Virus genome (UHGV): UHGV-0342951
Length of the DNA stretch: 61,726 nt
Direction: 5' to 3' (one strand)
Source: a virus
Part shown: positions 1-61,726 of the stretch, piece by piece
Position numbering within the stretch: the first letter of the stretch is position 1
How the letters are laid out: every line of letters begins with the position of its first letter
The notes under the pieces: model-generated
Told to the model about the DNA's origin: nothing
The model's database searches: none
Seen by the model: only the letters and a program-made list of their open reading frames with translations
Position numbers and translations under genes: made by a program

Positions 1-368
1 GAGCTTGCGTTCCAACTCGGCAATACGCTTTTCGAGTTTGTCCAGTGCTTCCTGAGAGGCAAACCCGATATGTCCGCTGCGGGCATAGTCGAGGTTGGAC
101 AGCATACGGTGGTCACTCGTGCCGGGAGGGCCGGGAGGGCCGGTAAGGCCCTGCTTGCCAGGGGAACCCGGTTCCCCCTTGGGCCCCACCTTACCGGTGT
201 TGCCAGTATTACCCTTGTCACCTTTCAGCGGGTCTCCCCACCGCAGGAGGCAAGGCGAAGAACTGTCGAAGATGAGGGCTTGTCCATCGACCCCACCGGG
301 CGGGATGCCGATGATGGGATTGACGGGGTAGCCTTCACCACAACTGTGGGGAATATTGTGCCGTGCCA
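1..368 (-). CDS. Collagen-like (Gly-X-Y) repeat tail fibre protein, N-terminal part; the 3' end lies beyond the window start
   Basis: Minus-strand translation from an ATG near 366-368 gives MARHNIPHSCGEGYPVNPIIGIPPGGVDG...GDKGNTGNTGKVGPKGEPGSPGKQGLTGPPGPPGTSDH...LDKLEKRIAELERKL (Gly-X-Y triplets then a coiled coil). It starts 1-2 nt after the stop of the upstream minus-strand gene. It is absent from the ORF track because it is open at the window edge. Confidence 0.5.
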
Positions 369-369
369 T

Positions 370-960
370 TTAGACCTCTTCGTCACAGGTCCCAAGCATG
401 AATTGTACCTGGGCCATGTCGATAATGTGTTCACTGCATCGAGGACCATAGTCTATATCGAACCGCGCCAGAACGCAAAACAGCGGCACGGGCGGCATAT
501 GCGCCGGAGAATGAATACTCAGGTCGGGAACGCAAGGAGAATCGGCAGGACGTGGCGCATCGCGCAGGTCACGAAGAACACGGAAGTCGAGCGGCTTGTC
601 GAGTGCCGGATGATACTGCAACACACCTGTGTAGCGTCCCCAAGGCAGTGTGCGGAATACATCGGGAACATGGAATTCCACCGTGCCGTCTTCTCCCCAG
701 GTGAATGCCCTGCATACGATGGGGGCGAAGTCAGGCGGTGCAGGATTCGCCACATCGACATCGACGCGATGACCCGGCCAGCAGCCGTGAAGATACCACG
801 GACTTCCGCCGGTGTGACAGCCGCAGGTGCAATCGCTGTCAACCTGTCCGGGCATGATTGTCAGTATGACATTGCGCCAGTCCTGTAAGATGCGATTGTT
901 GCGCCAGTCTTTGATGCGGATGCCGATACGGGCGACATCCTCGGTGAGCGACAGAATCAT
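370..960 (-). CDS. Hypothetical tail-associated protein (196 aa)
   Basis: ORF in the track; same orientation and tight packing with the flanking late genes. The overlapping plus ORF 70..888 is judged antisense. Confidence 0.5.
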   Translation of the reverse strand: MILSLTEDVARIGIRIKDWRNNRILQDWRNVILTIMPGQVDSDCTCGCHTGGSPWYLHGCWPGHRVDVDVANPAPPDFAPIVCRAFTWGEDGTVEFHVPDVFRTLPWGRYTGVLQYHPALDKPLDFRVLRDLRDAPRPADSPCVPDLSIHSPAHMPPVPLFCVLARFDIDYGPRCSEHIIDMAQVQFMLGTCDEEV

Positions 961-961
961 C

Positions 962-3900
962 CTAACCCCTTGTCCTGTAATAGTTCAACGAGTTCACGGC
1001 TGCATCGTATATGTTCGTGGATGAAAGTTCAAGGTTGGCGAACGCCGTTCGCAGTTCTTCCGAGTCTTCCATCGAGAGCCACCTGTCCTTGTATTCCTTG
1101 TTGAAGTCCATGCCGTTCTTCCGCAACGCTTTGTCGGTTTCCCAGATGAGCATATAGTCGGAAATCTCTTCCGAGGTGAAACCGATTTTTTCGAGCTGGG
1201 CCTGACGATAGGCTCTGGCGTCGACGCTGCGGTCAGGTGACGTTATCTTCACACCGGAACGTCGGATGCGGGATTCATATTCATCCTTGGCGTTGTAGTA
1301 CAAAATCTGGCTCGACTTCCCGGCATTCCCAAACCATGTGGATGTACCAAGTCCACGCAGCAGCGGGTGCATGTCACGGAATTCGGACATGCTCTGCGAC
1401 CCTTTGTAGAGGGCTTCGTTCTCGACAGCACCCATGACCATGCGCAGAGGACCGGTGAGGATACTCTTCGCCATGTAGCGCAGTTGTTCAGGAGCGAAGT
1501 CGATGCCGGTCTCGCTGTTGAGGCGTTTCGCCATGTTGTGCCAGATGACCGGGGTATTCGTTCGGCCCGTAGACGACAGCGCCGTCGTACCCTGGGAAGA
1601 CTCGCGGGTTATCTCTTGCCCGAAATACGACCGGTTGATGGCAACATCGACAAAGGGGCGCAGGGGCGGCGGGCAGAGAAACGCTGCCAGATAATCGGCA
1701 GGATGTTCCGTGAAGCGATAGTCGGGCCAGTTGCCCGGCATAGTGTTCTTGACCGTGAGGAACAGCGTATCGAAGGCCAGGTCTTGCGGAGACATGAGAC
1801 CGCTCGCCACACGTTCCTGACCAACGGACAGCATGGCCGCTATCTGCGGCAGACCAAAACCGACAGGGAAGCGGACGAAGTCTCCCTCAGACCCCATGCC
1901 GATGGGTATGCCGCGCACCAGCTCGGACAGCGACATGGCATCCATACGATACTTGCCATTCTCATCCCGGCCAAGGGATTCCCGGGCCAGCGGGTACAAC
2001 ATGGAATACGCCCCGTAGGCAGCCAGCAGGCCCATGTATCCACGCATCCCCTGTTTGATGATGTCACCTGGGGTACGCGCACCGAGACCCAAGGTGCGGG
2101 CCAGGGCCACACCAGACTCCACAGTGGGGACGACATAGGGAAACAGGACGCGAAGATACGGCGTCAGTTCACCACGATGGCTCAGGTTCATCATTTCCAG
2201 CACGCCACGGGCCGCACGACTTGCCGGTACTCCGGCTTCGCGCAGGGTGACGAACTGGGCAAAAGCACCCGCATTCTGGAAGAAGTCGTTCCAGTCATCC
2301 AGTACACGCATGACTTGGTTCTTCGACGTGCCGAGACTTCTCAGCCAGCGTGCTACGCTGGGGCCCCCATAACCGACGATGGCCTTCTCCAGCCGGGAAG
2401 AAGCATCCGGCAGTCCAGAGATGGTCCCGGATTCTTCGACCGGAGAACGCTGTCCCTGGATGTATTTCTGGAACAGACCGCCGCGACGGTATTCATCCAG
2501 ATATTGGTATATGGGATTCGCTTCGTCGAGCCTGCCCTGCATGATGTCCAGCAAGGCTTTGGATGTCCTCGGCGTGTTCGCCAGCACTTTCGCTGCCAGA
2601 GAGCTGCCTTTGATGCGAGTGCCGTCTTCAGCATAATAGTCACGATTCACCATGTTGGATGCACGTTCCATCACATCGCGAGAACCGGACAACGGAGCGA
2701 ATAGAGGCGAGAACCGCGTATTGAGCTGGCTGACAAGACTGGTGAAACGCCCGGCAGCTTCGACCGGCAACCCGGCGCTGCCAAGCTTGTAATCACTGGA
2801 CATGGCATTGTTGAGCATTTCACCGGTGAGACCGGATTCCACATGGGACCACTTGGGGTCGAAGCGAAGGTAACGCCTTTTGATAACAGTCTCACCGTCA
2901 GCAATAGGCGTAGGTACATCTGCCACGATACCACCCCCGGTAAGGAGCTGGTCAGCGATGGCGCGCTGCTTGGGGTTCGTGCTGTGAGACATCCGCATGA
3001 GGGAGGCGTAGTCGTAGGTCTTGATACCAGAAGCGTCGATAGCGCCGGTCTCCAGTAGATGGTCAGCAACGGCGAACATGTTCACAGCAAACTCACGGGA
3101 ACCGACTTCGGTCGCCGCCCGGTTGATATAGAAGAACAGCGTGTCATACGCGCTGTCAGGACGGGACGACCGACCCTGGATGGCGTAGTACGACCCGGGG
3201 TTGTATGCCGTGCTGTCGTTCGATACACCGAGCAGGTTGCTTTCACGGGTTCTGATAGCGACGTAATGCTCGAACCCGGGGAAGCTGTCCAACACTTCTC
3301 GCGAGACGACACCAGCCTTGACGCGCTCTTCCAGCACCATGTCGAAAAGACCGGAGATACCATCAGCGATGGTGTCGGCTTCTTCTTTGGAAAGACCGGT
3401 CTCTCGCAGGATGCGGTCCATCTCGAACTGCGCCTCTCCGTTGGTATAACCTGCGGACACGAGGTCTTCGGGGAGGTCGGTAGTTTCGTCGATGAAGTCT
3501 TCGAGCTGTTCGATGTTGCGCTCCAGCTCCATCAGACGCTTCTTGTCCCTGCCGTTCATATCAGGGCCCTTGCTCACGATGTCTTCAGCTTCATCCATCC
3601 AGCGCCCGAGCAGCAAATCGTTGGTCTCCGGGATGTGCCTGCACACAGCGTAGTGGCCCATAACACGAGCAAGGTCTTCCAGGCTGCCCGTCCAACCTAT
3701 ACGACGGGCAACAGGTTCGAGCGATTGTGTGAAGCTCGCGACACGGTCGCGCATGAGCAGATTCAGTGCGCGTACTTTCTGAGGCGTCTGGTCAAAGATG
3801 CGCCAGAGAGTGTTCTCGTTCGTCGGGCGGTTGGCCTGGTCAGCAAAGAGTCTGGCCCACTTGGCGAAGCCACCGCGAATGTTCACGAACTTCGTGTAGA

Positions 3901-4303
3901 TACCATTCTGGAAGTTCAACCACCACGAGGCAGCACCAAGACTGGTGTTCGTCGCCATGCGAACGGCTTCATCGAATTCTTCGTTACGCCTGGACACGGC
4001 TTCATCAACCAGTTCTTTCATGCGCGCCATGCGGGCGGCTGCTTTGCGAGCAGCCGCCTGGTCGGAAGCGCTGGGTTCTTCCGCCGTGTATTGGGTAACA
4101 CGAGAAAGCTCATCGAAAGACGCATAGATGTCTTCACGTTCACGCTGCTCTCGTGCCGCATGGAGTGCTTCATCGCCAGCAGGGTTTCCTGCACTATCCA
4201 TACGGGAAGCCTGCTGCGGGCCGAAACCCGTGGGGTTATCAAGTCCGGCCCGCAGGAACTCGGTATCGTTGGGACATTCAGCCATGTCTGTTATCCTCAG
4301 CAC
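962..4303 (-). CDS. Large virion protein (1113 aa), function unknown; possibly an ejection or internal virion protein
   Basis: Long uninterrupted ORF that overlaps the upstream 1221-aa gene by 7 nt (operon-like). No catalytic motif recognised. Confidence 0.7.
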   Translation of the reverse strand: MLRITDMAECPNDTEFLRAGLDNPTGFGPQQASRMDSAGNPAGDEALHAAREQREREDIYASFDELSRVTQYTAEEPSASDQAAARKAAARMARMKELVDEAVSRRNEEFDEAVRMATNTSLGAASWWLNFQNGIYTKFVNIRGGFAKWARLFADQANRPTNENTLWRIFDQTPQKVRALNLLMRDRVASFTQSLEPVARRIGWTGSLEDLARVMGHYAVCRHIPETNDLLLGRWMDEAEDIVSKGPDMNGRDKKRLMELERNIEQLEDFIDETTDLPEDLVSAGYTNGEAQFEMDRILRETGLSKEEADTIADGISGLFDMVLEERVKAGVVSREVLDSFPGFEHYVAIRTRESNLLGVSNDSTAYNPGSYYAIQGRSSRPDSAYDTLFFYINRAATEVGSREFAVNMFAVADHLLETGAIDASGIKTYDYASLMRMSHSTNPKQRAIADQLLTGGGIVADVPTPIADGETVIKRRYLRFDPKWSHVESGLTGEMLNNAMSSDYKLGSAGLPVEAAGRFTSLVSQLNTRFSPLFAPLSGSRDVMERASNMVNRDYYAEDGTRIKGSSLAAKVLANTPRTSKALLDIMQGRLDEANPIYQYLDEYRRGGLFQKYIQGQRSPVEESGTISGLPDASSRLEKAIVGYGGPSVARWLRSLGTSKNQVMRVLDDWNDFFQNAGAFAQFVTLREAGVPASRAARGVLEMMNLSHRGELTPYLRVLFPYVVPTVESGVALARTLGLGARTPGDIIKQGMRGYMGLLAAYGAYSMLYPLARESLGRDENGKYRMDAMSLSELVRGIPIGMGSEGDFVRFPVGFGLPQIAAMLSVGQERVASGLMSPQDLAFDTLFLTVKNTMPGNWPDYRFTEHPADYLAAFLCPPPLRPFVDVAINRSYFGQEITRESSQGTTALSSTGRTNTPVIWHNMAKRLNSETGIDFAPEQLRYMAKSILTGPLRMVMGAVENEALYKGSQSMSEFRDMHPLLRGLGTSTWFGNAGKSSQILYYNAKDEYESRIRRSGVKITSPDRSVDARAYRQAQLEKIGFTSEEISDYMLIWETDKALRKNGMDFNKEYKDRWLSMEDSEELRTAFANLELSSTNIYDAAVNSLNYYRTRG

Positions 4304-7300
4304 TTCCGTGCGCGTTTGGTGACTTTCTTGACAGCTTCAGCCGTGGTCAGGGAACTGTCTGTCTTGTTGACATTGAAGCCCAGGTCATGTGCCATGGACT
4401 TCCAGTTGGACTGGATGTCGGCAAAGTCCCGCGTGTCGATGGACGGCAGGTCTGCATTTTTACGCAGATAGTTGAGGGCCTGGACTTCTTTGTCTGTCAG
4501 CTTGAGCCTGGGATTCGCTTCCTTGGTCAACAGGCGCAGGACTTTGCCGTACCCCATGTTGATGTCGAGCTTGGGAGAGTTGAAGGCGTCTTGCATGACC
4601 TGCTCAGGGATTTCACGGATAAAATCAGTGATGTCTCCCAGAGATACGGGGTCAGCTTCCAGCGCTTCCAGATTGGCGGCTTCCTTGGCGGCCACGGCCT
4701 GCGCTTTCTCTGCTCGCTGCATGGCGTCCAGGATACCGGCTTGCGCCGCTTCCTTCGGGTACTGCTCGATAAGCGGTTGGAGAGCATCGCGGGCTTCCTT
4801 CGTCGTCGAAGCATTCAGAGCCTTCGATGCCTGCGTGAAATAATCGGGAACCGGAGGTGTCTCGATGGTCCCCAATACCGCATCCAAGTCATCATTGATG
4901 TAAGGAGATTCACCTCCGCGCTGTCTGGCGTACCATCCTAACGTGGATGTCCCTGTAGAATGTCTGTCACCATGACGATGTATCGGAGCAGCTTTGGATA
5001 TAGCATAGAACTTCTCCGCGTCGCCTAGAGAATCCAGCAGAGCTTTACCCAACATCAGGTCGTCGAAGAGCGCAGCACTGGAGGTAGCGTTCAAATCTAC
5101 CCGGGAGAAATCCAGCTTTCCGTAAGGATTTACTCGGTCCCTGCCGGGAGCCGCAGCCCTGGAGCGTTTGTTGCTGCCAGTGTTTGCTGCATCCCCACCA
5201 TCGCTCTTCCCTGCGCTTCGCGCAGTCCGAGGGCTTCCTGCGCTCTCACCTGTTGTTGCAGGCTGCGCGGCTGCATCGCCAACACTTCGTTCTCCGTCGG
5301 CTGGCGCGGCTTTTCGAGCCCTCTTGCGGACAACAACTCCCGCATCCGGCGCAACCGTTCCGGCAATCTGTGCCGGGGTCCCATCATTCCCTCGTTTTGC
5401 AACCGGCGAACCGCCATCAACAGCTTGTGCAAGAGCGGCAGGGGCAACGGTTCCAGCATCGGGCGCGGCACCGGGTTCCCTTGCAACAGCAGCAGCAACA
5501 CTTTCTGCAACAGGTCGGTTCGTTGCGTTTTGTCCATCATTTCCCACGACGGCAGCTTGTTTGCTTCGGCTGCCTCTTTTACCGGGTCGTGTCGGTTTTG
5601 CACCATTGGTGGTGTCCTCCTGGGAAAGTTCTGCGGCCAGTTTGGCAGCACTGTCTCGCAGCGTATTCGGCCCAAGCTGCTGCTCGAACCAGGGAGAAAG
5701 CTCCGCATAGTTGGCGGGGTTCAGCTCATCAATACGGGCCCAGACCTGCACGCGTTCAGGTTCCGTCAGACTGTTTCCGAACCGTCCGACATAGTCCTGG
5801 ATAGCCTTGATGTCGGCATTGGGGAGGAAATCCTTCAATGTCTGACGGGCAGGCTCGGCCACGGGCTGCTGCACAGGTTCGGCCACAGGCTGCTGCACAG
5901 GTTCGGCCACAGGCTGCTGCTGCACAGGTTCGGCCACAGGCTGCTGCTGCACAGGTTCGGCCACGGGCTGCTGCACAGTCTCTGCCACAGGCTCGGCTAC
6001 AGGTTCGGCTTCGGTCTGACGTACCTTCGCAGGTGCGGGTTGTCCCGTTGCATTGGGGGGTTCAGCAGCGACATGATCGGGCGTGATGAGACGGTCGTTG
6101 AAAAGGTCGCTGAGGTATGTTTCATCATTGAGGCGCTTCGCCACTTCCTGAACGATTTGACGTTCGCGCCGCGACTTGAAAATATTGTTGAAGCCCGGCA
6201 ACGAGATGCGGCTGTTGACTTCGGTCCTGAGCTGTTCAACAGACATACCGGTGAATTTCAACAGACCGTTGATGTAGTCTCCGATATAGAGGTCGTTGCG
6301 GAATTTTGCACTGGCCTTTGCGTCAGCCTTGTCATTGGGGTGTACTGTGGCGAAGTTGTCCGCAGGCGCACTCTTGTCGGTGAACATCGCTCGAAGCATA
6401 CTTGCAACATCATCGCTGATGCCGATGTAACGCTTGTTGCGCCCCGTGTAAGGTTTGAACGCGGACGAACCCGCCGTCTGCGCTGCGGAGGCGTTTGCCG
6501 CTTCGGCGGCATTGGAGACAACCGCACCATCAGAACCCGACGGACCGATGGGTTCGACAGGGGATGCGACAGAATCCGCAGCATCGGCAGGAGGCTGCGT
6601 TGTGTCCGTCGTCCGTTCGACGGAACGCCGTGCTGTGGCCGGAGCGGCATTGAACGGGGCGAACGGCACGCCGGTCACAGCACCGGCGAGAGCCGCATCC
6701 ATGACGTACTCGGACAAGGGCGTATCAAGACCCGTAGTCTGGTTGAAGACCATGTTCTCACCGAACTGCTGCCCGGCATTCATCATGGCGCCTTCAAGCA
6801 TGGAAGCAGGAAGGGCACGCACCGAACGGGCCAAAAGCCCCTGCGATGCGGCATCCGTACCTGCGTTAGCCAGCCGTTGCATGGCGCCACCGCCGATACC
6901 TCGCTGGGCCAAAGCAGCCGCACCACGAGAGATAGGCGCCAAGGCGCTGCGGGCGAAGACGCCACCAGGAAGCGCATTCGCAGCAAACCCGGTCAGACCG
7001 GCACTGGCAGAGCCCGCCTCGATAGCCTGCGTCTGCTGCTGGTCACTGAGGTTCTGGTCATTCACCACACGTCGCGTGTAGCTCCCGACACCCGTCGGGA
7101 CACCAGCGAGACCGCCAAGAACAGCACCACCCACAGCCCCGCCAAGGGCCCCGGGAAGACCAAGTGCGGCGCCCAGAGCACTACCAGTCTTGGCGCCGAC
7201 GACAGCACCAGCAAGACCGGCGCCAAGGTCGCCGATGGTATCGGCCATAGTATCGAGAGGATTGGTAACGACATGCGTGAGCGTACCAAGACGGCCTTCA

Positions 7301-7962
7301 GCGCGCAGACGTTCCTGCTCCTGCCAGTAAGGGTTGGCAGCGATAGCTTGCTGCCTACGTTCTTCACCGCGTTTGGCGATGAGCTTCTTTTCTTCAGCAG
7401 AAGCCCCCAGCATATCGAGGTTGTCACCGAAGGTGGAGATACCTTCCTTGACACGGGAGAAGAGCGAACCCCAATCGTTATCTTCGATAGCGCGCAACTG
7501 CTGCCTTCGTGCCGCTTCGTGTTCGGCCAGACCTTCGCGTATGAGTGCCGCAGCAGGAATTTTGAGCGTCTTCTCGAGGCGAGGAATGTCCTCTTTGCGA
7601 ATGGATTCGAGGACTTCTGCCTGTCCTTCAGTAGACAGCTCAGGAAGATTGGCAAGTTTTTTGGATACGGCAGGGTCGTTCGACAAAGCAAACTTCGCCC
7701 TGTCGTTGGTCATGGCCTCGAAGTTTCTGGTAGCCAGTTTTTCTGTGCCACCATAGACAGGTTCATAGATGGGGTTCCCCTGTTCATCGAGACCACGGTA
7801 AATGTGATACACCTTACCAGCGCCGCGTCCCCCTCCCGCACCGCCACCACGCTGTCCACGAGCCAGCGCAGAATACAGCAAAGACAGGGAGCGCAGATTC
7901 TGTGTGTAATCAGGTGCTTCAAAAGGACGTATGTTGATGGTGGGGAGGGAAAACTGCGGCAT
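4297..7962 (-). CDS. Large virion protein (1221 aa) with Gly/Ala-rich hydrophobic segments and PVAEPVQQ repeats; tape-measure or ejection-protein-like
   Basis: Long ORF containing AGLAGAVVGAKTGSALGAALGLPGALGGAVGGAVLGGLAGV-type Gly-zipper stretches and a tandem PVAEPVQQ low-complexity block. Confidence 0.7.
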   Translation of the reverse strand: MPQFSLPTINIRPFEAPDYTQNLRSLSLLYSALARGQRGGGAGGGRGAGKVYHIYRGLDEQGNPIYEPVYGGTEKLATRNFEAMTNDRAKFALSNDPAVSKKLANLPELSTEGQAEVLESIRKEDIPRLEKTLKIPAAALIREGLAEHEAARRQQLRAIEDNDWGSLFSRVKEGISTFGDNLDMLGASAEEKKLIAKRGEERRQQAIAANPYWQEQERLRAEGRLGTLTHVVTNPLDTMADTIGDLGAGLAGAVVGAKTGSALGAALGLPGALGGAVGGAVLGGLAGVPTGVGSYTRRVVNDQNLSDQQQTQAIEAGSASAGLTGFAANALPGGVFARSALAPISRGAAALAQRGIGGGAMQRLANAGTDAASQGLLARSVRALPASMLEGAMMNAGQQFGENMVFNQTTGLDTPLSEYVMDAALAGAVTGVPFAPFNAAPATARRSVERTTDTTQPPADAADSVASPVEPIGPSGSDGAVVSNAAEAANASAAQTAGSSAFKPYTGRNKRYIGISDDVASMLRAMFTDKSAPADNFATVHPNDKADAKASAKFRNDLYIGDYINGLLKFTGMSVEQLRTEVNSRISLPGFNNIFKSRRERQIVQEVAKRLNDETYLSDLFNDRLITPDHVAAEPPNATGQPAPAKVRQTEAEPVAEPVAETVQQPVAEPVQQQPVAEPVQQQPVAEPVQQPVAEPVQQPVAEPARQTLKDFLPNADIKAIQDYVGRFGNSLTEPERVQVWARIDELNPANYAELSPWFEQQLGPNTLRDSAAKLAAELSQEDTTNGAKPTRPGKRGSRSKQAAVVGNDGQNATNRPVAESVAAAVAREPGAAPDAGTVAPAALAQAVDGGSPVAKRGNDGTPAQIAGTVAPDAGVVVRKRARKAAPADGERSVGDAAAQPATTGESAGSPRTARSAGKSDGGDAANTGSNKRSRAAAPGRDRVNPYGKLDFSRVDLNATSSAALFDDLMLGKALLDSLGDAEKFYAISKAAPIHRHGDRHSTGTSTLGWYARQRGGESPYINDDLDAVLGTIETPPVPDYFTQASKALNASTTKEARDALQPLIEQYPKEAAQAGILDAMQRAEKAQAVAAKEAANLEALEADPVSLGDITDFIREIPEQVMQDAFNSPKLDINMGYGKVLRLLTKEANPRLKLTDKEVQALNYLRKNADLPSIDTRDFADIQSNWKSMAHDLGFNVNKTDSSLTTAEAVKKVTKRARKC

Positions 7963-7967
7963 GATGT

Positions 7968-8192
7968 TTACTCCAGGGTAACGGCTTCGATGATGCGACG
8001 CAAATCAGCATCATAAGGAGAGACATCACCAGAGACGACACTTTTGGATGTGCTGTCTTGACCAAGCTCACGCAAAGCCGATTCGAGCATATACATATTC
8101 TGGTGGTACTGTTCGTCGTCCATGAACTGCGTCTTATCGACAGTAGACGCACCGGACTCAGCACCCTTGATGGTATCCAAAAGCATACTCAT
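7968..8192 (-). CDS. Hypothetical small protein (74 aa)
   Basis: ORF in the track, packed between minus-strand late genes. Confidence 0.4.
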   Translation of the reverse strand: MSMLLDTIKGAESGASTVDKTQFMDDEQYHQNMYMLESALRELGQDSTSKSVVSGDVSPYDADLRRIIEAVTLE

Positions 8193-8202
8193 GGTCTAGT
8201 CC

Positions 8203-9180
8203 TTACTGTGCCACCGTGGGCGCAACCTGTGTCTGCTGCGGCTGCCGGATGTAGTCCTTACCGGACAGGAGAGCGGCGAGCAGGGCAGGCAACTGCATGT
8301 AGGGCGGGAGCTGGTCGATGTCAGCCGCTACACGGCCCCAGGTGGCAGCAGTGGAATTGGGGTCATAGGTGGGCCCAAGCCGCTGACCAAGCTCCCGGGC
8401 CGAAGGCAAGCCGCCAAGAACCTGCGCTGTGCGCGGGTCTCTGGCAAGGGCCATAGCCTGCGACATGATTTCACCTTCATCATAGGACATGTCAATAGGA
8501 CGGTCAGGATACACCACCGTCTCGACAGGCGCAGGCTGGGCAGGTGCCGGAGCCGTAGCACGCACTTCTTCTTTGAGCGGGAAGGGACCTTCCCCGGAGA
8601 GTTTGAGGCCGCGACTCTGAACAGGTGCGGCAGGTGCGGCAGGGGTGGTGCGTCGGACAGGGGCCGCAGGAGCAGCACGACGAACCGGCGTGGTAGCCTG
8701 CTGGAGCGCGGGACCGGCAGGCACCTGCATGAACGGCATGATACCGGGCATCTCTCGCACCATGGGGTCGGTGACAGCACCGTTCACCACATGCGGATAC
8801 TGCGACGGGAACCCGACCAACGGTTGGACGCCAACATTGCCGTAGGGGTCCATAGTGGTGCGAAAAGCTGCCGTAGCATACGGGCTACTCTGATACATCA
8901 CCGGGGGCATACCGGCGGCCTCATATCCGGCACGCGCACCGGGGGCAGAGTAGTGCGCCCCGGATGCCTGAGTGGCAACCATGCCGGGGACAGGGGCGGC
9001 AACATAACCACCAGCAGGGGGCGCAACTTGTGCGACTCTGTTGGCAAGCTGCATAGCAGGATGGTCAGCAGGAAGGTACCATTCCTGCGCCCCCATGACG
9101 TTGTTGAGATGTTCTTCGGAGATGGCCTGTGCGCGGGCTTCCGCCAGGGCGCGAGCGATAGCAGGGTCAACAGTAGGCAT
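8203..9180 (-). CDS. Hypothetical virion protein (325 aa) with a Pro/Ala-rich linker
   Basis: ORF in the track; same strand and tight spacing. Confidence 0.55.
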   Translation of the reverse strand: MPTVDPAIARALAEARAQAISEEHLNNVMGAQEWYLPADHPAMQLANRVAQVAPPAGGYVAAPVPGMVATQASGAHYSAPGARAGYEAAGMPPVMYQSSPYATAAFRTTMDPYGNVGVQPLVGFPSQYPHVVNGAVTDPMVREMPGIMPFMQVPAGPALQQATTPVRRAAPAAPVRRTTPAAPAAPVQSRGLKLSGEGPFPLKEEVRATAPAPAQPAPVETVVYPDRPIDMSYDEGEIMSQAMALARDPRTAQVLGGLPSARELGQRLGPTYDPNSTAATWGRVAADIDQLPPYMQLPALLAALLSGKDYIRQPQQTQVAPTVAQ

Positions 9181-9191
9181 ACTGGAACTCC

Positions 9192-9671
9192 TTACATGGA
9201 AGAGGGATTAGTCTGCAAAGGGGCTGCACCGCCGAGACCGCCACCGAGCAGGGCGCGATACAAGGCGATGTCCATGGGATTCAACCCGCCGCCAGCAGCC
9301 CCGGCACCGGCCAGCATACCCGGCATCTGCCGGTACATCCCGGCGAGCATCTGCTGTTCGAGCTGTGCGTTTTGCGGTGCATACAGACTGGCGTAGTAGT
9401 TGCGGGCCATGAGGGCCGGATGCAGCATCCAGTTCTGTGCCGTGGTCATGCGATTGTTCAGTACGCCAAGCCCCGAATTACGGGCAGCGTCATAGACGAT
9501 TTGCATTCGGGGATTGAACGTCTGTTCGGTGAAGGCATTCTCGAGTTGCCCTGCCTGCACCTTGTTGTACTGGTTCAAGTCGTTCCAGTTGTCTTGCACA
9601 GCCATCCGTTCCCCTTCGACGAAACCGGGAAGGGCACGTCCGATGGCGGCAAAAAGATTACCAAAGTCCAT
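9192..9671 (-). CDS. Hypothetical Gly-rich virion protein (159 aa)
   Basis: ORF in the track; GGGLNP...LGGGLGGAAP glycine-rich C-terminal part. Confidence 0.5.
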   Translation of the reverse strand: MDFGNLFAAIGRALPGFVEGERMAVQDNWNDLNQYNKVQAGQLENAFTEQTFNPRMQIVYDAARNSGLGVLNNRMTTAQNWMLHPALMARNYYASLYAPQNAQLEQQMLAGMYRQMPGMLAGAGAAGGGLNPMDIALYRALLGGGLGGAAPLQTNPSSM

Positions 9672-9682
9672 ATGTCATGCTC

Positions 9683-10591
9683 CTATATAGCAAGTCCGCC
9701 ACCGGCGGCGGCAGGATTTGTGGCACCGGCAGCGAGTGAGACGATGCCGCCACTTTGACCGTTAGTGCCCAGGTACGTCGTCGAATACACCGTATCGAAC
9801 CTGGCTCCGTAATACCCCAACGCCATGCCGATACTGCCGAATGCCTTGTTGGCGATACCTGATACGTCGTTCATCAGTGAACGTGCCACATCCCCATATT
9901 TCATGGCCATCGACCCCAGGTTGCGTCCTAGGTTGAGGACGTTCCCGCGCCGGTTCCAGCGCTGGTCGTTCTTGAAGTCCATGAACCAGGTGTCGTCGCG
10001 CAGGTTGTAGTTTTCGGTATCCGCCAGCATGAGACTGCGCCCGAACGCTATGCGCGACAGCAACGAAGGGTCTATGCACAGATGTTCTGCCTTGGCCTTC
10101 CGGGAAAGGGCTTCGCCGATGATGTCATAGGCGCTGTTCACGGCGACTTCCGCCCGGGCCCTGTCATCGGCACAATTCATCTCCTTGATGGGCACCGTGG
10201 ATACTTCATGCAGCAGCTTCTCTTCAAGCGGGCGGTACCTCTTGTCAAACCTGTCCCACTTATATTTTGCCTGCTGATAATAACCTTCAGCAAGGTCCTG
10301 CTGCTTGTCGGCAATCTGTCCCTGGATGGTGGCGTTCAACGTAGCGATGGCTATCTGTGCCGCCTTGAAGAAATTGGACCAGGCGTTTTCACCAACAGGA
10401 CCGTATTCCGGTGCGGCCCAATGACAAAACCGCAACGCGTCCATGACACCCTGCTTGCCGCCATGCCCGGCACCATGCAATGTCTTGTCGATGCGTTCTC
10501 CGGCCTTGTCGATACTCTTCGACACCTTGCTCGATGCCTGGTTGATGGCGTTGGCGACAGCCTGGGGGTTGGCACATGTACACTGCGCCAT
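9683..10591 (-). CDS. Hypothetical virion protein (302 aa)
   Basis: ORF in the track; operon context. Confidence 0.55.
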   Translation of the reverse strand: MAQCTCANPQAVANAINQASSKVSKSIDKAGERIDKTLHGAGHGGKQGVMDALRFCHWAAPEYGPVGENAWSNFFKAAQIAIATLNATIQGQIADKQQDLAEGYYQQAKYKWDRFDKRYRPLEEKLLHEVSTVPIKEMNCADDRARAEVAVNSAYDIIGEALSRKAKAEHLCIDPSLLSRIAFGRSLMLADTENYNLRDDTWFMDFKNDQRWNRRGNVLNLGRNLGSMAMKYGDVARSLMNDVSGIANKAFGSIGMALGYYGARFDTVYSTTYLGTNGQSGGIVSLAAGATNPAAAGGGLAI

Positions 10592-10597
10592 AATCTG

Positions 10598-11329
10598 TTA
10601 CCCTCCTTTGGGCGCTTCGCGCTGAGGTTGCTGTGCAGTCACATTACCAGCCAGGTATGTCGTCGGGTAATGCGTCGGATTGCGGTTGAGTTCGTATCCC
10701 AGGTACTTGCCTGCTCCGACAAGGCCCTGCCATGTCTGGTCGAGCAGGTCCCCGTAGATGCCCGCAGATGCCGCACCGAGCGACACCACGTCAGTGATGA
10801 TGTCACGTCCGCGTTTCGCTGTGTTCAGCATCTTCTCGAATCTCACATCGTTACGCGTCTCGACATAGGCACGCTCGTTGCGGTAGCCCAGGCCGTCCGC
10901 CATAGCCACGGCATCAGCCTGTGCCATCATCACCTGTGTGAGTATGTCGCTCCGCAAACCCGTGCAGTAACGGCTCATGCACCGCATGGGTTTGCGGAGT
11001 TTACCCTGGAACTCTATCCATGCGCTTGTCCGTGCCCGGCCACGCGCTATGTCGTACAGAGGCTCGGCCACTTCGAGCCGCAGAGACTCTTCGATTTCCT
11101 GGTCTTCGACAGGAGCGTAGGCGTTCTGGTAATAGTCCATCCAGTTCTGGGCTATCCGCCAGTATTTCTTCGCCATCTCCCATTCTTTGACGGCGATGTC
11201 GTATGCCTTGTAGGCACTGATGGTCGCGGCAGCCAGCGCGGCAGCGGACAGTATCTCGCCAAAAAGGCTGCGTTCAGAATCGTTTACGCCACGTTGCGGA
11301 TTGCATTGTGTGTATCCGGCCTCGACCAT
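10598..11329 (-). CDS. Hypothetical virion protein (243 aa)
   Basis: ORF in the track; operon context. Confidence 0.55.
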   Translation of the reverse strand: MVEAGYTQCNPQRGVNDSERSLFGEILSAAALAAATISAYKAYDIAVKEWEMAKKYWRIAQNWMDYYQNAYAPVEDQEIEESLRLEVAEPLYDIARGRARTSAWIEFQGKLRKPMRCMSRYCTGLRSDILTQVMMAQADAVAMADGLGYRNERAYVETRNDVRFEKMLNTAKRGRDIITDVVSLGAASAGIYGDLLDQTWQGLVGAGKYLGYELNRNPTHYPTTYLAGNVTAQQPQREAPKGG

Positions 11330-11341
11330 GACACGTTCCTC

Positions 11342-11812
11342 TTAGCTGTTGGTGTAACGAATCTGTGTGGTACGGGATGCCTCCCGCCAACGGATGCTCA
11401 GGTTGGGAGCCTGTTCCTGTTCACCAAGGGAAATCCAGACCTCATCACATCCCATGAAGCGCACGGCGGTTTCCATATAACGGAACAGTTCCGCCTCGCA
11501 CAGCCGGTCTCCGCCCGCGTACCAGTCTTCGATTTGGAACACATGCGAGTTGTACGCAAGCGGACGGAACGGGATGCCGATGAGGTACCCGACGGGCTTT
11601 CCGTTCTCATCCCAGGCCATGAAAATCTTCAACGCCTTGGTGAACCAGAGCTGGGCGAACGTCTGCACGTTCATGTCGAACGGCTTGCCGTAAATGCGTT
11701 GCTTCTCGTTCACCCAGGACGCCGTATAGAGGGGCGCGAATTCTCGCGTCAAGTCATCCAGGGCAACGTTGATGTCGCTGTCTGGTTCCAGGATGTCGAT
11801 GCGGTAGTCCAT
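11342..11812 (-). CDS. Hypothetical protein (156 aa)
   Basis: ORF in the track; operon context. Confidence 0.5.
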   Translation of the reverse strand: MDYRIDILEPDSDINVALDDLTREFAPLYTASWVNEKQRIYGKPFDMNVQTFAQLWFTKALKIFMAWDENGKPVGYLIGIPFRPLAYNSHVFQIEDWYAGGDRLCEAELFRYMETAVRFMGCDEVWISLGEQEQAPNLSIRWREASRTTQIRYTNS

Positions 11813-11827
11813 GGTGTCGTTCTCCTG

Positions 11828-13507
11828 TTATCGCCCGTCGTTGACGGTGAAATGTGCTGTGCCGATGTCGATGAAGTGTACGGGCTCCACTCCGTGTAAC
11901 GTCACAGTGTACCAAAGATGCCGCCCGCTGCGCCGGATACGCACAGGCTTTTCTTCCCTGACCATCCTGTCCAGCATGGCGCCGTCGTGGGGGTTCTTGA
12001 TGGTCACAACCACAGGACCGCCACCCACCTTGCATGATACGGGGGCCCAGGCAACGCCACGGGCTGGTCCAGCGTTGCTGAGGCTGTTCTGACCCACGGC
12101 ATCGCCACCGGACGTAAGCGGCCTGCTGCGCCATGTGTACGGCCTGTACCACGCGGCACTGTCCCAGCCCCATACCTTGTCATCTTCCAGCAGCAGGAGC
12201 TTGCCTGTGTTCGACGTAGTACACGCCACAGGCTTGTCGGACAACGTGACAAGTTCCGCACCCTGCATGTCGCCGAAGGGGTCGCTGTCGATGTCCAGCA
12301 TGAAAGTCGCCATATCCGTAGCGAAAAAGAGAAACCCCTCCCAATACGCCATGCGGATGGTGTCGGGCTTGAGCCTCTGCCAGTCACGTTCGCCGAACCA
12401 TTTCTTCGTGATGACATGCCACCCGCCATTGCCGGTAAGCAGCACGAGCCCCATGGTGGAAGCATAGATAAACCCGTGTCGTGTCATCACGGAAGCATTG
12501 GCATAACGGCAGCCAATGTTCGGCAGTGGTGTGTCGATGCTGACGACCGGGGTGCATTTGGTGTCGTCGCAGCTCGACACATCGATGATATACGGAGACC
12601 CGTCGGTAGTGACGTAGAGTTTGAAATCCTGCTCTCCCATGCTGACGATATTATGGTCCAGGGTCATGTCATACTTCGCGGGCCAGTTGTACGGCTGGAA
12701 AACTTCGGAGAAGAAGACCCTGTTGTTCCGCCACCCGACAAGCCGGATGCTGTCACGGATGGAGACCACGCCCTGCATCCTGTCAGGCGGCATACGGTCA
12801 TCCTGTGTCTCCAGCGCGGCACCCAGATATGCGGCCTCTACCGTATCAGTGAAAGTGGCCTGCCCGGCAGGGATGGACGCGACGAACAAGAAGGCCGTCA
12901 GCTTCTTCTGCACCTTGCCGTCCGCCGGACGGAACCCGGTAGAGGCCCTGTAAATATGCACCCGGTCGATGCCGTAACCTGCGGGCGGGTTCACTATCCC
13001 GGAGACCGTCACAGAACTACCGTCTTCCACCCGCACGATGTTGCTGGCCGGGGACGGCGCACTCTCTTCCATTCTGGAATTGACGTAGGTGTAGACATAG
13101 GCTCGGGCATCAGCTTCACGACTGCACTGCTCAGAGGCTGATGCCACAGGCGGATACACCGGCGCCGGTACACCGGCGTAGTAATACACAGGCCGACAGG
13201 AACGAAGGTCGGTGAGTTCCACGACTTCGAGCCCCCGTCCGTCACGCCCCGTGATGTAGAACGACCGATGGTCGGGATTGAGGTCGGCGGCGATGACCTT
13301 GTCAACCCACGACACCATGCAGCAGCCGTGCATGTGGAACGACCGTGCCCCTTTGACCGCATCATACAGGGGGAGCTTGTCTCTCCAGGCTTCCAGTCTC
13401 CCGTTACGCAACATGACATCATGGGCCATGGTCGCTTGGGTAGCGGCCAGGGAATGTTCGGATATACGCGGGATGATGCCGCCGAAGCTGGAGAGTGTGA
13501 TGTTCAT
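11828..13507 (-). CDS. Tail/baseplate structural protein candidate (559 aa)
   Basis: Long ORF in the late operon; no motif recognised. Confidence 0.6.
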   Translation of the reverse strand: MNITLSSFGGIIPRISEHSLAATQATMAHDVMLRNGRLEAWRDKLPLYDAVKGARSFHMHGCCMVSWVDKVIAADLNPDHRSFYITGRDGRGLEVVELTDLRSCRPVYYYAGVPAPVYPPVASASEQCSREADARAYVYTYVNSRMEESAPSPASNIVRVEDGSSVTVSGIVNPPAGYGIDRVHIYRASTGFRPADGKVQKKLTAFLFVASIPAGQATFTDTVEAAYLGAALETQDDRMPPDRMQGVVSIRDSIRLVGWRNNRVFFSEVFQPYNWPAKYDMTLDHNIVSMGEQDFKLYVTTDGSPYIIDVSSCDDTKCTPVVSIDTPLPNIGCRYANASVMTRHGFIYASTMGLVLLTGNGGWHVITKKWFGERDWQRLKPDTIRMAYWEGFLFFATDMATFMLDIDSDPFGDMQGAELVTLSDKPVACTTSNTGKLLLLEDDKVWGWDSAAWYRPYTWRSRPLTSGGDAVGQNSLSNAGPARGVAWAPVSCKVGGGPVVVTIKNPHDGAMLDRMVREEKPVRIRRSGRHLWYTVTLHGVEPVHFIDIGTAHFTVNDGR

Positions 13508-13514
13508 ATGTCAA

Positions 13515-14888
13515 TCAATCCCAAAGTTCTTCAGCTTTGTACTTGTTCACAGAATCAACCCCACCGGCGGGACGGATGGAAAGACTCACCGGATACCCGG
13601 AGGGGAAACCGGAATCAGAATGCAGAATGAGTTCATGCTCCCCTGCGACCCACACACCGGCAGGCTGCACACGGGCGAGGACCGTGGTGGAAAAGTCCAG
13701 CGTGGTCTCCGCCTTGTGCGAATGCTCATTACCGGAACTGCCGCTGCTGCTCACCACCGTCTTGGCCGTGGCTGTCGTGCTGCAACGCAGGATATTGGAC
13801 TGCGGCGTGCCGTCGAGCCGCACATGGAGCTGGGAGAGCCATGCCCGGGTCGCGACGGTCACGATGTCGATGACGATAGGGACATTCGTGCGCAGCGTAA
13901 AACCGATGACCTGCCGCACGATGTCACCTGCGACGACAGGCAGCAACGTATGGATGGCGTCCGGGTGCTGCGTATCTGCAATGGCCACGACAGAACCCAG
14001 CTTGTTCAGCTCCACATCGTAAGGACCGAAAGCATACGTCTGGGCCGGAATATCGATACGCTGCGTGAGATTGAAGATACGGTTCTTGAGGTCGAGATGA
14101 ACGTCATACCCGCCGCACTGATAGATACCGTTGAGCACATTCGCCGGTTTGCTCAGGGAAAGCGTGGCGATACCGACTTTGTTGTCCATCTGCACGTCGA
14201 TACCGTCGCCGGGCACGATACCGTTCACACCGCTGGAAGTCGTGGGTTCCGTGTACTCCACCAGATGGCCGTACTGGTCGAAGCGCATACCGTTCACAGT
14301 GGTGTTGAGACCGCCGCCCTTATGCGAGATGACCAGTGCGTCAGCCACAGACCCCGTGCCGGTGACGGTCACGCCACTGTTCCCCGCCACGACGCGCAAA
14401 GTCTCGGTAGAGATATTGGCCTTGATGCGATAGGGGTCAGAAGTGGTGCCGCTGCCGCTGACGACGACACCGTCCTCACCCTTGATGGTGCACCGCACCA
14501 ACGGACGCCCGGAAGCATCACAGGTATAGAGATTCCCCGCCAGCGGAGATGCCTCGCACAACGACACACCTTCGCTGTAGGAAGCACAATCGGCAGGGAC
14601 TTCCGTGCAAGACGGCGGCACATACAGCGCCACGTCGGCTTTCTCCAGACCAACGATACACCCGTCGGCTACGATGATGCGGTCGTAAATACCATCAGGC
14701 GGGGGCGTACCGGGCTGCGCTTTGAGGCAGCCGTTCTCTTGCCACAAACGGCCTCCCCAGGGAAGACACAACGAAAAATCAGGGCAGCCTGATTTGACCT
14801 GTGGCTCCTGGATAGTATCTCCATTACAATCGAACGTTATGCGGGGGGAACATTTGTCTTGCATCGGTGTCACCTCTGTTGAAAGCAA
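13515..14888 (-). CDS. Tail fibre/spike-like protein candidate (457 aa), Cys-rich N-terminus and Gly/Thr/Val-rich beta-type sequence
   Basis: ORF in the track; composition typical of fibre or spike proteins. Position only. Confidence 0.55.
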   Translation of the reverse strand: MLSTEVTPMQDKCSPRITFDCNGDTIQEPQVKSGCPDFSLCLPWGGRLWQENGCLKAQPGTPPPDGIYDRIIVADGCIVGLEKADVALYVPPSCTEVPADCASYSEGVSLCEASPLAGNLYTCDASGRPLVRCTIKGEDGVVVSGSGTTSDPYRIKANISTETLRVVAGNSGVTVTGTGSVADALVISHKGGGLNTTVNGMRFDQYGHLVEYTEPTTSSGVNGIVPGDGIDVQMDNKVGIATLSLSKPANVLNGIYQCGGYDVHLDLKNRIFNLTQRIDIPAQTYAFGPYDVELNKLGSVVAIADTQHPDAIHTLLPVVAGDIVRQVIGFTLRTNVPIVIDIVTVATRAWLSQLHVRLDGTPQSNILRCSTTATAKTVVSSSGSSGNEHSHKAETTLDFSTTVLARVQPAGVWVAGEHELILHSDSGFPSGYPVSLSIRPAGGVDSVNKYKAEELWD

Positions 14889-15135
14889 TAACGCATCCGT
14901 ACCTAAAAGAAAAGGGGACTTGACTTTATGGGTATGCTACGGTTAAATGGGCTTCGACGACAGAGATGCCGGACGGGCTGACGAACATGGTGCTGTTCTC
15001 CGCCGACGTGGTGAGACTCCGGTCTCACCACGTCACCTATCTCTCAATCCGCCTCTCCCCTAGGCGTGTATGTGTTTGCGGAAAGGCCCCCCATCCCGGG
15101 CAGGGATGGGGGGCCTTTCTGTTTCCGGCTTTTGC
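14889..15135 (-). promoter_or_regulatory. Structured intergenic island inside the late operon containing a bidirectional terminator-like hairpin (15082..15122)
   Basis: GGCCCCCCATCCC-gggca-GGGATGGGGGGCC hairpin flanked by A/T runs, plus a second hairpin GGTGAGAC-tccg-GTCTCACC at about 15011-15030. Confidence 0.4.
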
Positions 15136-15786
15136 TTAGAGCGCTCTGCCGAACCCTATCTTGACGATTCCGCGTTGTCCACACAAGGCGGCATCCTGTG
15201 CCAGCTTACCCAGCATACGCCGGAACTCGGCGTACAATTCGCTGCCGACCCTGAGATTGGTCCACGGACGCCCTGTGATGAGCATGATGGAAGCACGCGT
15301 CCCCATAATGAGGGCGGGGAAAAGTTCATGCTCGAACTGACTCGGAAGGGAGCAACTGTTACGTCCTGGTACTACACCCATAGACACGCGGAGTTCCCCA
15401 CCACAGTCACACATGCACGCGTGGAGAACCTGTTCATCTGGGTCGTACCAAACCTTGTCCCGACGCAGACGGGGCCAGTCCTCTCCGGCTACGAGCGTTC
15501 TGCGTACATCATGGAGACAACTGTCGCTGCCTGTTGGATGATGCGAAACGCCCGTCAGGGCCGTCATTTCCATCCCGTCAGGCGATTTCACTGCATACCG
15601 AGTTACCCCGGGCTGCAATTTGATTCGCACTGTTCGCGTCACGAGAGGGGCCTTGCGGCACATCTCGATGGCTGTACGAAGCAGGTAATAGTCGAACAGT
15701 TCCGCCGGAAGGTCTTTCCATTCAAACCGCAGTTCGGCATGGAACTCACTTAGCGGCGTTGTTGGAAACGGTTCGTACACGACCAT
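15136..15786 (-). CDS. Hypothetical protein (about 216 aa; start moved to the internal Met MVVYEPF)
   Basis: The minus-strand sequence GGAGGAAAACGCCG-ATG gives a good RBS for MVVYEPFPTT. The longer ORF in the track overlaps the upstream gene by 119 nt. Confidence 0.5.
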   Translation of the reverse strand: MVVYEPFPTTPLSEFHAELRFEWKDLPAELFDYYLLRTAIEMCRKAPLVTRTVRIKLQPGVTRYAVKSPDGMEMTALTGVSHHPTGSDSCLHDVRRTLVAGEDWPRLRRDKVWYDPDEQVLHACMCDCGGELRVSMGVVPGRNSCSLPSQFEHELFPALIMGTRASIMLITGRPWTNLRVGSELYAEFRRMLGKLAQDAALCGQRGIVKIGFGRAL

Positions 15787-16438
15787 CGGCGTTTTCCTCC
15801 AACAGTTTACGCGCCATCTCAGCCTCGACCAGCTTGAAATAGGTGTCCCGGTGCGAAGCGGCAAGCTGCGTGATGGCAGGATTGTTTTCGCTGTCCATGC
15901 TCAGGGCCCTGTACAGCATCCACTGTTTGACCATGGACACGAGCATCGCGGGGATATTCGTATCATCGTCGTATCCGTCAGGCTCGACGTAACACTCCAC
16001 AAGGACGTAATGCTCCTTGCGGTCGGTACGGGATATCCCAGGATACACTCTGAACAACGTGTCCACCGTGCTGCTGATGGAGTATCCGGTGAGGTCCCCA
16101 CCAATATGACACTGCGACGCAGGTCCGCTCCAGGTGTTGGCCTCATCATCCGCCACACGGGACAGTCTGCGGATGATGTGTTCCCCATCCTCGGTGACTT
16201 CCCCGAGGACGCGTTCGATACGCTCGCAGTCGCACGCCTTCTGCCACACTTCTCCAGGGGAAAGTTTCACGACTTTATGCTGCACGAACTTGTCGGAGAA
16301 CCGCTCGCTGACCATGAGCAGGGCTTCCGCCAGATAGGCTTTCAACTGCTCATAAGTCCAGTGCGTATATTCATACCCCGGTTCCTGGTCATTGAGGTCC
16401 AGGGACACTTCCCGGATGACGTTGGAGACCTTCATCAA
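15746..16438 (-). CDS. Hypothetical protein (230 aa)
   Basis: ORF in the track. Confidence 0.5.
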   Translation of the reverse strand: MMKVSNVIREVSLDLNDQEPGYEYTHWTYEQLKAYLAEALLMVSERFSDKFVQHKVVKLSPGEVWQKACDCERIERVLGEVTEDGEHIIRRLSRVADDEANTWSGPASQCHIGGDLTGYSISSTVDTLFRVYPGISRTDRKEHYVLVECYVEPDGYDDDTNIPAMLVSMVKQWMLYRALSMDSENNPAITQLAASHRDTYFKLVEAEMARKLLEENADGRVRTVSNNAAK

Positions 16439-16440
16439 AA

Positions 16441-16941
16441 TTACTCCATGGAACGCACGAGAGCCGCAAGGTCATCCTCGATACCATGGTAATAGGCATC
16501 GAGCGGCTGGGCCGCATAGGGGAGCCGGGTGGCTTCTTCGACACCCTTCTGCCGCACATCTTCCATCGTAGGTTCATGCTTGCCGGAGAACGCATTGGCC
16601 TGCTTGATGACCGTAGCCTGCGCCTCGGCCAGCAAGGCATCACGCTCGGCAGGCGTGTACTCGGCTTCGTTCACAGTGGAACGCCATGCCGCAGGGTCGG
16701 TGTTGCCTGTGCTGTCACAACATTCCATGATGTCGCGCTGTTCGGCAAGCATGGGGTCCCAGGGAAAAACGATACCGTTTTTCTTGCTGCGGAGGTGCGA
16801 AGAACGCGGCAACGGAGGAACCGCGTTCTTCGCACCGGCAGCGTGCAGGGCCTGCTGACGCGCATCGCTATCGCGTTCGTTGAGTATGCCGCGCAGGTCT
16901 TGCTGGGAGACGGCAGAGAGCGGAGCGGAAGACTGATACAT
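16441..16941 (-). CDS. Hypothetical protein (166 aa)
   Basis: ORF in the track. Confidence 0.5.
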   Translation of the reverse strand: MYQSSAPLSAVSQQDLRGILNERDSDARQQALHAAGAKNAVPPLPRSSHLRSKKNGIVFPWDPMLAEQRDIMECCDSTGNTDPAAWRSTVNEAEYTPAERDALLAEAQATVIKQANAFSGKHEPTMEDVRQKGVEEATRLPYAAQPLDAYYHGIEDDLAALVRSME

Positions 16942-16982
16942 AGTGCTGTTCTCCTGTATAGGGATGGAGGGTAGAGTTTGGT

Positions 16983-17204
16983 CTACGCAGACGGTTTCTT
17001 CAGGAAAGCCGCACCGGGGTCGTTGCCGAAATCAGTGCTGGCGATACGCATCCCCATGATGGTACGGCGGGCGTCCTCGGAATCGTTGGACATTTCCTTG
17101 GTGGGACCAGTCTGCGCCTTGAAACGGGGCGTGAAGGTCTTGCCGCCGGAAACCGTATCCTTGGACGCGGGCCCGGTGGCCTTGGTGTTGGCGACATTGG
17201 CCAT
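16983..17204 (-). CDS. Hypothetical small protein (73 aa)
   Basis: ORF in the track, between structural genes. Confidence 0.4.
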   Translation of the reverse strand: MANVANTKATGPASKDTVSGGKTFTPRFKAQTGPTKEMSNDSEDARRTIMGMRIASTDFGNDPGAAFLKKPSA

Positions 17205-17215
17205 GACGCACCTCC

Positions 17216-18037
17216 TTAGCCGACCTGCGTGGAGCCTTCAAAGGCAAACAGCTTCGCCGACATGTACACGGCGATGTCGGACTTCCACACGAGCTTGAGA
17301 CGCTCGGCATCACCGGCCACGAACTTGTAGCCCAGCAGCACGGCGCCGTAGTATTCGTCCAGACCGCCGGTGGCGTTGCCCTGGTTGTCGTATTTCACCA
17401 GATTATGCCCGAAGGTACAAGGCACGGCGCCGAGGGCCTTCGAGTCAGTCTTGGTGTCCACCCCGGTCACATTACCGGGACCGCCCTTCACGGTGGACGT
17501 GGAGACAGACGCCACTTCGGGCATACCCAGACGCGCCAGACCCCACAGCTTGTCACCGTCCTTGGGGGTACCCAGAGGGAACTGCGTGATGCCGTTGTTG
17601 GTCAGGGCAGTATCGAAGTCGGCATTTTCTTCATACTTCCAATCATCGGTGGCGAAGTCCCACGAGACACGCATGGCGCATGGCTTGATGTACACACCCT
17701 CGAGGTTCTTGTCGGTGGTGGTCACTTCAAAGTGGATGGCTTCGACCCAGGACCGCAACGGGACCCAGTTGAGCATGATGGTGTCGCCGACGGCAGAAAC
17801 TTTCTTCAGCGCGGTACGCATCCAGTTGTGGCCGTAGGTATCCGCCAGATTGGGCACCAGAGGGAAATGAAGGTTGAGATAACCCTGCCCGTAAGCAGCG
17901 TCGGCATGAGAGTCATACGGGGGCGTGAAAGCCGCATGGGGGGCACTGAAAGGCGGTTTGAACTCAGGCCAGTCACCACGACAGAACCAGCCCTTGAAAT
18001 CAGGCGTACCGCCTCGGAACATATTGATGTTAGCCAT
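17216..18037 (-). CDS. Virion structural protein (273 aa); capsid-associated or decoration candidate
   Basis: ORF in the track immediately downstream of the capsid candidate. Confidence 0.5.
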   Translation of the reverse strand: MANINMFRGGTPDFKGWFCRGDWPEFKPPFSAPHAAFTPPYDSHADAAYGQGYLNLHFPLVPNLADTYGHNWMRTALKKVSAVGDTIMLNWVPLRSWVEAIHFEVTTTDKNLEGVYIKPCAMRVSWDFATDDWKYEENADFDTALTNNGITQFPLGTPKDGDKLWGLARLGMPEVASVSTSTVKGGPGNVTGVDTKTDSKALGAVPCTFGHNLVKYDNQGNATGGLDEYYGAVLLGYKFVAGDAERLKLVWKSDIAVYMSAKLFAFEGSTQVG

Positions 18038-18049
18038 TGTCTGGGTCTC

Positions 18050-19003
18050 CTAGTTGATAGGGTCGAAAGTCCAGTAGCCCATCGCGAGGGCGTCAGGGTA
18101 GATGACTTCGGCGCCCCAGGCCACGAGATACTGGTAACGGACACCGAAGCTGTTGGGGTCGCTGGTATTCAGCCGCGCTTCCAGGATATTGGAAGCATAC
18201 GCCGTGGCTTCCTTGTGCCCCGCAAGAATAAAGAAGCAGAGGTTGCCGGACTTGTCACGCACCACGGGAACGTGGATGGATTCGATGACCGTGAAGCCCA
18301 TGAGCGGGTGGTCCCACATGCCGGACACGATACCGCCGCAGTTGCAACTGTACAGACTGTTGCTGTAGTTGGACATGGCGAGATAGGTGCGGAGCTGAGG
18401 CGGCACGATGATGAACATCTCGCCTTCCACCCAGCGTTTGGACTCGATGAGGACACGCTGGAGGTCAGCCAGGACCTTGGGAAGATTCTGCGGCGTCACA
18501 TGCACGGGCTGACCGGGCTTGCCCAGATTCACATCCTGATTCATACCGGCGAGGTCGAGACTCGTGCGCGGGGACACTTCAGCCATCATGCGACCCAGGA
18601 CGAAAGTACGCATGGTGCTCACATACGACTGATACATGGATTCCAGCAACTTTTCTTCGTAGCTGGGCCAGCGCTCGCAGGCCATCTTGATGTCGGTGGA
18701 GTCGAACTTGATGTCCTGATAGCCCATGTAGCAGATGCTCAGACAACGAGCCTGAGTGCTGACAGTGTTGGGCACGAGCTGCTGGTTCTTCTGGTACGAA
18801 CGCAGCGGACCGACTTCCGGCGCGTACATGAGCTGGATGGTCTGGTTGCACCGGGTAACAGGTTCCAGCAGTTCGGATGCCGTGATACGCGGCAGCCAGT
18901 CGTTTTCATACACGCGAGACAGGATGAAATCGCTGTAGCCGACACGGGCGAGAGGGGTGGCCTCGATGCCGGTGTATCCACTCGCACTGGGGAAAATAGG
19001 CAT
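18050..19003 (-). CDS. Major capsid protein candidate (317 aa)
   Basis: Size and position directly after the scaffold-like coiled-coil gene and downstream of portal and terminase. No diagnostic motif, so the call rests on position. Confidence 0.5.
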   Translation of the reverse strand: MPIFPSASGYTGIEATPLARVGYSDFILSRVYENDWLPRITASELLEPVTRCNQTIQLMYAPEVGPLRSYQKNQQLVPNTVSTQARCLSICYMGYQDIKFDSTDIKMACERWPSYEEKLLESMYQSYVSTMRTFVLGRMMAEVSPRTSLDLAGMNQDVNLGKPGQPVHVTPQNLPKVLADLQRVLIESKRWVEGEMFIIVPPQLRTYLAMSNYSNSLYSCNCGGIVSGMWDHPLMGFTVIESIHVPVVRDKSGNLCFFILAGHKEATAYASNILEARLNTSDPNSFGVRYQYLVAWGAEVIYPDALAMGYWTFDPIN

Positions 19004-19021
19004 GGAAAAGCTCCTTAAAGG

Positions 19022-20041
19022 TTATCCGGCGGCTCGCAGTTCTTTCAACCGCACGCGGTATTCATCCGGGGAAATCCGCCGCATTTGGTATAGGCTGTTG
19101 AGTTCAGCCAGGGTAAAAGTGGGTTTATTGACAGAAGAAGTTGCCGGAGTACCGGTCCCACCCGCCACCTGCACAGGCGGCACAGTGGTGACTTTGCCAT
19201 TATCAGGACGGTTCTGTTTGAACTTGTCCACAATGTCGATGACGTACCGCGTATTGCCAGCATAGAACTCCTGCGTGGCAGCCTGGTCACGACTCCGGCT
19301 GCTCAGCCCGTCGGGTTCCTGGAGGTAACGCAGGAAATCCGGGTCATTGAACAGATTGTAGAAATCAGGATGCACTTGCAGGATTTCACTAGCATAACGG
19401 GTTATCTGCGCCTGCTGCGTGGCATTGAGCGCCTCAGCCCGATTACGTTCGATAGTCTCGCGCTGGGCTTTCACCTCAGCCACCACGCCCTCGAGCGGCT
19501 GTTGCAGCATACGCGCCGTCATAACGGCAATACGACGGGCGTCGGCAGGGTCAACCGTCTCCAGCGCATTCAACTCATCGGCACCGTCGAGACTGGCCAG
19601 CATGGCCTGCTGCTTGTTGGCGGCTTCAAACTCGGCGTTACGCTTCTGCGCCTCGGCCAACTGGTTAGCGAGAACATCACGTTCCTGCGCGAGCTGCTGC
19701 ATCTGTTGTTGCTGCGCCATGTACATGTACGGGGCAATAGACGGCTGCTGCACATGCTGCTGCACCGGCTGCTGCACCGGCTGCTGCACCGGCTGCTGCA
19801 CCGGCTGCTGCACAGGCTGCTGCACAGGCTGCTGCACCGGCTGCTGCACCGGCTGCTGCACAGGCTGCTGCACAGGCTGCTGCACAGGCTGCTGCACAGG
19901 CTGCTGCACAGGCTGCTGCTCCATAGCCGCTTCTGTCCGGGCATATTGGTCACGAAAAACCTGTGCCATACCCGGAGTACGGGCAAAGGCGGGAGAGACG
20001 GAAGTGTTGCCGTCGCCGGATGCCATAGGGTTAGTGGACAT
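19022..20041 (-). CDS. Scaffold-like coiled-coil protein with a (QQPV)n repeat; start moved to MSTNPMASGD
   Basis: Contains about 20 tandem QQPV units followed by a long helical Gln/Ala/Glu-rich region. The upstream part of the ORF in the track overlaps the neighbouring small gene. Confidence 0.5.
   Translation of the reverse strand: MSTNPMASGDGNTSVSPAFARTPGMAQVFRDQYARTEAAMEQQPVQQPVQQPVQQPVQQPVQQPVQQPVQQPVQQPVQQPVQQPVQQPVQQPVQQHVQQPSIAPYMYMAQQQQMQQLAQERDVLANQLAEAQKRNAEFEAANKQQAMLASLDGADELNALETVDPADARRIAVMTARMLQQPLEGVVAEVKAQRETIERNRAEALNATQQAQITRYASEILQVHPDFYNLFNDPDFLRYLQEPDGLSSRSRDQAATQEFYAGNTRYVIDIVDKFKQNRPDNGKVTTVPPVQVAGGTGTPATSSVNKPTFTLAELNSLYQMRRISPDEYRVRLKELRAAG
19741..19920 (-). repeat. 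About 15 tandem copies of a 12-nt unit (CGGCTGCTGCAC on the plus strand) encoding (QQPV)n
   Basis: Seen directly. Related 12-36-nt units occur at 5857..5975, 48870..48970, 56690..56880 and 58378..58460. Confidence 0.8.
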
Positions 20042-20052
20042 AGTGCTTTCTC

Positions 20053-20334
20053 CTACTTGATGTACTGTTTCAAGGTAGTTACGACATCCTGGAGCATCAG
20101 TACACGCCCCAGCGCCATACACCCGGAACCTTGCTTTTGTCCGTCGAGCAAAGCTGCCCGCGCCAAAGCGTCACATTCCTGGGCTTCTTTTTTCGCCGCC
20201 GACTCGAACAACCCAATCAAGGACAACAAGGCCCCCCGATTCGACGCGAGCGTCGCCAAAAGGTTGTCGCCTGCGGTCTTGTCGCCCTTAACTGCCAGAA
20301 GACGGGACATACCGCAGCCCACTGATAGTATCAC
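20053..20334 (-). CDS. Hypothetical small protein (93 aa)
   Basis: ORF in the track; an alternative overlapping ORF 20331..20684 exists. Confidence 0.35.
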   Translation of the reverse strand: MILSVGCGMSRLLAVKGDKTAGDNLLATLASNRGALLSLIGLFESAAKKEAQECDALARAALLDGQKQGSGCMALGRVLMLQDVVTTLKQYIK

Positions 20335-20466
20335 GCACAGACTTGTTGTCTTCCGCCGGGCGCCGCTGCGGGTTCACGACAGTACCCGGACGACCATTGC
20401 CACCGATGTTGGACGGGGGAACAGCAGGCTTGCGCCCGGAATTGCCCCCACAACGAGAACATCCCA

Positions 20467-20718
20467 TCATTTACCTCCATAACGCATATTATCCATGATA
20501 CCAGCGTACACATGGCCATTGTAAGGACATTCGCGCATGTGCTGGTCATCACGCAAACGTTGCATGTTGCGCCGCACATACCCCGACTCCGGTATGTCAG
20601 CAGATTCCGCCAAAAACGGATTGTCCTTAACCAGCATACCCGGATTTTGGGCTTTCTTCCGTGCCTTATCCCATATGCTTTCAAAAGGGGTTTCCGGGAA
20701 AGAAAACACAGTCGCCAT
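20467..20718 (-). CDS. Hypothetical small protein (83 aa)
   Basis: ORF in the track. Confidence 0.4.
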   Translation of the reverse strand: MATVFSFPETPFESIWDKARKKAQNPGMLVKDNPFLAESADIPESGYVRRNMQRLRDDQHMRECPYNGHVYAGIMDNMRYGGK

Positions 20719-20730
20719 AACGCACCCCCT

Positions 20731-21108
20731 TTAAGCGTCGTAGGCAGGAAGCGATTTGCCCCCGAGCTTCACCCAGGAAGACGGTTTACCCAGCAGAGTA
20801 GCGCGGTCGCCGATGACCGTTGTGCCGAGGACGGCACCATCCTGCCCGGCAGGCTGTTCAGCAGCTTCGATGGTGGCGACACGATGCAGAGCATCCGCCA
20901 GAGGACGCAATTCGGCATCAGAAAGTTTGGTCATGGCATTGATAATGGTGCGAAGACTGGCGTCGTCAACGGCTACCAGGTTCGTCAGCGTACAACCGCT
21001 GAGAGTCGAACCGCTGATTTCACTGTTCTGGATGGTGGAACCGGTGATGGTAACATCCATGAGGGTTCCACCCTGCATAAACTCGATAGGACCACAATTG
21101 GGAGCCAT
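20731..21108 (-). CDS. Hypothetical protein (125 aa) with short beta-helix-like T/S-G repeats
   Basis: ORF in the track; ITGSTIQNSEISGSTLSGCTLTN stretch. Confidence 0.45.
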   Translation of the reverse strand: MAPNCGPIEFMQGGTLMDVTITGSTIQNSEISGSTLSGCTLTNLVAVDDASLRTIINAMTKLSDAELRPLADALHRVATIEAAEQPAGQDGAVLGTTVIGDRATLLGKPSSWVKLGGKSLPAYDA

Positions 21109-21109
21109 A

Positions 21110-21571
21110 CTAGCCTCCTACAAAAATTTCCGGTGCGTGCACTTGTCCAATGTCATACAAGTCAGCATAGACATTAGCAGTGCCGACCATAGTGGCATCG
21201 TTGAGTTCAAGCTGGTAGGAACCGGGAATCCCAACAGCCATGACACTGTTGCAAAGCGACAGGCTCCACAGGCAGTTCATTGTGCTGACGGCAATGTCCG
21301 CCATGAGTTCACTCGATACATGGTTGACATCAACAATCCAACCGCAACAATCCTGCGCTGTATCCTTCGTCGAAGGCAGGCGGGAGCCGGAAAAATCATG
21401 GATGAGCCGATGCAGACATGCTTGCATGGGCGTGGCCACTTCATTCTCGACACGGAATTTGTACTTGTTGAAACCAACCGCCCACAGGACGACAACTTTT
21501 CCGGGGTGTACGGTAAAAACCGAAGACAGAACGGTCGTATTTTCGGGTGTCCAAAGCGGTACGATAGCCAT
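21110..21571 (-). CDS. Hypothetical protein (about 153 aa; start at MAIVPLWTP)
   Basis: GGGAG RBS 8 nt upstream of the internal ATG on the minus strand. Confidence 0.45.
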   Translation of the reverse strand: MAIVPLWTPENTTVLSSVFTVHPGKVVVLWAVGFNKYKFRVENEVATPMQACLHRLIHDFSGSRLPSTKDTAQDCCGWIVDVNHVSSELMADIAVSTMNCLWSLSLCNSVMAVGIPGSYQLELNDATMVGTANVYADLYDIGQVHAPEIFVGG

Positions 21572-21824
21572 CAGAAACTCCCTATCAGGTAGCCGAGAAC
21601 GGCTCCATATATGAGCCCTCGAACAGTATTGCAGCAGATACAGTCGTTCTGTTTGAACGGGAACAACCATATCTTATAAACAACGTTGTAAATCTTATTG
21701 TCAGGTTTTTCAATATCCGTGTCGTACAGATACCCGTGACAAAAATTCACGTTGTTACAAAACCACGCCACAAACTTGTATGCCCAGGTCCCTTTCTTGG
21801 GGGAGGGCGTGTTCAGCAATTCCA

Positions 21825-23804
21825 TCAGGCTTCACCTCCTGTGATGTCAGCCGTAACACCAGCACCAGTGGGCGAAGGCGGCGCCGGATTGGGAGCAGAC
21901 CCAGCTCCCGGCATGACCCCCATCGGTGACATCTGCTCCATCTGGCCCAGAACATTGTCGGGAACACCCATAGTACCAAGCAGGGTCTTGAGGCTCCAGG
22001 AGATTACAGGGGCCAGATTGACCGCCTGACCGAGCGCACCGGCTGCGGCACCGACAGTCTGAAGAATCTCCATGGCCGACTGCTTTTCCATCTCCTTCTT
22101 GAGCAGCCCTTCAGCTCCCTTCGTGATGATATGGCTGTCGCCTTTGACCTCCATGTCTTTGGCAAACAACATGTTGGTATTATACAGCAATTCCCCAAGC
22201 GGCTTGAAGACACCGTAGGCGATGTTGTCTGCTGCCGCATGGAGGGCCTTAGTGGCATTGCCTTGCAGCATGGACATGCCACGGAACGTGCGCATGGCCC
22301 CGGAACCAACAGCCTCACCATGGAGTGCCGCAGGGATATTGGTGACACGGTCAGCAAGCTGCATGAACATTTCCATGAGCTGTGCATACGCCGGGATATT
22401 GGAAGGGATATTCGTAAAGCGGAACGCGGGCATATTGTTGTTGCCCAGGTCAGAGTCGGACAAGTAAAGACTCCCGGGCACTATCTGCCCGAGCTCACCC
22501 TTGCCGATATACGACGCGATGCGCCTGTAGTCTGCTTCACAGATAGGCGCCGAAGCATTGGCCGCATTGCGCATGAGGTACATAAGGCTCGCCATGTAAG
22601 CACGTTCGATGTCGCGCAAACGCTGGGCGATACCATCACCGGCAATACGGTCTCCGCCAGTACGATAAAAACTCGCGGTATATACCGGGCGCGTCTGTAT
22701 CTTGGGGTCGGAGAAGACCCTCACCTCGATGACGCGCCCCTGGACCAACGAAATCTGGCAGTTGTAGAAGTCACCATCATCGAGGCCCTGGATGTCATAT
22801 TTTTGCAGTTCCCTGCCAGACATGAGCCCGTAGTGGGTCAGGACCTCGATAGGGCTCACGTTAGAAGACCACAACGCCATATTGCGCTGTCCTTCATCCG
22901 GGGGCCGAGACAACCAGCTCAGGTTGAAGTCTACATTGGGGTCGTCAGCCTGCTTCAAAATGTCCTTGATGTTGGCCGCGATGTAACCGTCGAGCTTGGA
23001 GGCATTCAACAACTCGCGCCGTGTCCAACGGGTACGAGTAAAAATACATGTCCCACGCTGCGTATCAGGACTGTCAGGACTGTAGGCAAAGTCGAAGGGA
23101 CTTATGGCGCGGAATGTCGGAAAGACTTCCGTATCAATACGCGGCTTATTCTTGCCCCACACGAGACGCGGGGCCCGCGTGATATAGGGGCCAGCGAAAA
23201 CCGCAAAAGGATAGATGGGGAACCATTGCAAAAAGTCGGTGAGAGCCCGATTGAAGCCGCCTTCGGCACACTGGTCAGCCAGCAGCATCATCATGGCGTC
23301 GGCAGATTTCTTTGCCTTTTCCGTTTCTTTGAAATGCATCTCACGCTTCTGCTGCCGGATAGCTTCGATGAGCTGGGATGCGTCTTCAAAACTGCCGCTC
23401 TGGAGCTGTGCTTTTATCTCGTTGAAAATTTCATCCTGCGCCACAGGAGAAATATCAGGACGCGGCGTAGGTATCACGGTCCAGGGGAGCGAAGCATCCC
23501 CGGAACTGGTCATGGCGTCATTGAGATAGGAATTGGCGATGTCGGCTTTCAAAGCGGTCAGGTTGATGTAGGCATCGACACCCAGAGCTTCCGCTCGCTC
23601 CTTCGTATCACACGACATGATACCATTCTGCTGGTTCCAGCAGTTCTCAAGTACGGTGCGAAGAGGCTTGCCATTCACAAGCTCAGTAGACTGCCACGAC
23701 ACAGCGCCATTGAACCTGTCCATGACGGCCTCGGCCAGCGGGTCGTGGGATTTCTCCTTCACGTCCTCGATTTCCAGCATCCAGTTGATAGCGTCGCTCA
23801 TCAA
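21825..23804 (-). CDS. Portal protein candidate (about 655 aa)
   Basis: Large ORF directly downstream of the terminase and IscB genes, in the canonical portal position. Its first in-frame ATG overlaps the iscB stop (TGATG). Assigned by size and position only. Confidence 0.5.
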   Translation of the reverse strand: MMSDAINWMLEIEDVKEKSHDPLAEAVMDRFNGAVSWQSTELVNGKPLRTVLENCWNQQNGIMSCDTKERAEALGVDAYINLTALKADIANSYLNDAMTSSGDASLPWTVIPTPRPDISPVAQDEIFNEIKAQLQSGSFEDASQLIEAIRQQKREMHFKETEKAKKSADAMMMLLADQCAEGGFNRALTDFLQWFPIYPFAVFAGPYITRAPRLVWGKNKPRIDTEVFPTFRAISPFDFAYSPDSPDTQRGTCIFTRTRWTRRELLNASKLDGYIAANIKDILKQADDPNVDFNLSWLSRPPDEGQRNMALWSSNVSPIEVLTHYGLMSGRELQKYDIQGLDDGDFYNCQISLVQGRVIEVRVFSDPKIQTRPVYTASFYRTGGDRIAGDGIAQRLRDIERAYMASLMYLMRNAANASAPICEADYRRIASYIGKGELGQIVPGSLYLSDSDLGNNNMPAFRFTNIPSNIPAYAQLMEMFMQLADRVTNIPAALHGEAVGSGAMRTFRGMSMLQGNATKALHAAADNIAYGVFKPLGELLYNTNMLFAKDMEVKGDSHIITKGAEGLLKKEMEKQSAMEILQTVGAAAGALGQAVNLAPVISWSLKTLLGTMGVPDNVLGQMEQMSPMGVMPGAGSAPNPAPPSPTGAGVTADITGGEA

Positions 23805-25069
23805 AAATCGGCGCGGAGACCCCTGCCTTCAGGCAGGGGAGGAAGCGCCGCCTCCTTTCTGAGTTCGGTTAAATAGGTCCTGCGTCTTTCGTGCAGGCGA
23901 AGCTTTTTGAAGCTGATGCCTGCTGATATCCGCGTTCCGTCAAGCTTTCGCACGTCGAAGCTGCCCGTTGATCGACGGCCGAAGATGAAGGCCGTCTCGC
24001 CCTTGCAGGCGACTTTGTCGAAAAGACGAAAGCCCTTCACTTCGTACGGCGCCTGATTGCGCTTGCGAACGCCGCCTTTCAAGATCGAAAGCTTGTGAAT
24101 CTGCCGGTTGTGACGGCGCGTCTGCTTTTGGTAGTAGAAACTGCCGAGCCGATCGGCCTTGAGGTTTCCGGCGATGCAGAAGGCGTCGGCGCAATGAGAT
24201 TTCGCAATCCCGTGCTCGATGCGCGCATGCTTCGTCAGATAGCCGTAGGTATTGCGCACTTCCAGTTCCGGATGCGCCGCCTTCAGTCGATCGAGCACCT
24301 TCCATCGCATGATGCCCATGAAGGCTTCGGCTCTGAACGACGCGCCGCGCTTGATGCTGAGCTTGATCTCGCCGCGGTGAAGCGCCTTGTGGCACGTCTC
24401 GCAGAGCGTGATCAGATTGCCTGGCGAATCGCCGCCGGTGCGCCTGGATTCCAGATGGTGAACGTTGAGCACCGGATCCTTCGACCTGCCGCCGCAGTGC
24501 CGGCAGACATGCCCGTCTCTGAAGAGCACGTATTCGCGGACATTCCAAAAGCCGAGCTGTTCGCCCTGCTGATAGCCTTTTCCGGAAATGTCGGGATTCT
24601 TCAGAAGCTGCATGTCGAAGGATGCCGTTTCGACAGTGATCTTCGTTACGGGAAGAATCCGCAGAACCGCCTCTATGCGCGAAAGATGCGCAGCGATGCG
24701 GTTTTCCACCGACGGGGCAAGCCAGCCTTTGCGCTTGCTGCGGACGCGGTTGTCGAACCGCGGCGCGCGATAGCGCGTTTTGCGGCTGCGGCGTGCGCGC
24801 CGCAAGGCAAGACGGGCTGACAGCAGATCGGTGATGTCCTGCCGGAGTTCGATCTCGGACGCATAGAGTTCGGCCTTTTCCGTCGAAGCGGAAAGACCGA
24901 CATGCTTGTAACCGGCATCAACGCCGAGGCTCACCGGCTGCTTCGATTCGCCGCCGGCAGTCGTGAGCCGAATGGTGAAGGGCGTCTGCCTCGCCACTGC
25001 TGCTTTCTTCTCTTTCAGGAGAATGCGCGCCTTTGCCGCCGAACACGGCATCAGGGGCTTCCCCCGCAT
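23801..25069 (-). CDS. iscB: IscB (OMEGA system RNA-guided nuclease, IS200/IS605-associated): PLMP - RuvC-I - bridge helix - RuvC-II - HNH - RuvC-III
   Basis: N-terminal MRGKPLMPCSAAKARILLKE matches the PLMP motif. LGVDAGYKHVGLSA is RuvC-I, followed by an Arg-rich stretch RRARRSRKTRYRAPRFDNR (bridge helix). The HNH is CRHCGG...VHHLESRRTGGDSPGNLITLCETCHKALH. SHCADAFCIAGN is RuvC-III-like. The ORF in the track begins 21 nt upstream at a TTG. Confidence 0.85.
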   Translation of the reverse strand: MRGKPLMPCSAAKARILLKEKKAAVARQTPFTIRLTTAGGESKQPVSLGVDAGYKHVGLSASTEKAELYASEIELRQDITDLLSARLALRRARRSRKTRYRAPRFDNRVRSKRKGWLAPSVENRIAAHLSRIEAVLRILPVTKITVETASFDMQLLKNPDISGKGYQQGEQLGFWNVREYVLFRDGHVCRHCGGRSKDPVLNVHHLESRRTGGDSPGNLITLCETCHKALHRGEIKLSIKRGASFRAEAFMGIMRWKVLDRLKAAHPELEVRNTYGYLTKHARIEHGIAKSHCADAFCIAGNLKADRLGSFYYQKQTRRHNRQIHKLSILKGGVRKRNQAPYEVKGFRLFDKVACKGETAFIFGRRSTGSFDVRKLDGTRISAGISFKKLRLHERRRTYLTELRKEAALPPLPEGRGLRADF

Positions 25070-25360
25070 GTTCAAAACAAATACTCTCAAGTTTTGTCCC
25101 CTCGGCCCGAAGGCCGGTAATGATCCTTCGCCAATGTTGGAAGGGGTTTCCTGCCGGCGGCACCGCTCCTACCTCTCAGAGCTTTTAACCGCCGACCGCA
25201 GAGCGCGGAACTAGGATCTACATTCCGCGGTGCCTGTGCATTCCCAACCAACGTAGTCCGCATTCCTGCGGACTGAGGCTAGTCAACCAGAGGCTTTCCA
25301 CAAGCCTCGGCCTTCAGGCCGGGGTAGTTGACAACTTTCTCCCTATCAAATCACTCGCCT
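25070..25360 (-). ncRNA. Candidate omegaRNA (guide RNA scaffold) of the IscB element
   Basis: A 290-nt non-coding gap immediately 5' of iscB on the same strand. It is densely packed with GC hairpins (GGCCTGAAGGCC, GAGGCTTGTGGAAAGCCTC, GTCCGCAGGAATGCGGAC, CGCGGAATGTAGATCCTAGTTCCGCG, CCGGCCTTCGGGCCG). IscB omegaRNAs are encoded 5' of the ORF. Confidence 0.4.
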
Positions 25361-25371
25361 GGGCGTCAATC

Positions 25372-26880
25372 TCATACGACGCTGGACAAAGAACTGCGCC
25401 TGCGTATGAGTTCGTCCCTGACGTTTTGCATCGTGGTATCCTTATCCATATTGTCCCCACGCTGGATAAGAAGGGCCGCGTACTGGAGAGCGTCATGCAC
25501 ATGACTCGCATCATTCTTTTCCGGGCTCGGCGTGTACACAGAGCCCATCGTCCCGGAAGCCCGCAACTTGCGGTATCGGTATTCATGCGAGAACCCACGA
25601 ATGAGCATCTGACAGGCCGGGTCGATGAGCAACCCTCCGGCACGATGGTTGAGCATATGCTCCACTGTCTGGATGCGAACCCTGGGATTGTTCGTCAATT
25701 CCGTCACAGCCTTGATACCAGCGTCAGCGAAACGCTGCTTGGGCGTGACGGCCTGCCACGAATCCCGAGTATTGCTCGGGTCGATGGCAGCAACCAGAGG
25801 ATTCGTGCTGTACCGGCCCCGCAGCAGCGGTATCAGCATACCATGCAGGAAATTTTCAAACCCCTCGTTGTCAGCATACAATTCATCCAGCACACACCAG
25901 GTCCCGTTGATGTTTTGCAGGATGACCGCAGCAGGATGGATACCAGACTGGTCCACACCGATGATGATGGGCTGGAAAGGTCGCGGTTCCAACGCTTCCG
26001 ACGCCACATGGATGTTGATGTTGAAATTCGAGTAGACCGGCTTGCCGTCAACGATAGGCACGTCCATCATGCAATACTGGTTGTCGATAATGTCCGTGCG
26101 CCCGGTCTTGAGCAAGGCATCTATCTGGTTACGGTAATACCGCATACCTTGCTGTTCGGGCGTGAAATCGTCCGGGTCCCCTTCTTCTCTGGCACCCAGA
26201 TTGCGCAAATTCTCGGCGTCCGGGTTCACCTCATACGTCACGACACCAGTGACTTCATCAACGTGCTTGAAGGCAGCGGGAGGCTGCCTGAACACTGCCC
26301 AGTTGGGTTGCGGGTTGTGGATGTACTCATCGAGCCAGGAGCCAGGTTCAGGCTGGTTGAAGTCCATGATGGTTCCGCCCCATGAAATACCGCCGAGGTC
26401 CTGGGACGGGTAACGCCCGATACGTCCCGTGACAGCGTTATACACTTCGGGCGAGCAACCCGTGGCTTCATTGAGCCAGGCAAACGTCCAGTTGGCAGAC
26501 CGCAGCTTGGGGGCATCATCAGCCGTCTTGAGGGCCCACAACTCCAGTTCAAGAGAGACCTTGGTACCATCAGGCAGCGGAATGAAATAGAACCCGCGCA
26601 CAGGAGCACCAGAACTGGCAATCGTACCATATTCAGCGGGCAGCAGTTCGATAAGCGACCTGCGCGTGGTGGCGATGAGTTCGGGATAAGACGAACGCAC
26701 GACCCCGACACGGACATATCGTACACCGTCTGGAGCAGGATTCTGGGCACACGCACACGTCAGCACATCTGCAACACAGGCACACGATTTCCCTGACCCA
26801 TAGGGCCCGACAATCATCTTGAGATACTTGTCGCAGTTATGCAGGAGCATACCAGTAGGCGAAGGCACATAGTTGAACAT
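25372..26880 (-). CDS. terL: Terminase large subunit
   Basis: Walker A GPYGSGKS near the N-terminus and a C-terminal nuclease-type segment IIIGVDQSGIHPAAV...D. 502 aa. Followed by a portal-sized gene. Confidence 0.9.
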   Translation of the reverse strand: MFNYVPSPTGMLLHNCDKYLKMIVGPYGSGKSCACVADVLTCACAQNPAPDGVRYVRVGVVRSSYPELIATTRRSLIELLPAEYGTIASSGAPVRGFYFIPLPDGTKVSLELELWALKTADDAPKLRSANWTFAWLNEATGCSPEVYNAVTGRIGRYPSQDLGGISWGGTIMDFNQPEPGSWLDEYIHNPQPNWAVFRQPPAAFKHVDEVTGVVTYEVNPDAENLRNLGAREEGDPDDFTPEQQGMRYYRNQIDALLKTGRTDIIDNQYCMMDVPIVDGKPVYSNFNINIHVASEALEPRPFQPIIIGVDQSGIHPAAVILQNINGTWCVLDELYADNEGFENFLHGMLIPLLRGRYSTNPLVAAIDPSNTRDSWQAVTPKQRFADAGIKAVTELTNNPRVRIQTVEHMLNHRAGGLLIDPACQMLIRGFSHEYRYRKLRASGTMGSVYTPSPEKNDASHVHDALQYAALLIQRGDNMDKDTTMQNVRDELIRRRSSLSSVV

Positions 26881-26883
26881 GGT

Positions 26884-27336
26884 CTACTCCACAGGCAGCG
26901 CATGGGCCACCTTGGCTACACCTTTCGGCAAGGGGAGAGGGACGGCCACATTGACCTGGGTATTCACCTGTGTGGTCTCCTTGGCGTCAGCGAGACCCGC
27001 CACCTTGACCAGCATATCGAGAAGTTTCAATGCATCACGGGGCTCCATGTCTCCGTTATGCGCATCACGGAACAACTTCTCCCAAAGGGCTTGGGAAAGT
27101 GTCAGGGCCCTGTATCTCGCCCCGGCTTTGCTGCCCTGATTTTTTACCTCTTCCAAACTCCCCTGAAAAAGCTGCTGAAAGTATGGATTGTGCAGGATGT
27201 CCACGAGTTCCTGCTTCGTGAGACCATACTCAGACAAAATGGACTTGATGTCCGTAGGACTGTCGGGAACTTGCAAAATAGCGAGGTCCCGGGCCAGTGA
27301 CGGCCAACGTACCTGATTCTTCAAAGGTTCATTCAT
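26884..27336 (-). CDS. Terminase small subunit candidate (about 150 aa; start at MNEPLKNQ)
   Basis: Positioned immediately upstream of terL, with a GGAGA RBS just after a terminator hairpin. No motif, position only. Confidence 0.4.
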   Translation of the reverse strand: MNEPLKNQVRWPSLARDLAILQVPDSPTDIKSILSEYGLTKQELVDILHNPYFQQLFQGSLEEVKNQGSKAGARYRALTLSQALWEKLFRDAHNGDMEPRDALKLLDMLVKVAGLADAKETTQVNTQVNVAVPLPLPKGVAKVAHALPVE

Positions 27337-27355
27337 GGTGCTGAGTCTCCAAGAT

Positions 27356-27383
27356 AAAAAGGGGAGGCATACGCCTCCCCTTT
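27356..27383 (-). terminator. Rho-independent terminator (GGGGAGGCgtatGCCTCCCC plus U-run) ending the fibre/lysis transcript before terS
   Basis: Perfect 8-bp GC stem with a T-run on the minus strand. Confidence 0.5.
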
Positions 27384-27541
27384 CGGTATTCGATTGTTGC
27401 ATCAAGAACAGCGCATCTGCGCATATTTAACGGCGGCAACCGGGGGGTTGTCAACCTGGCTCGCAGCCACAATGGCAATGAGGCGATGGCCTGGGAGCAA
27501 TGCCCAGGCAGGCTTATGTAATCAGCGGGAAATCCGCTAAT

Positions 27542-28195
27542 TTACGCAGTAAAACGAACGAGGGCCGACACATAGGACTGAGTCGTCATACCGGTGACAG
27601 CCAGTTTCACAGCCTTGCCTTTGAGTGCACCAAGTGTCTGCGGAGAGTCATTCAGCGTGATGGGGTTGGCCCCGGATTCCGTACTCAACACGATACTGAC
27701 ACCACTCGTTCCGGCACCATCGGCTTCGATATAGCTGAGAGTGGCATTGTTCCAGTCACTCGCAAGGACTGTGTGGATGACTTCGTCAGGGAAGGCAAAA
27801 TACAGCGGGAGGACGACAAAAGCGGAAGGCATATGTGCAGCCAGCCACTCCTGGTCGACCTGAATCACGCCCTCTTCGGTAATGGTGATACCTTCCCCAG
27901 CAGTCAGCGACCCACCGAGGACATCTTCAAGAGCCGTAAGGTCGATTTCCACTGCGATGGAATCGCCCTGCAAAGGAGCCTCTGCTCCGTCATTGAACGT
28001 GAGTATACCCCCCGTGCTCTTGAGCAGAAACTTATCGGGAACCGTGGGGTGTCCGCCAGCAGTCGAACCGTCATGGACGACCACGACATGCTTATCGGTG
28101 TCGACGGTGAGCTCACCGGGGAGGCCCTTGTATGTTTTGTGCTGGGCAGTCGTCCCCCTGAACTGCTGGATAGGACTGGAGTTGTTTCTCGCCAT
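27542..28195 (-). CDS. Short tail fibre paralogue (217 aa) sharing its N-terminal about 50 aa with the adjacent 452-aa fibre
   Basis: MARNNSSPIQQFRGTTAQHKTYKGLPGELTVDTDKHVVVVHDGSTAGG aligns with MARKTPDAIQQYRGTTAQHAAYTGKIGELTVDTDKKVVVVHDGVTAGG of the neighbouring gene. The C-termini are unrelated. Confidence 0.6.
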   Translation of the reverse strand: MARNNSSPIQQFRGTTAQHKTYKGLPGELTVDTDKHVVVVHDGSTAGGHPTVPDKFLLKSTGGILTFNDGAEAPLQGDSIAVEIDLTALEDVLGGSLTAGEGITITEEGVIQVDQEWLAAHMPSAFVVLPLYFAFPDEVIHTVLASDWNNATLSYIEADGAGTSGVSIVLSTESGANPITLNDSPQTLGALKGKAVKLAVTGMTTQSYVSALVRFTA

Positions 28196-28311
28196 ATGTA
28201 TATACCTACCTCTTTACATACTGCATTAGGAGGGGACGTATAGAAAACTACCCTCTCGAACAAGAGGGTGCAGCCGGGGGGCTTTCCTCGGCTGCACCCA
28301 TGGCAAAACGC

Positions 28312-29670
28312 TTAGGCGTCCATGGTGCCGTAGTCGGAATAGACCATCAGCTTGCCATTGTCGCACTGAATCTGATTGCCGGGGGTCTCGGAAATCATGG
28401 AGCAGCCCAGAGAACCTTCAGCGTTGCCGACCATATCGTTGACGATATTCTCGACCGGGGTCTTGAGGTCATTTTCAGTCAGCAGCGCACCCTTGTCAGT
28501 ACCGGTCTTGATGACATTACTGGCATCAGCAGACACGACCTTCACGGACAGCTTGCCGTCGGCACCTTCCTTGAGGGCGTTGTTCGTGTCAGTGGAGACC
28601 GTATTGGTGAAGTCCACCACGATGTTGCCGCTTTCGTCGAACTTGATACCGGTGCCCAGCTTGGCCGAGATGGTATGACCGTTGATGGTGATACCCTGAC
28701 CGGCGGTGTACACATCGATGAGTTCGGTGACATCCACATAGGTGTCAACCACGCTGTTGTCGGACAGCGCCCAGATGAAGTGCAGGTAAGTACCGGCCTT
28801 CAGACCCACCCGGGGCGTGAAAGAGACAGTGCCGCTGATGGTCGTACCAGCCACATTGAACGTGACGGAAGCCGTGGAATTGTCATCGAAGGTCACACGG
28901 GCCGGGCTGGTACGGTCTTCGACCGTTTTATCGTCGCCGTTGAACACGGCACGCACGGCAGCGACGGACGTACCGCCGGTGAGCATTTCAGTGCTGAAGG
29001 CAGCCGTACCGGCGGTACCCTTGGTGGTCTCGACCAGGACGCCGACAGCCTTGGCCCAGTTGCCAGCCTGGTCACGGAACATCAGGGACAGGCGGTAGTC
29101 ACCCTCCACAGCCTCACCGGCGGCATCGGGTTTGCCATGCACCAGTTCGACACCCTTGAGCACGGAAGTGCTGGACGGGACGGTCACGGTAGCAACTTCG
29201 GTAACACCGTCATGGCCGATGATTTTGAGCTCGCCGGAATACGGGTGGTAGGTCATGCTGAGGTCGGCGGCAACCTTGCCGTCGGCATCATGCAGAATCT
29301 TGTCGCCTGCGCGGATGATGAGATCGGCGTCAGGAGCCTTGGCATACAGCTTGTCATCAGTACCCACGGACAGACCGTTGTTGGCGTCGGTGGACACCAA
29401 GTCGGTAGCCAGGGAAGTCATGTCCACAGTGAGCGCCACATCGCCAGCGAGAGTGCCCTCGGTGGAGCCGTTCACTTTCAGGTGGGTGTCACCAGTGACC
29501 TTGCGGTCTTCACGCGCCATGGGCACGCCACCGGCGGTAACGCCGTCATGGACGACCACGACCTTCTTGTCGGTATCGACGGTGAGTTCGCCGATTTTGC
29601 CCGTGTACGCAGCATGCTGGGCAGTAGTACCACGATACTGCTGGATAGCGTCAGGAGTTTTTCGAGCCAT
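28312..29670 (-). CDS. Tail fibre protein (452 aa)
   Basis: Conserved fibre N-terminal module (see paralogue), then Thr/Val/Gly-rich repeats with recurring D-x-N-N-G-L motifs. Confidence 0.65.
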   Translation of the reverse strand: MARKTPDAIQQYRGTTAQHAAYTGKIGELTVDTDKKVVVVHDGVTAGGVPMAREDRKVTGDTHLKVNGSTEGTLAGDVALTVDMTSLATDLVSTDANNGLSVGTDDKLYAKAPDADLIIRAGDKILHDADGKVAADLSMTYHPYSGELKIIGHDGVTEVATVTVPSSTSVLKGVELVHGKPDAAGEAVEGDYRLSLMFRDQAGNWAKAVGVLVETTKGTAGTAAFSTEMLTGGTSVAAVRAVFNGDDKTVEDRTSPARVTFDDNSTASVTFNVAGTTISGTVSFTPRVGLKAGTYLHFIWALSDNSVVDTYVDVTELIDVYTAGQGITINGHTISAKLGTGIKFDESGNIVVDFTNTVSTDTNNALKEGADGKLSVKVVSADASNVIKTGTDKGALLTENDLKTPVENIVNDMVGNAEGSLGCSMISETPGNQIQCDNGKLMVYSDYGTMDA

Positions 29671-29729
29671 AATTCAGCACCTTTCAAAGTTGAATATTAT
29701 ATTATATTACGCACCGATACACCACTGTG

Positions 29730-31268
29730 TTATCGGTGCATGTCCCCTCTGTCGAGCGACGTGTATGCACCCTTGTCCGTACCGGCAACCAGCAGGTTGT
29801 CCCTGTCGGCAGACACGACCACGACTTTGAGCTTGCCGTCAGCACCGAGTCGCAACACGTTGTCGCTGTCGGAAGACAGCAGCTTGGAACAATCAATACC
29901 GAGCGACCCGTCAGGACGTATCACAAGCGGGTCATCAGCACCACCATGACCAATATCGATAACGAGGTCATTGTTCTTGAGCGCCAGACCGGCACCGGGC
30001 GAGATGCCGATACCGCCCATGGGGTCACACTTGATGGCCCCATCGGGATGGAGCTTCACGGACACGACCCTGTCGGTACTGATGTTGATACCGCAGCCTT
30101 GCGTGTATACATCAGCCAGCGCCGACATATCAACATAAACGTCCTGCACGGTGCCGTCGGCCAGCGCATAGATGAAGACCAGATATGTCCCGGGAATGAG
30201 ACCGACACCGGGAGAGAAAATCACATCGAGACTCGTAGCGTCAGGCGACACGACAAGACGGGAACCATCCGCGAACTGCAAGGGGGCCATACCGTCGAGG
30301 AATGCCTGCTCGACAATCTGCCCGTTGAAAATACCCCTGACACGCACGGCGCCGATGGCGGCAACGGACGCGACACGGGACGAAACAGCCTCATCCTTGC
30401 GTGCTTTGACCGTGACCGGCACAGGGTCACTCCACACCCCGTCAGGCTGCATAAACATGAGCGAGAAATGGTAGTCGCCCTCGATGGCTTCACCAGCCAC
30501 GCTGGGCATACCGTCCACCAGATACACACCCTTGAGCGAAGAACTGGCCCCGGGGACGCGCACGGTGGAAATCACGGTCTGACCGTCATGCCCCAGAATA
30601 TCGAGCTTTCCGGTGTCGGGGGCGTATGCCAGCGAGAGACCAGAAGAGATACGCCCGTCCTTGTTCTCATACAGGATGGCATCATCCCCAGCCAGAATAT
30701 CCTTCATGGACAGGTAGACACCCTTGTCGGAACCAGGATGTACCAGGTTGCCCTCATCGGCAGAGATGACGGGAAGATTATCCTGAATGTCCTCTTTGGT
30801 CAGGATGATTTTATGGTCTACCGGGTCGATGGTCAGCAGGTTGAGATGCCCATTGGACAGCACGTCGTTGGCCGTGAGCAGGGCCCCGCCGTCACCCCCC
30901 TTGATGACCAGGTTGTCCCCTTCACCGGAGACCACTGTCACAGGAGGCACGAACAGCGCATCATCACTGCCGGTTCGCAACTGGTTGTCTGCATCTTTCG
31001 AGACCAGGCTTGCAGCCATGGTCTTCTTGTCCTGGACATACAGCTTGCCGTCACGCTCGGTCAGGGCGTTATCGTCGGCTGCGGACACAAGGTCACGGGC
31101 ATAGACGGCCAGACCGTCGTCCGTCACCTGCAAGATGTTTGGGGCACCGGAACCGGACACACCCCCAACCGGCAGCGCATCGGCGGAGACGAACTGCCCG
31201 GCAGGGAGTTCGGAAAACTGCTTGTTCTCCTGGTCAAAAACGATAGGGCGCTTCATAGCATCAGCCAT
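29730..31268 (-). CDS. Tail fibre protein (about 512 aa; start at MADAMKRPIV with an AAGGAG RBS)
   Basis: Recurring DNAL...DGKL motifs as in the 452-aa fibre. The start codon overlaps the holin stop (ATGGCTGA). Confidence 0.65.
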   Translation of the reverse strand: MADAMKRPIVFDQENKQFSELPAGQFVSADALPVGGVSGSGAPNILQVTDDGLAVYARDLVSAADDNALTERDGKLYVQDKKTMAASLVSKDADNQLRTGSDDALFVPPVTVVSGEGDNLVIKGGDGGALLTANDVLSNGHLNLLTIDPVDHKIILTKEDIQDNLPVISADEGNLVHPGSDKGVYLSMKDILAGDDAILYENKDGRISSGLSLAYAPDTGKLDILGHDGQTVISTVRVPGASSSLKGVYLVDGMPSVAGEAIEGDYHFSLMFMQPDGVWSDPVPVTVKARKDEAVSSRVASVAAIGAVRVRGIFNGQIVEQAFLDGMAPLQFADGSRLVVSPDATSLDVIFSPGVGLIPGTYLVFIYALADGTVQDVYVDMSALADVYTQGCGINISTDRVVSVKLHPDGAIKCDPMGGIGISPGAGLALKNNDLVIDIGHGGADDPLVIRPDGSLGIDCSKLLSSDSDNVLRLGADGKLKVVVVSADRDNLLVAGTDKGAYTSLDRGDMHR

Positions 31269-31785
31269 CGGTATCTCCTTCACCACGCCCGCAATTTGTA
31301 TCCTTGCATCGGGCACAATCTTCCTGGAACGGGCATTGCTTTTTATGCTGTTCACGTTGCTCCGGCGTCATGGTACGATGTAACTCGCTAATATCCAGAC
31401 TGTCCATCAAATCGACGAACTTGTACCCGGACTTCCAACGAATCAAGGCATCCACAAGTTTCATGCCCCCAGCGGAAAGAAAAATCGTAACACCGAGGTC
31501 AGTATCAGGCGAGCGTTCAAAACCGAAAAGGGGCAAACATAACGTCACGCTTACGGCCACTATGGCCATAAAAGCACTGGAAAGCAGGATATTGAAAAAT
31601 ATGCTGAAAAAATCACGGTGAAGGTAGCTGCGCTTCACGCCATGCCATCCCTGATACAGCGCAATGATGAAAGCGCCTGCAATGAGCGGCCACAACTCAA
31701 CAAGCAGATTCAAATAGGTACTACTGCGCCCTGTGATGGTATCAGGAGAAACAGGAGGGATACTCATAAGTTGTGGACCGGACAT
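31261..31785 (-). CDS. Holin-like membrane protein (possible dual-start M-SGPQL-M)
   Basis: Hydrophobic helices (LVELWPLIAGAFIIALY, FMAIVAVSVTLCLPLF, VTIFLSAGGMKLV) and a charged C-terminus. Lies directly downstream of the endolysin. Confidence 0.5.
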   Translation of the reverse strand: MSGPQLMSIPPVSPDTITGRSSTYLNLLVELWPLIAGAFIIALYQGWHGVKRSYLHRDFFSIFFNILLSSAFMAIVAVSVTLCLPLFGFERSPDTDLGVTIFLSAGGMKLVDALIRWKSGYKFVDLMDSLDISELHRTMTPEQREQHKKQCPFQEDCARCKDTNCGRGEGDTDG

Positions 31786-31792
31786 AGTTTGT

Positions 31793-32290
31793 TTACCACG
31801 ACATGGCCATGACTTCACCGTAGCTGGACCGACGAACCAGACCACCCACGCGCTTGAATTTCACTGCCCGCTCATCTTCGCGCCCGCGCACAATGGCTAC
31901 ATGTACCCACCCGTTAGGCAGGTTTTCTGCTATGAGTTCAGTGAAAGGCAGATTTTCAGCGATAAAAGCGAAGATGTCCCGCAGCGATACATCCGCCGAC
32001 ACCGGCTCGATGTCAGCAGCAGCCCCGGAGCAATGATGCGAAGTCTTCGAGGAACCGGGAATCGCTTTATTCAATGCGGCGCTACGATACCCAGAAGTCA
32101 CCCGAATAGGACCGAACCTGTCTCGCACAGGCTGCAGGACAGTTCTTGCCAGATACTCCATATTGTCCCAAACATCCGGGTCATCGGGAATATTCTGGAT
32201 ACCCTCACGCACCGCAGTGTTCGAGTGCAGGAGCTCTTCATAGGTGAAATTCGGGGCCCCGGGAATAGGTCCATATCGCATAACGGGCAA
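31793..32290 (-). CDS. Endolysin, peptidase M15 (L-Ala-D-Glu or D-Ala-D-Ala peptidase-like)
   Basis: VTSGYRSAALNKAIPGSSKTSHHCSGAAADIEP matches the Zn-binding H-x6-D ... H signature of the M15 family. 165 aa. GGAGG RBS. Confidence 0.8.
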   Translation of the reverse strand: MPVMRYGPIPGAPNFTYEELLHSNTAVREGIQNIPDDPDVWDNMEYLARTVLQPVRDRFGPIRVTSGYRSAALNKAIPGSSKTSHHCSGAAADIEPVSADVSLRDIFAFIAENLPFTELIAENLPNGWVHVAIVRGREDERAVKFKRVGGLVRRSSYGEVMAMSW

Positions 32291-32305
32291 CCTCCTAGAA
32301 AAAAG

Positions 32306-32372
32306 CGGACGGCGCGCTTTCCAGGGGTATCCTACCGGAAAGACGCACTCGCCCGCTTTTTTGTCTTACTAC
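32306..32372. terminator. Bidirectional terminator-like palindrome flanked by A6 and T6
   Basis: AAAAAAGCGGACGGCGCG-ctttccaggggtatcctaccggaaag-ACGCACTCGCCCGC-TTTTTT. Confidence 0.4.
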
Positions 32373-32389
32373 AACCAGGTGTCCCCGGT

Positions 32390-32554
32390 GTCAATATTCG
32401 TCAGGATGCTTCAGCAGCGCTTTGAGCTGTTCGACATCTTCGATAGTCACGGAATCCTTTTTCCAGGTTTCGATGATGGCTTGCACCGCAGGGAGCCCGT
32501 AGACGGAAACCAGCTCAAGAATTTGCAGCACCAGTTTGATGTCGATGGAGTTAC
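32390..32554 (-). CDS. Small ORF (54 aa, GTG start overlapping the lipoprotein stop)
   Basis: VSNSIDIKLVLQILELVSVYGLPAVQAIIETWKKDSV... is below the size cutoff of the track. It sits in the lysis cassette, so it could be a spanin or antiholin component. Confidence 0.3.
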
Positions 32555-32952
32555 TCACGGCTGACCTCCTTCACATCGACACCGAGGTCGATGGCGGCCT
32601 TGAGAAGTTCTTGCAGGTCCTTGGTCATCTTATCGACAAGAGCCTTGAGATTGTCGCGTTCCATAGCACCCGGGGACGAAAGCCCCTCAGAAGCCCGCAT
32701 ATAGGTTAGAAGACCGCTGACCGTCACCTGGTAAGCATCATAATACACCAGGGCGGCATCCTTGAGTTTCTCCCAGTCATCATCCTGGAGTTTGCCCTGC
32801 GAATGCATGTCACTGGCAGCAGTCATCACCGTATCATAGGTGATGGCACTGGTCTCCAGCGTCTTATACGCTGTGAGCGTGATTTCATCCTGGGCCGCGC
32901 AACCCACCAGATTGGCCGTGAGAGCCACGACAAGGAAGAAATAACGGAACAT
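32551..32952 (-). CDS. Lipoprotein (133 aa) with a signal peptide and LVGC lipobox, in the lysis cassette
   Basis: MFRYFFLVVALTANLVGCAAQ is a classical lipoprotein signal. No C-terminal TM segment. Confidence 0.55.
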   Translation of the reverse strand: MFRYFFLVVALTANLVGCAAQDEITLTAYKTLETSAITYDTVMTAASDMHSQGKLQDDDWEKLKDAALVYYDAYQVTVSGLLTYMRASEGLSSPGAMERDNLKALVDKMTKDLQELLKAAIDLGVDVKEVSRE

Positions 32953-32964
32953 GTAAACCTCCTT

Positions 32965-33366
32965 TTACACTTTTCCGCGTGTGATGACCAGCGGGCGGCC
33001 CTTAATCCACCCATGGTCGCTAAACGCCGTGAGATGCACCTTAGTCCCATCATCAGTAACCAGGTCATACTGGTACGGCGCATACCCGGGACGCGAAGCA
33101 TAATATACCGTATATTGCTTACCCTTGTACGTCACGCGCATACCGTGACAGCAGTCTTCTTCCCTGGAACTGGCATGGAAATCGTAATCATTCTGACGCC
33201 ACTCCTGTCCAGCAGCAAGGACCGGCGTGGTAACAGTACCCAAATTAACGAAATATTCGGGAGTGCTGCCGTTACAGTCATTTTTGGCCAATTCGATACG
33301 CATGGAGAGGGATGCCGGTTCCGGCGTCATATCCCCATAATCGCTCGCAACATAAAAAGAATCCAT
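32965..33366 (-). CDS. Hypothetical protein (133 aa)
   Basis: ORF in the track. Confidence 0.5.
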   Translation of the reverse strand: MDSFYVASDYGDMTPEPASLSMRIELAKNDCNGSTPEYFVNLGTVTTPVLAAGQEWRQNDYDFHASSREEDCCHGMRVTYKGKQYTVYYASRPGYAPYQYDLVTDDGTKVHLTAFSDHGWIKGRPLVITRGKV

Positions 33367-33419
33367 ATTTACACCTCCTTATAGTCACCAGACGAAACAC
33401 CCAACACGCCAGGATTTAC

Positions 33420-33448
33420 TTGCATAAAACGACTATATAAGAAATAAT
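33420..33448 (+). promoter_or_regulatory. Sigma70-like promoter for the inverted fibre cassette (TTGCAT - 17 nt - AATAAT)
   Basis: TTGCAT at 33420-25 and AATAAT at 33443-48, about 35 nt upstream of the ATG at 33485, in an AT-rich divergent region. Confidence 0.35.
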
Positions 33449-33484
33449 ACCGAGTGTCCATAGTGGTGAACAAGGAGTCTAAGT

Positions 33485-34492
33485 ATGGATAGCCTCGTTA
33501 TGCAAGGGTATAAAAGCGGACTCAAAATCGTCCCCACTATCCCTCGCTATGATAACTCCGGTGCAGAAATCACCGACGCCAAATATTGGCCGGTGCCTAT
33601 TGATAGTGTATTCAGAACTAATTATGGGTTCAACGTCTACACTGGGAATGGTAAACTCGTAACTACGACCGACACGACTAAGCGCTTCATTATTACCGAT
33701 TACGGCGGATTCACCCCCAAGAACCCGCAAGAATCCTACAGCGCGCAGGAACTCTATAACCTCGTACTCGACGCCAGAGGTCTCACCCACGGGAAAAACT
33801 ACGCCCTGTCCATCCTGGACAACACCACGGGGAAATCGGGGCGCGTCATCCTCACCGCGTCCAACACCGCTGCACGTCTCACTTGTGCTCTTACGCTCCA
33901 GCTTGTGGATAGCGAAGGGAATGCCCTTTCCAACAAAGCTGTCCCAGTGAACAAGTGCTCGTGGCACTTACTCACGGAAGGCGCCCTTGGAAGCCGTGTC
34001 AAAGTCGAACCAAACGTAGTAACCCCCGGGCTGACATTGATAAATCCTGATACGCTTCCTGAACAGATATTCCTCAAATACGGTTTCTGTGTTGCTCCGT
34101 TTATGGGGCGTATTGACGGCGGTATCTCTGGAGACATGTCTCTCGGTATCACCATGTTGCAAAATGAGGGTCCGTGGGCAGCCAATACTACCAAAAAAGC
34201 CACTGTGGAACTCACTGATACCGGCCTCGATTTTCCGTTTTGGTGCTTCGGAGGAAACACCGACGTACTCAACACACTCAGTTTCAAGCGTTACCGCACT
34301 ATTTTATCCGGGTGGATTGGAAACATCATATTCCATAGACACGCCAACATCGCCAACAACATCGACAGCATCACATTCGAAGCGCCCGAAGAACTGTATT
34401 CTCGCATCTATCTGAGTGGAACCAGTAATGATGAAGACTGTTTCAGAGGGCCGAAAGTTGGAGACTGGCACGAACAATCCATAGATATGTAA
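33485..34492 (+). CDS. Hypothetical fibre-like protein (335 aa) in a low-GC cassette
   Basis: ORF in the track on the opposite strand to the late operon. GC is clearly lower than in the surrounding DNA. Co-transcribed with the tail-collar gene. Confidence 0.55.
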   Translation: MDSLVMQGYKSGLKIVPTIPRYDNSGAEITDAKYWPVPIDSVFRTNYGFNVYTGNGKLVTTTDTTKRFIITDYGGFTPKNPQESYSAQELYNLVLDARGLTHGKNYALSILDNTTGKSGRVILTASNTAARLTCALTLQLVDSEGNALSNKAVPVNKCSWHLLTEGALGSRVKVEPNVVTPGLTLINPDTLPEQIFLKYGFCVAPFMGRIDGGISGDMSLGITMLQNEGPWAANTTKKATVELTDTGLDFPFWCFGGNTDVLNTLSFKRYRTILSGWIGNIIFHRHANIANNIDSITFEAPEELYSRIYLSGTSNDEDCFRGPKVGDWHEQSIDM

Positions 34493-34515
34493 CAAACAAA
34501 CAAAAGGATTCTACA

Positions 34516-35010
34516 ATGCCTGTAGCACTCGCTGGTAAAGTCACGTTTTTCTCTGGTGAATTTGGCGGCAGCGATGGCCGCCGACCCATCGACGCCAAAA
34601 CCAAAACCCCCAACGAAGACTACGTCCTCTGCGACGGTATCGAAACCAACGGCATCACCATCCCCGACCTCCGTGGACTGATGATTGTCTGCACCTCTGA
34701 TGACCACCCGATGGGCGAGACCGGTGGGTCTGATACGGCAACCTTCACCATGGAAGGTACTGTCGGGGACTGTACCCTCACCATCGAACAGATGCCGCGC
34801 CATACGCATGGTTATCGCAAAGTTACCAGCTGGAATGGCTGGCACGGCACAAATGATGGCAATGACTGTAAACCGCCGAGCGACGGACAGCCCACGGATG
34901 CCACAGGCGGTTCCCAGCCCCACACCCACCCCATTGAAGGGACTGTCTCTGTGGAACGCTCCCTTCCGCCGTACTACGCCCTGGCCGCAGTCATGTACAT
35001 CGGCGACTAG
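34516..35010 (+). CDS. Phage tail collar domain protein (MdpB-like fibre protein)
   Basis: LCDG...ITIPDLRGLMIV...TIEQMPRHTHGY...HTHPIEG...PPYYALAAVMYIGD shows the characteristic tail-collar (PF07484-type) motifs. Confidence 0.75.
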   Translation: MPVALAGKVTFFSGEFGGSDGRRPIDAKTKTPNEDYVLCDGIETNGITIPDLRGLMIVCTSDDHPMGETGGSDTATFTMEGTVGDCTLTIEQMPRHTHGYRKVTSWNGWHGTNDGNDCKPPSDGQPTDATGGSQPHTHPIEGTVSVERSLPPYYALAAVMYIGD

Positions 35011-35013
35011 AAC

Positions 35014-35045
35014 AAAAAAGCCCCCGCTCGAGCGGGGGCTTCGTT
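35014..35045. terminator. Bidirectional rho-independent terminator (GCCCCCGCTCGAGCGGGGGC)
   Basis: Perfect 8-bp GC stem preceded by AAAAAA and followed by TTCGTT. Confidence 0.6.
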
Positions 35046-35127
35046 CACAACTCATCCAGTTCTTTCTGTATAGCGTGTTTTCGCGGATGCGCTCCCCCCA
35101 CTCCCTATGTACGACCGATAGTATCCC

Positions 35128-35313
35128 TTACGCGTCCATCTCGAAGTGGTCGCAGACAGAGAATGCCTTAGTACGGAAACTGAACTTGCCGCAGGTGGGT
35201 TTTTCTCCATATTCTCCTAAGCGACGATAGTGCTTACAGGTATTGCAGGCTTCGATTCGCGCCTGTTCCTTCCACCCGACAGATTTCTTGGGTACTCTCT
35301 TTCCTTCAGGCAT
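35128..35313 (-). CDS. Small Cys-rich (zinc-ribbon-like) protein (61 aa)
   Basis: CNTCKHY...CGKFSF...CDHF Cys pattern. Confidence 0.45.
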   Translation of the reverse strand: MPEGKRVPKKSVGWKEQARIEACNTCKHYRRLGEYGEKPTCGKFSFRTKAFSVCDHFEMDA

Positions 35314-35475
35314 AGTCGTCTCCTTTGTTCACAGCATGGCGCCTACGAGGCGCTGTATCACTTGACATCCTCCCCCGCCTAAAGTCGGGGGATTCCTATC
35401 GGTAGCGGCTCTAACGAGCCGCGCCACAGGCGGGTTCCTGGAAATTTTGAAATCAAGCGGGACGATGATGAAGAT

Positions 35476-35637
35476 TTTCATATCTCTACCACCTCGAAGT
35501 CGAAGTCCATACTGGAAGCCCTGTCCTGCAAATATTTTTCAGCCGCGAAATCTTTAGCCATATCTTCACTTTCGGCTTCGATTTCATACTCTTCTTCGTT
35601 GAGAATAGAGTTAGGAGAAATGAGAACTTTGTACTTA
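35476..35637 (-). CDS. Small acidic protein (53 aa), paralogue of the downstream 67-aa ORF
   Basis: MPKYKVLISPNSILNEEEYEIEAESEDMAKDFAAEKYL... aligns with MSYKFAVKVMAGPKTYIIEAENYEEAFAKARDML of 35642..35845. Both genes begin inside a 35-bp direct repeat. Not in the track (shorter than 60 aa). Confidence 0.35.
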
Positions 35638-35641
35638 GGCA

Positions 35642-35845
35642 TCAGTATCTCTCCTGATATTTTCCATCGACAAAATCCTCTTCCCTGGCCCTACGCGCTT
35701 CCATGTCGATGTCATCGTCATCAAGACGCTTCCATTTATCAGGCAGCATATCACGAGCCTTGGCGAATGCTTCCTCATAATTTTCGGCCTCGATGATATA
35801 TGTCTTCGGGCCTGCCATAACCTTGACTGCGAATTTATAACTCAT
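35642..35845 (-). CDS. Small acidic protein (67 aa)
   Basis: ORF in the track; paralogue of the preceding small ORF. Confidence 0.45.
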   Translation of the reverse strand: MSYKFAVKVMAGPKTYIIEAENYEEAFAKARDMLPDKWKRLDDDDIDMEARRAREEDFVDGKYQERY

Positions 35846-35897
35846 CGTAATTTACTCCTTCTTCTGATATTCTCCATCGACAAAGTCAGCTTCCGTA

Positions 35898-36212
35898 TCA
35901 TCGCCTGCGCAAGTACAAATCGCCTTCGTCGGCGAAACTCACCAGGTCGAAATAGGATGTGTTGATGGTAGGCAAGACAAGGTCGTCCACCAGCAAGTCG
36001 TCGTAGTCTTCGTCACTCCTGAAATCATGGAAAATGACGTGGGAGTAATTCTTCCCGTTCACGCCATACAGTGCTCCGTAGTAATTGAACAGCAGCACTT
36101 TTGCCTTCTTGCAGGCCACGAAAGCCTTCTTGCAGGCCACGAAAGCCTGTCGGAGTTGTGCGAACGCTTTCTGCTGCGTGGCGGTAAGTTCATAATCTTT
36201 TTCATCCGACAT
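35898..36212 (-). CDS. Hypothetical acidic protein (104 aa) with internal AFVACKK duplication
   Basis: ORF in the track; AFVACKKAFVACKK repeat. Confidence 0.45.
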   Translation of the reverse strand: MSDEKDYELTATQQKAFAQLRQAFVACKKAFVACKKAKVLLFNYYGALYGVNGKNYSHVIFHDFRSDEDYDDLLVDDLVLPTINTSYFDLVSFADEGDLYLRRR

Positions 36213-36215
36213 GAC

Positions 36216-36652
36216 TCAGTCCTCCAGACTGGCGAGTATGACAGGCGCGAGACGCTGGATAGTGCCGCGAATGGTCTGCATACGAATCGTGTGCTGCTCG
36301 GAACCGGTAAGGATTTCATCCTCTTCAGGGAAAAGCCAGACATCGTAAGGACGAAAAAGCACATGCAGCGCCTTATGAACGGCCAGGGACTTCATCCCAC
36401 GCTTATAGACGACCGAGGATACTTCCTCTGCCAGATGGACGATGCACCCGGGACCGAACTTTTCAAACGCGACACCAGCATCATCGTCGCAATTCTTGAG
36501 CTTCGTGAAAGTGTACTCGTACTGAGTGAGTCCAAGCATCTCCACGACACGCATGAAGGTCTTCTTGAAGACTTCGTAATCCTTGTCAGAAATCTTCACT
36601 TGACGCAAAACACGGGACAAAGACTCCTGTGTCTTAATATCGAATGCATTCA
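36216..36652 (-). CDS. Hypothetical protein (about 145 aa; start at MNAFDIK)
   Basis: The ATG overlaps the stop of the upstream membrane protein (TAATG). Confidence 0.5.
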
Positions 36653-36844
36653 TTACCTGTTCTCCATGAGGTCGGAGATTATGACCACGAGCCATATCAG
36701 CATCAGGATGATGCGAACCACGGCCCCGGCCTGGACCCATCCCGGCATAGTGGACAGCGTATACAACATACCGAACACATCGGTCACGACACCGAAAACA
36801 ACGAGAGCTATGGCAAAGACCACCACCAAATACGCACGAGACAT
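36653..36844 (-). CDS. Small membrane protein (63 aa, two predicted TM helices)
   Basis: LVVVFAIALVVFGVV and VVRIILMLIWLVVIISDL hydrophobic segments. Confidence 0.45.
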   Translation of the reverse strand: MSRAYLVVVFAIALVVFGVVTDVFGMLYTLSTMPGWVQAGAVVRIILMLIWLVVIISDLMENR

Positions 36845-36847
36845 GGA

Positions 36848-37486
36848 TTAACCCTTCCCGGAAAGTGTTTCATCAGCAGAGGCTTTCGCCGTAGTGTCGG
36901 CCCTGCTGAAAGGCTGTTTCACAGGCAGCAGTTCAGGATGACCCAGAGCAGGGAAAAGTGCGTCGAAGAAAAATTTCCACTCAGGGAGCTTGTGGTTCTC
37001 ACGCTGCAAGATGATGTTCTTCAGGACCGCATAGTTCCCCGTCCAGATACGACGCTGCAACCAGCTCTGCGGGAGACAGGCATTGAGCGTGCTGAAATCC
37101 TTGTGCTTCCGCAAGTCTTCCAGGAAGTCGATGTAGAAATCAGGAACACACCCGAACTCGAAACAGTCATTCGTGATAGGGTTCTTCAGCAGCGTGTGCA
37201 TCGTGGACTCGGACTGCGCCACGGTGGACACCTTATAGGTGTCCATCTGCTTCCACCAGTACAACGGCGCCGTGATGTCGAGGACGACACCAATCTGACG
37301 CAGGAACTTGTCATGGCCGCCGCTGCCGTACAGCGCGAGCTGCGGCGCCAGTTCACACAGCCTGGACCATGCATCATGCTGCTGGGCCTCTTCAGGCGTC
37401 GCATACCCGGACACCTTCCCATACGACAGCCCAATACCGAACAGGGCCTCTTCGTACCCAAACTCTTTCATCAGCCGAACACGCAT
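36848..37486 (-). CDS. Hypothetical protein (about 212 aa) adjacent to dUTPase
   Basis: An AGGA RBS precedes MRVRLMKEFGYEE. There is a weak local resemblance to the ThyX core (APLYWWKQ...S....S), but the RHR motif is absent. Confidence 0.5.
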   Translation of the reverse strand: MRVRLMKEFGYEEALFGIGLSYGKVSGYATPEEAQQHDAWSRLCELAPQLALYGSGGHDKFLRQIGVVLDITAPLYWWKQMDTYKVSTVAQSESTMHTLLKNPITNDCFEFGCVPDFYIDFLEDLRKHKDFSTLNACLPQSWLQRRIWTGNYAVLKNIILQRENHKLPEWKFFFDALFPALGHPELLPVKQPFSRADTTAKASADETLSGKG

Positions 37487-37496
37487 ATCACATATC

Positions 37497-37784
37497 CTAC
37501 TTGAGCCACGCCGCCAGCGCAGCTTCTCCATCCGGGGTCAAAAGGTAATACCCACGCACATTGCCGCGATGTCTGGGCAGTTCGATACGAATGAGGAACC
37601 CCTTGCCACACAGCTTGTTGGCCATCGCGCAGGCCCGCATGGCAATACCCTGACGATACCGCGCAGACAGTTTCCCGATCTTCAACGGCCTCAACGCACT
37701 GATACCCAGCACATAGCCGAACGCCTGACCCCTCGGCAGGTCAGCCACGGCCTTCAGGATGCGGTATTCCGCCAGTGTCAGCAT
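37497..37784 (-). CDS. Hypothetical small protein (95 aa), possibly a winged-helix protein
   Basis: ORF in the track; its start overlaps the dUTPase stop. RGYYLLTPDGEAALAAWLK resembles PadR-type wing sequences, but weakly. Confidence 0.4.
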   Translation of the reverse strand: MLTLAEYRILKAVADLPRGQAFGYVLGISALRPLKIGKLSARYRQGIAMRACAMANKLCGKGFLIRIELPRHRGNVRGYYLLTPDGEAALAAWLK

Positions 37785-38299
37785 CAGTCGCCTCCCGTGG
37801 ACCCGAAGCCCTTCGTTTCCCTGTAGGTGTGCGACAATTCCTCGACCACGGCGAACTCAACGTCGATGCTGAGACCCTTGTTGATGTCAGCGACCACGAG
37901 CGCCGGGGCCATGATGGTCGGCACGATGATGAGCTGCGCCACCCTCTGGCCCTCATAGTAGGCCACAGTGGGCTTGCGCAGGAGCGACGCGGCGCCTCTG
38001 GCCTGCACGCTGTCCGCTTTGCGGAACAACACCTTCACCGTGCCCCGATAATCAGGGTCGATGACCTGGACACCGCTGCCCAGCATCTCCAGACCGGAAC
38101 ACACGACAGAGCTGCGAGCCACGAGCAGACCGGCGAACCCCACGGGTAACTCCATCTCCACACCGGTATCGAAACAGTAGACCCCATTCCGCCGTGTGAG
38201 CTTCGCACCCCAAAGGTCGAACCCCACGGCGCCGCTGCTCATGCGACACGGGACCTTCGCTCCCGAGAGTTTGAGCCTGCACGGGATGATGACAGCCAT
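37784..38299 (-). CDS. dut: dUTP diphosphatase (dUTPase)
   Basis: Motifs AVGFDL, GLLVARSS, VIDPDYRGTV and the C-terminal GFGSTG are the canonical dUTPase motifs. An AAGGAGG RBS precedes MAVIIP. Confidence 0.85.
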   Translation of the reverse strand: MAVIIPCRLKLSGAKVPCRMSSGAVGFDLWGAKLTRRNGVYCFDTGVEMELPVGFAGLLVARSSVVCSGLEMLGSGVQVIDPDYRGTVKVLFRKADSVQARGAASLLRKPTVAYYEGQRVAQLIIVPTIMAPALVVADINKGLSIDVEFAVVEELSHTYRETKGFGSTGGD

Positions 38300-38352
38300 A
38301 TCTTCCTCCTTGTTGTGATGCATAGTAAAGCATAGTAAGTTGCAAAGGTCAA

Positions 38353-38386
38353 CAAAAAACCCTCCCGCACTGGAGAGCGGGAGGGT
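38353..38386 (-). terminator. Rho-independent terminator (GACCCTCCCGC-tctccagt-GCGGGAGGG plus U6) ending the accessory transcript
   Basis: 9-bp GC stem followed by TTTTTT on the minus strand, immediately after the tandem repeat-like units. Confidence 0.55.
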
Positions 38387-38408
38387 CCAGAGAGGTGTGG
38401 CTCACCAG

Positions 38409-38506
38409 GTTTCAACCCACAGTCGCCGCGTCTGAATACGGGAGGGTCTTGTGAGAGGTGTGGCTCACCAGGTTTCAATCCGCAGTCGCCGCGTTCGCCG
38501 ACTGAC
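38409..38506 (-). repeat. Two tandem units (period 61 bp) each carrying a CRISPR type I-C-like repeat segment; one full 35-mer and one truncated 22-mer
   Basis: On the minus strand: GTCAGTCGGCGAACGCGGCGACTGCGGATTGAAACC, then 40 nt, then CGCGGCGACTGTGGGTTGAAACC. Each is followed by the identical TGGTGAGCCACACCTCTC, and then comes the terminator. Confidence 0.5.
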
Positions 38507-38905
38507 TTCACAGGAATGTATCCGGTCCCTGCACCATCCCGGGCGTATCACCCTAGTTTCACCCGGGACAGCGTTCAGGCAATTTTGGTTGTACCCCAGG
38601 GGCGTGCCTTAGTCAACAGTAAGCCGTATCCAGTGTGCCTTTTCTTTTGGCGGGGTCGTCCGTCTACAGATGCCCCTGGGGTACAAAATCAATATTGCAG
38701 CGGCGGCGGAGAAAACATCTCCATCTGTGTCAAGTCGTAAAATCTGGTGCCCCGCCCCATCAGCTCAACCGCAGGCGGTATGGGGCGGGGACTTTAAGTT
38801 TGGCGTTCCAGGGTCGGCGTCCGGTCGCGTACCCCAGAAACATATCGGGTGTGCAGTCACCCGACGACAAACAACACAAAACGACACATCGTCTTGCTGT
38901 TGGCT

Positions 38906-38993
38906 GTTTCAATCCGCACGACCCCTATCCGCCGACTGACTCCGCAGCCGACGGATAGGGGTCGTGCGGATTGCCCCTCCCTAAAGGGAGAGG
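38906..38993 (-). repeat. 87-bp composite element, copy 1 (minus sense): CCTCCCT hairpin, 22-bp arm and a type I-C-like 35-mer that together form a perfect long palindrome
   Basis: Minus strand reads CCTCTCCCTTTAGGGAGGGG-CAATCCGCACGACCCCTATCCG-tcggctgcggagtcagt-CGGATAGGGGTCGTGCGGATTG-AAAC. The first 46 nt after the hairpin are identical to those in copy 2. Confidence 0.55.
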
Positions 38994-39087
38994 TTACGGA
39001 AAAGGATTTCATCGGCTCCGCCGTCTTGTCAACCACTCTTTTCCCTGAAGGGGGAGGTTTCAAACCACAAAGGAATTTTTGATGAAC

Positions 39088-39753
39088 CTACTCGGAAGAA
39101 TCCTCAGCGTCAAGAACTTTCGGAGCCAGGGCCAGAATCTTGTGCATGGCCTGCCGCAGATAGGCGGCCTCCCACTCAGCGTCGCACAGAGCATGGTGTG
39201 CGATGGCAGTATCAGGAACTTCGACGGTGATGCCCATGGCCTTCGCCACCAGCTCCACGGTCCTGAGCGACTGGTTGTTCCGGTAGGTCCACACCTTCGA
39301 CAAGAAAGCGGAATCATCATAGCACGCAATCGCATCACGCCAGATGACATTATCGAACTCCGGTCCCTTTCCCCAGAACTGCACATCGGCGCAGGACATC
39401 AGGTCAGGGTCCGGCATGACCCAGCCCACAAAATCCACCACTGCCCGCCGCAGGGTACAAGCATCAGCATGGAACACCGCTTCCCGTGCAGCAGGACTGG
39501 TCTTCAGGGCCCACCACTGCACCGTAGCAAAATCCATGGCCCGGCCCGGCTGGGCGTCACCACGAATGGCACGATAGAACCTGCCGATGACTTCATAGTG
39601 TTCGTCGAGGGCCACAGCACCGATGGCGATGATGACAGGTCTGAGACCCAATCCGAGGGTTTCGATGTCGATGACCACATGCGACAGAGTGCTGTCCATA
39701 CATATGTGTTCGGTCAGCCACCCCCGTTCGATACCATATCCTTCCTTATTCAT
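39088..39753 (-). CDS. 3'-5' exonuclease, DnaQ-like DEDDh family
   Basis: VVIDIETLGL is the Exo I motif (D-x-E) and HHALCDAEWEA is the Exo III motif (H-x4-D). A GGAGG RBS precedes MNKEGYG. Confidence 0.8.
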   Translation of the reverse strand: MNKEGYGIERGWLTEHICMDSTLSHVVIDIETLGLGLRPVIIAIGAVALDEHYEVIGRFYRAIRGDAQPGRAMDFATVQWWALKTSPAAREAVFHADACTLRRAVVDFVGWVMPDPDLMSCADVQFWGKGPEFDNVIWRDAIACYDDSAFLSKVWTYRNNQSLRTVELVAKAMGITVEVPDTAIAHHALCDAEWEAAYLRQAMHKILALAPKVLDAEDSSE

Positions 39754-39893
39754 GTATGCCTCCTGGTGTTTCCGAGGTATATACAATAACAGCCGCAATA
39801 CATCAAGGGGATAATAAAAATTTTTCCCGGCAGACGTGAATATATTCGAGGGTGGGGGCCTGTCCAGATGGGGTGGGGGGAGGAAGTAATTTG

Positions 39894-39979
39894 TAATAGT
39901 GATGCATAGTAGGAGAGTTACGAAGGTGGAGGGAGGACGTTGGAATAGTAATGCATAGTAGGAAAGTTATGAAGGTGGA
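39894..39979. promoter_or_regulatory. Two 37-bp direct repeats (AATAGTRATGCATAGTAGGARAGTTAYGAAGGTGGAG) in the divergent early control region; operator candidate
   Basis: Copies at 39894..39930 and 39943..39979. The related ATGCATAGTAAAGCATAGTAAG lies at 38317..38340 in the dut promoter region. Confidence 0.4.
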
Positions 39980-40436
39980 GAAGGTTGTGAGTGCAACACA
40001 GAGTATATGTTTTCTCTACAGGTCAGCGAAACCGCCGTCCAAACCCACCCGGCCCTCGCCGAACGCGCCGCCTGCCTCGCGCCCAGGCCACCGCCTAAGT
40101 ACCTGAAATCATTGAACTTTCTTGTTTACAAAATACGTTATTGACACAACCCCTTGTCTGTGACAGTCTAACCTTAACAGGAAGAAGGAACCGCCTAGCG
40201 GACAGCCTCCCCTGCCTTGCTCTTTGACAATGCGGCCTGCCCGCCCATCCGCCTTGCGCCTTCCAGCGCCTAGGCGCCCACAAGCGCCCCCCTCGCGTCT
40301 GCCATCGTGCCACGTCGACAGGGGGCAGGGTGCCCGCCGGAAGACCACGCAAGGGGCACGGATGAACCGGCACAGCGCAGGCCAGACATAGGGACACCAC
40401 ACGGAAGCGGGACGGGCTGGAAATGGAGGTACTACC

Positions 40437-41126
40437 ATGACCCAGACCCAGACCCAGACCCAGACCCAGACCCAGACCCAGACCCAGACCCAGACCAGCA
40501 AGCCCAGCGCCGTACCCACGGCCAAGGTCTTCCAGACGTATGTCGACGAACTGGTGGCCGCCGGTGCCGCCGTCGAAAAGGCCGCTGCCCGCATTGCGCT
40601 GGCCGCTGCCCGGCAAGCGGCGCATCGGTCAAGTCTCGGCTACCTGAACGCCGCACACGCCGCCTTCAAGGCGTGCCACGTCAATTGCACGGCGCAGTTG
40701 ACCAAGTATGCGCTTGGCCTGTTCGGCGGCCTCGCTGCCGATGACAAGGGCAAGCCCATGATTGCGCGGTCAAAGTCCATCCTGCGCCTCACCGATGCGC
40801 AGGAACGGAAGCAGAACGGCGGCGACGCTTTTGCGTGGGCTGCCGAAAAGATCAGCCCCGAAGCCAAGGAAGAACTTGCCCGGGCACGCCGCGCGCTGGC
40901 GCACCCTGACTTCGCGGACTTCCTGTCCGCGCCTACAGCCGAGGCCAAGTATATCAAGGAAGACGGCTTGACCGCTTCGGAACGTGAGCTGCTGGCGTTG
41001 CTCAACTGGGCACGCCGTAACAACAAGTCGTCGATGGCAAAGCGCGCCGGTGAGCGCGGCTACGCGGAGCTGCAGAACGCGCTCCGTACCGTCAAGGCCA
41101 TGTTCAAGGAATTCAACGAAGAATAA
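40437..41126 (+). CDS. First early-operon protein (229 aa): (TQ)9 N-terminus followed by an Ala-rich helical protein
   Basis: GGAGGT RBS 8 nt upstream. The antisense ORF 40095..40625 (GLGLGL...) is judged spurious. Confidence 0.6.
   Translation: MTQTQTQTQTQTQTQTQTQTSKPSAVPTAKVFQTYVDELVAAGAAVEKAAARIALAAARQAAHRSSLGYLNAAHAAFKACHVNCTAQLTKYALGLFGGLAADDKGKPMIARSKSILRLTDAQERKQNGGDAFAWAAEKISPEAKEELARARRALAHPDFADFLSAPTAEAKYIKEDGLTASERELLALLNWARRNNKSSMAKRAGERGYAELQNALRTVKAMFKEFNEE
40439..40496 (+). repeat. Hexanucleotide microsatellite (ACCCAG)9 encoding (TQ)9 immediately after the start codon
   Basis: Perfect 9-unit tandem repeat seen directly in the sequence. Confidence 0.9.
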
Positions 41127-41129
41127 AAA

Positions 41130-42210
41130 CGCAGCCCTCCCGCTTCCATGTGGTGCCCCTATGGCTGGGATTCCCGCCTGAGTGATAGGTAAACGATGGA
41201 ACCGCACATGGTGGTGCGCTCCAGTAATCTGGTGCGTCCAGTGTGAACATGTGCGGCAAGTGTCGTGTGGTGTGAAGACACGACACAAAGGGCCGATGTC
41301 TGACAAGCATACTGCGTGTGCGAGTCATACATAGCGGCCCATGTTTGACTAGCACACGGCGTTAAATTATTATGTCGTGTGCTAGTCAAATAATTATTGC
41401 CTACGCAGGAATGCTCACGGAAGTTGTATGACAGGCCGTGTGCGCCTACGCAGAAATGCTCGCGGAAGTTGTACGACATGCCGTGTGCGCCTACGCAGGA
41501 ATGCTCGCGGAAGTCGAAAGGAAAAACAACTTACGTTAAATTTAATAAGTTTTCCTAATAAGAAAATCGTCTTTTTCGTGAGTGAATTTTTACGATTTTT
41601 GCTTGATTTTTACTCACGCGAAAGTTTAGCTCACAGATAAGTGCAGGTGTAAAACTTTTGCGTTAGTGCCAAACTTTCGCGTGAATGCAGCACAAAAACT
41701 GCATGATGCAGGATAAAAATTACGTTGCATTCTAAAATGTAAGGCAAACTCACTCAAAAGTTTGGCACTAACGCAAAAGTTTCACAGTTTGACTTTCGCG
41801 TGAAAATGAACTTTCAATCTTCTATGCGTTTTCCTGCGTAGGCTGCATGTCACCAAACACCAAGGGAGAGATAAAGAAAAAAGTAAATAATAATAATATA
41901 TTATATATTATATATATATTATATATATTCTTCCTTCTCATGTAAGAAATTTCTTTTGATTTTTTCTGCCAATTTTTGGGCTTTTTCTGGGGATTTTTTC
42001 GAGGTGGAGAATGTTATGCGTTTTTCGCTTTTGCACATGTCTTTTGTGCTGTTTTCCGCCTTCCTCGAAATCTTGGCCGTTTTATCTCAGATTGCCGTAA
42101 AACTTTCAAACTTCTATGCGTAACCCTCTCTACCGTCGAAACCTTCTCCACTTCGCCACCTACGCATACAAGTTTTCAACCCTAAAAAGTGTCGAGGGAG
42201 GACACACAAA
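41130..42210. promoter_or_regulatory. 1.1-kb non-coding control block: origin-of-replication candidate and early promoter region
   Basis: Contains a 15-bp perfect inverted repeat (41344..41390), 2.7 iterons of 45 bp (41399..41516), further inverted and direct repeats of TTCGCGTGA and CTTTTGCGTTAGTGCCAAACTTT, a (TA)n tract at 41885..41929 and phased T-tracts at 41950..42080. Confidence 0.45.
41399..41516. repeat. Iteron-like direct repeats (GCCTACGCAGGAATGCTCGCGGAAGTTGTACGACATGCCGTGTGC, 2.7 copies, period 45)
   Basis: Seen directly; an inverted partial copy CCTGCGTAGG lies at about 41835. Confidence 0.8.
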
Positions 42211-42495
42211 ATGGCCGTGAAGTTGTATCGTTTGATTAACGCCAGTAAGACCCGAAAAGGACGTGCGGCATGGCGGCTTGACGAGGTGATGTATCCGGCA
42301 AGCCTCCCCTGCAATCCGGTAATGCCGGATGAATTGCAGGCGGCAATCTGGAAACAGCTCGACGAAGAATCTTGGTTCCCGCCCATCGTGGCGTTCGAGT
42401 GGCACGACGGGAATCTGTACTTGGTGCAGCATCCGCGTAACAACAGCACCGTAGAACAGGTGCTGACCGCGTGGCGCAAGACGAATGCTGACTAA
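42211..42495 (+). CDS. Hypothetical protein (94 aa)
   Basis: ORF in the track; first gene after the control block. Confidence 0.5.
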   Translation: MAVKLYRLINASKTRKGRAAWRLDEVMYPASLPCNPVMPDELQAAIWKQLDEESWFPPIVAFEWHDGNLYLVQHPRNNSTVEQVLTAWRKTNAD

Positions 42496-42541
42496 CATTC
42501 ACCCCGGCCCTTCTTCGGGCCGGGTTTTTGGAGAAAGCCCT

Positions 42542-42961
42542 ATGAAGAAGATTGAACTGAAGTTGTCCGACATCCGTTCTGTGATGGAAGAAACCTACAG
42601 GCACATCGGCAAGGTTACGGGCCACGACGATGTCGACCTCACCAAAGAACAGCATCATTCCCGTGTCATCCCCACTCCGAAGAGCGAAGCCTCCAACGAA
42701 GAGGTGCTGGTGTGCTGGAGTGCTGCCTCTGCGGCTTCCAGCGCTGACGAGTTGACGCCGAACGACTTCGACGCTGGCCTGCTGCTGACAGGACATGCCG
42801 AACCCGAAGTTACTGGCGCCATCATCCTGACCCTGTGTGACAGGCTGCTCAAGGTCGGCGTCGAAGCCGGGGCCTTCCCCGACATTCGCGTGCCGCTGGC
42901 TATGCTGGCGTCGAGCATCATCCCGGACATGTCCGATGATGACAGGTGCGGCCATGCCTAG
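42542..42961 (+). CDS. Hypothetical protein (about 139 aa; start at MKKIELK)
   Basis: GGAGA RBS upstream of the internal ATG. Confidence 0.5.
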   Translation: MKKIELKLSDIRSVMEETYRHIGKVTGHDDVDLTKEQHHSRVIPTPKSEASNEEVLVCWSAASAASSADELTPNDFDAGLLLTGHAEPEVTGAIILTLCDRLLKVGVEAGAFPDIRVPLAMLASSIIPDMSDDDRCGHA

Positions 42962-43136
42962 CGGTATCCCCAGCTTGTATATCGACCTCAACAGCGGCGA
43001 GGTCTTCCTCGGCCTCGCCGCTGTGCGTCTGGCGCGGCCCGGCGCGTTCATCGTCCCTGTGTCCTGGGATGACCCTGACCTCAACCCTGCTGACCCTGCC
43101 ACTTGGGCAGGCTATATGGAGAAGCACCATGTGTAG
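42957..43136 (+). CDS. Small hypothetical protein (about 59 aa)
   Basis: ATG overlaps the upstream stop. Translationally coupled small ORF. Confidence 0.3.
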   Translation, partial: PSGIPSLYIDLNSGEVFLGLAAVRLARPGAFIVPVSWDDPDLNPADPATWAGYMEKHHV

Positions 43137-43458
43137 ACCAAACAACAAGATTTCCAAGGCCGCTGCGCAGGCGTTCATCGAGCGCCGTCCCTTCCGCCGG
43201 GACAACACGGAAGTCGTCGTCACTTCCCCCTCCTGCGCCGTGTTGAAGTTGCACGGCCACGTCATCGGCGAGAACTCCGCGTCCCGTGGGATGCATCTGA
43301 CGATGGCTGGGTGGGGCACCATGACCACGGCGGCCCGGCTCAATGCCGTCATGCAGGCCCTGGGGCTGGGCATCCGCTGGTTCCGCAAGAACTGGGAGTG
43401 GCACTACGGCGACAGGGTGCTGGAGAGCACGAACGAAGTCGTGGAAGTAGAGGTGTAA
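43129..43458 (+). CDS. Hypothetical protein (about 109 aa; start at MCRPNNK)
   Basis: GGAGAAG RBS. The ATG overlaps the upstream stop. Confidence 0.4.
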   Translation: MCRPNNKISKAAAQAFIERRPFRRDNTEVVVTSPSCAVLKLHGHVIGENSASRGMHLTMAGWGTMTTAARLNAVMQALGLGIRWFRKNWEWHYGDRVLESTNEVVEVEV

Positions 43459-43459
43459 C

Positions 43460-44419
43460 ATGGAATACTGCCTCTACGACTTCGGTGAGATTTTCACCGG
43501 CAAGAAGTCGGGTAAGCTCGTGCCCGGCTTCACCGGCGACCCTGTGCATCCGCTGGCTCCGGCCTGCGTGGCCGACTATGAGTACCCGGCGTGGGCCCGT
43601 GACGTGTTCCTGTGGTGGTGCGGCGAGAAGCCCGAGCCGTTGTACATCGGCGGCCCGACGGGCTGCGGCAAGTCAAGCCTTATCCGGCAGGTGGCGAGCC
43701 GCCTGCTCTACCCTGTCTATGAGGTGACGGGGCACAGCAGGCTGGAGACTCCCGAGCTTGTCGGCCATCATGCCCTGAAGGACGGCGCCACTGTCTGGGT
43801 GGACGGCCCGCTCACCTCAGCCATGCGGCATGGTGGCATATTCTTAATCGACGAAGTGGACTTGCTCGACCCGGGCACGGCCACTGGTCTGAACACTGTG
43901 CTCGACGGCGCTCCCCTGTGCATTCCTGACACGGGAGAGACTGTCATACCCCATCCCGGGTTCCGGTTCGTCGCCACGGCGAACACCTTCGGCGACGGTG
44001 ACATGTCGGGCAGGTATCAGGGCACGCTGCGGCTGAACGCCGCCTTCATGGACAGGTTCGTGGTGCTTGAGGCCACGTTCCTGCCCGAAGTCGCGGAGCT
44101 GCGCCTGCTCGCCCGTCGCACCCCGTCGCTGCCGGAAGAACTGCGCAAGGGCATGGTGCGGCTGGCGGGCATGGTGCGCGACCAGTCGAAGCTGCCCAGC
44201 GATGTGCCCCGGGCCCAAGCCCTCGAAGGCATGACCTTCTCGACCCGCACGCTGCTCAGGTGGGCGACGTGGACGGAGGCGTGCAGACCGCAGGCCATGC
44301 GGGCCGGTGAAGCCCCTGTGGCGTATGCGCTCACGAGAGCGCTGGGCAACAGGTGCGGGGAAGGCGGCAAGCGTGTGCTGGATGAACTTGTCCAGCGTGT
44401 GTTAGACATCAACAAGTAG
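43460..44419 (+). CDS. MoxR/CobS-like AAA+ ATPase (AAA_5)
   Basis: Walker A GGPTGCGKSS; Walker B GGIFLIDEVDLL; sensor/arginine region ATANTFGDGDMSGRYQGT. 319 aa. Confidence 0.8.
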   Translation: MEYCLYDFGEIFTGKKSGKLVPGFTGDPVHPLAPACVADYEYPAWARDVFLWWCGEKPEPLYIGGPTGCGKSSLIRQVASRLLYPVYEVTGHSRLETPELVGHHALKDGATVWVDGPLTSAMRHGGIFLIDEVDLLDPGTATGLNTVLDGAPLCIPDTGETVIPHPGFRFVATANTFGDGDMSGRYQGTLRLNAAFMDRFVVLEATFLPEVAELRLLARRTPSLPEELRKGMVRLAGMVRDQSKLPSDVPRAQALEGMTFSTRTLLRWATWTEACRPQAMRAGEAPVAYALTRALGNRCGEGGKRVLDELVQRVLDINK

Positions 44420-44431
44420 GAGGATTGACCT

Positions 44432-44965
44432 ATGGGTATCTACAGTGATGTTGCCCTGGTGATGAACGCCAAGGGTATGGAATGTCTCAACGCGCAGCTC
44501 GAAAAGCTGGACAGGGACATGCGTGATGACGTGCTGGAGTTCCTCGATTGGGCCGACGAAGAGGCCGAGAGCGCGAGCGAATGGTTGCTGTGCTGGCGTG
44601 ACATCAAGTGGTACGGAGACGACACTATCGATGTGCTCGTGGGTATCCTGGATGCGATGCCCAAGGCGTACTACAGGTTCAAGCGCGTTGAAGAGACGGG
44701 CGACACCGAATACTACGGTAGGCTGTGTGGCGAGTTCAACGTCATCGCCGTGCACAAGCTGGAGTGGAGGGATTTGACCGCCGCGCCTGCGCCGACGACG
44801 TACTCTCTGCGACCGCCCGTCATCACGTCTGAGGATGTGGCCGATATGCTCGGCATGACCGTGGCTCAGGCCGAAGAGTTCCTGCTCGATAACAGCACGC
44901 GCATCATCCAGCGCATGGTGGCCTCCGCTTGGTCGGCCATCGCAGACATCAAGCGCAGCATGTGA
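44432..44965 (+). CDS. Hypothetical protein (177 aa)
   Basis: ORF in the track between the AAA+ and vWA genes. Confidence 0.55.
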   Translation: MGIYSDVALVMNAKGMECLNAQLEKLDRDMRDDVLEFLDWADEEAESASEWLLCWRDIKWYGDDTIDVLVGILDAMPKAYYRFKRVEETGDTEYYGRLCGEFNVIAVHKLEWRDLTAAPAPTTYSLRPPVITSEDVADMLGMTVAQAEEFLLDNSTRIIQRMVASAWSAIADIKRSM

Positions 44966-44975
44966 GGATACGACG

Positions 44976-45296
44976 ATGACGCGCAAAGAATACCTCGACC
45001 TTTCCCGTCTCGGCAATGGCATCGAAGCCTTCCACCAGTATTACAGCCAGTTCGTGACGCCGTATGTGACGGAAGTCGTGCGGATGTGCATCGGTGAAGA
45101 CATCATCCGGGCTTCGAAGGACGCGCACTTCAACGACATCCCCATCAAGTTGTGGGACAAGCTCGTTCCGCTTGTCCGTCACGGCATCGCCCGCAAGAAC
45201 GAAGAGCTCAACGGGACGCTGGCCGTATCCGAGTGTGAGTGCGTGTGCACGATGAAGACGGCGGCCCATATCATCAGGAACAGTTTCAACAACTAG
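44976..45296 (+). CDS. Hypothetical protein (106 aa)
   Basis: ORF in the track. Confidence 0.5.
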   Translation: MTRKEYLDLSRLGNGIEAFHQYYSQFVTPYVTEVVRMCIGEDIIRASKDAHFNDIPIKLWDKLVPLVRHGIARKNEELNGTLAVSECECVCTMKTAAHIIRNSFNN

Positions 45297-45308
45297 GAGG
45301 AAAGCACC

Positions 45309-46247
45309 ATGGCCGAAAACAACGTGAGCTACATGAACAACTGCGTGTATCTGAAGCTGGACATCTCCATCTGGACGGGCAAGGCCCGCCTCACCCCCGA
45401 AGACATCCCGAACGCCGTGGTCGACATGCCGCCCGAGGCGTTGGCTACGCTTGGTTCCAAGCGCATCTTCGACCCGCAGGCGTTGCGCCCCTTCAACACG
45501 GCGAAGACCCGGGCGTTCCGCACCTGCGACCAGTACGGTGTGCGCTGCATGGGCGGCTGGCTGGTGGACAACGGCGTCCTCAACAATCTGACTGCCGAGC
45601 TCGACAAGCTGCGCGGAGAGTTTGAATACAGCGTCGGTACGTTCATCTCCACCTATGAGGATGGGGCATCCAACTGGCTCCAGCAGTTTCCCGCATGGGA
45701 GGGCATCATCCGTGCCGCCTTGCCCGACAGCACGGACATCGGGAAGAAGTTCGCGTTCAGGTACTACGTCCTCAAGGTGCAGACCGAGAACCATGATGCC
45801 CAGGATGCGACTTCCGAGGCCCCGTCAACGGCTGCTGCCACCATCGCCGCCGAGATTGCCCGCATCAGGGAGCAGGTGTTTGGCGATGACCGCACGACGC
45901 CCGTGACCAGCAAGACCTTCTGCTGCCTCGACACCCTCGCAGACCGGTGTGACAACATGTCCTTCGTGCATCCCGGCTTTGCCCATCTGGCCCATCTGCT
46001 CCGCAGCATCGTGGTCAACAGCACCAGCGTGGATGTCGTGCGTGCCTTCCTGACTGGGCTCTCCACGCCCGAGGCCGTTGCCGCCGTGACACAGGAGACC
46101 CGCATCTATGACTTCGAGAAGGACAGCCTCGATATGCCCGAGCCTGCTGCTCCCGTGGAGAAGCCCGAGCCTGCGGCCCCCGTCGTCACCAGCCAGCCCA
46201 CCGCTGCCGACGACAGTCTCGCTGCCCTTCTCGCTGACTTCATTTGA
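45309..46247 (+). CDS. Hypothetical protein (312 aa) with a C-terminal PEPAAPV repeat; possibly the conserved partner of phage CobS/CobT-like modules
   Basis: ORF in the track. Any DUF assignment is from memory only and is not verified. Confidence 0.55.
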   Translation: MAENNVSYMNNCVYLKLDISIWTGKARLTPEDIPNAVVDMPPEALATLGSKRIFDPQALRPFNTAKTRAFRTCDQYGVRCMGGWLVDNGVLNNLTAELDKLRGEFEYSVGTFISTYEDGASNWLQQFPAWEGIIRAALPDSTDIGKKFAFRYYVLKVQTENHDAQDATSEAPSTAAATIAAEIARIREQVFGDDRTTPVTSKTFCCLDTLADRCDNMSFVHPGFAHLAHLLRSIVVNSTSVDVVRAFLTGLSTPEAVAAVTQETRIYDFEKDSLDMPEPAAPVEKPEPAAPVVTSQPTAADDSLAALLADFI

Positions 46248-46250
46248 CAT

Positions 46251-46337
46251 CCTCCCTTCAGGGAGGGCCAATCCGCACGACCCCTATCCGTCGGCTGCGG
46301 AGTCAGTCGGCGGACGGGGGCGACTGTGGATTGAAAC
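46251..46337 (+). repeat. 87-bp composite element, copy 2 (plus sense): CCTCCCT hairpin, 22-bp arm and a type I-C-like 35-mer GTCAGTCGGCGGACGGGGGCGACTGTGGATTGAAAC
   Basis: CCTCCCTTCAGGGAGGG-CCAATCCGCACGACCCCTATCCGTCGGCTGCGGAGTCAGTCGGCGGA... is identical over 46 nt to the reverse complement of copy 1. It ends in GGATTGAAAC 9 nt before the RBS of the vWA gene. Confidence 0.55.
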
Positions 46338-46355
46338 ATGTAAGAGGTGACACCT

Positions 46356-48254
46356 ATGTATGATATATTAGATGTTGTGTTACTATGTCGTATGATGTCG
46401 GCACAGTACAGAATCAAGATTCAACCCGGGGTCTGCTCAACAGCGGACAAGTTCGATGCACAGGCATGGTGCCGGAAGGATAAGGACGGCTATGTCCTGC
46501 AAGTCCCCTTCTCCCCGCGCATGACTGATGAACAGTGGCGCTACCTGCGCGGTTACATCGACCACGAATGCGGGCACGTCAAGTTCACGGACTTCGAGAC
46601 CTATGCAAACATGTATAGGTCTGTCGTGGCTGACTGCCTGCAATACAAGCCAGGGGCTTCCGTCACGCTCAAAGATTTTCTCCATGATTATGCCTCTATG
46701 GTTATCAATATTCTTGAAGACGTGCGTATCGAACGTCTCATGGGTATCGACTTCCCAGGCTCCAGAACGAACCTCAATACGTTGAGCGAGTATCTGTTCA
46801 AGGACTGCTGCTCTATGAGTATGATGATGGGCAATGGTATGACCGGAAGACTTTACAGTCTCCTGTTCATGCGTGTCAGGTCGCTCATCAATCCGGCGCT
46901 GGAAGAGTCTGCACAGCTCTTGTACGATGACCTGAAGGCCGATGTTCAGGTCGAAAACTACACAGACTACACCCGTCATCTGGACGCGGTGTGGGACATC
47001 GGTGACAGCTTCGTGCAGAATTGGAATGTGGAGTGTGCTGCCCTGGAGTTCATCCGTATCGTCATCGAAGTCCTCGAAGACTATACGAACACGACAAAGG
47101 GTACCAACAACAGAAAATCTTCCGGTACTACCAGCGATTCCTCGGCTGGTGGCACTGGCGATTCTTCTGATGGTGACACCAGCGATTCCTCAGATGGTGA
47201 CACCGGCGATTCCTCGAAGGATGCGAATCCTTCGAGGAAGAAGTCTGTCACTATCAGCGCCAAGACTGTTTCCTCTATGGCGGCTGATTTGTATGACATG
47301 CAACGGGATGATAAGGGTAATATCCGTAGGCGTTTCCTGGATGCTGTGCTGGATATGACGGACTCGCTTGAGAACAACAACCAAATCTCCGATGAAGACC
47401 TGGCGTTCATGGATGCCATGTTCTCTCGTACAGCGGAGAGACTGGACACGCTGCTCGACAAGCACAAGATGGACGAACTGGCTGGTGGTAAGCGTGTGTA
47501 TATCACCGATTGCAGTCATGTACATGCGCTGAGTCCTGAGCAACGGGGCGACATGGACGTTGTGATGTACAACCTTTACGGCAGGCTTGCCGACGTGTTG
47601 CAGACCATGACCCTGGTACGACACAGCACCGGCCTGTGCGGCGCTCGCCTGGATGCGCGTGTGCTGCATCGGACATCCGTCGGGGACGGCAGGATTTTTT
47701 CCAAAAAAGTGCAGCGGTTGCGGCGTGTCACGGAAGTAGCGCTGCTGTTCGACGCCAGCGGAAGCATGCGTCTGACTGAATATGGCCAGAGCCACAACAA
47801 TGAAATGGCGCAGTGCATGGCTCTCGGTTGTCTCAAGGCACTGCGGGCTCTGCCGGGGGTCAAGTCTTCTCTGAGCGGATTCTCCAACGGAGAAATGTTC
47901 GTCATGTCTGACTATGGCGCCCCCATACATGAAGTCATCTTGTCTGCCATTGGTGGTACGCCGCTCGGGGCATCGCTTGTCGAACTCACGTCGCAGTTCT
48001 CCGACGGCCCTGACGTGCGTCGCATCATCCTGTTCTTCACCGACGGGTTCCCGGACAATGTCGGGTCTGTGACCATGGCTCTCAATCTGGCGAAGCGTTC
48101 CGGCATCGAGGTCTACGGCATCGGGCTGCAGACGAAGGCTATCCATACCTTCATGGACAGCGACCATAGCATTATCGTCAACAGTATCCACGAATTGGCG
48201 GGCGGCATGTGTGACATGCTCCGCAAGGGAATGGTGCGGGCGTATGAAGTATAA
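46356..48254 (+). CDS. vWA-domain protein (CobT-like partner of the AAA+ ATPase) with an N-terminal HExxH motif
   Basis: MIDAS motif LLFDASGSM; an acidic Ser/Asp-rich linker; GYIDHECGHVKF contains H-E-x-x-H. AAGAGG RBS. The track starts at a GTG 9 nt upstream. Confidence 0.75.
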   Translation: MYDILDVVLLCRMMSAQYRIKIQPGVCSTADKFDAQAWCRKDKDGYVLQVPFSPRMTDEQWRYLRGYIDHECGHVKFTDFETYANMYRSVVADCLQYKPGASVTLKDFLHDYASMVINILEDVRIERLMGIDFPGSRTNLNTLSEYLFKDCCSMSMMMGNGMTGRLYSLLFMRVRSLINPALEESAQLLYDDLKADVQVENYTDYTRHLDAVWDIGDSFVQNWNVECAALEFIRIVIEVLEDYTNTTKGTNNRKSSGTTSDSSAGGTGDSSDGDTSDSSDGDTGDSSKDANPSRKKSVTISAKTVSSMAADLYDMQRDDKGNIRRRFLDAVLDMTDSLENNNQISDEDLAFMDAMFSRTAERLDTLLDKHKMDELAGGKRVYITDCSHVHALSPEQRGDMDVVMYNLYGRLADVLQTMTLVRHSTGLCGARLDARVLHRTSVGDGRIFSKKVQRLRRVTEVALLFDASGSMRLTEYGQSHNNEMAQCMALGCLKALRALPGVKSSLSGFSNGEMFVMSDYGAPIHEVILSAIGGTPLGASLVELTSQFSDGPDVRRIILFFTDGFPDNVGSVTMALNLAKRSGIEVYGIGLQTKAIHTFMDSDHSIIVNSIHELAGGMCDMLRKGMVRAYEV

Positions 48255-48453
48255 CACCAACAAGGATGTGAACCGCTTCATCAAGGATATGCTCTGTCGT
48301 GGGTGGAAAATCGTCAGCCATAACAAGCATATCAAGTTGCAGCATGACAACGGCTCCATCATCAACATGGCTACCAGCAGCAAGGAAGGGAAGCTGTCGA
48401 GGAAGCTGAAGAACTTCAAAGCCACAGTGCGGAAGCTGGAGGAAAGATGTTGA
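48244..48453 (+). CDS. Small basic protein (69 aa), weakly HicA-like
   Basis: RGWKIVSHNKHIKLQHDNG resembles the GW...H..H..G core of HicA/YcfA mRNA interferases. Confidence 0.3.
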   Translation: MKYNTNKDVNRFIKDMLCRGWKIVSHNKHIKLQHDNGSIINMATSSKEGKLSRKLKNFKATVRKLEERC

Positions 48454-48662
48454 AGCAACGTTTCTGGAAACTTTTCCGGCAACATAACGATGACTTCGTC
48501 ATGGAGCGCCGTGAAATAGCGGCACGCTGGATGACTCGTGCCCGGATGGCTATGGACGATGTGTCGGATGATGAAGGTGAAGTCCTGGATGCGGCCCTCA
48601 CTGTCATGTGGAGCGGGCTTGACAGCACCTATAAAATGTTAGACAACGAGACAAATCCATAA
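48447..48662 (+). CDS. Small hypothetical protein (71 aa)
   Basis: ORF in the track. Confidence 0.35.
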   Translation: MLKQRFWKLFRQHNDDFVMERREIAARWMTRARMAMDDVSDDEGEVLDAALTVMWSGLDSTYKMLDNETNP

Positions 48663-48674
48663 GGAGGGTATAGA

Positions 48675-49292
48675 ATGAGTATCCAAGAAGACGTACAGAA
48701 CATGCCTCCCATCGAGGTCATTCTCAAAATCATCCTTCCCAAGATGAACAACCGCATCAAGGCGCTGAACGCCGCTGTCCAGGCGCTCCAGGAAGAAGTC
48801 GAAGCGCTGAAGGCTGCGGCTCCGAAGAAGCGCGCGCCGCGCAAAAAGAAGGCCGACGACGAAGCTCCGGCTCCCGCTGCCCAGCCTGCTCCGGCTCCCG
48901 CTGCCCAACCTGCTCCGGCGCCTGTGCCCCAGCCTGCTCCGGCACCTGTGCCCCAGCCTGCTCCGGCGCCCGTGCCCCAGCCGGATACTGTGACCTATCC
49001 TGCCCCTGCGCCTTCTGCCCAGTCTACGGGTACTCTGCTGTGTACCTACGACAGCGAGCAGGATGAGTTCGTGCCGCTGAATATCGAAGGGTGGCCGCTC
49101 ACTGGTAACAACGTCGGACTCGCCTTGTATGCCATGGCTACGATGCGTAACAACATCGGCGACGCTGCGACCATGTCCAATCTGCCCGAGGGATTCATCA
49201 AGTTCGTCACCGATATGACGCCCGAGCAGCGTAAGCAGGTCAACGGCAAGTTCCCTGCGCAGAATCCCGCCTATCAGGAATACTTCGTCTAA
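48675..49292 (+). CDS. Hypothetical protein (205 aa) with a (PAPAAQ/PAPVPQ)n linker
   Basis: ORF in the track; GGAGGG RBS. Confidence 0.5.
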   Translation: MSIQEDVQNMPPIEVILKIILPKMNNRIKALNAAVQALQEEVEALKAAAPKKRAPRKKKADDEAPAPAAQPAPAPAAQPAPAPVPQPAPAPVPQPAPAPVPQPDTVTYPAPAPSAQSTGTLLCTYDSEQDEFVPLNIEGWPLTGNNVGLALYAMATMRNNIGDAATMSNLPEGFIKFVTDMTPEQRKQVNGKFPAQNPAYQEYFV

Positions 49293-49339
49293 CATGTATA
49301 CGAGGGAGGGGCGAAAGCCCCTCCCGTTGGAGATGCACC

Positions 49340-51430
49340 ATGCCTGAAAGCACGCTTATCGTCATAGACTTCGAGACCTACTGGGACAGCAAGACTTACA
49401 CGCTGTCGAAGATGGGTCCCATCGAGTATGTCCGTAACGAAAAATTCACTCCGCAGCTTTGCGCCTTTACCCTGTCCAACGGCTCGTGTTGCGTGGACTG
49501 TTCCGTCGTTGAACATGAGCGTCTGCGAACGACGTTTGAAAATCTGGATACGCATGACGTTGCCTGGTGCGGGCATAACATGCATGGCTTCGACAGTCTC
49601 ATCCTGTCGGAGTTCTTCGACTTCCATCCCCAGAAAATCTACGACACCATCGCCATGATGCGATGGACAGGCTTGTCCCGTGTGTGTCGTGAGAGCCATG
49701 CCGCTCTCACCGAGTTCCTCGGCAACGGCAACAAGGCTGCCGGTACCGTCGTCAGTGACCACAAGCAATGGCCGGACGACTTCACGCCGGAAGAGCGGGC
49801 GTTCTTCATCCAATACTGCAAAGACGACGCCGGACAATGCTACCAAAACGCGCAGGACATGCTGCCTTACATGACGCCTGATGCTCTGCGCTTCATGTCC
49901 ATCACGGCGCGCATGGCTACCGAACCTTCGTTCGTGCTCGATGAAGACCTGCTGCTGGAATACCTGTCCGACCTCGACAATGCTGCGGACAAAGCTCGAC
50001 AAGAACTGATGTCCATGTTCTCGTTCCAAACCAACGCAGACATGCTGGCTGCGCTGCGTTCGGCGGACAAGTTCGCTGTCATGTTGCGCTCTTTGGGTGT
50101 CGAACCTCCGCTCAAAGAGAGCGCGGCAAAGACCAAGACCAAGAGGGAAAAGCTCCAGCTCGCTGCGGATGCTGGGGTTCCTGGAGCTGCTGAAGAGCTG
50201 GAGAATATGCAGCCTGTGATGACCTATGCCTTCAGCAAGACTGACGTGGACTTCGTCCTCATGCAAGACCATCCCGACCCTCGTGTTGCGCTGCTCGTGC
50301 GCACCAGGTTGCAGCTCAACAGCAGCATCGACCGGAGCCGTGCTGAGACCTTGCTCAAGTTTGCCCGGATGCATAAGCCCCTGCCCATCATGCTCGGGGC
50401 GTGGCTGGCGCATACGGGACGGTATTCCGCCGGTGCCTCTGCCGACGCCGGGACGAAGACCGACAAGCTCCAGTTCCAGAACCTGAGCAAGCGGGACCCT
50501 TCCAAGCGCAAGCTCAGGCAAGCCATCAAGGTCCCGAAGGGCAAGGTCGTCGTGGCCTGCGACTCTTCCCAGATTGAAGCGCGTGGGCTGGCCTTCGTGG
50601 CCAACGAGGTCGGGCTGCTCACACAGTTCCGTGAAGGCCGTGACCCGTATTCGGAACTGGCCGAGACCATCTTCGGTGTGCCGTGGCAGGACATCAAGGC
50701 CGGGGCCAAGTCAGGCGACAAGACGATGGAGATGTACCGTAACACTGGGAAGACCGGTATCCTGTCGTGCGGGTATGGCGTCGGCTATGTGAAATACAGC
50801 AACACGCTGCTTCGGCAGGGAATCCACCTGCACGAAGACCTCGACCGTCACCATGAGCTGGCCCGTTATGCCCACGGCATCTATCGGGCTGCACATCCCA
50901 ACATCGTCGCCTTCTGGAAGACGGCGGAGAATGTTCTGGAGGCCATGCTGCGTGGTGAATCCGGTACCTTCGGCGGTCCCAACAACGATATCTATACCTT
51001 CGGCATCATGCCGGTGGGCCCCAGGACTGACCTGTGTGTGCCGTCTGTCCGGTTCCCGAGCGGTTACATCCTGCGCTACCCTGGCCTGCGTGCCGAGCGT
51101 AACGACCGGGGAAAGTGGCAGTTCCTCTACGATACTTACAAGGGTGCTTCCAAAATTCCTACCCATATTTATGGGGGGGCGTTTACAAATAATCTTGTCC
51201 AGGGTCTTTCCTTCGTTGACGTTATTATGTATCAAGGTTGTCGGATGGATGAGGCCGGAATCAAGCTGGCCTGCAACATCCACGACGCCTGGGCATCTGT
51301 CGTGCCGGAAGAGCAGGGCGATTATGTGAAGCAGCAGATGCTCCACTACATGTCCATAGTCCCGCCTGCTCTCAATGGTTTGCCTGTGGCGTGTGAAGCG
51401 AAGATAGGGACGACCTTTGAAATAGTCTAG
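49340..51430 (+). CDS. DNA polymerase, family A (Pol I-like) with a 3'-5' exonuclease domain
   Basis: Exo I motif VIDFETY; motif A DSSQIEARGLA; motif B RNTGKTGILSCGYGVGY; motif C HDAW. 696 aa. Confidence 0.85.
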   Translation: MPESTLIVIDFETYWDSKTYTLSKMGPIEYVRNEKFTPQLCAFTLSNGSCCVDCSVVEHERLRTTFENLDTHDVAWCGHNMHGFDSLILSEFFDFHPQKIYDTIAMMRWTGLSRVCRESHAALTEFLGNGNKAAGTVVSDHKQWPDDFTPEERAFFIQYCKDDAGQCYQNAQDMLPYMTPDALRFMSITARMATEPSFVLDEDLLLEYLSDLDNAADKARQELMSMFSFQTNADMLAALRSADKFAVMLRSLGVEPPLKESAAKTKTKREKLQLAADAGVPGAAEELENMQPVMTYAFSKTDVDFVLMQDHPDPRVALLVRTRLQLNSSIDRSRAETLLKFARMHKPLPIMLGAWLAHTGRYSAGASADAGTKTDKLQFQNLSKRDPSKRKLRQAIKVPKGKVVVACDSSQIEARGLAFVANEVGLLTQFREGRDPYSELAETIFGVPWQDIKAGAKSGDKTMEMYRNTGKTGILSCGYGVGYVKYSNTLLRQGIHLHEDLDRHHELARYAHGIYRAAHPNIVAFWKTAENVLEAMLRGESGTFGGPNNDIYTFGIMPVGPRTDLCVPSVRFPSGYILRYPGLRAERNDRGKWQFLYDTYKGASKIPTHIYGGAFTNNLVQGLSFVDVIMYQGCRMDEAGIKLACNIHDAWASVVPEEQGDYVKQQMLHYMSIVPPALNGLPVACEAKIGTTFEIV

Positions 51431-51441
51431 GAGGACAGCAC

Positions 51442-52128
51442 ATGCCTTTCGTTTACTCCCCGAGCAATATGCAGACCTTCAGGGATTGCCCGTTGCGGTT
51501 CTGGGGGCAGTCCATAAGCAAGGAAATCAAATGGAAAGCCAGCGGTTCCAAGTCCCGTGGGCAGACCATACATACCGCCATCCAGCGCAGGCTCCATTAC
51601 GGCTGGAGTGATGATGTTTCCTGGGACGCTACCATCGACGTGGACTTCGTTCGTGATTGCGTCGGGGAAGTTCGTCGGCTCATGTCGCAGGGGGCTTCCT
51701 TGTATACCGAACACGAGCTTGTGCTGAACGCGAACGGCAGCAAGACCGGCTGGTGGGATGACGATGCGCGTATCAGGGCCCGGGCGGATGCCTTGGTCCT
51801 CCCTGCCGATGCAGCAGAACCCGCCCTGCTTATCGACATCAAGACTGGGAAGAAGTGGGATATCGACGACTTCCAGCTCAGGGTCGAATGCCTGCTCACG
51901 CACATCCTGTATCAGCGTGCGGTGGTTCGCTACGCCTATTGGTATGTGGACAGCGGCGAAGAAGTCGACGGCATCATCGACTTCCGCAACGGCCTGGCCC
52001 CGGTACAGGATGTCCTGGAGCTGCTTGGAACCATGGAGCAGGCGCTCAAGAACAATCATTTCTCGCCTACGGCCAATAAGTTCTGTCGCTGGTGCGACTT
52101 CAACAATACCCCCAAATGCATGAGGTAA
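51442..52128 (+). CDS. PD-(D/E)xK nuclease, Cas4/RecB-like, with a C-terminal Cys cluster
   Basis: ALLIDIKTGKK is motif III (D-x-K); C-terminal CRWCDF...PKC. Confidence 0.65.
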   Translation: MPFVYSPSNMQTFRDCPLRFWGQSISKEIKWKASGSKSRGQTIHTAIQRRLHYGWSDDVSWDATIDVDFVRDCVGEVRRLMSQGASLYTEHELVLNANGSKTGWWDDDARIRARADALVLPADAAEPALLIDIKTGKKWDIDDFQLRVECLLTHILYQRAVVRYAYWYVDSGEEVDGIIDFRNGLAPVQDVLELLGTMEQALKNNHFSPTANKFCRWCDFNNTPKCMR

Positions 52129-52131
52129 ACT

Positions 52132-52590
52132 ATGGGACGCGAAAAGTTCAAGCCGCGCACTCGGGTGCATGAAAGCTGGAATATGAATAACAGCGGTGAT
52201 GTATACAACGCCATCTGTCGCATGGCGCAGAGCGGTAGTAATCAGGAGTTGGTCGGCAAGCATATCGGGTTGAAATTCCCCGCACAGATGGAATGTGAGC
52301 TGTTTCTGGAACGGGGCGGCAGACTTGTGACGTTAAACATCACACCTGTGATGGATGAAACCCGGTACATCATCGACGCTCTCGGCTACGATATGCGTTG
52401 CCCTGATGTCGTGCTCACCGCGTCTGACCGTTACGGGTACGTCACGGCCTACATCATCTATGCCCATGCTGACGACGACATCGTCGGGTCTACCACGTTC
52501 AACATCGACGACCTGATTGCCGTACAGTTCAAAGTCTTCAAATACAATAAGAATGATTCCCGCCATTGGTACGAGAGGCTGTTCTCGTGA
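52132..52590 (+). CDS. Hypothetical protein (152 aa)
   Basis: ORF in the track. Confidence 0.5.
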   Translation: MGREKFKPRTRVHESWNMNNSGDVYNAICRMAQSGSNQELVGKHIGLKFPAQMECELFLERGGRLVTLNITPVMDETRYIIDALGYDMRCPDVVLTASDRYGYVTAYIIYAHADDDIVGSTTFNIDDLIAVQFKVFKYNKNDSRHWYERLFS

Positions 52591-52874
52591 CACCCGAAGG
52601 AAAGGTGAAAGCGAGGGTCAAAAGCATCCTCACCAGCCTTGGGGCATGGTACGCTATGCCCCTGGGAACAGCATTCGGAAAGCGCGGCGTCCCTGATTTT
52701 CTTGTCTGCCATAAAGGGAAGTTCTTTTCCATCGAGACGAAAGCAGGCAGGGGAAAGACCACGGCATTGCAGGAGTATGAGATGGCCCGCATACGGGAGG
52801 CTGGAGGGGTCACGCTCATCATCAACGAACACAATGTAGAAAGTCTCCCGGAATACATGGAGGAATTAGTATGA
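52566..52874 (+). CDS. VRR-NUC domain nuclease (about 100 aa)
   Basis: GVPDFLVCHKGKFFSIETKAG is a PD-x(n)-E-x-K core typical of VRR-NUC. Confidence 0.55.
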   Translation: MVREAVLVTPEGKVKARVKSILTSLGAWYAMPLGTAFGKRGVPDFLVCHKGKFFSIETKAGRGKTTALQEYEMARIREAGGVTLIINEHNVESLPEYMEELV

Positions 52875-53473
52875 TTGACACGTCCAAAACCTTGCAGCAG
52901 CTCGCTGTAGAATACGGCATCCCGCCACGAATCATCATGGCCAGGTTGCGTAACGAGAAATCCATCGAAGAAAGTTTCACCACGCCGCATATGGCGAGTG
53001 CGACATATACGGCCCCTGACGGGCGCAGTGTGACGAACCTGCGAGAGCTGGCGCGTGCGCACGGTATCAAATACATAACGCTTCGCAACCGGCTGGCGTC
53101 AGGCTGGTCCATGGAAGATGCGTTGAAGATGCCGAGAAAGGCCCAGTCCGTGGACCTCGACAAGCGTTATGGTATGCCCATCACGGAATGGCTCAAGCAG
53201 TCCGGCATCACCAAGGCGCAGTTCAACAGTCGTATCTCTCGCGGATGGGACCCGGAGCGTGCCGCCCGGCAGGGCAAGAGCTTTGAAGCTGCTGTCCTGT
53301 ATCGTTTCCCTGACGCCGACATCGAGACCGTACTGTCCACCATGGCGGAACACGGCATCTCCGCGCAGGCTGTCCGCAAGCGTATGGCGGAAGGCTGGCC
53401 TCTGGAGAAGTGCATCACCGTCCCTGCCGTCCTGCCGCTGGCCAAGGTCCATGCCGCTGTGCCGAAGGAGTAA
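52871..53473 (+). CDS. Hypothetical protein (200 aa) built from four about 40-aa internal repeats (GI..xxRxRxxxGWxxExA)
   Basis: Repeats LAVEYGIPPRIIMARLRNE, LARAHGIKYITLRNRLASGWSMEDAL, LKQSGITKAQFNSRISRGWDPERAA and MAEHGISAQAVRKRMAEGWPLEKCI. Confidence 0.5.
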   Translation: MIDTSKTLQQLAVEYGIPPRIIMARLRNEKSIEESFTTPHMASATYTAPDGRSVTNLRELARAHGIKYITLRNRLASGWSMEDALKMPRKAQSVDLDKRYGMPITEWLKQSGITKAQFNSRISRGWDPERAARQGKSFEAAVLYRFPDADIETVLSTMAEHGISAQAVRKRMAEGWPLEKCITVPAVLPLAKVHAAVPKE

Positions 53474-53480
53474 CAGCACC

Positions 53481-55130
53481 ATGTTCAAGTTCGGCAACAA
53501 CGTCGTCGTTTTCCCGGAGGAAGGTCAGATGGTGGCCGAGGTGACTGACCCTGTGAGCGTAGCTCACATGAAAAAACTCAACACCATCTCGACCTTCCCC
53601 GTAGTGATGATGGACAGGCCCGGCGGAGCATTGCTTGTCAAGCTTCCCTGGACGGAGGAAGGCTGTCGTATCCTGCAAAACGTAGGTATCGACACCGTAG
53701 GTGCGTCGCCCATGTATCATGCCACGGATACGCCTCTTGTCGAGGGAAAGTTCACGCCGCTCAAGCACCAGTTGCTCACCGCTGCCTTCCTAACTTTATA
53801 TGACAAGAGTTATGTATTGTCTGAACCCAGGCTGGGCAAGACAGGCAGCATCATCCTGGCCATGGACTATCTCCAGCGGCATCGGGCATTGACCGGCGGC
53901 GTCCTCATCATCACGACATATACCACCATCCACAGTGTTTGGGCCAACGGTATCAAAGAGACGCTCCCCAACGCCATAGTGCAGATAGTACACGGCCCTA
54001 CGCGTGCCGCCGACCTGCGGCGCCCGGCTGACTTTTACGTCACCAATTACGAGTCGGTACGTCTCGACGACAAAGCCTTTCAGGAAGCCGTCAGGGATGC
54101 CCGTATCGGTGCCGTCATCATCGACGAACTGACACATCTCGGGAACCCAGAGAGCAAACGCAGCAAGGCCATCCAGAAGTTGTGCCAGCGCGTGCGTACA
54201 GACTTGCGCGTCGTCGGCATAACCGGGTCTCCCGCTGATGACCCAGAAGCTGTGTACGGCATGGTAAAATGCGTCACGCCGACGCGCCTGCCTGTGACGA
54301 CCAAGACGGCATGGAGAGACCTCGTGATGTTCAAATGGGGCGCTCTGCCGTGGCAGAAGGACACGCGGGCCAGTGCGAGCCAGACCATATTCAACACGAT
54401 GCAGCCAGCAATCAGGTTCAAGAAATCCGAAGTCCTCGACTTGCCGCCCGTCACAGAACAGGTGCGGAGTTGTGAACTCACCAGGGAACAGGAGCAGCAT
54501 CGTGACAAGCTGCGTGTGGATGCGCTGACCATCATGGCCAATGGTGAAGTCATCACGGCAGCCAATGGCGGGGTACTTCTCCAGCGTCTCATGCAGATAT
54601 ATCTCGGAGTCATCAAGGGTGGTGACGGCAAGGCCATCGAACTCGACCATGCTCCGAGGACGCAGGTGATACTCGATGCCATTGCCGAGACGAATCGCAA
54701 GGTCGTCGTCTTCTGTTCCTACATCGCCGGTGTGCGTATGCTCACCAAAGAGATTGAGGCCGCAGGGTACACGACGGCATTCATAGACGGTAGCGTCACA
54801 GGTCAAAAACGTGCCGCCATCCTGTCGGACTTTCAGAACACCAAAGACCCCCATGTGCTGGTCTGTCATCCGACGACGGTAGGTTTCGGCACCGAGCTGT
54901 CGGCGGCAGACACCATGATATTCGCGAACCCGTTGCTGCTCGGGGGCTTTGCCTACACGCAGGCCCTGGAACGACTGAGTTCCGTGCGGCAGAAGGCAGA
55001 CAACATCAACATCATCCATATCGTCGCCTCACAAGATGAACGCCGCATACTGCGCAGGCTCCAGGCGGGACACTCGGAAGCCATGGACATCGCCGGGCTG
55101 TTTGAGGCTTTCGTCAAAGGAAATGATTGA
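53481..55130 (+). CDS. SNF2-family (SF2) helicase (about 549 aa; start at MFKFGNN)
   Basis: Motif I SEPRLGKTGS; motif II VIIDELTHLGN (DExH); C-terminal helicase domain. The upstream part of the ORF in the track overlaps the previous gene in another frame. Confidence 0.8.
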   Translation: MFKFGNNVVVFPEEGQMVAEVTDPVSVAHMKKLNTISTFPVVMMDRPGGALLVKLPWTEEGCRILQNVGIDTVGASPMYHATDTPLVEGKFTPLKHQLLTAAFLTLYDKSYVLSEPRLGKTGSIILAMDYLQRHRALTGGVLIITTYTTIHSVWANGIKETLPNAIVQIVHGPTRAADLRRPADFYVTNYESVRLDDKAFQEAVRDARIGAVIIDELTHLGNPESKRSKAIQKLCQRVRTDLRVVGITGSPADDPEAVYGMVKCVTPTRLPVTTKTAWRDLVMFKWGALPWQKDTRASASQTIFNTMQPAIRFKKSEVLDLPPVTEQVRSCELTREQEQHRDKLRVDALTIMANGEVITAANGGVLLQRLMQIYLGVIKGGDGKAIELDHAPRTQVILDAIAETNRKVVVFCSYIAGVRMLTKEIEAAGYTTAFIDGSVTGQKRAAILSDFQNTKDPHVLVCHPTTVGFGTELSAADTMIFANPLLLGGFAYTQALERLSSVRQKADNINIIHIVASQDERRILRRLQAGHSEAMDIAGLFEAFVKGND

Positions 55131-55173
55131 CAACAGACCTGTATAGATATATCCATTTTATGGAGACAGCACC

Positions 55174-55473
55174 ATGAGAGTAAAATCACAGGAACTTATC
55201 GACTATCTGCGGGGTGTCCTGCCGCCTTTCTTCGCCCGCAAAGATGTCGAGAAATTTACCCAGGGCATCATCACACGCAGGCAACTGGAGATGATGGATT
55301 ACAGAGGCACCGGTCCTGTTTGCACTAAAATGCGTACCAGGATTTACTACAAGAAAGAGGACTTCATCGCATGGCTTGAACGCGCCGAAGGAGAGTACCG
55401 TGTCGAAGACTATACGCAATATGGCGTCCGAATTGTCCGAAATTCGGGCGAAGAAGAAGTCTCTCCAAGATAG
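55174..55473 (+). CDS. AlpA/excisionase-like HTH DNA-binding protein (99 aa)
   Basis: FFARKDVEKFTQGIITRRQLEMMDYRGTGPVCTKMRTRIYYKKEDFIAWLE follows the AlpA-type pattern (SRSTI-like turn ... W...DI..WI). Confidence 0.5.
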   Translation: MRVKSQELIDYLRGVLPPFFARKDVEKFTQGIITRRQLEMMDYRGTGPVCTKMRTRIYYKKEDFIAWLERAEGEYRVEDYTQYGVRIVRNSGEEEVSPR

Positions 55474-55849
55474 TCTCGCCGACATCATGGAGCAGGAAAA
55501 GGAACTTGAACGCAGTATCCTTCTGGAACTCGCTGCTGCCGGGTCGTCGTCCATGAAGATAGATGGTGTGGGCCGTCTTGTGGTCAAGGAAAAGGTCCGT
55601 TACGAGATAGCGGACAAGGAAGCTCTGGCTTACGCCGTGCTGCGTGGCATGGTCGAGAATGCCGAACAGGGCTTTGCTTTGAGTGACGGTCTGCTGTTGC
55701 AGCAGCGCGTCGCTGCACGCAACTTTGAAGAACGCGCCGAGCGTGCCGGTCTTGAAGGCGAAGCCTTTGATAACTACATCGTGTCATGCGGCCTTCGCCG
55801 TGTGGCAGAACCCTCCCTCAATTTCACCAAGGAGAAGAACCATGAGTGA
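55421..55849 (+). CDS. Hypothetical coiled-coil protein (about 142 aa; start uncertain)
   Basis: Out-of-frame overlap with the HTH gene; no clear RBS. Confidence 0.35.
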   Translation: MASELSEIRAKKKSLQDSLADIMEQEKELERSILLELAAAGSSSMKIDGVGRLVVKEKVRYEIADKEALAYAVLRGMVENAEQGFALSDGLLLQQRVAARNFEERAERAGLEGEAFDNYIVSCGLRRVAEPSLNFTKEKNHE

Positions 55850-57047
55850 GACCAATCTTGTTCCTGTCGTCGTCAATAACCAGCCCCCTGTGCTCGCCGA
55901 CGGGCAGTTCTCTGGTGTCGTTGACACCCTGATGGACAACGCTTTCTCCGGCTTCGGCGCCGGGCTGCGTATCCTCAAGCCGGGGAAGATGAGCTTCAAG
56001 CTCATCGAGAATCGTCAGGAAGTCGACATCCCCAACGGTCAGGTCTTTGGCGTCCTTCTGGGTGTGGCGCCTTGCAACTACGCTTCGTGGTATGCCAGAC
56101 AGTATGCGCCCGGGCAGGAACCGTCTCGCCCTGACCTCGTGTGGATGATGCCTACGGCTGACACGTTCCCCGACGCGCTCCCTGCCGAATACCACCAGAA
56201 GGTGAGCGTCAACGGTCAGGAGCGCTGGGGTTTCCGTATCGCCAGACGTACCGTGTGGGCCCTGATGACCAACCAGAACGGGCAGTTCTACCTCGACCTT
56301 GAACGCCCCGTCGTCCTGGACATCACCAGCACCAGCCTCTACGGAAACTCTGACCCCCGCAGCAACAGCTACCGCTGGGGCGGCATCAAGGGCTTCTGCG
56401 ACCGCCACAGCCAGCCCGGTGTTTTCCGCTGCAACCCGGCCATGTTCGTGACCCAGATTATCCTTGACCCGCAGAGCCCCGTCTCCGGCGTCATGCTGTT
56501 CCGTCCCAACCTTGACCAGAACGGCAATCCGTCCTACCTTGACAGCCAGACTTACACGGCTGTCATCCAGACGGCCAGTACCGAGCGTATCGCGGAGATG
56601 CTTCGGGTCAATGAAATCCTGACCTACTCCCCCAATGGTGCCGGGGTTATCCAGCCTGTCCCTGCGGCGGTCAATATCGCCAACGGTGTGCAGCCCATGC
56701 CCCAGCCCATGGCCCAGCCGGTGCAGCAGCCCATGGCCCAGCCTGCGCCTCAGCCGGTACAGCAGCCCGTGGCCCAGCCTGCGCCTCAGCCGGTGCAGCA
56801 GCCCGTGGCCCAGCCGGTGCAGCAGCCTATGGCCCAGCCTGCGCCTCAGCCGGTGCAGCCGGTGCAGCAGCCTGCCCCTGCTGGTATGAATGATATGCTG
56901 TCCCGCGCTGCGGCTGTGCTGGATGGTGCCCCTGCTCCGGCCCCTGCTCCGGCCCCTGCTCCGGCTCCGGCCCCGGCTCAGACCAATGTGAGCAAGGAAG
57001 CGTCTGATGCCCTCAGCGGAATTTTGGCGGATGTTGCTGGTTACTAG
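55842..57047 (+). CDS. Hypothetical protein (about 401 aa; start at MSETNLV) with a C-terminal (QPVQQPVAQPAP)n and (PA)n tail; possible ssDNA-binding or recombination role
   Basis: GGAGAAG RBS. Position between the helicase and primase genes. No motif. Confidence 0.55.
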   Translation: MSETNLVPVVVNNQPPVLADGQFSGVVDTLMDNAFSGFGAGLRILKPGKMSFKLIENRQEVDIPNGQVFGVLLGVAPCNYASWYARQYAPGQEPSRPDLVWMMPTADTFPDALPAEYHQKVSVNGQERWGFRIARRTVWALMTNQNGQFYLDLERPVVLDITSTSLYGNSDPRSNSYRWGGIKGFCDRHSQPGVFRCNPAMFVTQIILDPQSPVSGVMLFRPNLDQNGNPSYLDSQTYTAVIQTASTERIAEMLRVNEILTYSPNGAGVIQPVPAAVNIANGVQPMPQPMAQPVQQPMAQPAPQPVQQPVAQPAPQPVQQPVAQPVQQPMAQPAPQPVQPVQQPAPAGMNDMLSRAAAVLDGAPAPAPAPAPAPAPAPAQTNVSKEASDALSGILADVAGY

Positions 57048-57267
57048 TTGACAAACAACTCGTAGGCGGCTATACAGGTTCCATGAGGTGGTCAAACCGC
57101 CACCTCATGGAGCCTCAACCTGAGCAAGAAGGTTTTCACGGAGGCGGGAATCGAGGGAAGTCTGGATTTATGAGGGCTTGAAGCACCCTCGTGTCCGCCC
57201 AGACTGAATGGTGGTTCTACTGAGATTCCCTCCTCCCTGAAAACCTTCTTTTCATAGGACACAGCGT

Positions 57268-60200
57268 ATGCTTCAGCAAACGAGACGTTTTCTTTCCAGT
57301 CTGCTCCCCCCGCTTCCCCCTCGCGAAGACTCTTTCAGTTTCCCCACCTATTTTTCTTTGGGTATCAAAGACGGTTCCCGTCGGCAGAGCCCTTGTCCTG
57401 GCATCGACGACATAATCTCCGAAGGATTTTCTCTGTCGGCACAGGGTTACAACGCCTACTTCGCCCTCGCTTCTTTTGCTGATGGTGCAGCAGGGCGCAG
57501 GCAGGTGAATGCTCGTACCCTCAAAGCCTTCTGGGTTGACCTCGATGTCGGCAAGCAAGGCATCTCCTACCCGACCATCCAGTTCGCAGCTTTTTGCTTG
57601 AACCGTTTCGTGCGCGAGACGGGTCTCAATCCTTCGTGGATTATCCATTCCGGTAAGGGCCTGCACGTCTATTGGGCCCTGTCCGAGCCTGTGCCTGTCG
57701 CCTGGTGGCGCCGTGTCGCTCTCATGTTGGAAAAGGAATGTGCCGCTTTCGACCTCTGGGCAGACCCGGCTTGCACCAAAGACCCGGCTCGTGTGTTGCG
57801 TCTTCCAGGCACCATACATCAAGGTACCGGCAATACTGTATCCGTGGTTCGGGAGACCGGCTGGGTATGGGAGCCGCACAAGTTCGTAGAAGTCATGCTG
57901 ACTTCGATGGCGGAGAAACATCCCGATGCCATCATCAAGCTCAAGGCGGAGCTCAAGCCTACGGTTCCTCAGAACATCGCGCAGATGCCGCAGCCTGTGG
58001 CATTGACCGGCAATGCTCTGTTCTCCGACGGCATGGGGTTCTCATCTTCTGCTCCAGTGGCGAAGTCCGAACCCATAGTGCGTGGCTGCCGTCAGATGCT
58101 CTTTTCCGGTAAGGGGCAAGAGCCGCACTGGTATGCCGCCATGTCCGTGTTCAAGCGCTGTGTGGACGGCAGGGAGTGGGCCCATGCTGTGTCGGCTTTG
58201 GATAAGGAACGCTACAATCCTGCCGACTGTGACGCAAAGTTCGACCATGCCCCTGATGATGCTCCCGCCCGGTGCGACCGTTTCGACAGCTTGAATCCCG
58301 GGGTATGTCCCACATGTCCGCACTGGGGCAAAATCACATCCCCTGTGCAGTTGTGGCGGAAGTCGCAGAATGCCGGTGAAACGTTCGTGCAGCAGCCTGT
58401 GGCCCAGCCTGCGCCTCAGCCGGTGCAGACCATGCCGCAGCCTGCGGCCCAGCCGGTGCAACGCCTCATCATCCCGGAAGTCTTCGACCACCCGCGCATC
58501 GGGTTCCGCAGCAAGCGCTACAGCGTGGATGACAGAGGATGCATCTGGCACAAGTCAGAGAAACAGGATGACGGTTCGTGGGTGACGACAGACCATATCC
58601 TCACCACATCCCAAGTCTATTACATCAAGTCGGAATGGACGTACACGAATGGTGTTTCCGAGCGTTCGCACTGGTTTGAAGTGCGCCACAAGCATGGGGC
58701 TGTCGAACTGATGCGCCTGCCTGCTTCCACGCTGGCGAGCAATCAGAGCCTTATGGCCGCGCTCAATTCTTCCAACATCCTTTCGTGTAACCTTGACATG
58801 TACACCCCTAAAATATTTGCAAGTTTTATGAACAGCTACCTTCGCAGTGTTTTGGAAAACGGGTACAGTACAGAGATTCAGACGCGGGATGTGTTCGGGT
58901 GGACGGATATTACCGACCCCGTGACGAACCAGCCCACGTTGGGTTTTGGCGTGGGCCATGGTGTCATCACAGATACCGGCATCCACGACATGGTATATAA
59001 AGGCTCGGCTGAAAAGCTGGCGAAGAAGGAACTGTCCATCAAGGGCGACCTCGACAAATGGAAGTATGTCCCGCAGATGTACCGCGTCCTCAACCAGCCT
59101 GCTGCCCAGCTCGCCATGTGTCTGTCCTTCGCGGCTCCGCTCATGCACTATGGCCCGGGCGTCGTGCGTTCCGCTGCCTACTCTTTGTGGAGCACCACAT
59201 CCGGCAAGGGCAAGTCGCAGGTGTTGTGCTCTGCTGCATCCATCTGGGGGCATCCTGAAGAGCAGTTCGTGCAGCGCAATTCCTCTGCCGTCATGCGGAT
59301 GCGGAAAATGGCCGTGCTGAACAATCTGCCCGTCTACATGGACGAACTTTCGGACATGAAAGACGAAGACCTCTATGCCCTCGCCTACAGCCTCATGGGC
59401 AATCAGGAGAAGCAGAAGCTCAAGAGTAATGGCGCTGAGATGGTCGACACCGGTTCGTGGTCTACGGTCACGTTCATCACGTCGAACAAGTGCATCAAGG
59501 AAGCCGTTGCCCGCCATGCTGGGGATTCGGAGGCCAGTATCGTGCGCGTGATGGAGTACGAGTGCGACTTCCCCTCGTATGCCGACAAGCCGGAAGTGCA
59601 GGAATATATCCATGCGTGCATGGACGCCTGCAAGACGAACTACGGCCTCGCCGGGCCCGAATTCATCTATCAGGTCTTGAAGCACAGAGACCGGCTGGCG
59701 ACGCTCACGCAGCAGGTAGAGACGTGGTGCCGTAAATACGGCTTCGACAACTCGGAACGCTTCCTGAGCTATCCCTTGGCGATGGCGATGAAGGCCGGGC
59801 GCTGGGCTGTGGAGTATGGTCTGTTGGACTATGACATGGATGCGCTGGAGAACTGGGTCATCAATGTCTTCGTACCGCATAACCGTCGTAGCACCGAAGC
59901 GAATACGTCTGACCCCGTGCATATGCTGACGACGTACCTCATGGAGCGCCAGCTCAATATGCTGGTGGTCAGGGCCAACCATCGTGACAAGACCATGCCT
60001 GAGCAGCCGCATGGGGTACCGGACAAGTACATCGTGAGTCTGCCAAACAATAGGGACATCACTATGCGGGCCGTGCTGGCGACGCAGGAATTGTACATCT
60101 CGCGTTCCGACCTGCACAAATGGCTCAAGGCCCGGAAGCATTCGCCTTCCAATCTCTGGAAGCGTCTCGAAGACAGAGGCATCACAGCCAAAGATACGAC

Positions 60201-60345
60201 CAAGAATTTTGGCGAGAACATCGGCTGGATGCAGCTCCCCAACACACGCTGCTACAGGCTTGACGCCACGAGCGTGAAGCGGCTCGGCTTCGACATCAAG
60301 GATGCCCCGGCCCTTGAGGCCACGGCCAATGTGAAAGTCCTGTAA
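57268..60345 (+). CDS. Primase-helicase: N-terminal AEP/PrimPol-type primase fused to a D5-like SF3 helicase
   Basis: AEP motifs FWVDLDV (hhhDhD), SGKGLHVYWAL (sGxGxHxYw) and DPARVLRLPGTIHQGTGN (R.hRhPG..N). Walker A WSTTSGKGKSQVL and Walker B LPVYMDELSD. 1025 aa. Confidence 0.8.
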   Translation: MLQQTRRFLSSLLPPLPPREDSFSFPTYFSLGIKDGSRRQSPCPGIDDIISEGFSLSAQGYNAYFALASFADGAAGRRQVNARTLKAFWVDLDVGKQGISYPTIQFAAFCLNRFVRETGLNPSWIIHSGKGLHVYWALSEPVPVAWWRRVALMLEKECAAFDLWADPACTKDPARVLRLPGTIHQGTGNTVSVVRETGWVWEPHKFVEVMLTSMAEKHPDAIIKLKAELKPTVPQNIAQMPQPVALTGNALFSDGMGFSSSAPVAKSEPIVRGCRQMLFSGKGQEPHWYAAMSVFKRCVDGREWAHAVSALDKERYNPADCDAKFDHAPDDAPARCDRFDSLNPGVCPTCPHWGKITSPVQLWRKSQNAGETFVQQPVAQPAPQPVQTMPQPAAQPVQRLIIPEVFDHPRIGFRSKRYSVDDRGCIWHKSEKQDDGSWVTTDHILTTSQVYYIKSEWTYTNGVSERSHWFEVRHKHGAVELMRLPASTLASNQSLMAALNSSNILSCNLDMYTPKIFASFMNSYLRSVLENGYSTEIQTRDVFGWTDITDPVTNQPTLGFGVGHGVITDTGIHDMVYKGSAEKLAKKELSIKGDLDKWKYVPQMYRVLNQPAAQLAMCLSFAAPLMHYGPGVVRSAAYSLWSTTSGKGKSQVLCSAASIWGHPEEQFVQRNSSAVMRMRKMAVLNNLPVYMDELSDMKDEDLYALAYSLMGNQEKQKLKSNGAEMVDTGSWSTVTFITSNKCIKEAVARHAGDSEASIVRVMEYECDFPSYADKPEVQEYIHACMDACKTNYGLAGPEFIYQVLKHRDRLATLTQQVETWCRKYGFDNSERFLSYPLAMAMKAGRWAVEYGLLDYDMDALENWVINVFVPHNRRSTEANTSDPVHMLTTYLMERQLNMLVVRANHRDKTMPEQPHGVPDKYIVSLPNNRDITMRAVLATQELYISRSDLHKWLKARKHSPSNLWKRLEDRGITAKDTTKNFGENIGWMQLPNTRCYRLDATSVKRLGFDIKDAPALEATANVKVL

Positions 60346-60365
60346 GTACCAAGGAGAACAGCACC

Positions 60366-60977
60366 ATGTTTTTCAGCAACGTCCGTAACGACATGACCGA
60401 GTTGAAGATTTTCCATCACAACGAATTTGGCAGCGTAGCTGTCGTGCTGGACAGGGCGTTTTACCCCTGGTTCTTTGTCGATGACATCTGGCGCATAGCC
60501 ACAGCTTGCCGAGCCGACCGTGTGCATTATACCCACAGCCGCACGATAGCGAATGCAGAGGACGTGAATCTGTTCTGGGGATTCTTCGCCGGAAGGTGTG
60601 AGAGCGCGAAGCGCTGTTTCCGTATTGCACCGTTCGAAGATATGCTGCACGCCATGTATGGCTGTGTCGAATATTACAGTGACCGGGCCAAAAACTGGAT
60701 ATATGATGTCCTTGAACGTGTCGGGATAGAACACCATGAATACTGGAACGCGACATACTACAGGGTCGAGGACTACCCTTTGTGGCCCGTACCTGTCGAA
60801 GACTACAACGCGCTCCACGATAAGGTGAAAGAGTTCGTCCTCAGAGGGGCGAACCTGTACCGAGGGCCACGCTTTATCTACGACAGTGAAAAGAGCTTCA
60901 AGGTTCCGAAGTTCAAGTTCTGCCGCACGGTACTCGCTGAGTACGCATCCGGGATGAACATCACACAGAAGGCATAG
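60366..60977 (+). CDS. Hypothetical protein (203 aa), possibly Bro-N/antirepressor-like at the N-terminus
   Basis: FHHNEFGSVAVVLDRAFYPWFFVDDIWRIA loosely fits the Bro-N pattern. Last gene of the plus operon. Confidence 0.4.
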   Translation: MFFSNVRNDMTELKIFHHNEFGSVAVVLDRAFYPWFFVDDIWRIATACRADRVHYTHSRTIANAEDVNLFWGFFAGRCESAKRCFRIAPFEDMLHAMYGCVEYYSDRAKNWIYDVLERVGIEHHEYWNATYYRVEDYPLWPVPVEDYNALHDKVKEFVLRGANLYRGPRFIYDSEKSFKVPKFKFCRTVLAEYASGMNITQKA

Positions 60978-60990
60978 ATAGAAACAAGAA

Positions 60991-61044
60991 GCCCCCTCAT
61001 GTCGACCAATGCGGGCGGAGTGTCGACATGAGGGGGCTTTTTTT
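60991..61044. terminator. Strong bidirectional rho-independent terminator between the convergent operons
   Basis: GCCCCCTCATGTCGAC-caatgcgggcggagt-GTCGACATGAGGGGGC followed by TTTTTTT. Confidence 0.8.
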
Positions 61045-61095
61045 GTATCCGGCATCCTGGGGGAACGGGAGGTAAAACCAGGACGACGGAAATGT

Positions 61096-61698
61096 TTATT
61101 CGGCGATGTTAATGGTGATGGGAATACTGCTCACAGCCGTACCATTGCAGTTCGTGGCGCACACGCTCATGGAGAACTGTCCCGATACGTTCGGTGTGCC
61201 GGACAGTGTGACCGTGTTGGCTTTGGTCTCGACCTTCATCCAGGCAGGGGCACCGTTCGCCCCCAGGGTCATAGGCATCGAACCCTGGAACGCCACATGA
61301 CCCGTCCACGGCTGGCCCTTCGTACAATCCGGGAGCGCATAACCCCCGACTTCCACAGGTTCGCATTCACACGGACCTTCACAGCAGGTGTAATTGCACA
61401 CAAGGTCTTTGATGGCGGCGATGATAGTAGGAGAAACCGTGCGGATACAGGCGCCGTATGTGAACATCTGGGGCTTGGTGCCTCCGATACCGCGTTCCAG
61501 CAACAGGGTGCCGTGGTCATTCCGCACCTTCACGGTCTCCATGTCGGTGTCGCCGACGATGGACAGGTAGGTGTAATCGTCTTCACCACTGAGCAGGTCG
61601 AGAAGGTCAGCCTTAGCCTTCTCGACAATAGGCAGGTCGAGGTCGCTGGCTTCGAGCTTGCGTGTCAGGAAGGTGGTGAAATACTTGTTCTTGAACAT
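61096..61698 (-). CDS. Hypothetical Cys-rich protein (200 aa), convergent to the replication operon
   Basis: ORF in the track that terminates just before the bidirectional terminator. Confidence 0.5.
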   Translation of the reverse strand: MFKNKYFTTFLTRKLEASDLDLPIVEKAKADLLDLLSGEDDYTYLSIVGDTDMETVKVRNDHGTLLLERGIGGTKPQMFTYGACIRTVSPTIIAAIKDLVCNYTCCEGPCECEPVEVGGYALPDCTKGQPWTGHVAFQGSMPMTLGANGAPAWMKVETKANTVTLSGTPNVSGQFSMSVCATNCNGTAVSSIPITINIAE

Positions 61699-61726
61699 GC
61701 GGAAGTTCCCCTGCTTAGATGTTAGC

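Follow-up and report, generated by a model that had tools for sequence, protein, structure and literature searches.

A probable non-autonomous ISC-type transposon carrying iscB and an omegaRNA between the terminase and portal genes of a gut podophage

ISC2 elements were described by Kapitonov, Makarova & Koonin (2016; PMC4810608) as non-autonomous transposons with an N|ATGA target. Work on the ISGst5 IscB of Geobacillus stearothermophilus established that IscB cuts donor joints, and also pointed to downstream structural elements missing from the Rfam model RF02033 and to a distance from omegaRNA 5' end to ORF that averages 242 bp (Meers et al. 2023; PMC10055086). TnpB-driven, TnpA-independent spread of insertion sequences in plasmids has been reported (Mears et al. 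2025). What of phages? In the literature that we searched, homing of OMEGA nucleases between phages is mentioned only as a theoretical matter, in one review (PMC13565253).

The locus considered here lies in a window (the whole stretch of viral DNA analysed) of 61,726 nucleotides. Its best explanation, in which we have good confidence, is a non-autonomous ISC-type transposon made up of iscB and an omegaRNA, residing in a ~62-kb gut podophage and presumably capable of RNA-guided homing. The host of the phage is probably Parasutterella or another member of the Sutterellaceae. Judged by its sequence, the element itself is an ordinary ISC/IscB transposon of known family; its setting is a phage packaging operon. 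Coordinates are collected in Table 1.

Table 1. Features of the terL-iscB-portal region (window coordinates)
Feature	Coordinates	Strand	Remarks
Portal gene	21825..23801	(-)	ATG now 1531 bp from its own Shine-Dalgarno; overlaps iscB stop (TGATG)
Target and putative TAM, ATGA	23798..23801	(-)	portal start codon ATG plus A
iscB CDS	23801..25090	(-)	429 aa, probable TTG start; last base of stop TGA (23801) belongs to target
Whole transposon	23802..25332	(-)	non-autonomous, ISC2/IS200-IS605 family by sequence; without target-site duplication
Subterminal hairpin, transposon left end	23820..23839	(+) top strand	CCCCTGCC-TTCA-GGCAGGGG, 18 nt from tip; DNA fold
omegaRNA 3' extension	25091..25116	(-)	hairpin CGGCC-UUCG-GGCCG (25103..25116), then iscB ribosome-binding site GAGGGG
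omegaRNA scaffold, Rfam HEARO RF02033	25117..25332	(-)	cmscan 141 bits, gathering score 83, E 9e-31, model positions 1-211
Subterminal hairpin, transposon right end	25305..25324	(+) top strand	CCTCGGCC-TTCA-GGCCGGGG, 8 nt from tip ...TAGTTGAC; read from sequence
Predicted omegaRNA guide	25333..25348	(-)	16 nt, TGATAGGGAGAAAGTT; flank-derived; adjoins HEARO model position 1 on 5' side
terL (large terminase)	25372..26880	(-)	upstream, same orientation as iscB; tblastn to annotated TerL

Locus comparison found the element absent from 27 of 27 related phage contigs, and its boundaries are therefore fixed to the base. The empty allele of the element-free sister phages, ...GGGAGAAAGTT|ATGAGCGAC..., aligns base for base with the occupied ...GAAAGTT|GTCAAC...GATTTTTG|ATGAGCGAC, and in the 27 relatives the portal ATG directly adjoins GGGAGAAAGTT. 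The 1531-bp insert, with iscB and omegaRNA as its cargo, has gone in at N|ATGA, between the portal Shine-Dalgarno and the portal ATG, and target duplication is absent. The first-pass annotation had claimed a precise insertion between the terminase and portal genes, which this alignment bears out. It had also offered a right end within the 5' part of the portal gene and a TTAC-like target. The empty-site alignment rejects the former, as the last base of the element, 23802, directly precedes the portal ATG; the latter fails because every junction is ATGA or ATGG, and the actual target, ATGA, is that of the known N|ATGA ISC class (PMC4810608).

Across ~65 copies the right flank is ATGA or ATGG: ATGA in the window, in three other contigs (L028, L050 and L144) and in most chromosomal copies, and ATGG in a Sutterella subgroup. 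Read on the transposon top strand, this target is TCAT. About 50 family copies have a GTCAAY 5' end, and their left flanks are unrelated to one another. As in ISC/IS200-IS605 elements generally, both ends bear subterminal imperfect hairpins in place of terminal inverted repeats, and the same termini recur at different loci, namely in L028, L050, L144 and dozens of Sutterellaceae copies. The left-end hairpin is of a type that also flanks a TnpB element in L050; the right-end hairpin shares with it the TTCA loop and the GCC/GGC stem core, and corresponds, as its complement, to the first hairpin of the omegaRNA as aligned to HEARO. The absence of a TnpA ORF, remarked on earlier, was confirmed by a tblastn probe that gave no match at E<=10 in the 61.7-kb window; it did detect Y1_Tnp genes at other loci, and Pfam verified that of L054. 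No TnpA was found beside close copies of the element either, so that the element is taken to be non-autonomous, like most ISC elements.

The minus-strand ORF in the insert ends at 23801 and is open from 25090. The earlier annotation had it correctly as an ORF but began it at the ATG at 25069; the TTG at 25090 is probably the true start, as MRVFVLNMRGKPLMP aligns with the N-terminus of OgeuIscB, the TTG is preceded at 7 nt by GAGGGG and is kept in L141, and gene calls for homologues have 429 aa. The product matches Pfam RRXRR (1.2e-60, over the full model) and HNH (1.3e-7), NCBIfam NF040563 'RNA-guided endonuclease IscB' (guided_IscB; 342 bits against a cutoff of 175) and, in the PDB, OgeuIscB (E 4e-39). 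The PLMP, split RuvC, bridge helix and HNH architecture that had been read from the letters alone is thus upheld in each of its parts: GKPLMP and LGVD58AG, with the RuvC-I aspartate, align with OgeuIscB, the arginine-rich RRARRSRKTRYRAPRF aligns with its bridge-helix segment, and NVH211H212, in an HNH domain inserted in RuvC, aligns with H246/H247. The catalytic residues D58 (RuvC-I), E154 (RuvC-II), H211/H212 (HNH) and H299/D302 (RuvC-III) align with OgeuIscB D61, E193, H247, H340 and D343, and they vary little or not at all among 15 homologues; from these residues the enzyme is predicted to be catalytically intact. The last ~95 aa, the putative TAM-interaction region, are conserved within the family, and the C-terminal 109 aa found no sequence match in the PDB. 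An AlphaFold2 model from a 15-sequence alignment was poor (mean pLDDT 45.8), and only residues 350-400 came out beta-rich, at pLDDT ~70-86. Look-ups by exact protein sequence matched neither the 429-aa nor the 422-aa IscB, nor P0004, because gene callers set the start at M14; P0005 did match.

The HEARO match is full length, lies on the same strand as iscB and stops 27 nt before the TTG start, and the non-coding stretch upstream of iscB has a fold z-score of -5.6. With both the guided_IscB and HEARO profiles above their cutoffs, the family and omegaRNA checks that had been proposed come out in favor of the first reading. The 3' extension hairpin is replaced in L141 by CGGUC-GAAA-GACCG, that is, by compensatory changes. 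From the omegaRNA 5' end to the iscB ORF is exactly 242 nt, and this is all that the element contributes to the ~281-nt non-coding stretch; the first pass had put the stretch at 290 nt and called it hairpin-dense, as an omegaRNA should be, and the remaining 39 nt are the original terL-portal spacer, the source of the guide. The predicted guide contains the displaced portal Shine-Dalgarno GGGAGA, and its sequence occurs once in the window, there adjoining GTCA. Sixteen nucleotides is the guide length of characterised IscB systems; here both guide length and TAM would follow from the flanks and from analogy with such relatives. When the guide was searched for in other phages, as had been suggested, guide plus ATGA was found intact in 7 element-free IMG/VR sister phages, and it is disrupted in the occupied copy. 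This agrees with the homing role that had been thought plausible for the nuclease.

How does a packaging operon accommodate such an insertion? The terL ORF (502 aa) is 30-33% identical to annotated TerL of proteobacterial phages, and the portal ORF (658 aa) has a portal/connector PHROG match at 2.5e-29. A consensus scan of the minus strand found no sigma-70-like promoter or terminator in the terL-iscB interval, and terL would be the source of read-through transcription for guide and omegaRNA. The overlap TGATG between the iscB stop and the portal ATG, noticed in the first pass, is real; the stop codon is a hybrid, with TG from the element and A from the portal ATG. Translation of portal is probably kept through coupling to the iscB ribosome terminating at UGAUG. 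Tail genes with Mtd_N domains lie nearby, and the search that they prompted for repeats like those of diversity-generating retroelements found only ordinary paralogue similarity.

The element is not confined to this site. A phage contig unrelated to the window (L028) carries a 1531-bp element, 99.6% identical, at a different site; another phage (L050) has a 696-bp deletion derivative with an internal deletion and a frameshift; a conjugative-element-like contig (L144) has a copy with 97% protein identity; and on chromosomes the nearest copies are those of Parasutterella and Sutterella, in Sutterellaceae genomes where they are multi-copy. Megablast of a 5-kb region against GenBank phages gave as its sole match the iscB part, at 75% identity, in an unannotated 'Bacteriophage sp.' Apart from the window, the occupied allele was seen in no more than four assemblies (L141, L142, L143 and one more), and IMG/VR held no occupied junction against 7 empty ones. 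In L142/L143, with the insertion at the same site, the element differs from that of the window at 3/1531 positions, against 106/1509 in terL and 120/1802 in portal (~7%; together 226/3311), so that divergence is far lower in the element than in its flanks (Fisher p 4e-34). Phages with an empty site, L003 for example, are nearer to the window than L142 is, and the distribution of the element departs from the flanking phylogeny. With 564 ATGA sites in the phage, a second and independent transposition into this very one is unlikely. Low divergence of the element between lineages could also fit ordinary homologous recombination in mosaic phages. Finally, the gap between Shine-Dalgarno and ATG is preferred family-wide as an insertion site (p 4e-11). 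This preference may reflect only selection against disruptive insertions; we found no description of a start-codon-gap preference of HEARO/IscB elements in the literature searched.

The best reading of these observations is that of an active selfish element that may be able to home, guided by RNA, between co-infecting phages, and a domesticated gene is not favored. A late-operon transcript from terL would cross the 39-nt spacer into the element, and in the read-through RNA the 5' part, TGATAGGGAGAAAGTT, would serve as guide and the next ~240 nt as omegaRNA scaffold. IscB would bind this guide-omegaRNA and cut DNA in which the TAM ATGA comes directly after a guide match. Such DNA is found at the empty terL-portal junction of sister phages, and would also be left behind wherever the element is excised. 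The occupied copy would be spared, because GTCA stands in for ATGA beside the guide match. In a co-infected cell the break would be repaired from the element-bearing genome, and the element thereby copied in, as homing or drive. Movement to new ATGA sites would require a Y1 TnpA in trans. As expected of homing, a target-bearing empty allele does coexist with the occupied copy.

Might the element instead be a passenger, a true ISC transposon that arrived once through TnpA and has since been carried about by homologous recombination in its terL and portal flanks, with IscB having no part in its spread? We consider this unlikely, though it deserves to be taken seriously. Mosaicism is strong in this phage group: the window and L142 share several other blocks of 100% identity. 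The immediate flanks are conserved in all relatives, empty-site phages included, so that a conversion tract specific to homing is not visible, and occupied alleles are rare. On the other hand, iscB is intact, with every catalytic residue present, and its differences between window and L142 are synonymous only; the omegaRNA is full length; and guide and TAM fit the empty allele perfectly. There is also experimental precedent in IscB cutting of donor joints and in the TnpA-independent TnpB drive reported for plasmids.

A gene fixed in the phage for exclusion of competitors, or for some function linked to terminase or portal, would account for a site within an essential packaging operon and for the stop/start overlap with portal, and cutting of empty alleles would indeed hurt competitors. 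Domestication within the packaging module had been one of the original suggestions, and it is rejected on the element's absence from 27/27 relatives, some of them 96-97% identical. In addition, the transposon ends are intact, near-identical copies sit at unrelated sites in other phages and a conjugative element, and the guide is set by the insertion site alone; we regard domestication as improbable. Some OMEGA relatives have been exapted as repressors, and the guide here covers the portal ribosome-binding region, which brings to mind a nuclease-dead, TldR-like regulator, or else a decaying pseudogene. Such an origin is very improbable given an uninterrupted ORF that keeps all of D58, E154, H211/H212, H299 and D302, residues with little or no variation among homologues; the truly decayed copy in L050 looks quite different, with its deletion and frameshift. 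As for an assembly chimera of phage and bacterial reads, the multi-copy chromosomal relatives in Sutterellaceae are repeats of the kind that can mis-join, but an identical junction is present in L141, L142 and L143, from other sample accessions, and each of the two junctions is exact to the base, at a canonical N|ATGA target, so that we give this explanation almost no credence.

RNA-guided homing of a selfish element thus being preferred, a wider proposal may be joined to it, more tentatively and at less than even confidence: that IscB serves as an RNA-guided gene drive which needs no TnpA and works between co-infecting phages, in an N|ATGA ISC family built for Shine-Dalgarno-ATG gaps. The gene-drive part would be a case of 'non-restorative transposon homing', a category that for phages has been theoretical until now. 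Where the TG of the element end meets the target ATGA, the result is always UGA-UGA in the iscB frame, overlapping AUG, and for this reason essential genes downstream, such as portal, could stay translated by coupling. If so, the element could enter compact operons without polar damage. An insertion sequence can evidently occupy an essential phage packaging operon with single-base precision, apparently without being lethal, as the same insertion is present in several assemblies. The coexistence of occupied and empty alleles at one site, within a gut phage population, offers a natural test case, and because guide, TAM and target can be read from the sequence, OMEGA-nuclease homing between phages becomes directly testable. 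The preference for Shine-Dalgarno-ATG gaps adds a small family-wide regularity.

The closest described elements are the ISC2 transposons (PMC4810608). Like them, the window element encodes IscB only (RuvC with HNH insert), falls within ~1.3-1.7 kb, has a 5'-GTCA terminus and subterminal hairpins, makes no target duplication, sits immediately 5' of ATGA, has termini of a type also found on a TnpB-only IS605B element (the one in L050), and would be mobilised in trans by Y1 TnpA. It differs in lying within the packaging operon of a lytic-type phage, and in that, in the window subgroup, the iscB ORF reaches the last base of the element, so that its stop codon is completed by the target. With the OgeuIscB ribonucleoprotein (PDB 7UTN, 7XHT, 8CSZ) the order PLMP, RuvC-I, bridge helix, RuvC-II, HNH, RuvC-III aligns throughout, catalytic residues are conserved, and the window omegaRNA fits the full HEARO RF02033; identity is at most ~35-40% over the aligned core, however, the C-terminal ~95 aa have no detectable similarity, and the putative TAM is ATGA here and NWRRNA there.

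ISGst5 (PMC10055086) likewise takes its omegaRNA scaffold from the transposon right end and its guide from outside the element. It depends on transcription running in from a co-oriented gene upstream, as is proposed for the window element too, in agreement with the orientation bias in Meers et al. In both, the TAM is common to transposase and nuclease (on the top strand, TTCAT there and a putative CTCAT here), and two positions distinguish it from the element-internal motif beside the guide, a difference that would confer self-immunity. There, the demonstrated role is restoration of the element on the sister chromosome after TnpA excision; here TnpA is not nearby, and the genomes open to targeting are those of other phages. 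For homing, the comparators are the TnpB-driven spread in plasmids (Mears et al. 2025) and the free-standing homing endonuclease genes of phages, T4 Seg/Mob (PMC13565253). Features in common with the present element are a nuclease gene in an intergenic position, flanked by conserved essential genes; its presence in some close phages and absence from others; a target that is the empty allele; and an element much less diverged than its flanks. In T4 recognition is by protein; here it would be by an RNA guide plus a 4-nt motif, and the transposon ends are kept.

The element lies exactly between the large terminase and portal genes, as the first-pass annotation had proposed, and the comparison with relatives lacking the insertion, which that annotation had called for, fixes its ends to the base. 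The empty junction of nine close relatives reads ...GATTTGATAGGGAGAAAGTT/ATGAGCGAC... (the slash marks the insertion point), and the occupied junctions of the window read ...GAAAGTT/GTCAACTACC...CCGATTTTTG/ATGAGCGAC..., so that the insert is unambiguously a segment of 1531 bp, and nothing is duplicated. The end that might have lain inside the portal gene is thus placed one base before the portal ATG, and the target is ATGA instead of the TTAC-like sequence that had been expected. The iscB stop codon is a hybrid of TG from the element and the A of the portal ATG, and the insertion has stranded the portal Shine-Dalgarno sequence (GGGAGA) 1.5 kb upstream. The upstream flanking ORF encodes a large terminase, with 30-33% identity to annotated TerL proteins of proteobacterial phages, and the downstream one a portal/connector protein (PHROG match, 2.5e-29). 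Searching IMG/VR for relatives of the TerL protein gave 27 related phage loci; in all of them terL is followed directly by the portal gene, and iscB is present in 0/27.

Outside this region the window codes for a family A DNA polymerase, an SNF2 helicase, a DUF927 primase-helicase, a major head protein and tail proteins; the window is therefore a phage genome. In several of its ORFs a repeat with a 12-nt period occurs in runs that code for (QPVQ)n-type tracts; one such ORF is scaffold-like and stands beside the major head gene. A 52-nt repeat occurs twice, its outer parts matching and its inner ~24 nt reverse-complemented, that is, a hairpin with a flipped core. Two paralogous tail-protein genes have in common a 132-nt N-terminal repeat of 73% identity. 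Their homologues in L142, a gut-metagenome contig, are marked Mtd_N (PF18454); neither a template/variable repeat pair nor a reverse transcriptase was seen.

Coordinates of the features (window positions unless a contig is named)
Feature	Position	Strand	Remark
IscB element	23802..25332	-	
iscB ORF	23801..25090	-	stop at 23801, open back to TTG at 25090
HEARO match	25117..25332	-	
Guide candidate	25333..25348	-	TGATAGGGAGAAAGTT, DNA just outside element end
12-nt period repeat runs	19743..19940, 5816..6040, 56691..56870, 48906..48978		
Scaffold-like (QPVQ)n-type ORF	19022..20122	-	
52-nt repeat	38910..38961, 46269..46320		
Paralogous tail-protein genes	27542..28195, 28312..29670	-	
132-nt tail-gene repeat	28042..28173, 29517..29648		
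Internal-deletion derivative, L050	3759..4454		696 bp
TnpB gene, L050	5342..6466	-	
TnpB-flank hairpin, L050	6496..6541		CCCCTGCC-TGAA-GGCAGGGG
Two iscB genes, L145	287..1576, 2108..3439	+, -	
Empty junction, L005	~7540-7552		AAAGGT/ATGA
Empty junction, L007	~7540-7552		GTT/ATGC

That the minus-strand ORF encodes an IscB is well borne out. Pfam finds a full-length RRXRR domain (1.2e-60) and HNH, and against the NCBIfam equivalog model "RNA-guided endonuclease IscB" the ORF reaches 342 bits (cutoff 175). Among solved structures the OgeuIscB entries match best, at 4e-39 when the single sequence is used and at 7e-48 when a family profile is. Residues D58, E154, H211/H212, H299 and D302 (429-aa numbering, TTG start) align with OgeuIscB D61, E193, H247, H340 and D343, and in 15 homologues these catalytic residues vary little or not at all. 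We prefer the TTG as the likely start over the ATG at 25069 that was first chosen, because RVFVLNMRGKPLMP aligns with the N-terminus of OgeuIscB, GAGGGG stands before the TTG, the resulting 429 aa is the called length of the homologues, and the TTG is retained in a diverged copy, L141. The candidate omegaRNA upstream is likewise confirmed: the non-coding DNA 5' of iscB is a full-length match to the Rfam model HEARO (141 bits; gathering score 83), whose position 1 is the element's first base. HEARO is the RNA that was afterwards shown to be the IscB omegaRNA.

How might such an element spread? For IscB elements, Meers et al. (PMC10055086) demonstrated that the scaffold of the omegaRNA comes from the transposon right end, that its guide is the DNA just outside and that transcription has to come in from a same-orientation upstream gene; a TCAT-type motif is read by both IscB and TnpA, and the element-free "donor joint" is cut by IscB. 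At the level of sequence, every part of this scheme is present at the window locus. terL lies upstream of iscB in the same orientation, and no promoter or terminator consensus was found between them. The guide candidate occurs once in the window, and its match is intact, together with ATGA, in 7 sister phages in IMG/VR. In this scheme the TAM of the window IscB would be ATGA, and the occupied copy would be protected, since GTCA stands in its place; RNA production, cleavage of the empty site and repair-mediated copying of the element would follow. Portal translation is probably kept up by termination-reinitiation at UGAUG; no Shine-Dalgarno-like sequence is present in the element end within 20 nt of the portal ATG.

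The occupied junction is absent from IMG/VR and present in other gut-metagenome assemblies. Contigs L142 and L143, which stem from two sample accessions and differ very little, carry an element with 3 differences from that of the window in 1531 bp, all synonymous; their terL and portal genes differ from those of the window at 106/1509 and 120/1802 positions (Fisher p 4e-34). Some empty-site phages, L003 and L026 among them, resemble the window more closely than L142 does, so the distribution of the element departs from the phage tree. Since the phage genome has 564 ATGA sites, it is unlikely that the element transposed independently into the same one. Transfer by homing and transfer by homologous recombination both fit, and the data do not separate them, because this phage group is mosaic and the nearest flank differences lie 85 and 204 nt away, which is no nearer than in empty-site phages. 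A further contig, L141 (ENA ORMN01002190), has a chimeric element at the same terL-portal site: over the first ~215 nt of the omegaRNA and in the flank it matches the window at 100% identity, but its iscB belongs to the type found in Parasutterella chromosomes (95% amino-acid identity to the protein P0014, ~80% nucleotide identity to the window). Such a chimera points to recombination with copies in the host and favours Parasutterella as that host. Two empty-site phages have altered targets, L005 with a mismatch beside the TAM and L007 with a change that affects both the TAM and codon 2 of the portal gene; they may be resistant alleles, though two cases are too few to interpret.

Elsewhere, a 99.6% identical copy of the 1531-bp element lies before the ERF recombinase gene of an unrelated phage contig (L028), and a copy with a 97% identical IscB lies before an HTH gene on a contig carrying conjugation genes. 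In another phage, L050, a derivative with an internal deletion (positions 1-355 + 1191-1531) stands immediately 5' of the start codon, ATG, of a Mor-family activator gene; its omegaRNA is kept and its iscB frameshifted. It may be a guide-only rider, dependent on IscB supplied in trans. L050 also has a TnpB gene (OrfB_IS605 + Cas12f1-like TNB) flanked by a left-end-type hairpin, the same as the ISC element's; the TnpB is an IS605B-type partner with a common terminus, as described for ISC families. On a short gut contig, L145, two different iscB genes converge within ~500 bp. The closest chromosomal copies, in Parasutterella, Sutterella and Duodenibacillus, have 84-89% amino-acid identity and are many per genome; NCBI names these Sutterellaceae proteins IscB. 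Without exception the 5' end reads GTCAAY, with unrelated sequence before it (~50 copies); next to the 3' end stands ATGA, replaced in one Sutterella subgroup by ATGG (~65 copies). Both ends have subterminal hairpins on the top strand (window plus strand), with a common TTCA loop, 18 and 8 nt from the tips.

Are the insertion sites a particular kind of ATGA? We compared 41 unique insertions with both ends in hand (right flanks of ISC copies, L056-L133 and the window) with all 3554 ATGA sites of the same loci. The ATG begins an ORF of 60 or more codons at 32/41 insertion sites (78%; all sites, 34%), a Shine-Dalgarno motif lies 3-15 nt upstream in 17/41 reconstructed empty sites (41%; all sites, 10%), and both features occur at 15/41 (37%; all sites, 4%; binomial p 4e-11). 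There is thus a tendency for the elements to lie precisely between ribosome-binding site and start codon, and TG/ATGA always gives TGA-TGA in the iscB frame, overlapping the ATG. This preference may be a mere product of surviving selection, because intergenic ATGA sites in the sense orientation are mostly start codons. In the literature searched we did not find a start-codon preference of ISC elements stated.

What is the element, then? As first noted, it has no TnpA ORF: a TnpA probe had no match in the window at E<=10, while in other loci it did detect Y1_Tnp genes, one of them (L054) verified by Pfam. It is therefore non-autonomous, like most of its family. The defining sequence features tested were otherwise found, the C-terminal TAM-interaction domain alone giving neither a positive nor a negative result, and on these features we assign the element to the IscB family and the ISC (N/ATGA) branch of IS200/IS605. 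It is not domesticated, the alternative that had been offered at first. Homing of OMEGA elements between phages has been raised as a theoretical possibility only (PMC13565253), and a TnpA-independent drive of TnpB in plasmids has been reported (Mears et al. 2025); for such homing in phages, the terL-portal locus offers a natural candidate. The distance from scaffold 5' end to iscB start, 242 nt, is the published family average (Meers et al., PMC10055086). The IscB-only elements that Kapitonov et al. (PMC4810608) described from Proteobacteria and Cyanobacteria have 5'-GTCA ends and hairpins, lie at N/ATGA without duplication, have ends in common with TnpB-only elements and are moved by Y1 transposases in trans; the window element is a transposon of exactly this design.

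Follow-up and report, generated by a model that had tools for sequence, protein, structure and literature searches.

The DNA analysed here (the window) is a stretch of 61,726 nucleotides from the virus genome UHGV-0342951. It contains three full repeat-like units, at 38472-38506 (minus strand), 38906-38940 (minus strand) and 46302-46337 (plus strand), and a shortened repeat, CGCGGCGACTGTGGGTTGAAAC, at 38409-38430 (minus strand), all where an earlier note had placed them. The features of these loci are as follows.

38351..38388, minus strand: intrinsic terminator, which ends the unit-1 small-RNA locus; relatives have one too.
38390..38408, minus strand: second copy of the spacer-like 19-mer.
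38409..38430, minus strand: truncated repeat, 3' half only, GGGTTGAAAC, a local duplication via CGCGG, which is common to repeat and terminator.
38453..38471, minus strand: spacer-like 19-mer, CTGGTGAGCCACACCTCTC, directly after unit 1.
38472..38513, minus strand: unit 1, a 42-nt right-end remnant consisting of CTGTGAA, then GTCAGTCGGCGAACGCGGCGACTG and CGGATTGAAAC.
38514-38516: TTC beside unit 1.
38514..38700, minus strand: conserved structured RNA region upstream of unit 1 (fold z-score -3.85).
38906..39083, minus strand: unit 2, a complete 178-nt copy of a dispersed non-coding element, from ATCAAAAATTCC to GGATTGAAAC.
38906..38940, minus strand: repeat-like arm of unit 2, in the window a perfect complement of the anti-repeat.
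38945..38973, minus strand: anti-repeat arm of the long hairpin of unit 2; the pairing is conserved.
39057..39068, minus strand: partial handle in the left end of unit 2, GTGGTTTGAAAC, with TGAA, the complement of target TTCA.
39084..39086, minus strand: TTC directly 5' of the unit-2 element, kept in empty alleles and equal to the type I-C PAM.
46239..46241, plus strand: TTC directly 5' of the unit-3 insertion.
46242..46337, plus strand: unit 3, a copy of the same ~180-nt element that an internal deletion has shortened on its 5' side.
46251-46266, 46269-46297 and 46302-46337, plus strand: hairpin, anti-repeat and repeat of unit 3.

The full units exceed chance expectation, and so does a 69-nt repeat (94%) containing units 2 and 3. 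Short motifs were not found beyond chance: GGATTGAAAC with at most 1 mismatch gave 7 matches vs 3.6 expected, and GTCAGTCGGCG gave 3 vs 1.9. The repetition noticed earlier between the units is the 19-mer, which has 2 matches in the window (38453-38471 and 38390-38408) vs 0.02 expected by chance; the tandem period, formerly put at 61 bp, was measured as 63 nt. The units had been interpreted as solitary CRISPR repeats acting as an RNA anti-CRISPR or forming a degenerate mini-array, a view that is partly supported. Units 2 and 3 are indeed solitary and intergenic, but a truncated copy lies 63 nt from unit 1, and the description as a degenerate mini-array holds for the local duplication at 38409-38506 and not for the rest. 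Three features had been missed: the units form part of larger repeated elements; in units 2 and 3 they pair, as the 3' arm, with an anti-repeat further upstream, CAATCCGCACGACCCCTATCCGTCGGCTG, in a hairpin of ~30 bp; and another partial handle, GTGGTTTGAAAC, is found at 39057-39068 (minus strand).

Type I-C repeats have a 2-nt 5' overhang, a ~7-bp stem, a short loop and an 11-nt 3' tail, and what Cas5c recognises in them is chiefly the cut site, U22-G23-G24 and the handle (PMC8524198). The I-C-like ends proposed before were borne out by the units, which possess the 2-nt 5' overhang (GT), a stem of 6-9 bp, a loop and an 11-nt (U/C)GGAUUGAAAC tail, in agreement with both the geometry and the Cas5c determinants of PMC8524198. 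The tail feature UGGAUUGAAAC (U22-G23-G24 plus handle) is present in the units, as TGGATTGAAAC in unit 3 and in 42 of 53 unbiased copies and as CGGATTGAAAC in window units 1 and 2, and real I-C arrays carry the same handle and tail. The consensus right end and unit 3 contain a 6-bp stem (CAGTCG paired with CGACTG) and the 11-nt tail, although the I-C geometry is not their minimum-free-energy fold. Compared with available I-C repeats, the units are identical at 25-26 of 35-37 nt, concentrated in the last 12 nt, so the SRU criteria of PMC10651486 probably exclude them. The Desulfovibrio vulgaris repeat that the earlier note had quoted was right in its 3' 12 nt and slightly off in the stem, the true repeat being GTCGCCCCCCACGCGGGGGCGTGGATTGAAAC. 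The stem of the units recurs in L146, a viral contig unrelated to the window, where it has the canonical I-C geometry of 32 nt (2 + 7 bp + 5 + 11), and the unit there lies between a promoter (11/12 matches) and a terminator.

A real CRISPR array was rejected as the source of the units: none with this repeat was found in IMG/VR, 241 million metagenome records or the fetched loci, and the window has no I-C cas homologue by tblastn, as had been claimed. A known RNA family was rejected as well, with HEARO, elsewhere in the window, as the only match at the Rfam gathering threshold. Permissive Rfam scans gave sub-threshold generic hairpins (mraW, a miRNA) and a weak CRISPR-DR9 match on the last 10 nt only, and no omega-RNA family matching the element scaffold. 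None of 56 spacers from two I-C arrays (L147, L148) matched the phage. No cas genes were found in ~1.3 Mb of element-linked DNA, a sample too small to be informative; a Cas5c homologue search returned thousands of matches of at least 80% identity, without usable taxonomy. The literature on CRISPR in Mailhella and D. piger gave no subtype.

The minimum-free-energy fold of unit 1 is itself the I-C geometry, with GT, a stem of 6+2 bp, an AACG loop and the 11-nt tail, and its hairpin is free, unlike the repeat of the full copies. The layout is an 11-nt handle, ~23 nt and then the terminator hairpin; the terminator claimed after unit 1 was indeed there, as a terminator-like hairpin at 38357-38388 followed by a T run. 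Upstream of the structured RNA region, which has no Rfam match, a sigma-70-like promoter is present in relatives (10/12 matches in L131), and none was called in the window's own region. A 42-nt unit shows clean presence and absence after ACATTC between L133 and L134. In alleles without the unit at this place (L004/L128, L130, L134, L006/L133) the 19-mer follows GCGTTC; that it is kept even in repeat-less alleles indicates that it has some other role. No further target of the 19-mer was found in the window at up to 3 mismatches. The window, L001/L129 and L132 share the duplication that made the truncated repeat; L005/L131 lack it.

The unit-2 element aligns over its full length with 25 other copies. 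It is missing, with a clean junction of GGTTC and AGCCAAC, in L001, L005, L129-L132 and L134. Pairing with the anti-repeat is accompanied by compensatory changes, and G.U pairs and U.G variants are valid on the repeat strand only. Unit 2 of the window lacks the CGACTG stem half because its repeat arm has been converted to the perfect complement of the anti-repeat; the canonical GGCGGACGGGGCGACTGTGGATTGAAAC is kept at this arm in the relative L004. The repeat of units 2 and 3 is locked in the anti-repeat hairpin at -57 kcal/mol. As for unit 3, it provides the stop codon of a DUF3150 gene, and its empty alleles in L140 and L142 read GACTTC followed by ATGTAGGAGGTGACACC. Other filled alleles of this site differ in their internal deletions, and in some (L136, L138, L139) the register with the empty site is lost.

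Cumulatively, the 35-mers very probably form the right-end module of a mobile element that is ~180 nt long, encodes no protein and belongs to gut Desulfovibrionaceae. It runs from a left end, ATCAAAAATTCCTTTGTGGTTTGAAAC, through two C-rich hairpins with TTCA loops and the anti-repeat/repeat hairpin to the right end, ...CGACTGTGGATTGAAAC. At least ~140 dispersed copies were listed from Mailhella, Desulfovibrio (including D. piger ATCC 29098), Lawsonia and gut metagenomes, none of which lies in an array, adjoins cas genes or has its own ORF. They derive from a 17-mer scan of species genomes (at least 54 single, non-arrayed copies of Desulfovibrionaceae type with unique 3' flanks) and a metagenome scan sampled by the left end (at least 84 further distinct copies), in which the right end was unaltered in 42 of 53 copies. 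Copies measure 160-199 nt, their ends are sharp, and homology among them ends 2 nt past GAAAC. In the phage lineage the element is present at at least 3 sites, the window having one full copy, one internally deleted copy and one 42-nt remnant, and presence or absence is precise among phages 82-97% identical. Among viruses it was found only in this lineage and a few other viral contigs; GenBank phages yielded neither a relative of the window nor a copy, and the single find in plasmids was a 40-nt right-end remnant in pRGI00788. Mimicry of a host array repeat peculiar to the phage, as suggested before, did not hold up: the units terminate a ~180-nt dispersed Desulfovibrionaceae element with dozens of copies per genome. 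A common genomic REP-like element, which the earlier note had named as an argument against its own reading, was found in part, in that the unit is the end of such an element. We found no described element of this kind in the literature.

No transposase, tnpB or iscB with these ends was found among the at least ~140 copies listed, and an autonomous transposon sharing them was rejected, as ORFs in or upstream of the ~140 listed copies and of solitary left ends proved to be ordinary housekeeping genes; rare autonomous copies may exist beyond those listed. The IscB/HEARO of the window was dismissed as a means of mobilising the element or using its RNA, since the ends of the two bear no relation and the guide of IscB is a 5' one. 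The opposite strand of the left end reads AAAGGAATTTTTGATGAA, and real genes begin at its ATG in ~12 of 40 copies. An ATG past the right end was discarded as a gene start because ORFs there are mostly short.

Four comparisons with a unit-less allele, representing three insertion sites and one register made by a 25-nt deletion, revealed that, where the unit is missing, its downstream sequence comes after TTC, and does so in exact register. Empty alleles read GGTTC followed by AGCCAACAG for unit 2 and GACTTC followed by ATGTAGGAGG for unit 3; for the L133 unit, the allele without insertion reads ACATTC followed by CTGTGGAGC; and the unit-1 guide, after the 25-nt deletion, corresponds to GCGTTC followed by CTGGTGAGCC. 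The junction behind TTC is ambiguous by 0-2 nt, and by 5 nt at the unit-1 site. Consistent with these comparisons, the 5' flank is TTC in 32 of 42 chromosomal copies vs 1.3% expected, and in 69 of 84 copies of the metagenome sample, where the C was fixed by the search pattern. Insertion is thus oriented and 3' of a short fixed motif, with neither inverted repeats nor target duplication. The PAM of type I-C systems is TTC (bioRxiv 10.1101/2024.12.27.630466). The TTC rule could also be the target specificity of a transposase alone.

As insertions sit exactly behind TTC, the I-C motif, the element may steer host CRISPR against genomes that lack it. Since the right end is of I-C type and the insertion is directly 3' of TTC, any transcript reading out of the element would be crRNA-like. 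Such read-out transcripts may serve as guides that aim the host I-C Cascade at uninserted alleles, a reading that we prefer to the others but put forward tentatively. Cas5c would cut the read-out RNA to give the 11-nt handle fused to flanking DNA as a 'spacer', and the uninserted allele, with the flank sequence behind a TTC PAM, would be the target. The inserted allele has ...GAAAC at the PAM position and would be spared. Vacated donor sites, or phage genomes that co-infect without the insertion, might then be attacked by host I-C Cascade-Cas3, and such attack would favour retention and homing of the element. The logic would be that of TnpB/IscB omega RNAs, with host CRISPR as the effector. 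Unit 1, with its free hairpin, ~23 nt and 3' hairpin, would be the likeliest active RNA gene of the phage, in the manner of I-C crlRNAs. A stronger version, to which we give slightly less credence and which we regard as rather doubtful, holds that a protein-less element has swapped TnpB/IscB for host I-C: it would land between a TTC PAM and a protospacer, turn its flank into crRNA and have Cascade-Cas3 destroy uninserted sites, as a gene drive in chromosomes and between phages and a living intermediate between transposon guide and class 1 repeat.

Several observations count against a guide function. Most empty alleles have no PAM or seed escape changes. The repeat is sequestered at -57 kcal/mol in full copies, and the consensus right end does not adopt the I-C geometry as its minimum-free-energy fold. 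The 19-mer is conserved without the repeat, register is lost in L136, L138 and L139, and no sigma-70-like promoter was called in the window region. Moreover, chromosomal self-targeting by type I systems is usually costly.

I-C crlRNAs are single repeat-like units with a 3' hairpin, processed by Cas5c, loaded on Cascade and using a TTC PAM; located within cas operons, they repress a nearby promoter via ~16-bp partial matches and are 48-50 nt long when mature (bioRxiv 10.1101/2024.12.27.630466). Unit 1 resembles them in its 11-nt handle, short spacer-like stretch and 3' hairpin, and its 11 + ~23 nt would lead to an RNA of roughly 48-50 nt. By contrast, it is phage-borne, without a cas operon and without another match in the window, and its PAM-flanked matches are only alternative alleles of its own locus in related phages (~30 of 35 nt). 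CASTs (PMC10369902) are likewise transposons that exploit CRISPR RNA-guided machinery; however, they encode a nuclease-dead effector used for choice of the insertion site, whereas the element here codes for nothing and would draw on host interference once it has inserted.

An RNA anti-CRISPR (Racr) decoy is the role closest to the original proposal: unit 1, and possibly other right ends, would bind Cas5c/Cas7c into dead-end complexes and protect the phage or the element, the downstream sequence being irrelevant. Solitary repeat units between viral genes have been validated as a class, which includes the type I-C RacrIC1 (PMC10651486), and unit 1 shares with RacrIF1, RacrIC1 and other SRUs a single repeat-like unit in the intergenic DNA of a mobile element, without cas and with a small-RNA layout, as does L146. 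Unit 1 combines the I-C geometry with a terminator, to which relatives add a promoter, and L146 is laid out alike; the stem of CAGTCG and CGACTG, never seen in the arrays scanned, might suit a specialised non-array variant. In the SRU tables of PMC10651486 the handle GTGGATTGAAAC occurs ~260 times (141 + 120 string matches on the two strands), and the entries shown with it are typed I-C; the units themselves are absent from the portion of the tables that was searched for them. We nevertheless judge a decoy unlikely. The match to real repeats is one of geometry and the last ~12 nt only, with similarity low beyond (25-26 of 35-37), whereas Racr candidates match the host closely; the unit is here the terminus of a transposable element of which host chromosomes hold dozens of copies; full copies pair it with an anti-repeat; and phage units sit behind a PAM-like TTC, in a register at four sites that a decoy leaves unexplained. 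By the rules of the Racr paper, in which an SRU has no other repeat within 100 bp, unit 1 would be classed as a 'mini-array' (PMC10651486). That a degenerate mini-array, or a scar of recombination between phage and host array, gave rise to the units, with repeats beside former protospacers removing the PAM and allowing phage escape, is highly improbable. Each repeat end does abut, spacer-like, sequence that follows TTC in other alleles, and the order in the window is repeat, 41 nt, truncated repeat; however, no array with this repeat occurs in the collections scanned, the 'spacer' is duplicated rather than unique, and what was inserted has a left end of its own, is 180 nt long and occurs at hundreds of chromosomal sites. 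Virus-borne mini-CRISPR arrays reportedly act in inter-viral conflict, according to 2019 work by Medvedeva et al. and by Faure et al. They too have repeats without cas, adjacent sequence matching close viruses with a PAM, and a need for host Cas, but theirs are foreign spacers acquired between two full repeats, whereas here the 'spacer' is the virus's own flank and the target an allele without the insertion.

The remaining explanations start from transposition. With even less probability than the decoy, the element might be a PATE of IS200/IS605 type that supplies an omega RNA to a TnpB-like nuclease encoded elsewhere; TTC(A) would be the transposase target as well as the TAM, and the resemblance to I-C repeats would be convergent or coincidental. 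Omega RNA-encoding PATEs used in trans have been described (PMC10055086), and this family resembles ours in insertion at a fixed motif, one orientation, subterminal hairpins, the lack of terminal inverted repeats and target duplication (ambiguity of at most 1-2 nt) and a guide taken from the right-end flank: a ~180-nt multi-hairpin scaffold stops at the transposon boundary with the flank in guide position, and the TGAA of the left end complements the target TTCA. In both, the empty site is motif plus guide, so vacant sites would be cut, and the family likewise has RNA-only non-autonomous copies. Here, neither tnpA, tnpB nor iscB shares these ends, and no transposase or tnpB lies in or beside any of the at least ~140 listed copies; there is no Rfam omega-RNA match, and IscB, the sole OMEGA-type nuclease of the window, uses a 5' guide. 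Next to the guide stands a class 1 (type I-C) repeat and not a TnpB scaffold, the motif is the Cascade PAM, the 12-nt identity of the I-C handle and the identical geometry would need chance, and scaffold-less remnants of ~42 nt persist (unit 1, pRGI00788). A plain selfish MITE or REP-like element without an RNA-guided role, its phage copies passengers and unit 1 a scar in a phage sRNA, is about as improbable as the decoy. Such an element would persist because it is near-neutral, restoring a ribosome-binding site and a start codon to the gene in front of which it inserts, and the real gene starts on the other strand of the left end (AAAGGAATTTTTGATGAA, ~12 of 40 copies) speak for this, as do internal deletions that decay copies, the loss of the repeat stem from window unit 2 and the restriction of viral carriage to this lineage and a few other contigs. 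Bacterial MITEs and REP-type repeats such as Correia and ERIC carry expression signals for neighbouring genes. Like them, the element is short, hairpin-rich, intergenic and multicopy and gives neighbours a ribosome-binding site or start codon; unlike them, it lacks terminal inverted repeats, is strictly oriented to its TTC target and has a CRISPR-repeat terminus. Four things would go unexplained: the exact I-C handle and geometry, the survival of the right end in truncated copies, an RNA gene with promoter, terminator and the same unit in the unrelated virus L146, and the second TTC coincidence, made by a deletion.

The descriptive result is useful even if guidance of host Cascade by the element fails as an explanation. 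It defines a new repeat family that abounds in gut Desulfovibrionaceae and occurs in D. piger ATCC 29098, which is cultivable. The family has sharp ends, a TTC-A target (insertion falling before the A) that is often at start codons, and a ribosome-binding site and ATG of its own. Surveys of solitary repeats should screen for such elements before anti-CRISPR calls are made. If the element does guide host Cascade, it would be the first known case of a non-coding transposon that enlists a class 1 CRISPR effector of its host for retention and homing, and would extend the TnpB/IscB principle to Cascade. Some unexplained solitary repeats in phages and genomes would then be accounted for, and bacterial CRISPR systems would routinely carry transposon-derived 'self' guides. 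The same reading predicts allele-specific warfare between near-identical gut phages.

The window is the genome of a tailed phage of ~57% GC. Its gene products include the portal and the large terminase subunit, together with a dUTPase, an Rv2179c-like exonuclease, DUF3150, an AAA_5 ATPase, a CobT/VWA-like protein and a family A DNA polymerase. The positions given in the earlier note are exact for the three units GTCAGTCGGCG...GGATTGAAAC, for the truncated one and for the duplicated 19-mer, and the terminator it described after the unit block corresponds to a terminator-like hairpin. Its 61-nt tandem period is in fact 63 nt, and the D. vulgaris repeat needs correction to GTCGCCCCCCACGCGGGGGCGTGGATTGAAAC, the reading of the fetched locus. 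The units and other features of the window are located as follows.

38472-38513, minus strand: unit 1
38906-39083, minus strand: unit 2
46242-46337, plus strand: unit 3
38409-38430, minus strand: truncated unit
38453-38471 and 38390-38408: the 19-mer, directly after unit 1 and after the truncated unit
38357-38388: terminator-like hairpin
39057-39068: partial handle GTGGTTTGAAAC
38330-38345, minus strand: motif CTACTATGCATCAC, directly upstream of the dUTPase ribosome-binding site
39876-39973, plus strand: 49-nt direct repeat, each copy containing the reverse complement of CTACTATGCATCAC; this motif is a possible promoter or operator specific to the phage
41399-41533: a 45-nt unit, GCCTACGCAGGAATGCTCACGGAAGTTGTATGACAGGCCGTGTGC, repeated three times in tandem where leftward and rightward gene blocks meet; these may be iterons or operator repeats
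23801-25332, minus strand: IscB gene (23801-25090, 429 aa) and its HEARO omega RNA (25117-25332, Rfam 141 bits), an OMEGA-type RNA-guided nuclease element within the phage packaging module, between the portal (21825-23804) and large terminase (25372-26880) genes
5816-6042, 19695-19958, 48864-49025, 56688-56992 and 58357-58469: long repeats with a 12-nt period, in frame within several large ORFs of either strand, where they encode Q/P/A/V-rich tracts; dominant in repeat-finder output

Units 2 and 3 each have a ~30-bp hairpin in which the 35-mer forms the 3' arm and the anti-repeat CAATCCGCACGACCCCTATCCGTCGGCTG the 5' arm, and a small hairpin (CCTCCC-TTCA-GGGAGG) precedes this long one; both hairpins, like the partial handle, had been missed before. 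The two loci have a 69-nt repeat in common (94%). To find related copies, one genome per species (596 Gb) was scanned with the 3' 17-mer CGACTGYGGATTGAAAC, for which roughly 140 chance matches are expected. About 55 of the 122 matches listed resemble chance matches; the others are dispersed single copies of two families, and no arrays were found among the matches listed. Family 1 (at least 54 copies) has the entire anti-repeat/repeat module in common and occupies Desulfovibrionaceae, including several Mailhella species, Desulfovibrio spp. such as D. piger ATCC 29098, and one Lawsonia MAG; Methylobacter holds diverged copies. Family 2 (at least 13 copies of ~183 nt, Clostridia) has only the 3' 17-mer in common with family 1 and is otherwise unrelated. 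Its copies, from Oscillospiraceae, Ruminococcus, Lachnospiraceae and Blautia (loci L014, L022, L024, L035, L036, L047, L051, L053, L054, L061, L073, L098 and L109), have the 3' end CGACTGTGGATTGAAAC as in family 1 and a 5' flank of TTC or TTT, usually lie directly upstream of a ribosome-binding site, and are 98-100% identical inside a single MAG.

An all-against-all comparison revealed that copy-to-copy homology starts ~180-190 nt upstream and ends 2 nt past GAAAC, and when 26 full copies, unit 2 of the window among them, are aligned, the mean column identity is 87%. That the 17-mer does not vary among the genomes sampled first is a product of the search pattern. Metagenomes were scanned next, with sampling from the left end, which leaves the right end unbiased. 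This second scan yielded at least 84 further distinct copies, mostly of 160-199 nt. CGACTGTGGATTGAAAC was unaltered in 42 of 53 left-end-sampled copies, and AT directly followed the right end in 46 of the 53. Left ends lacking a right end, when followed outward, led to truncations and then to ordinary genes. No conserved ORF was found inside or adjoining the element in ~140 listed copies, indicating that it is a protein-less, MITE/PATE-like repeat. The earlier description of I-C-like solitary repeats holds, but not their interpretation as phage-specific mimics of a host repeat. Units 2 and 3 are no more than copies of a repeat found in host chromosomes.

Among about ten IMG/VR contigs 82-97% identical to the window, the presence or absence of units is clean. 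Unit 2 is missing from seven relatives, where the empty site GGTTC/AGCCAACAGC corresponds to the filled site GGTTC-ATCAAAAATT...GGATTGAAAC-AGCCAACAGC. Unit 3 is missing from L140 and L142 (empty site GACTTC/ATGTAGGAGGTGACACC), and its filled alleles have differing internal deletions with the right end kept in all. At the unit-1 locus, a 42-nt unit is inserted after ACATTC in L133 as compared with L134, and window-type alleles are set apart from L133 by the loss of 25 nt, which brings the repeat up against CTGGTGAGCC; this sequence follows GCGTTC in every allele without a unit at that position. Four comparisons, of which three represent independent insertions, give one and the same register: the base that follows ...GAAAC when the site is filled follows TTC when it is empty. 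The chromosomal 5' flanks are TTC in 32 of 42 cases against 1.3% expected (the rest being CTC 5, TTT 2, TCC 1, GTC 1 and TCA 1), and those of listed left-end-sampled copies, in which the search pattern dictates the last C, are TTC in 69, GTC in 8 and CTC in 7. A short right-end remnant, GCGGAGTCAGTCGGCGGATGGGGTGACTGTGGATTGAAAC, with TTC again a few bases upstream, occurs in plasmid pRGI00788 (HG796367.1; L269 313-352), which is circular, measures 2.9 kb and comes from a gut bacterium that is uncultured.

In the consensus structure from RNAalifold there are three hairpins: hairpin 1 (CCCCC-TTCA-GGGGG), hairpin 2 (CCCTCCC-TTCA-GGGAGGGG) and the long anti-repeat/repeat hairpin. Near-constant G.U pairs at three positions, many C-to-U variants that keep U.G pairing and a compensatory CG-to-UA change at one pair are valid only for the strand ending in GGATTGAAAC, indicating that this is the functional single strand, as RNA or as transposition-intermediate DNA. 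On the opposite strand, the left end reads AAAGGAATTTTTGATGAA, a Shine-Dalgarno sequence followed by ATG, and exactly this ATG is the start of a long ORF of recognisable kind in ~12 of 40 copies; by N-terminal sequence, we take these ORFs to resemble UvrA, HypE, IspH, RNase H and NUDIX proteins. The element often lies on a start codon, which it rebuilds, so that insertion would be nearly neutral. What this strand supplies is AAAGGAATTTTTG-ATG-AA, where real genes start (e.g. L023, L046, L088, L096, L100, L123 and L124); at the other junction, an ATG made with the flank opens an 11-codon ORF, MFQSTVAPSAD, within the right end. Directly upstream of hairpin 1, the left end holds TGAA, the complement of the target TTCA. 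Target-recognition sequences of IS200/IS605 elements occupy an equivalent position, and by this analogy TGAA may hint at the mobilising enzyme.

A type I-C repeat is built of an overhang (2 nt), a stem (7 bp), a loop (5 nt) and a tail (11 nt); recognition by Cas5c rests chiefly on the cut site, on U22-G23-G24 and on the handle, and altered loops or 5' overhangs are tolerated (PMC8524198). The I-C PAM is TTC (bioRxiv 10.1101/2024.12.27.630466). The units are laid out as GT, CAGTCG...CGACTG and (U/C)GGAUUGAAAC. Their handle is the 3' end of two real I-C loci that we fetched, one from D. vulgaris pDV1 (32-nt repeat) and one from an uncharacterised assembly (37-nt repeat), and the minimum-free-energy structure of unit 1 has I-C geometry whether the unit is folded by itself or in context. 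L146 (IMGVR_UViG_3300029362_000553), a viral contig that is unrelated and low in GC, carries a solitary 32-nt repeat, GTCAGTCGCATTTTGCGACTGTGGATTGAAAC, with the stem of the units and a perfect 2/7/5/11 I-C layout, at a locus that is a clean candidate gene for an RNA anti-CRISPR (Racr) or a CRISPR-RNA-like RNA (crlRNA):

L146, 2995-3198: near-consensus promoter (11/12 matches), ~85-nt leader, GTCAGTCGCATTTTGCGACTGTGGATTGAAAC, 13 nt, strong terminator

Because of the geometry, the common handle, the unit-1 fold, L146 and the agreement of TTC with the I-C PAM, we consider the link to type I-C probably real. There are caveats, however: overall identity to real I-C repeats is 25-26 of 35-37, the I-C fold is not the minimum-free-energy structure of the consensus right end, and the right end of full copies is buried in a -57 kcal/mol hairpin. 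In unit 2 of the window, the repeat has become a perfect palindrome and its stem is lost. What is new here is a mobile element with a type I-C-type repeat terminus that inserts in register with the I-C PAM; no account of such an element was found in the searchable literature. It is akin to known kinds, namely solitary repeat units and PATE/omega-RNA elements, and its being conceptually new is doubtful.

Unit 1 comprises the 11-nt handle, 23 nt and then the terminator hairpin. In relatives, a promoter with 10/12 matches lies ~215 nt upstream, and none was called at the window's own locus. Upstream of unit 1 (window ~38514-38700, minus strand; also L128-L134) we observed a conserved, strongly structured region of ~190 nt with a 13-bp stem, GUACCCCAGGGGC/GCCCCUGGGGUAC, and a hairpin, GUCCCGGG...CCCGGGAU (fold z-score -3.85), which matches no Rfam family. 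Its presence with or without the repeat unit points to a phage small RNA. Between this locus and the exonuclease terminator, L129 (~2990-3430) and L128 contain a small ORF ending ...EMFSPPPLQY; only its last ~40 nt remain in the window (38700-38735), where they split the -35 from the -10 box of the promoter seen in L130 and L131.

A Racr-type decoy seems unlikely: unit 1 and L146 are compatible with it, but the TTC register and the chromosomal abundance are not accounted for, and the units match real repeats poorly. Start-codon rebuilding and copy decay would also suit a plain MITE, an improbable reading that leaves the CRISPR features without explanation. Both the scaffold and the target rule would follow if the element were a PATE serving a trans-acting TnpB-like nuclease. 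We give this little credence, as no autonomous partner was found among ~140 listed copies, there is no Rfam match, remnants without the scaffold persist (unit 1, plasmid pRGI00788) and likeness to I-C would have to be put down to coincidence. A scar of recombination with a host array is highly improbable, because the element has its own left end and no such array was found in IMG/VR or the metagenome scans.

In the IS200/IS605 scheme, the guide is the right-end flank and the vacant site is motif plus guide (PMC10055086). The same scheme fits here, except that a class 1 repeat takes the place of the guide-proximal scaffold and the Cascade PAM that of the motif. I-C crlRNAs, of 48-50 nt, have a single repeat-like unit and a 3' hairpin, are processed by Cas5c and are loaded in Cascade (bioRxiv 10.1101/2024.12.27.630466). 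We tentatively prefer a model, itself short of an even chance, in which transcripts reading out of the element direct a presumed host Cascade-Cas3 to alleles that lack the insertion. It is weakened by the lack of escape mutations in most empty alleles, by some filled unit-3 alleles being out of register with the empty site, and by retention of the 19-mer after unit 1 even in alleles without the repeat. Under the guide model, transcription would pass out through the right end, and the read-out transcript would be processed by Cas5c and loaded in Cascade for interference. With ...GAAAC in place of the PAM, the inserted allele would escape, and interference would fall on donor sites vacated in chromosomes and, in mixed phage infection, on rival genomes.

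Follow-up and report, generated by a model that had tools for sequence, protein, structure and literature searches.

The two inverted copies of a hairpin-rich sequence in the window, which is the whole 61,726-nt stretch of virus genome UHGV-0342951 analysed here, very probably stem from separate insertions of a single ~180-nt non-autonomous mobile element whose home is the chromosomes of gut Desulfovibrionaceae. Searching host genomes for further copies with the 19-nt core as query returned at least 101 loci with the complete composite element (101 among the 120 loci listed), spread over at least 13 Desulfovibrionaceae assemblies of Mailhella and Desulfovibrio, D. piger ATCC 29098 included. 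Four MAGs carried at least 28, 26, 18 and 11 loci, respectively; the host records are mostly MAGs, and these copy numbers are lower bounds. The same 178-nt cassette lies in the tail module of an unrelated P2-like phage fragment (L006), with other flanks and antisense to the genes. Given the home of the element, gut Desulfovibrionaceae (Mailhella and Desulfovibrio spp.) are the likely hosts of this phage. The right end of the element resembles a type I-C CRISPR repeat and, transcribed in the phage operons, may act as a decoy for host Cas5c/Cascade or give rise to an RNA resembling a crRNA.

Anatomy and target site of the element

An alignment of 46 copies has a mean column identity of 86% and a modal length of 178–180 nt. 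The element has fixed ends (AT CAAAAATTCCTTTGTGGTTTGA ... GGCGACTGTGGATTGAAAC) and no coding capacity, and carries two small GC hairpins and one long hairpin, all three conserved across the 46 copies with weak covariation. Its 31-mer end occurred 0 times in 100 shuffles, and the motif GKRTTGAAAC occurs four times against 0.37 expected.

The original prediction had placed an 87-bp unit twice, in inverted orientation, around a 7.3-kb segment, and both copies were borne out. Positions 38922-38990 and 46252-46320 pair over 69 nt with 94% complementarity in a repeat search of the window, sequence reading gives 46 contiguous identical nucleotides (CAATCCGCACGACCCCTATCCGTCGGCTGCGGAGTCAGTCGGCGGA), and the CCTCCC..GGGAGG mini-hairpin and the ...GGATTGAAAC end are common to both. 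The 87-bp unit itself is real but incomplete: at copy 1 (38906..38993, minus strand; hairpin 2, the 29-bp hairpin and the tail), it is only the right half of a 178-nt insertion read from 39083 to 38906. This full-length element (38906..39083, minus strand) matches consensus positions 1-159 at 96%, begins 4 nt past the stop codon of the exonuclease gene, and runs from the left end ATCAAAAATTCCTTTGTGGTTTGAAAC through hairpin 1, a TTGACA block (39032-39027), hairpin 2 and the long hairpin to the tail. Copy 2 (46242..46337/46339, plus strand) is an internally deleted element of 96–98 nt that matches consensus positions 95-182 at 97% and reads AT, TTGACA, hairpin 2, long hairpin, tail and again AT; this insert now includes the stop codon (46245-46247) of the DUF3150 gene. 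Both copies are in sense with the phage operons, directly after genes.

Folded as RNA, both copies form strong hairpins, with a 29-bp stem in copy 1 (27 Watson-Crick and two G.U pairs; −74.9 kcal/mol, z −11.7) and −55.3 kcal/mol (z −5.9) in copy 2. The perfect 22-bp palindrome ascribed to copy 1 is present, but the supposed decay of copy 2 runs the other way, as the 46 aligned copies have the imperfect arm of copy 2 as their consensus. In place of the converted arm, both that consensus and a relative at the same locus (L002) have GGGGCGACTGTGG. The 3' arm of copy 1 has been converted to the perfect complement of its 5' arm, and, judged from the aligned sequences, the perfect palindrome is a derived state private to the window.

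The element inserts in a single orientation between TTC and AT (TTC^AT). The left-flank logo gives T, T and C at 68, 81 and 75 of 86 sites, and the right flank is AT at 91 and 93 of 96 sites; beyond these positions the flanks are random. TTC stands directly 5' of copy 1 (39084..39086, minus strand) and of copy 2 (46239..46241, plus strand). At 89 of the 96 sites, and at the copy-2 site, the element is flanked by AT on either side; this AT may be a 2-bp target duplication or, equally, the first or last two bases of the element. In copy 1, AT stands at the left and AG at the right. In host genomes the left end often directly adjoins the native start codon (ATG) of a housekeeping gene encoded on the opposite strand, and AAAGGAATTTTTG in this end supplies the Shine-Dalgarno region of the docked genes. 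An ORF of at least 150 codons starts at the left end at 35% of sites compared with 18% of control sites (p = 7e-4), and the Pfam profiles LytB, RNase H and ThiE begin at residues 3, 2 and 12 of docked ORFs, indicating true starts. To our knowledge, a built-in Shine-Dalgarno sequence with start-codon docking has not been described for PATE or REPIN families.

Collinear relatives and mode of mobility

Related phages carry the two loci without the insertions. The clean empty site of copy 1, with ...GAGTAGGTTC joined directly to AGCCAACAGC..., is found in three relatives (L003, L005 and L007), and that of copy 2, with ...GACTTC followed by ATGTAGGAGGTGACACCTATG, in two (L014 and L016). The copy-2 site has five other allelic variants, and all five of its filled alleles have lost different left-hand parts and kept the right end. 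The original prediction had proposed that the inverted copies serve as recombination sites through which the 7.3-kb early-control segment flips as a switch. It is true that 69-nt inverted repeats of 94% identity flank the divergent early region, and repeats that long could in principle allow rare homologous inversion. However, inversion of the segment was not seen in nine related contigs, which are all collinear with the window and show a single orientation, including the one that carries both copies (contig 169709); the three relatives lacking copy 1 and the two lacking copy 2 have no rearrangement either. Neither an invertase nor a recombinase was found among the scanned neighbour ORFs, which matched dUTPase, exonuclease, AAA/MoxR, DUF3150, VWA or Kyano_Gp96 or had no match, several small ORFs being without annotation. 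The dispersal of the same sequence over at least 101 chromosomal loci explains its presence without any switch, and we consider the invertible segment extremely improbable. That the two copies are inverted is incidental, the orientation of each insertion being set by the strand of its own TTC^AT site. The other suggestion of the original prediction, a small mobile MITE-like unit that carries a CRISPR-like repeat, is strongly supported by the host loci, the unrelated phage fragment, the sharp ends and the conserved target.

The element is small, non-coding and dispersed, but we rejected its assignment to the classical MITEs, as it lacks terminal inverted repeats: in the consensus, compared by eye, the left end ATCAAAAATTCCTTTGTGG matches the reverse complement of the right end ATGTTTCAATCCACAGTCG at 9 of 19 positions. 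It shares with Correia/NEMIS-type MITEs a length of ~100–200 bp, dispersed intergenic locations, size variants arising by internal deletion, and the ability to bear regulatory signals and RNA hairpins when co-transcribed. Those MITEs, in contrast, end in inverted repeats and are flanked by a symmetric target duplication that their DDE transposase creates, whereas our element has neither inverted ends nor orientation-independent insertion. The strand-specific insertion, short conserved target, non-inverted ends and subterminal hairpins of the element are features of IS200/IS605-type (HUH) elements. The closest parallels are PATEs, which derive from IS200/IS605, and REPINs: these are likewise short, non-coding, high-copy and hairpin-rich at their ends, lack terminal inverted repeats, and lie in strict single orientation beside a short asymmetric target (here TTC^AT, or directly after TTCAT). 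As in REPINs, the long hairpin consists of two inverted palindrome-bearing units. Unlike in these families, the two ends carry different hairpins, the AT may be duplicated, the consensus has no GTAG/CGTC tag of the REPIN kind, and ~0.8 Mb of host DNA yielded no partner transposase (TnpA or RAYT) sharing its ends.

Because the element is hairpin-rich, strand-specific and devoid of inverted repeats and uses a short asymmetric target, we infer that a single-strand transposase of the HUH type mobilises it in trans, as happens with IS200/IS605, IS91 or REPIN/RAYT elements. Hairpin arms that have repeatedly regained perfect pairing, in one direction or the other, would fit a hairpin-forming single-stranded intermediate. 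The ~0.8 Mb of host DNA yielded no autonomous copy or transposase and no left/right-end pair enclosing one, the sole long ORF between distant element ends being a pseudouridine synthase; the mechanism is thus read from anatomy only.

Type I-C repeat likeness of the right end

The last ~35 nt of the element resemble a type I-C repeat, with GUC, a stem and the 11-nt UGGAUUGAAAC tail. Type I-C repeats have a 2-nt overhang, a stem of ~7 bp, a loop, an 11-nt 3' tail and UGG after the cleavage site, and Cas5c recognises UGG and the tail, not the loop (PMC8524198). The right end has these features, with a stem of 6 bp and a loop of 10 nt. A covariance model built from six I-C repeats ranked unit A (see below) and the right ends of copies 2 and 1 as its top three matches in the window (E 0.002–0.004; next match E 0.46). 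A degenerate second repeat tail, GTGGTTTGAAAC (11/12), lies in the left end of copy 1 (39057..39068, minus strand) and is a weak match to the model (9.3 bits). The last 12 nt of the D. vulgaris I-C array repeat (GTCGCCCCCCACGCGGGGGCGTGGATTGAAAC) are identical to the element tail (12/12). The match to Rfam CRISPR-DR9 (17.5 bits) is far below the gathering score of 45 bits, seven of the 11 handle bases pair with the 5' arm in the consensus fold, and the minimum-energy structure of the isolated 35-nt right end differs from the I-C fold. No CRISPR array of the element's repeat was found in 185k genomes or in a metagenome contig set, and periodic repeat tails were absent from the fetched loci. A Mailhella genome that carries the element (MGBC107932) has a I-C operon, cas5c-cas8c-cas7c-cas4-cas1c-cas2. 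A Mailhella I-C operon without an adjacent array has a copy of the element 33 nt upstream of cas5c.

Two fragments of the right end also stand alone on the minus strand, beyond copy 1. Unit A (38472..38510; consensus 145-180), which folds into a stem with the 11-nt tail CGGAUUGAAAC in the manner of a type I-C repeat, is the top match of the I-C model in the window (19.4 bits, E 0.0023), and unit B (38409..38430; consensus 162-180) is shorter. The same 19 nt, CTGGTGAGCCACACCTCTC, follow unit A (38453-38471) and unit B (38390-38408), so that the block (38390..38471) looks like a two-unit mini-array; this sharing of one 'spacer' is unlike the unique spacers of a genuine array. A hairpin with a U-run resembling an intrinsic terminator (38357..38388, minus strand) closes the block, which is kept in L003, L005, L007 and L009.

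Possible roles of the right-end RNA

The phage insertions may have no specific role. Like Correia elements in Neisseria, they could simply contribute stable hairpins that influence termination, cleavage by RNase III or how stable the 3' end of the mRNA is. We hold this as a tentative possibility, on the less likely side: the very stable hairpins directly after stop codons, the polymorphism and decay of the insertions among close relatives and the weak covariation of the hairpins all agree with it, but the I-C-like tail, the TTC target and the persistence of right-end fragments in a conserved block closed by a terminator are left unexplained. Another possibility is an RNA anti-CRISPR of the Racr or solitary-repeat-unit (SRU) type, in which the right-end RNA would mimic the host I-C repeat and sequester Cas5c/Cas7 in dead-end complexes, the phage retaining right-end fragments for the mimicry and the element acting as the delivery vehicle of the mimic. 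From sequence likeness, the top ranks in the I-C model, the 12-nt identity with a real Desulfovibrio repeat and a host genome with a I-C operon speak for such a decoy. So do the sense position of the phage copies directly after operon genes, like RacrIC1 after acrIC5, the right end kept in the five filled copy-2-site alleles despite left-hand losses, and solo units kept in relatives with their own terminator. Nevertheless, we find the decoy doubtful: the handle is mostly base-paired in full-length copies, the stem sequence matches no known array, close phage relatives do without copy 1 or copy 2, and the element is found far more often on host chromosomes than on phages, a distribution not expected of phage counter-defence. 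As in described Racrs (Camara-Wilpert et al. 2023, PMC10651486), a CRISPR-repeat-like unit whose subtype, I-C, is that of the host clade lies on a phage, away from cas genes and downstream of an operon gene. Racr candidates, however, are defined by close matches to known repeats, whereas our element agrees with them only in its GUC start, its stem architecture and a 12-nt tail, sits as a unit in a larger and mostly chromosomal mobile element, and has its handle masked by the antisense arm. Its sequence is absent from the compared part of the published SRU table.

Alternatively, the right end and its flank may be transcribed together as 'scaffold/handle plus guide'. Because insertion always occurs right after TTC, the guide would match the empty site with a 5' TTC, and an effector attacking uninserted alleles would favour retention or homing of the element and, in phages, act against sibling phages without the insert. 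Candidate effectors are Cascade-Cas3 of the host's type I-C system and an unlinked nuclease of the TnpB kind whose TAM would be TTCAT. The geometry holds at every site, the target TTC is identical to the I-C PAM, and the empty alleles, TTC followed by AGCCAACAGC... and by ATGTAGGAGG..., match the right flanks in the window over ~35 nt with 0–2 mismatches. The conserved TTGACA block points toward the right end, an element copy lies beside the array-less cas operon, and an IscB of the IS200/IS605 family with its omega-RNA in the same phage suggests that such elements are active in this system. We still judge a guide-RNA module unlikely, as the evidence is circumstantial throughout, a promoter scan recognised no −10 element, the handle is paired in the stable fold, ~0.8 Mb of host DNA showed neither TnpB nor TnpA close to any copy, TTC may just be the target of the transposase, and a lone cas-adjacent copy out of ~100 could have arisen by chance (roughly a few percent). 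In TnpB reRNA and IscB omega-RNA (IS200/IS605), the right end is likewise followed by the flank as 'guide' and the target motif lies 5' of the matching empty site, a geometry that lets TnpB cut uninserted alleles. Our element differs in having no linked nuclease gene, a short scaffold-like part (~90 nt) and a type I-C repeat tail rather than that of any described reRNA. Two-unit I-C 'Cracr arrays' have also been described (Liu et al., bioRxiv 10.1101/2024.10.29.618823), and units A and B share their order of psi-repeat, spacer-like part, psi-repeat, spacer-like part and terminator, although both spacer-like parts here are the same 19 nt. None of four flanks (TTC plus a 7–10-nt seed) had a PAM-flanked match in a cas or toxin promoter in the two I-C loci (L071 and L137) and the 0.8 Mb of host loci. 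The one exception to the lack of seed matches was a 7-nt chance match inside a gene; a Cracr requires nine or more PAM-proximal matches.

A more specific possibility, which we rate as very unlikely, sees the element as a parasite of transposon-like nature: its right end would be an adopted I-C repeat, and its insertions would fall exactly 3' of the I-C PAM. With a repeat-like right end placed 3' of a PAM, each insertion would create a crRNA-like transcript (an 11-nt handle plus the flank), and such transcripts would direct the host Cascade-Cas3 to destroy empty sites. If so, the only perfect PAM-flanked target of each transcript would be the uninserted allele, the element would gain chromosomal retention or homing, and carrier phages would gain a weapon against insert-free siblings. 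The copy upstream of cas5c in the array-less Mailhella operon would fit such a link with Cascade-Cas3. The system would then parallel, within type I, the guide-RNA strategy of TnpB/IscB, with a borrowed effector.

Two copies of a host mobile element in the window

The two inverted palindromic copies of the original prediction exist as described: a repeat search of the window pairs 38922-38990 with 46252-46320 (69 nt, 94% complementary), the copies are identical over 46 contiguous bases when both strands are read, and each carries a CCTCCC..GGGAGG mini-hairpin and the end ...GGATTGAAAC. The 31-nt end never occurred in shuffled sequence, and the motif GKRTTGAAAC occurs four times (38409, 38472 and 38906 on the minus strand, 46328 on the plus strand) against 0.37 expected. 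Folded as RNA, copy 1 (39083..38906, minus strand) gives a 29-bp stem (-74.9 kcal/mol, z -11.7) with two pairs that are G.U on the sense strand only, and copy 2 (46242..46339, plus strand) gives a bulged version of that stem (-55.3 kcal/mol, z -5.9). A crude gene map puts an Rv2179c-like exonuclease gene (39088-39753) and a dUTPase gene (37784-38299), both on the minus strand, on either side of the 788-nt non-coding gap that holds copy 1; on the plus strand, the 144-nt gap that holds copy 2 is bounded by a DUF3150 gene (45309-46247) and a VWA gene (46392-48254).

These copies had been proposed to mediate inversion of the 7.3-kb segment between them, or to belong to a small MITE-like mobile unit. 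Nine related phage contigs, retrieved from IMG/VR by pattern and protein queries and from one metagenome scan, are all collinear with the window when mapped onto it, and L008 and L002 (the sole contig with both copies) form an unbroken run from window position 54274 to 26225. Three relatives without copy 1 (L003, L005 and L007) share the junction ...CTTCTTCCGAGTAGGTTC|AGCCAACAGC..., and therefore the 178-nt block at window 39083..38906 is precisely absent from them; the source contig of L007 has a copy-2 locus 99% identical to that of the window. Two others (L014 and L016) lack copy 2 and show the empty site ...GACTTC|ATGTAGGAGGTGACACCTATG. Phage relatives close to the window thus do without one or the other copy and show no rearrangement, an outcome that the original prediction itself had set against inversion. 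The neighbouring ORFs scanned include no recombinase, and the inversion reading is rejected.

The mobile-unit reading is upheld and extended, from the 87-bp right half of copy 1 to a strand- and site-specific element of ~180 nt in gut Desulfovibrionaceae. The element's identity as a mobile element of the host, with two insertions in this phage, is well supported. The 178-nt block recurs at 89% identity, with both flanks different, in a P2-like tail module (L006) that has no similarity to the window beyond the block; there the tape-measure and gpX genes flank it, and it is antisense to each. Scanning 185,579 species-representative genomes with the conserved 19-nt core GGMGACTGYGGRTTGAAAC turned up at least 101 loci where the composite element is complete, with hairpin 2, the CAATCCGCAC arm, long hairpin and tail; they fall in at least 13 Desulfovibrionaceae assemblies, including Mailhella MGBC107932 (at least 28 loci), Ca. 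Mailhella excrementigallinarum (at least 26), Mailhella Lapin-011 (at least 18) and MAG OH_HBB_87 (at least 11). Among the matches listed, Desulfovibrio spp., including D. piger ATCC 29098, have smaller locus numbers, and 18 matches in other phyla stand without the hairpin context and are chance matches. One of these, a Stenotrophomonas 'mini form', lies inside a 796-aa ORF. The genes flanking host copies are chromosomal housekeeping genes (UvrA, IspH, RNase HI, ThiE, FtsK, FliF, catalase), so these are not prophage copies. Many chromosomal copies sit at contig ends, as expected of a repeat that breaks assemblies. Element density in Mailhella contigs reaches several per 8 kb (e.g., L048 and L116), and at L026 4127-4330 a second, inverted element is joined head-to-head to, or nested within, another copy. 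The phage itself has no close relatives at the DNA level among GenBank phages, and its terminase reaches only ~30% identity to phages of Proteobacteria. A 2.9-kb contig of a 'Bacteroidales bacterium' MAG (L118, SFIS01000137.1) is 92% identical to window 44419-47280, copy-2 allele included; it is most likely a mis-binned phage fragment and not usable as host evidence.

Several other repeats and variable sites were seen in the window. Around 38723-38735, a spot considered as another mobile insert, L005 (7453-7820) and L009 have an extra ~370 nt in which a TTGACA promoter precedes the gene for a small protein (~110 aa); the window has lost this accessory gene and kept the promoter. Three tandem 45-nt repeats (GCCTACGCAGGAATGCTCACGGAAGTTGTATGACAGGCCGTGTGC) at 41399-41533, in a 1.08-kb non-coding region between divergent operons, and two 49-nt repeats at 39876-39973 may be iterons or operator arrays. 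Long runs of in-frame 12-nt or 24-nt tandem repeats (5816-6042, 19695-19958, 48864-49025 and 56688-56992), of GCTGCTGCACMG and CAGCCnGTG types, encode Q/P/A/V-rich low-complexity stretches in several genes on both strands. In two adjacent tail-fibre-like genes (27542-29670, minus strand), 132 nt at the 5' ends are shared (28042-28173 vs 29517-29648, 73% identical); the larger gene encodes an Mtd_N (major tropism determinant N-terminal) domain.

Anatomy, target site and mobility

Across 46 aligned full-length copies, mean column identity is 86%. The consensus begins with the left end ATCAAAAATTCCTTTGTGGTTTGAAAC, followed 3' by hairpin 1 (CTCCCCCTTCAGGGGGA), a middle part (AAAGAGnAG-TTGACA-AGACGGCGAAGCCGATGAAATCCTTTTCCGTAAC), hairpin 2 (CCCTCCCTTCAGGGAGGGG), and the long hairpin with its tail (CAATCCGCACGACCCCTATCCGTCGGCTG-CGGAGT-CAGTCGGCGGATGGGGCGACTGTGGATTG-AAAC); no -10 element is recognisable for the conserved TTGACA block. 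Copy 1 matches the consensus at 96% over positions 1-159 and then runs into a 3' arm private to it; copy 2 matches at 97% over positions 95-182. Two solo right-end fragments on the minus strand, unit A (38472-38507, positions 145-180) and unit B (38409-38427, positions 162-180), form a mini-array-like block at 38357-38510: the longer fragment, 19 nt, the shorter fragment, the same 19 nt, and a terminator. Both units are kept in L003, L005 and L009 and a single one in L007; in L002 the unit is decayed rather than empty, and L002 was rejected as an empty site for unit A.

The ends of the element are not inverted repeats of each other, so it is not a classical MITE. Internal deletions and left truncations are common and the right end is kept intact, as in window copy 2, the L010-L013 alleles, L018, L053, L076 and L123. 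Hairpin arms have been re-matched repeatedly in either direction: the 3' arm is converted in window copy 1, the 5' arm in L102 and L011, and the loop, or loop plus arms, is flipped in L010, L012 and L013. The perfect 22-bp palindrome of copy 1 is therefore derived, not ancestral, and the re-matching fits a hairpin-forming intermediate. Covariation gives the hairpins little support, there being too little variation among young copies. No Rfam family matches the element at gathering score; matches to mraW and MIR4380, on both strands, reflect generic long-hairpin similarity.

Insertion is confined to a short target. In distinct left flanks, the three bases 5' of the element are T (68/86), T (81/86) and C (75/86), and in right flanks the two bases 3' of it are A (91/96) and T (93/96); beyond these the flanks are random and the ends sharp. 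The phage empty sites, TTC|AG... and TTC|AT..., match the target pattern. Sharp flanks and non-inverted ends together indicate site- and orientation-specific insertion at TTC^AT, with the AT compatible with target duplication or with the element's own bases. Read from the other strand, TTCAT at the left junction becomes ATGAA. Roughly half of the chromosomal copies have an ORF of 60 or more codons beginning there; for ORFs of 150 codons or longer, the share is 35% of junctions vs 18% of control ATGAA sites (p = 7e-4). In proteins started at the junction, the Pfam profiles for LytB, RNase H and ThiE align from residues 3, 2 and 12 onward, and the junction ATG is thus the native start codon. Immediately upstream of it, the left end of the element places AAAGGAATTTTTG, which we infer to be a built-in Shine-Dalgarno sequence that makes insertion at a start codon tolerable. 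One ~1110-aa gene (N-terminus MKTWRADLHIHSRFS...) has the element directly against its start codon in both OH_HBB_87 (L091) and Ca. M. excrementigallinarum (L116), either as an old shared insertion or through repeated use of one site.

The 0.8 Mb of fetched host DNA yielded neither an autonomous copy nor a transposase, and distant left-end/right-end pairs, considered as an autonomous transposon, enclose ordinary genes or spurious ORFs. Its hairpins, strand specificity, short asymmetric target and non-inverted ends suggest that a single-strand enzyme of the HUH type would mobilise the element in trans, as happens with IS200/IS605, IS91 or RAYT elements. By anatomy it resembles the IS200/IS605-derived PATEs and REPINs, although their defining partner enzyme was not found in the host DNA examined. 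The phage structural region holds an IS200/IS605-family RNA-guided nuclease module, in which an IscB gene (RRXRR and HNH, 429 aa; 23801-25090, minus strand) lies directly downstream of a HEARO/omega-RNA (25117-25332, minus strand; 141 bits, E 2e-29). A link between this transposon and the element was rejected, as their ends are unrelated.

Resemblance to type I-C CRISPR repeats

Type I-C repeats open with a short 5' overhang, continue through a stem and loop, and close with an 11-nt 3' tail; Cas5c recognises mainly the U-G-G past the cleavage site and the tail rather than the loop (PMC8524198). The last ~35 nt of the element, GUCAGUCGGCGGAUGGGGCGACUG|UGGAUUGAAAC, share this layout. We ran a covariance model of six I-C repeats, taken from the solitary repeat unit (SRU) table of the RNA anti-CRISPR (Racr) paper, over both window strands with filters off. 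Unit A ranked first (19.4 bits, E 0.0023), ahead of the copy 2 right end (19.1 bits, E 0.003) and, in its tail only, the copy 1 right end (18.8 bits, E 0.0037); the fourth hit fell to E 0.46. In D. vulgaris Hildenborough, the array of 28 repeats of GTCGCCCCCCACGCGGGGGCGTGGATTGAAAC on pDV1, adjoining cas3-cas5c-cas8c-cas7c-cas4-cas1c-cas2, is identical to the element's end over the last 12 nt of its repeat. Protein queries of the fetched loci located an I-C operon in Mailhella MGBC107932 (L071 1-5700; CAJTSU010000075.1 8001-16000) that runs cas5c-cas8c-cas7c-cas4-cas1c-cas2, with 42-70% identity to D. vulgaris Cas proteins, so the matching subtype is present in at least one host that carries the element. 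No CRISPR array follows cas2 in this locus; a 161-nt element copy lies there in sense orientation at TTTC|AT, its end 33 nt before the cas5c start codon. Additionally, TTC, the trinucleotide at which the element inserts, is also the PAM of type I-C (PMC8406640). The I-C mimicry is a genuine resemblance in sequence and structure.

An I-C-like right end and a TTC target that is also the PAM give an RNA reading from the right end into the flank a 'handle plus spacer' geometry, and its sole PAM-flanked match is the uninserted allele. In relatives, the empty allele at each of the two phage sites agrees with the window flank over ~35 nt with 0-2 mismatches. TnpB exploits the same guide geometry in IS200/IS605 transposons. 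PAM-flanked targets of the spacer-like flanks, of the kind used by viral crRNA-like regulators (Cracrs), were absent from the two I-C loci and the host DNA examined, and no target was found for the 19-mer of units A and B. In the stable full-length fold, 7 of the 11 handle bases pair with the antisense arm; the minimum free energy structure is the I-C fold for unit A and not for the isolated 35-mer. Rfam CRISPR-DR9 and DR10 score far below threshold, and an array-type pattern with this repeat was absent from genome_contigs and appeared in metagenome_contigs in only one phage relative. Given the paired handle, the 35-mer fold, the low Rfam scores, the lack of an array, a -10 element and targets, and the close phage relatives that do without one or the other copy, function is kept as a hypothesis, namely that the element might act as a Racr-like decoy or as a Cracr-, TnpB- or homing-like guide.

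Place among known elements and implications

The phage copies of the element fit the description of solitary repeat units (PMC10651486), and units A and B resemble the two-unit Cracr array (bioRxiv 10.1101/2024.10.29.618823). However, neither class was described as being made of pieces of a high-copy transposable element of the chromosome, as units A and B are here. The element's contigs and sequences are absent from the compared part of the published SRU/Racr tables, and literature searches returned neither a MITE or element of this kind in Desulfovibrio, Mailhella or Desulfovibrionaceae nor a CRISPR-like MITE or CRISPR-repeat-ended transposable element. This high-copy element of gut sulfate reducers is apparently undescribed so far.

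Through the shared host-specific mobile element, an uncultivated 62-kb gut phage is assigned to Desulfovibrionaceae (Mailhella/Desulfovibrio) as its likely hosts. The element has an unusual lifestyle: it inserts in a strand-specific manner at TTC^AT, often right at an essential gene's start codon, and its end includes a putative Shine-Dalgarno sequence. Surveys of SRUs and Racrs call for caution, since repeat-like units in phages may be fragments of host transposable elements. Moreover, the right-end mimic and the PAM target raise the question of whether small mobile elements and phages borrow the host type I effector, which would then serve as a decoy target or as a guide-RNA-directed nuclease, analogous to the TnpB or IscB that IS200/IS605 elements use.
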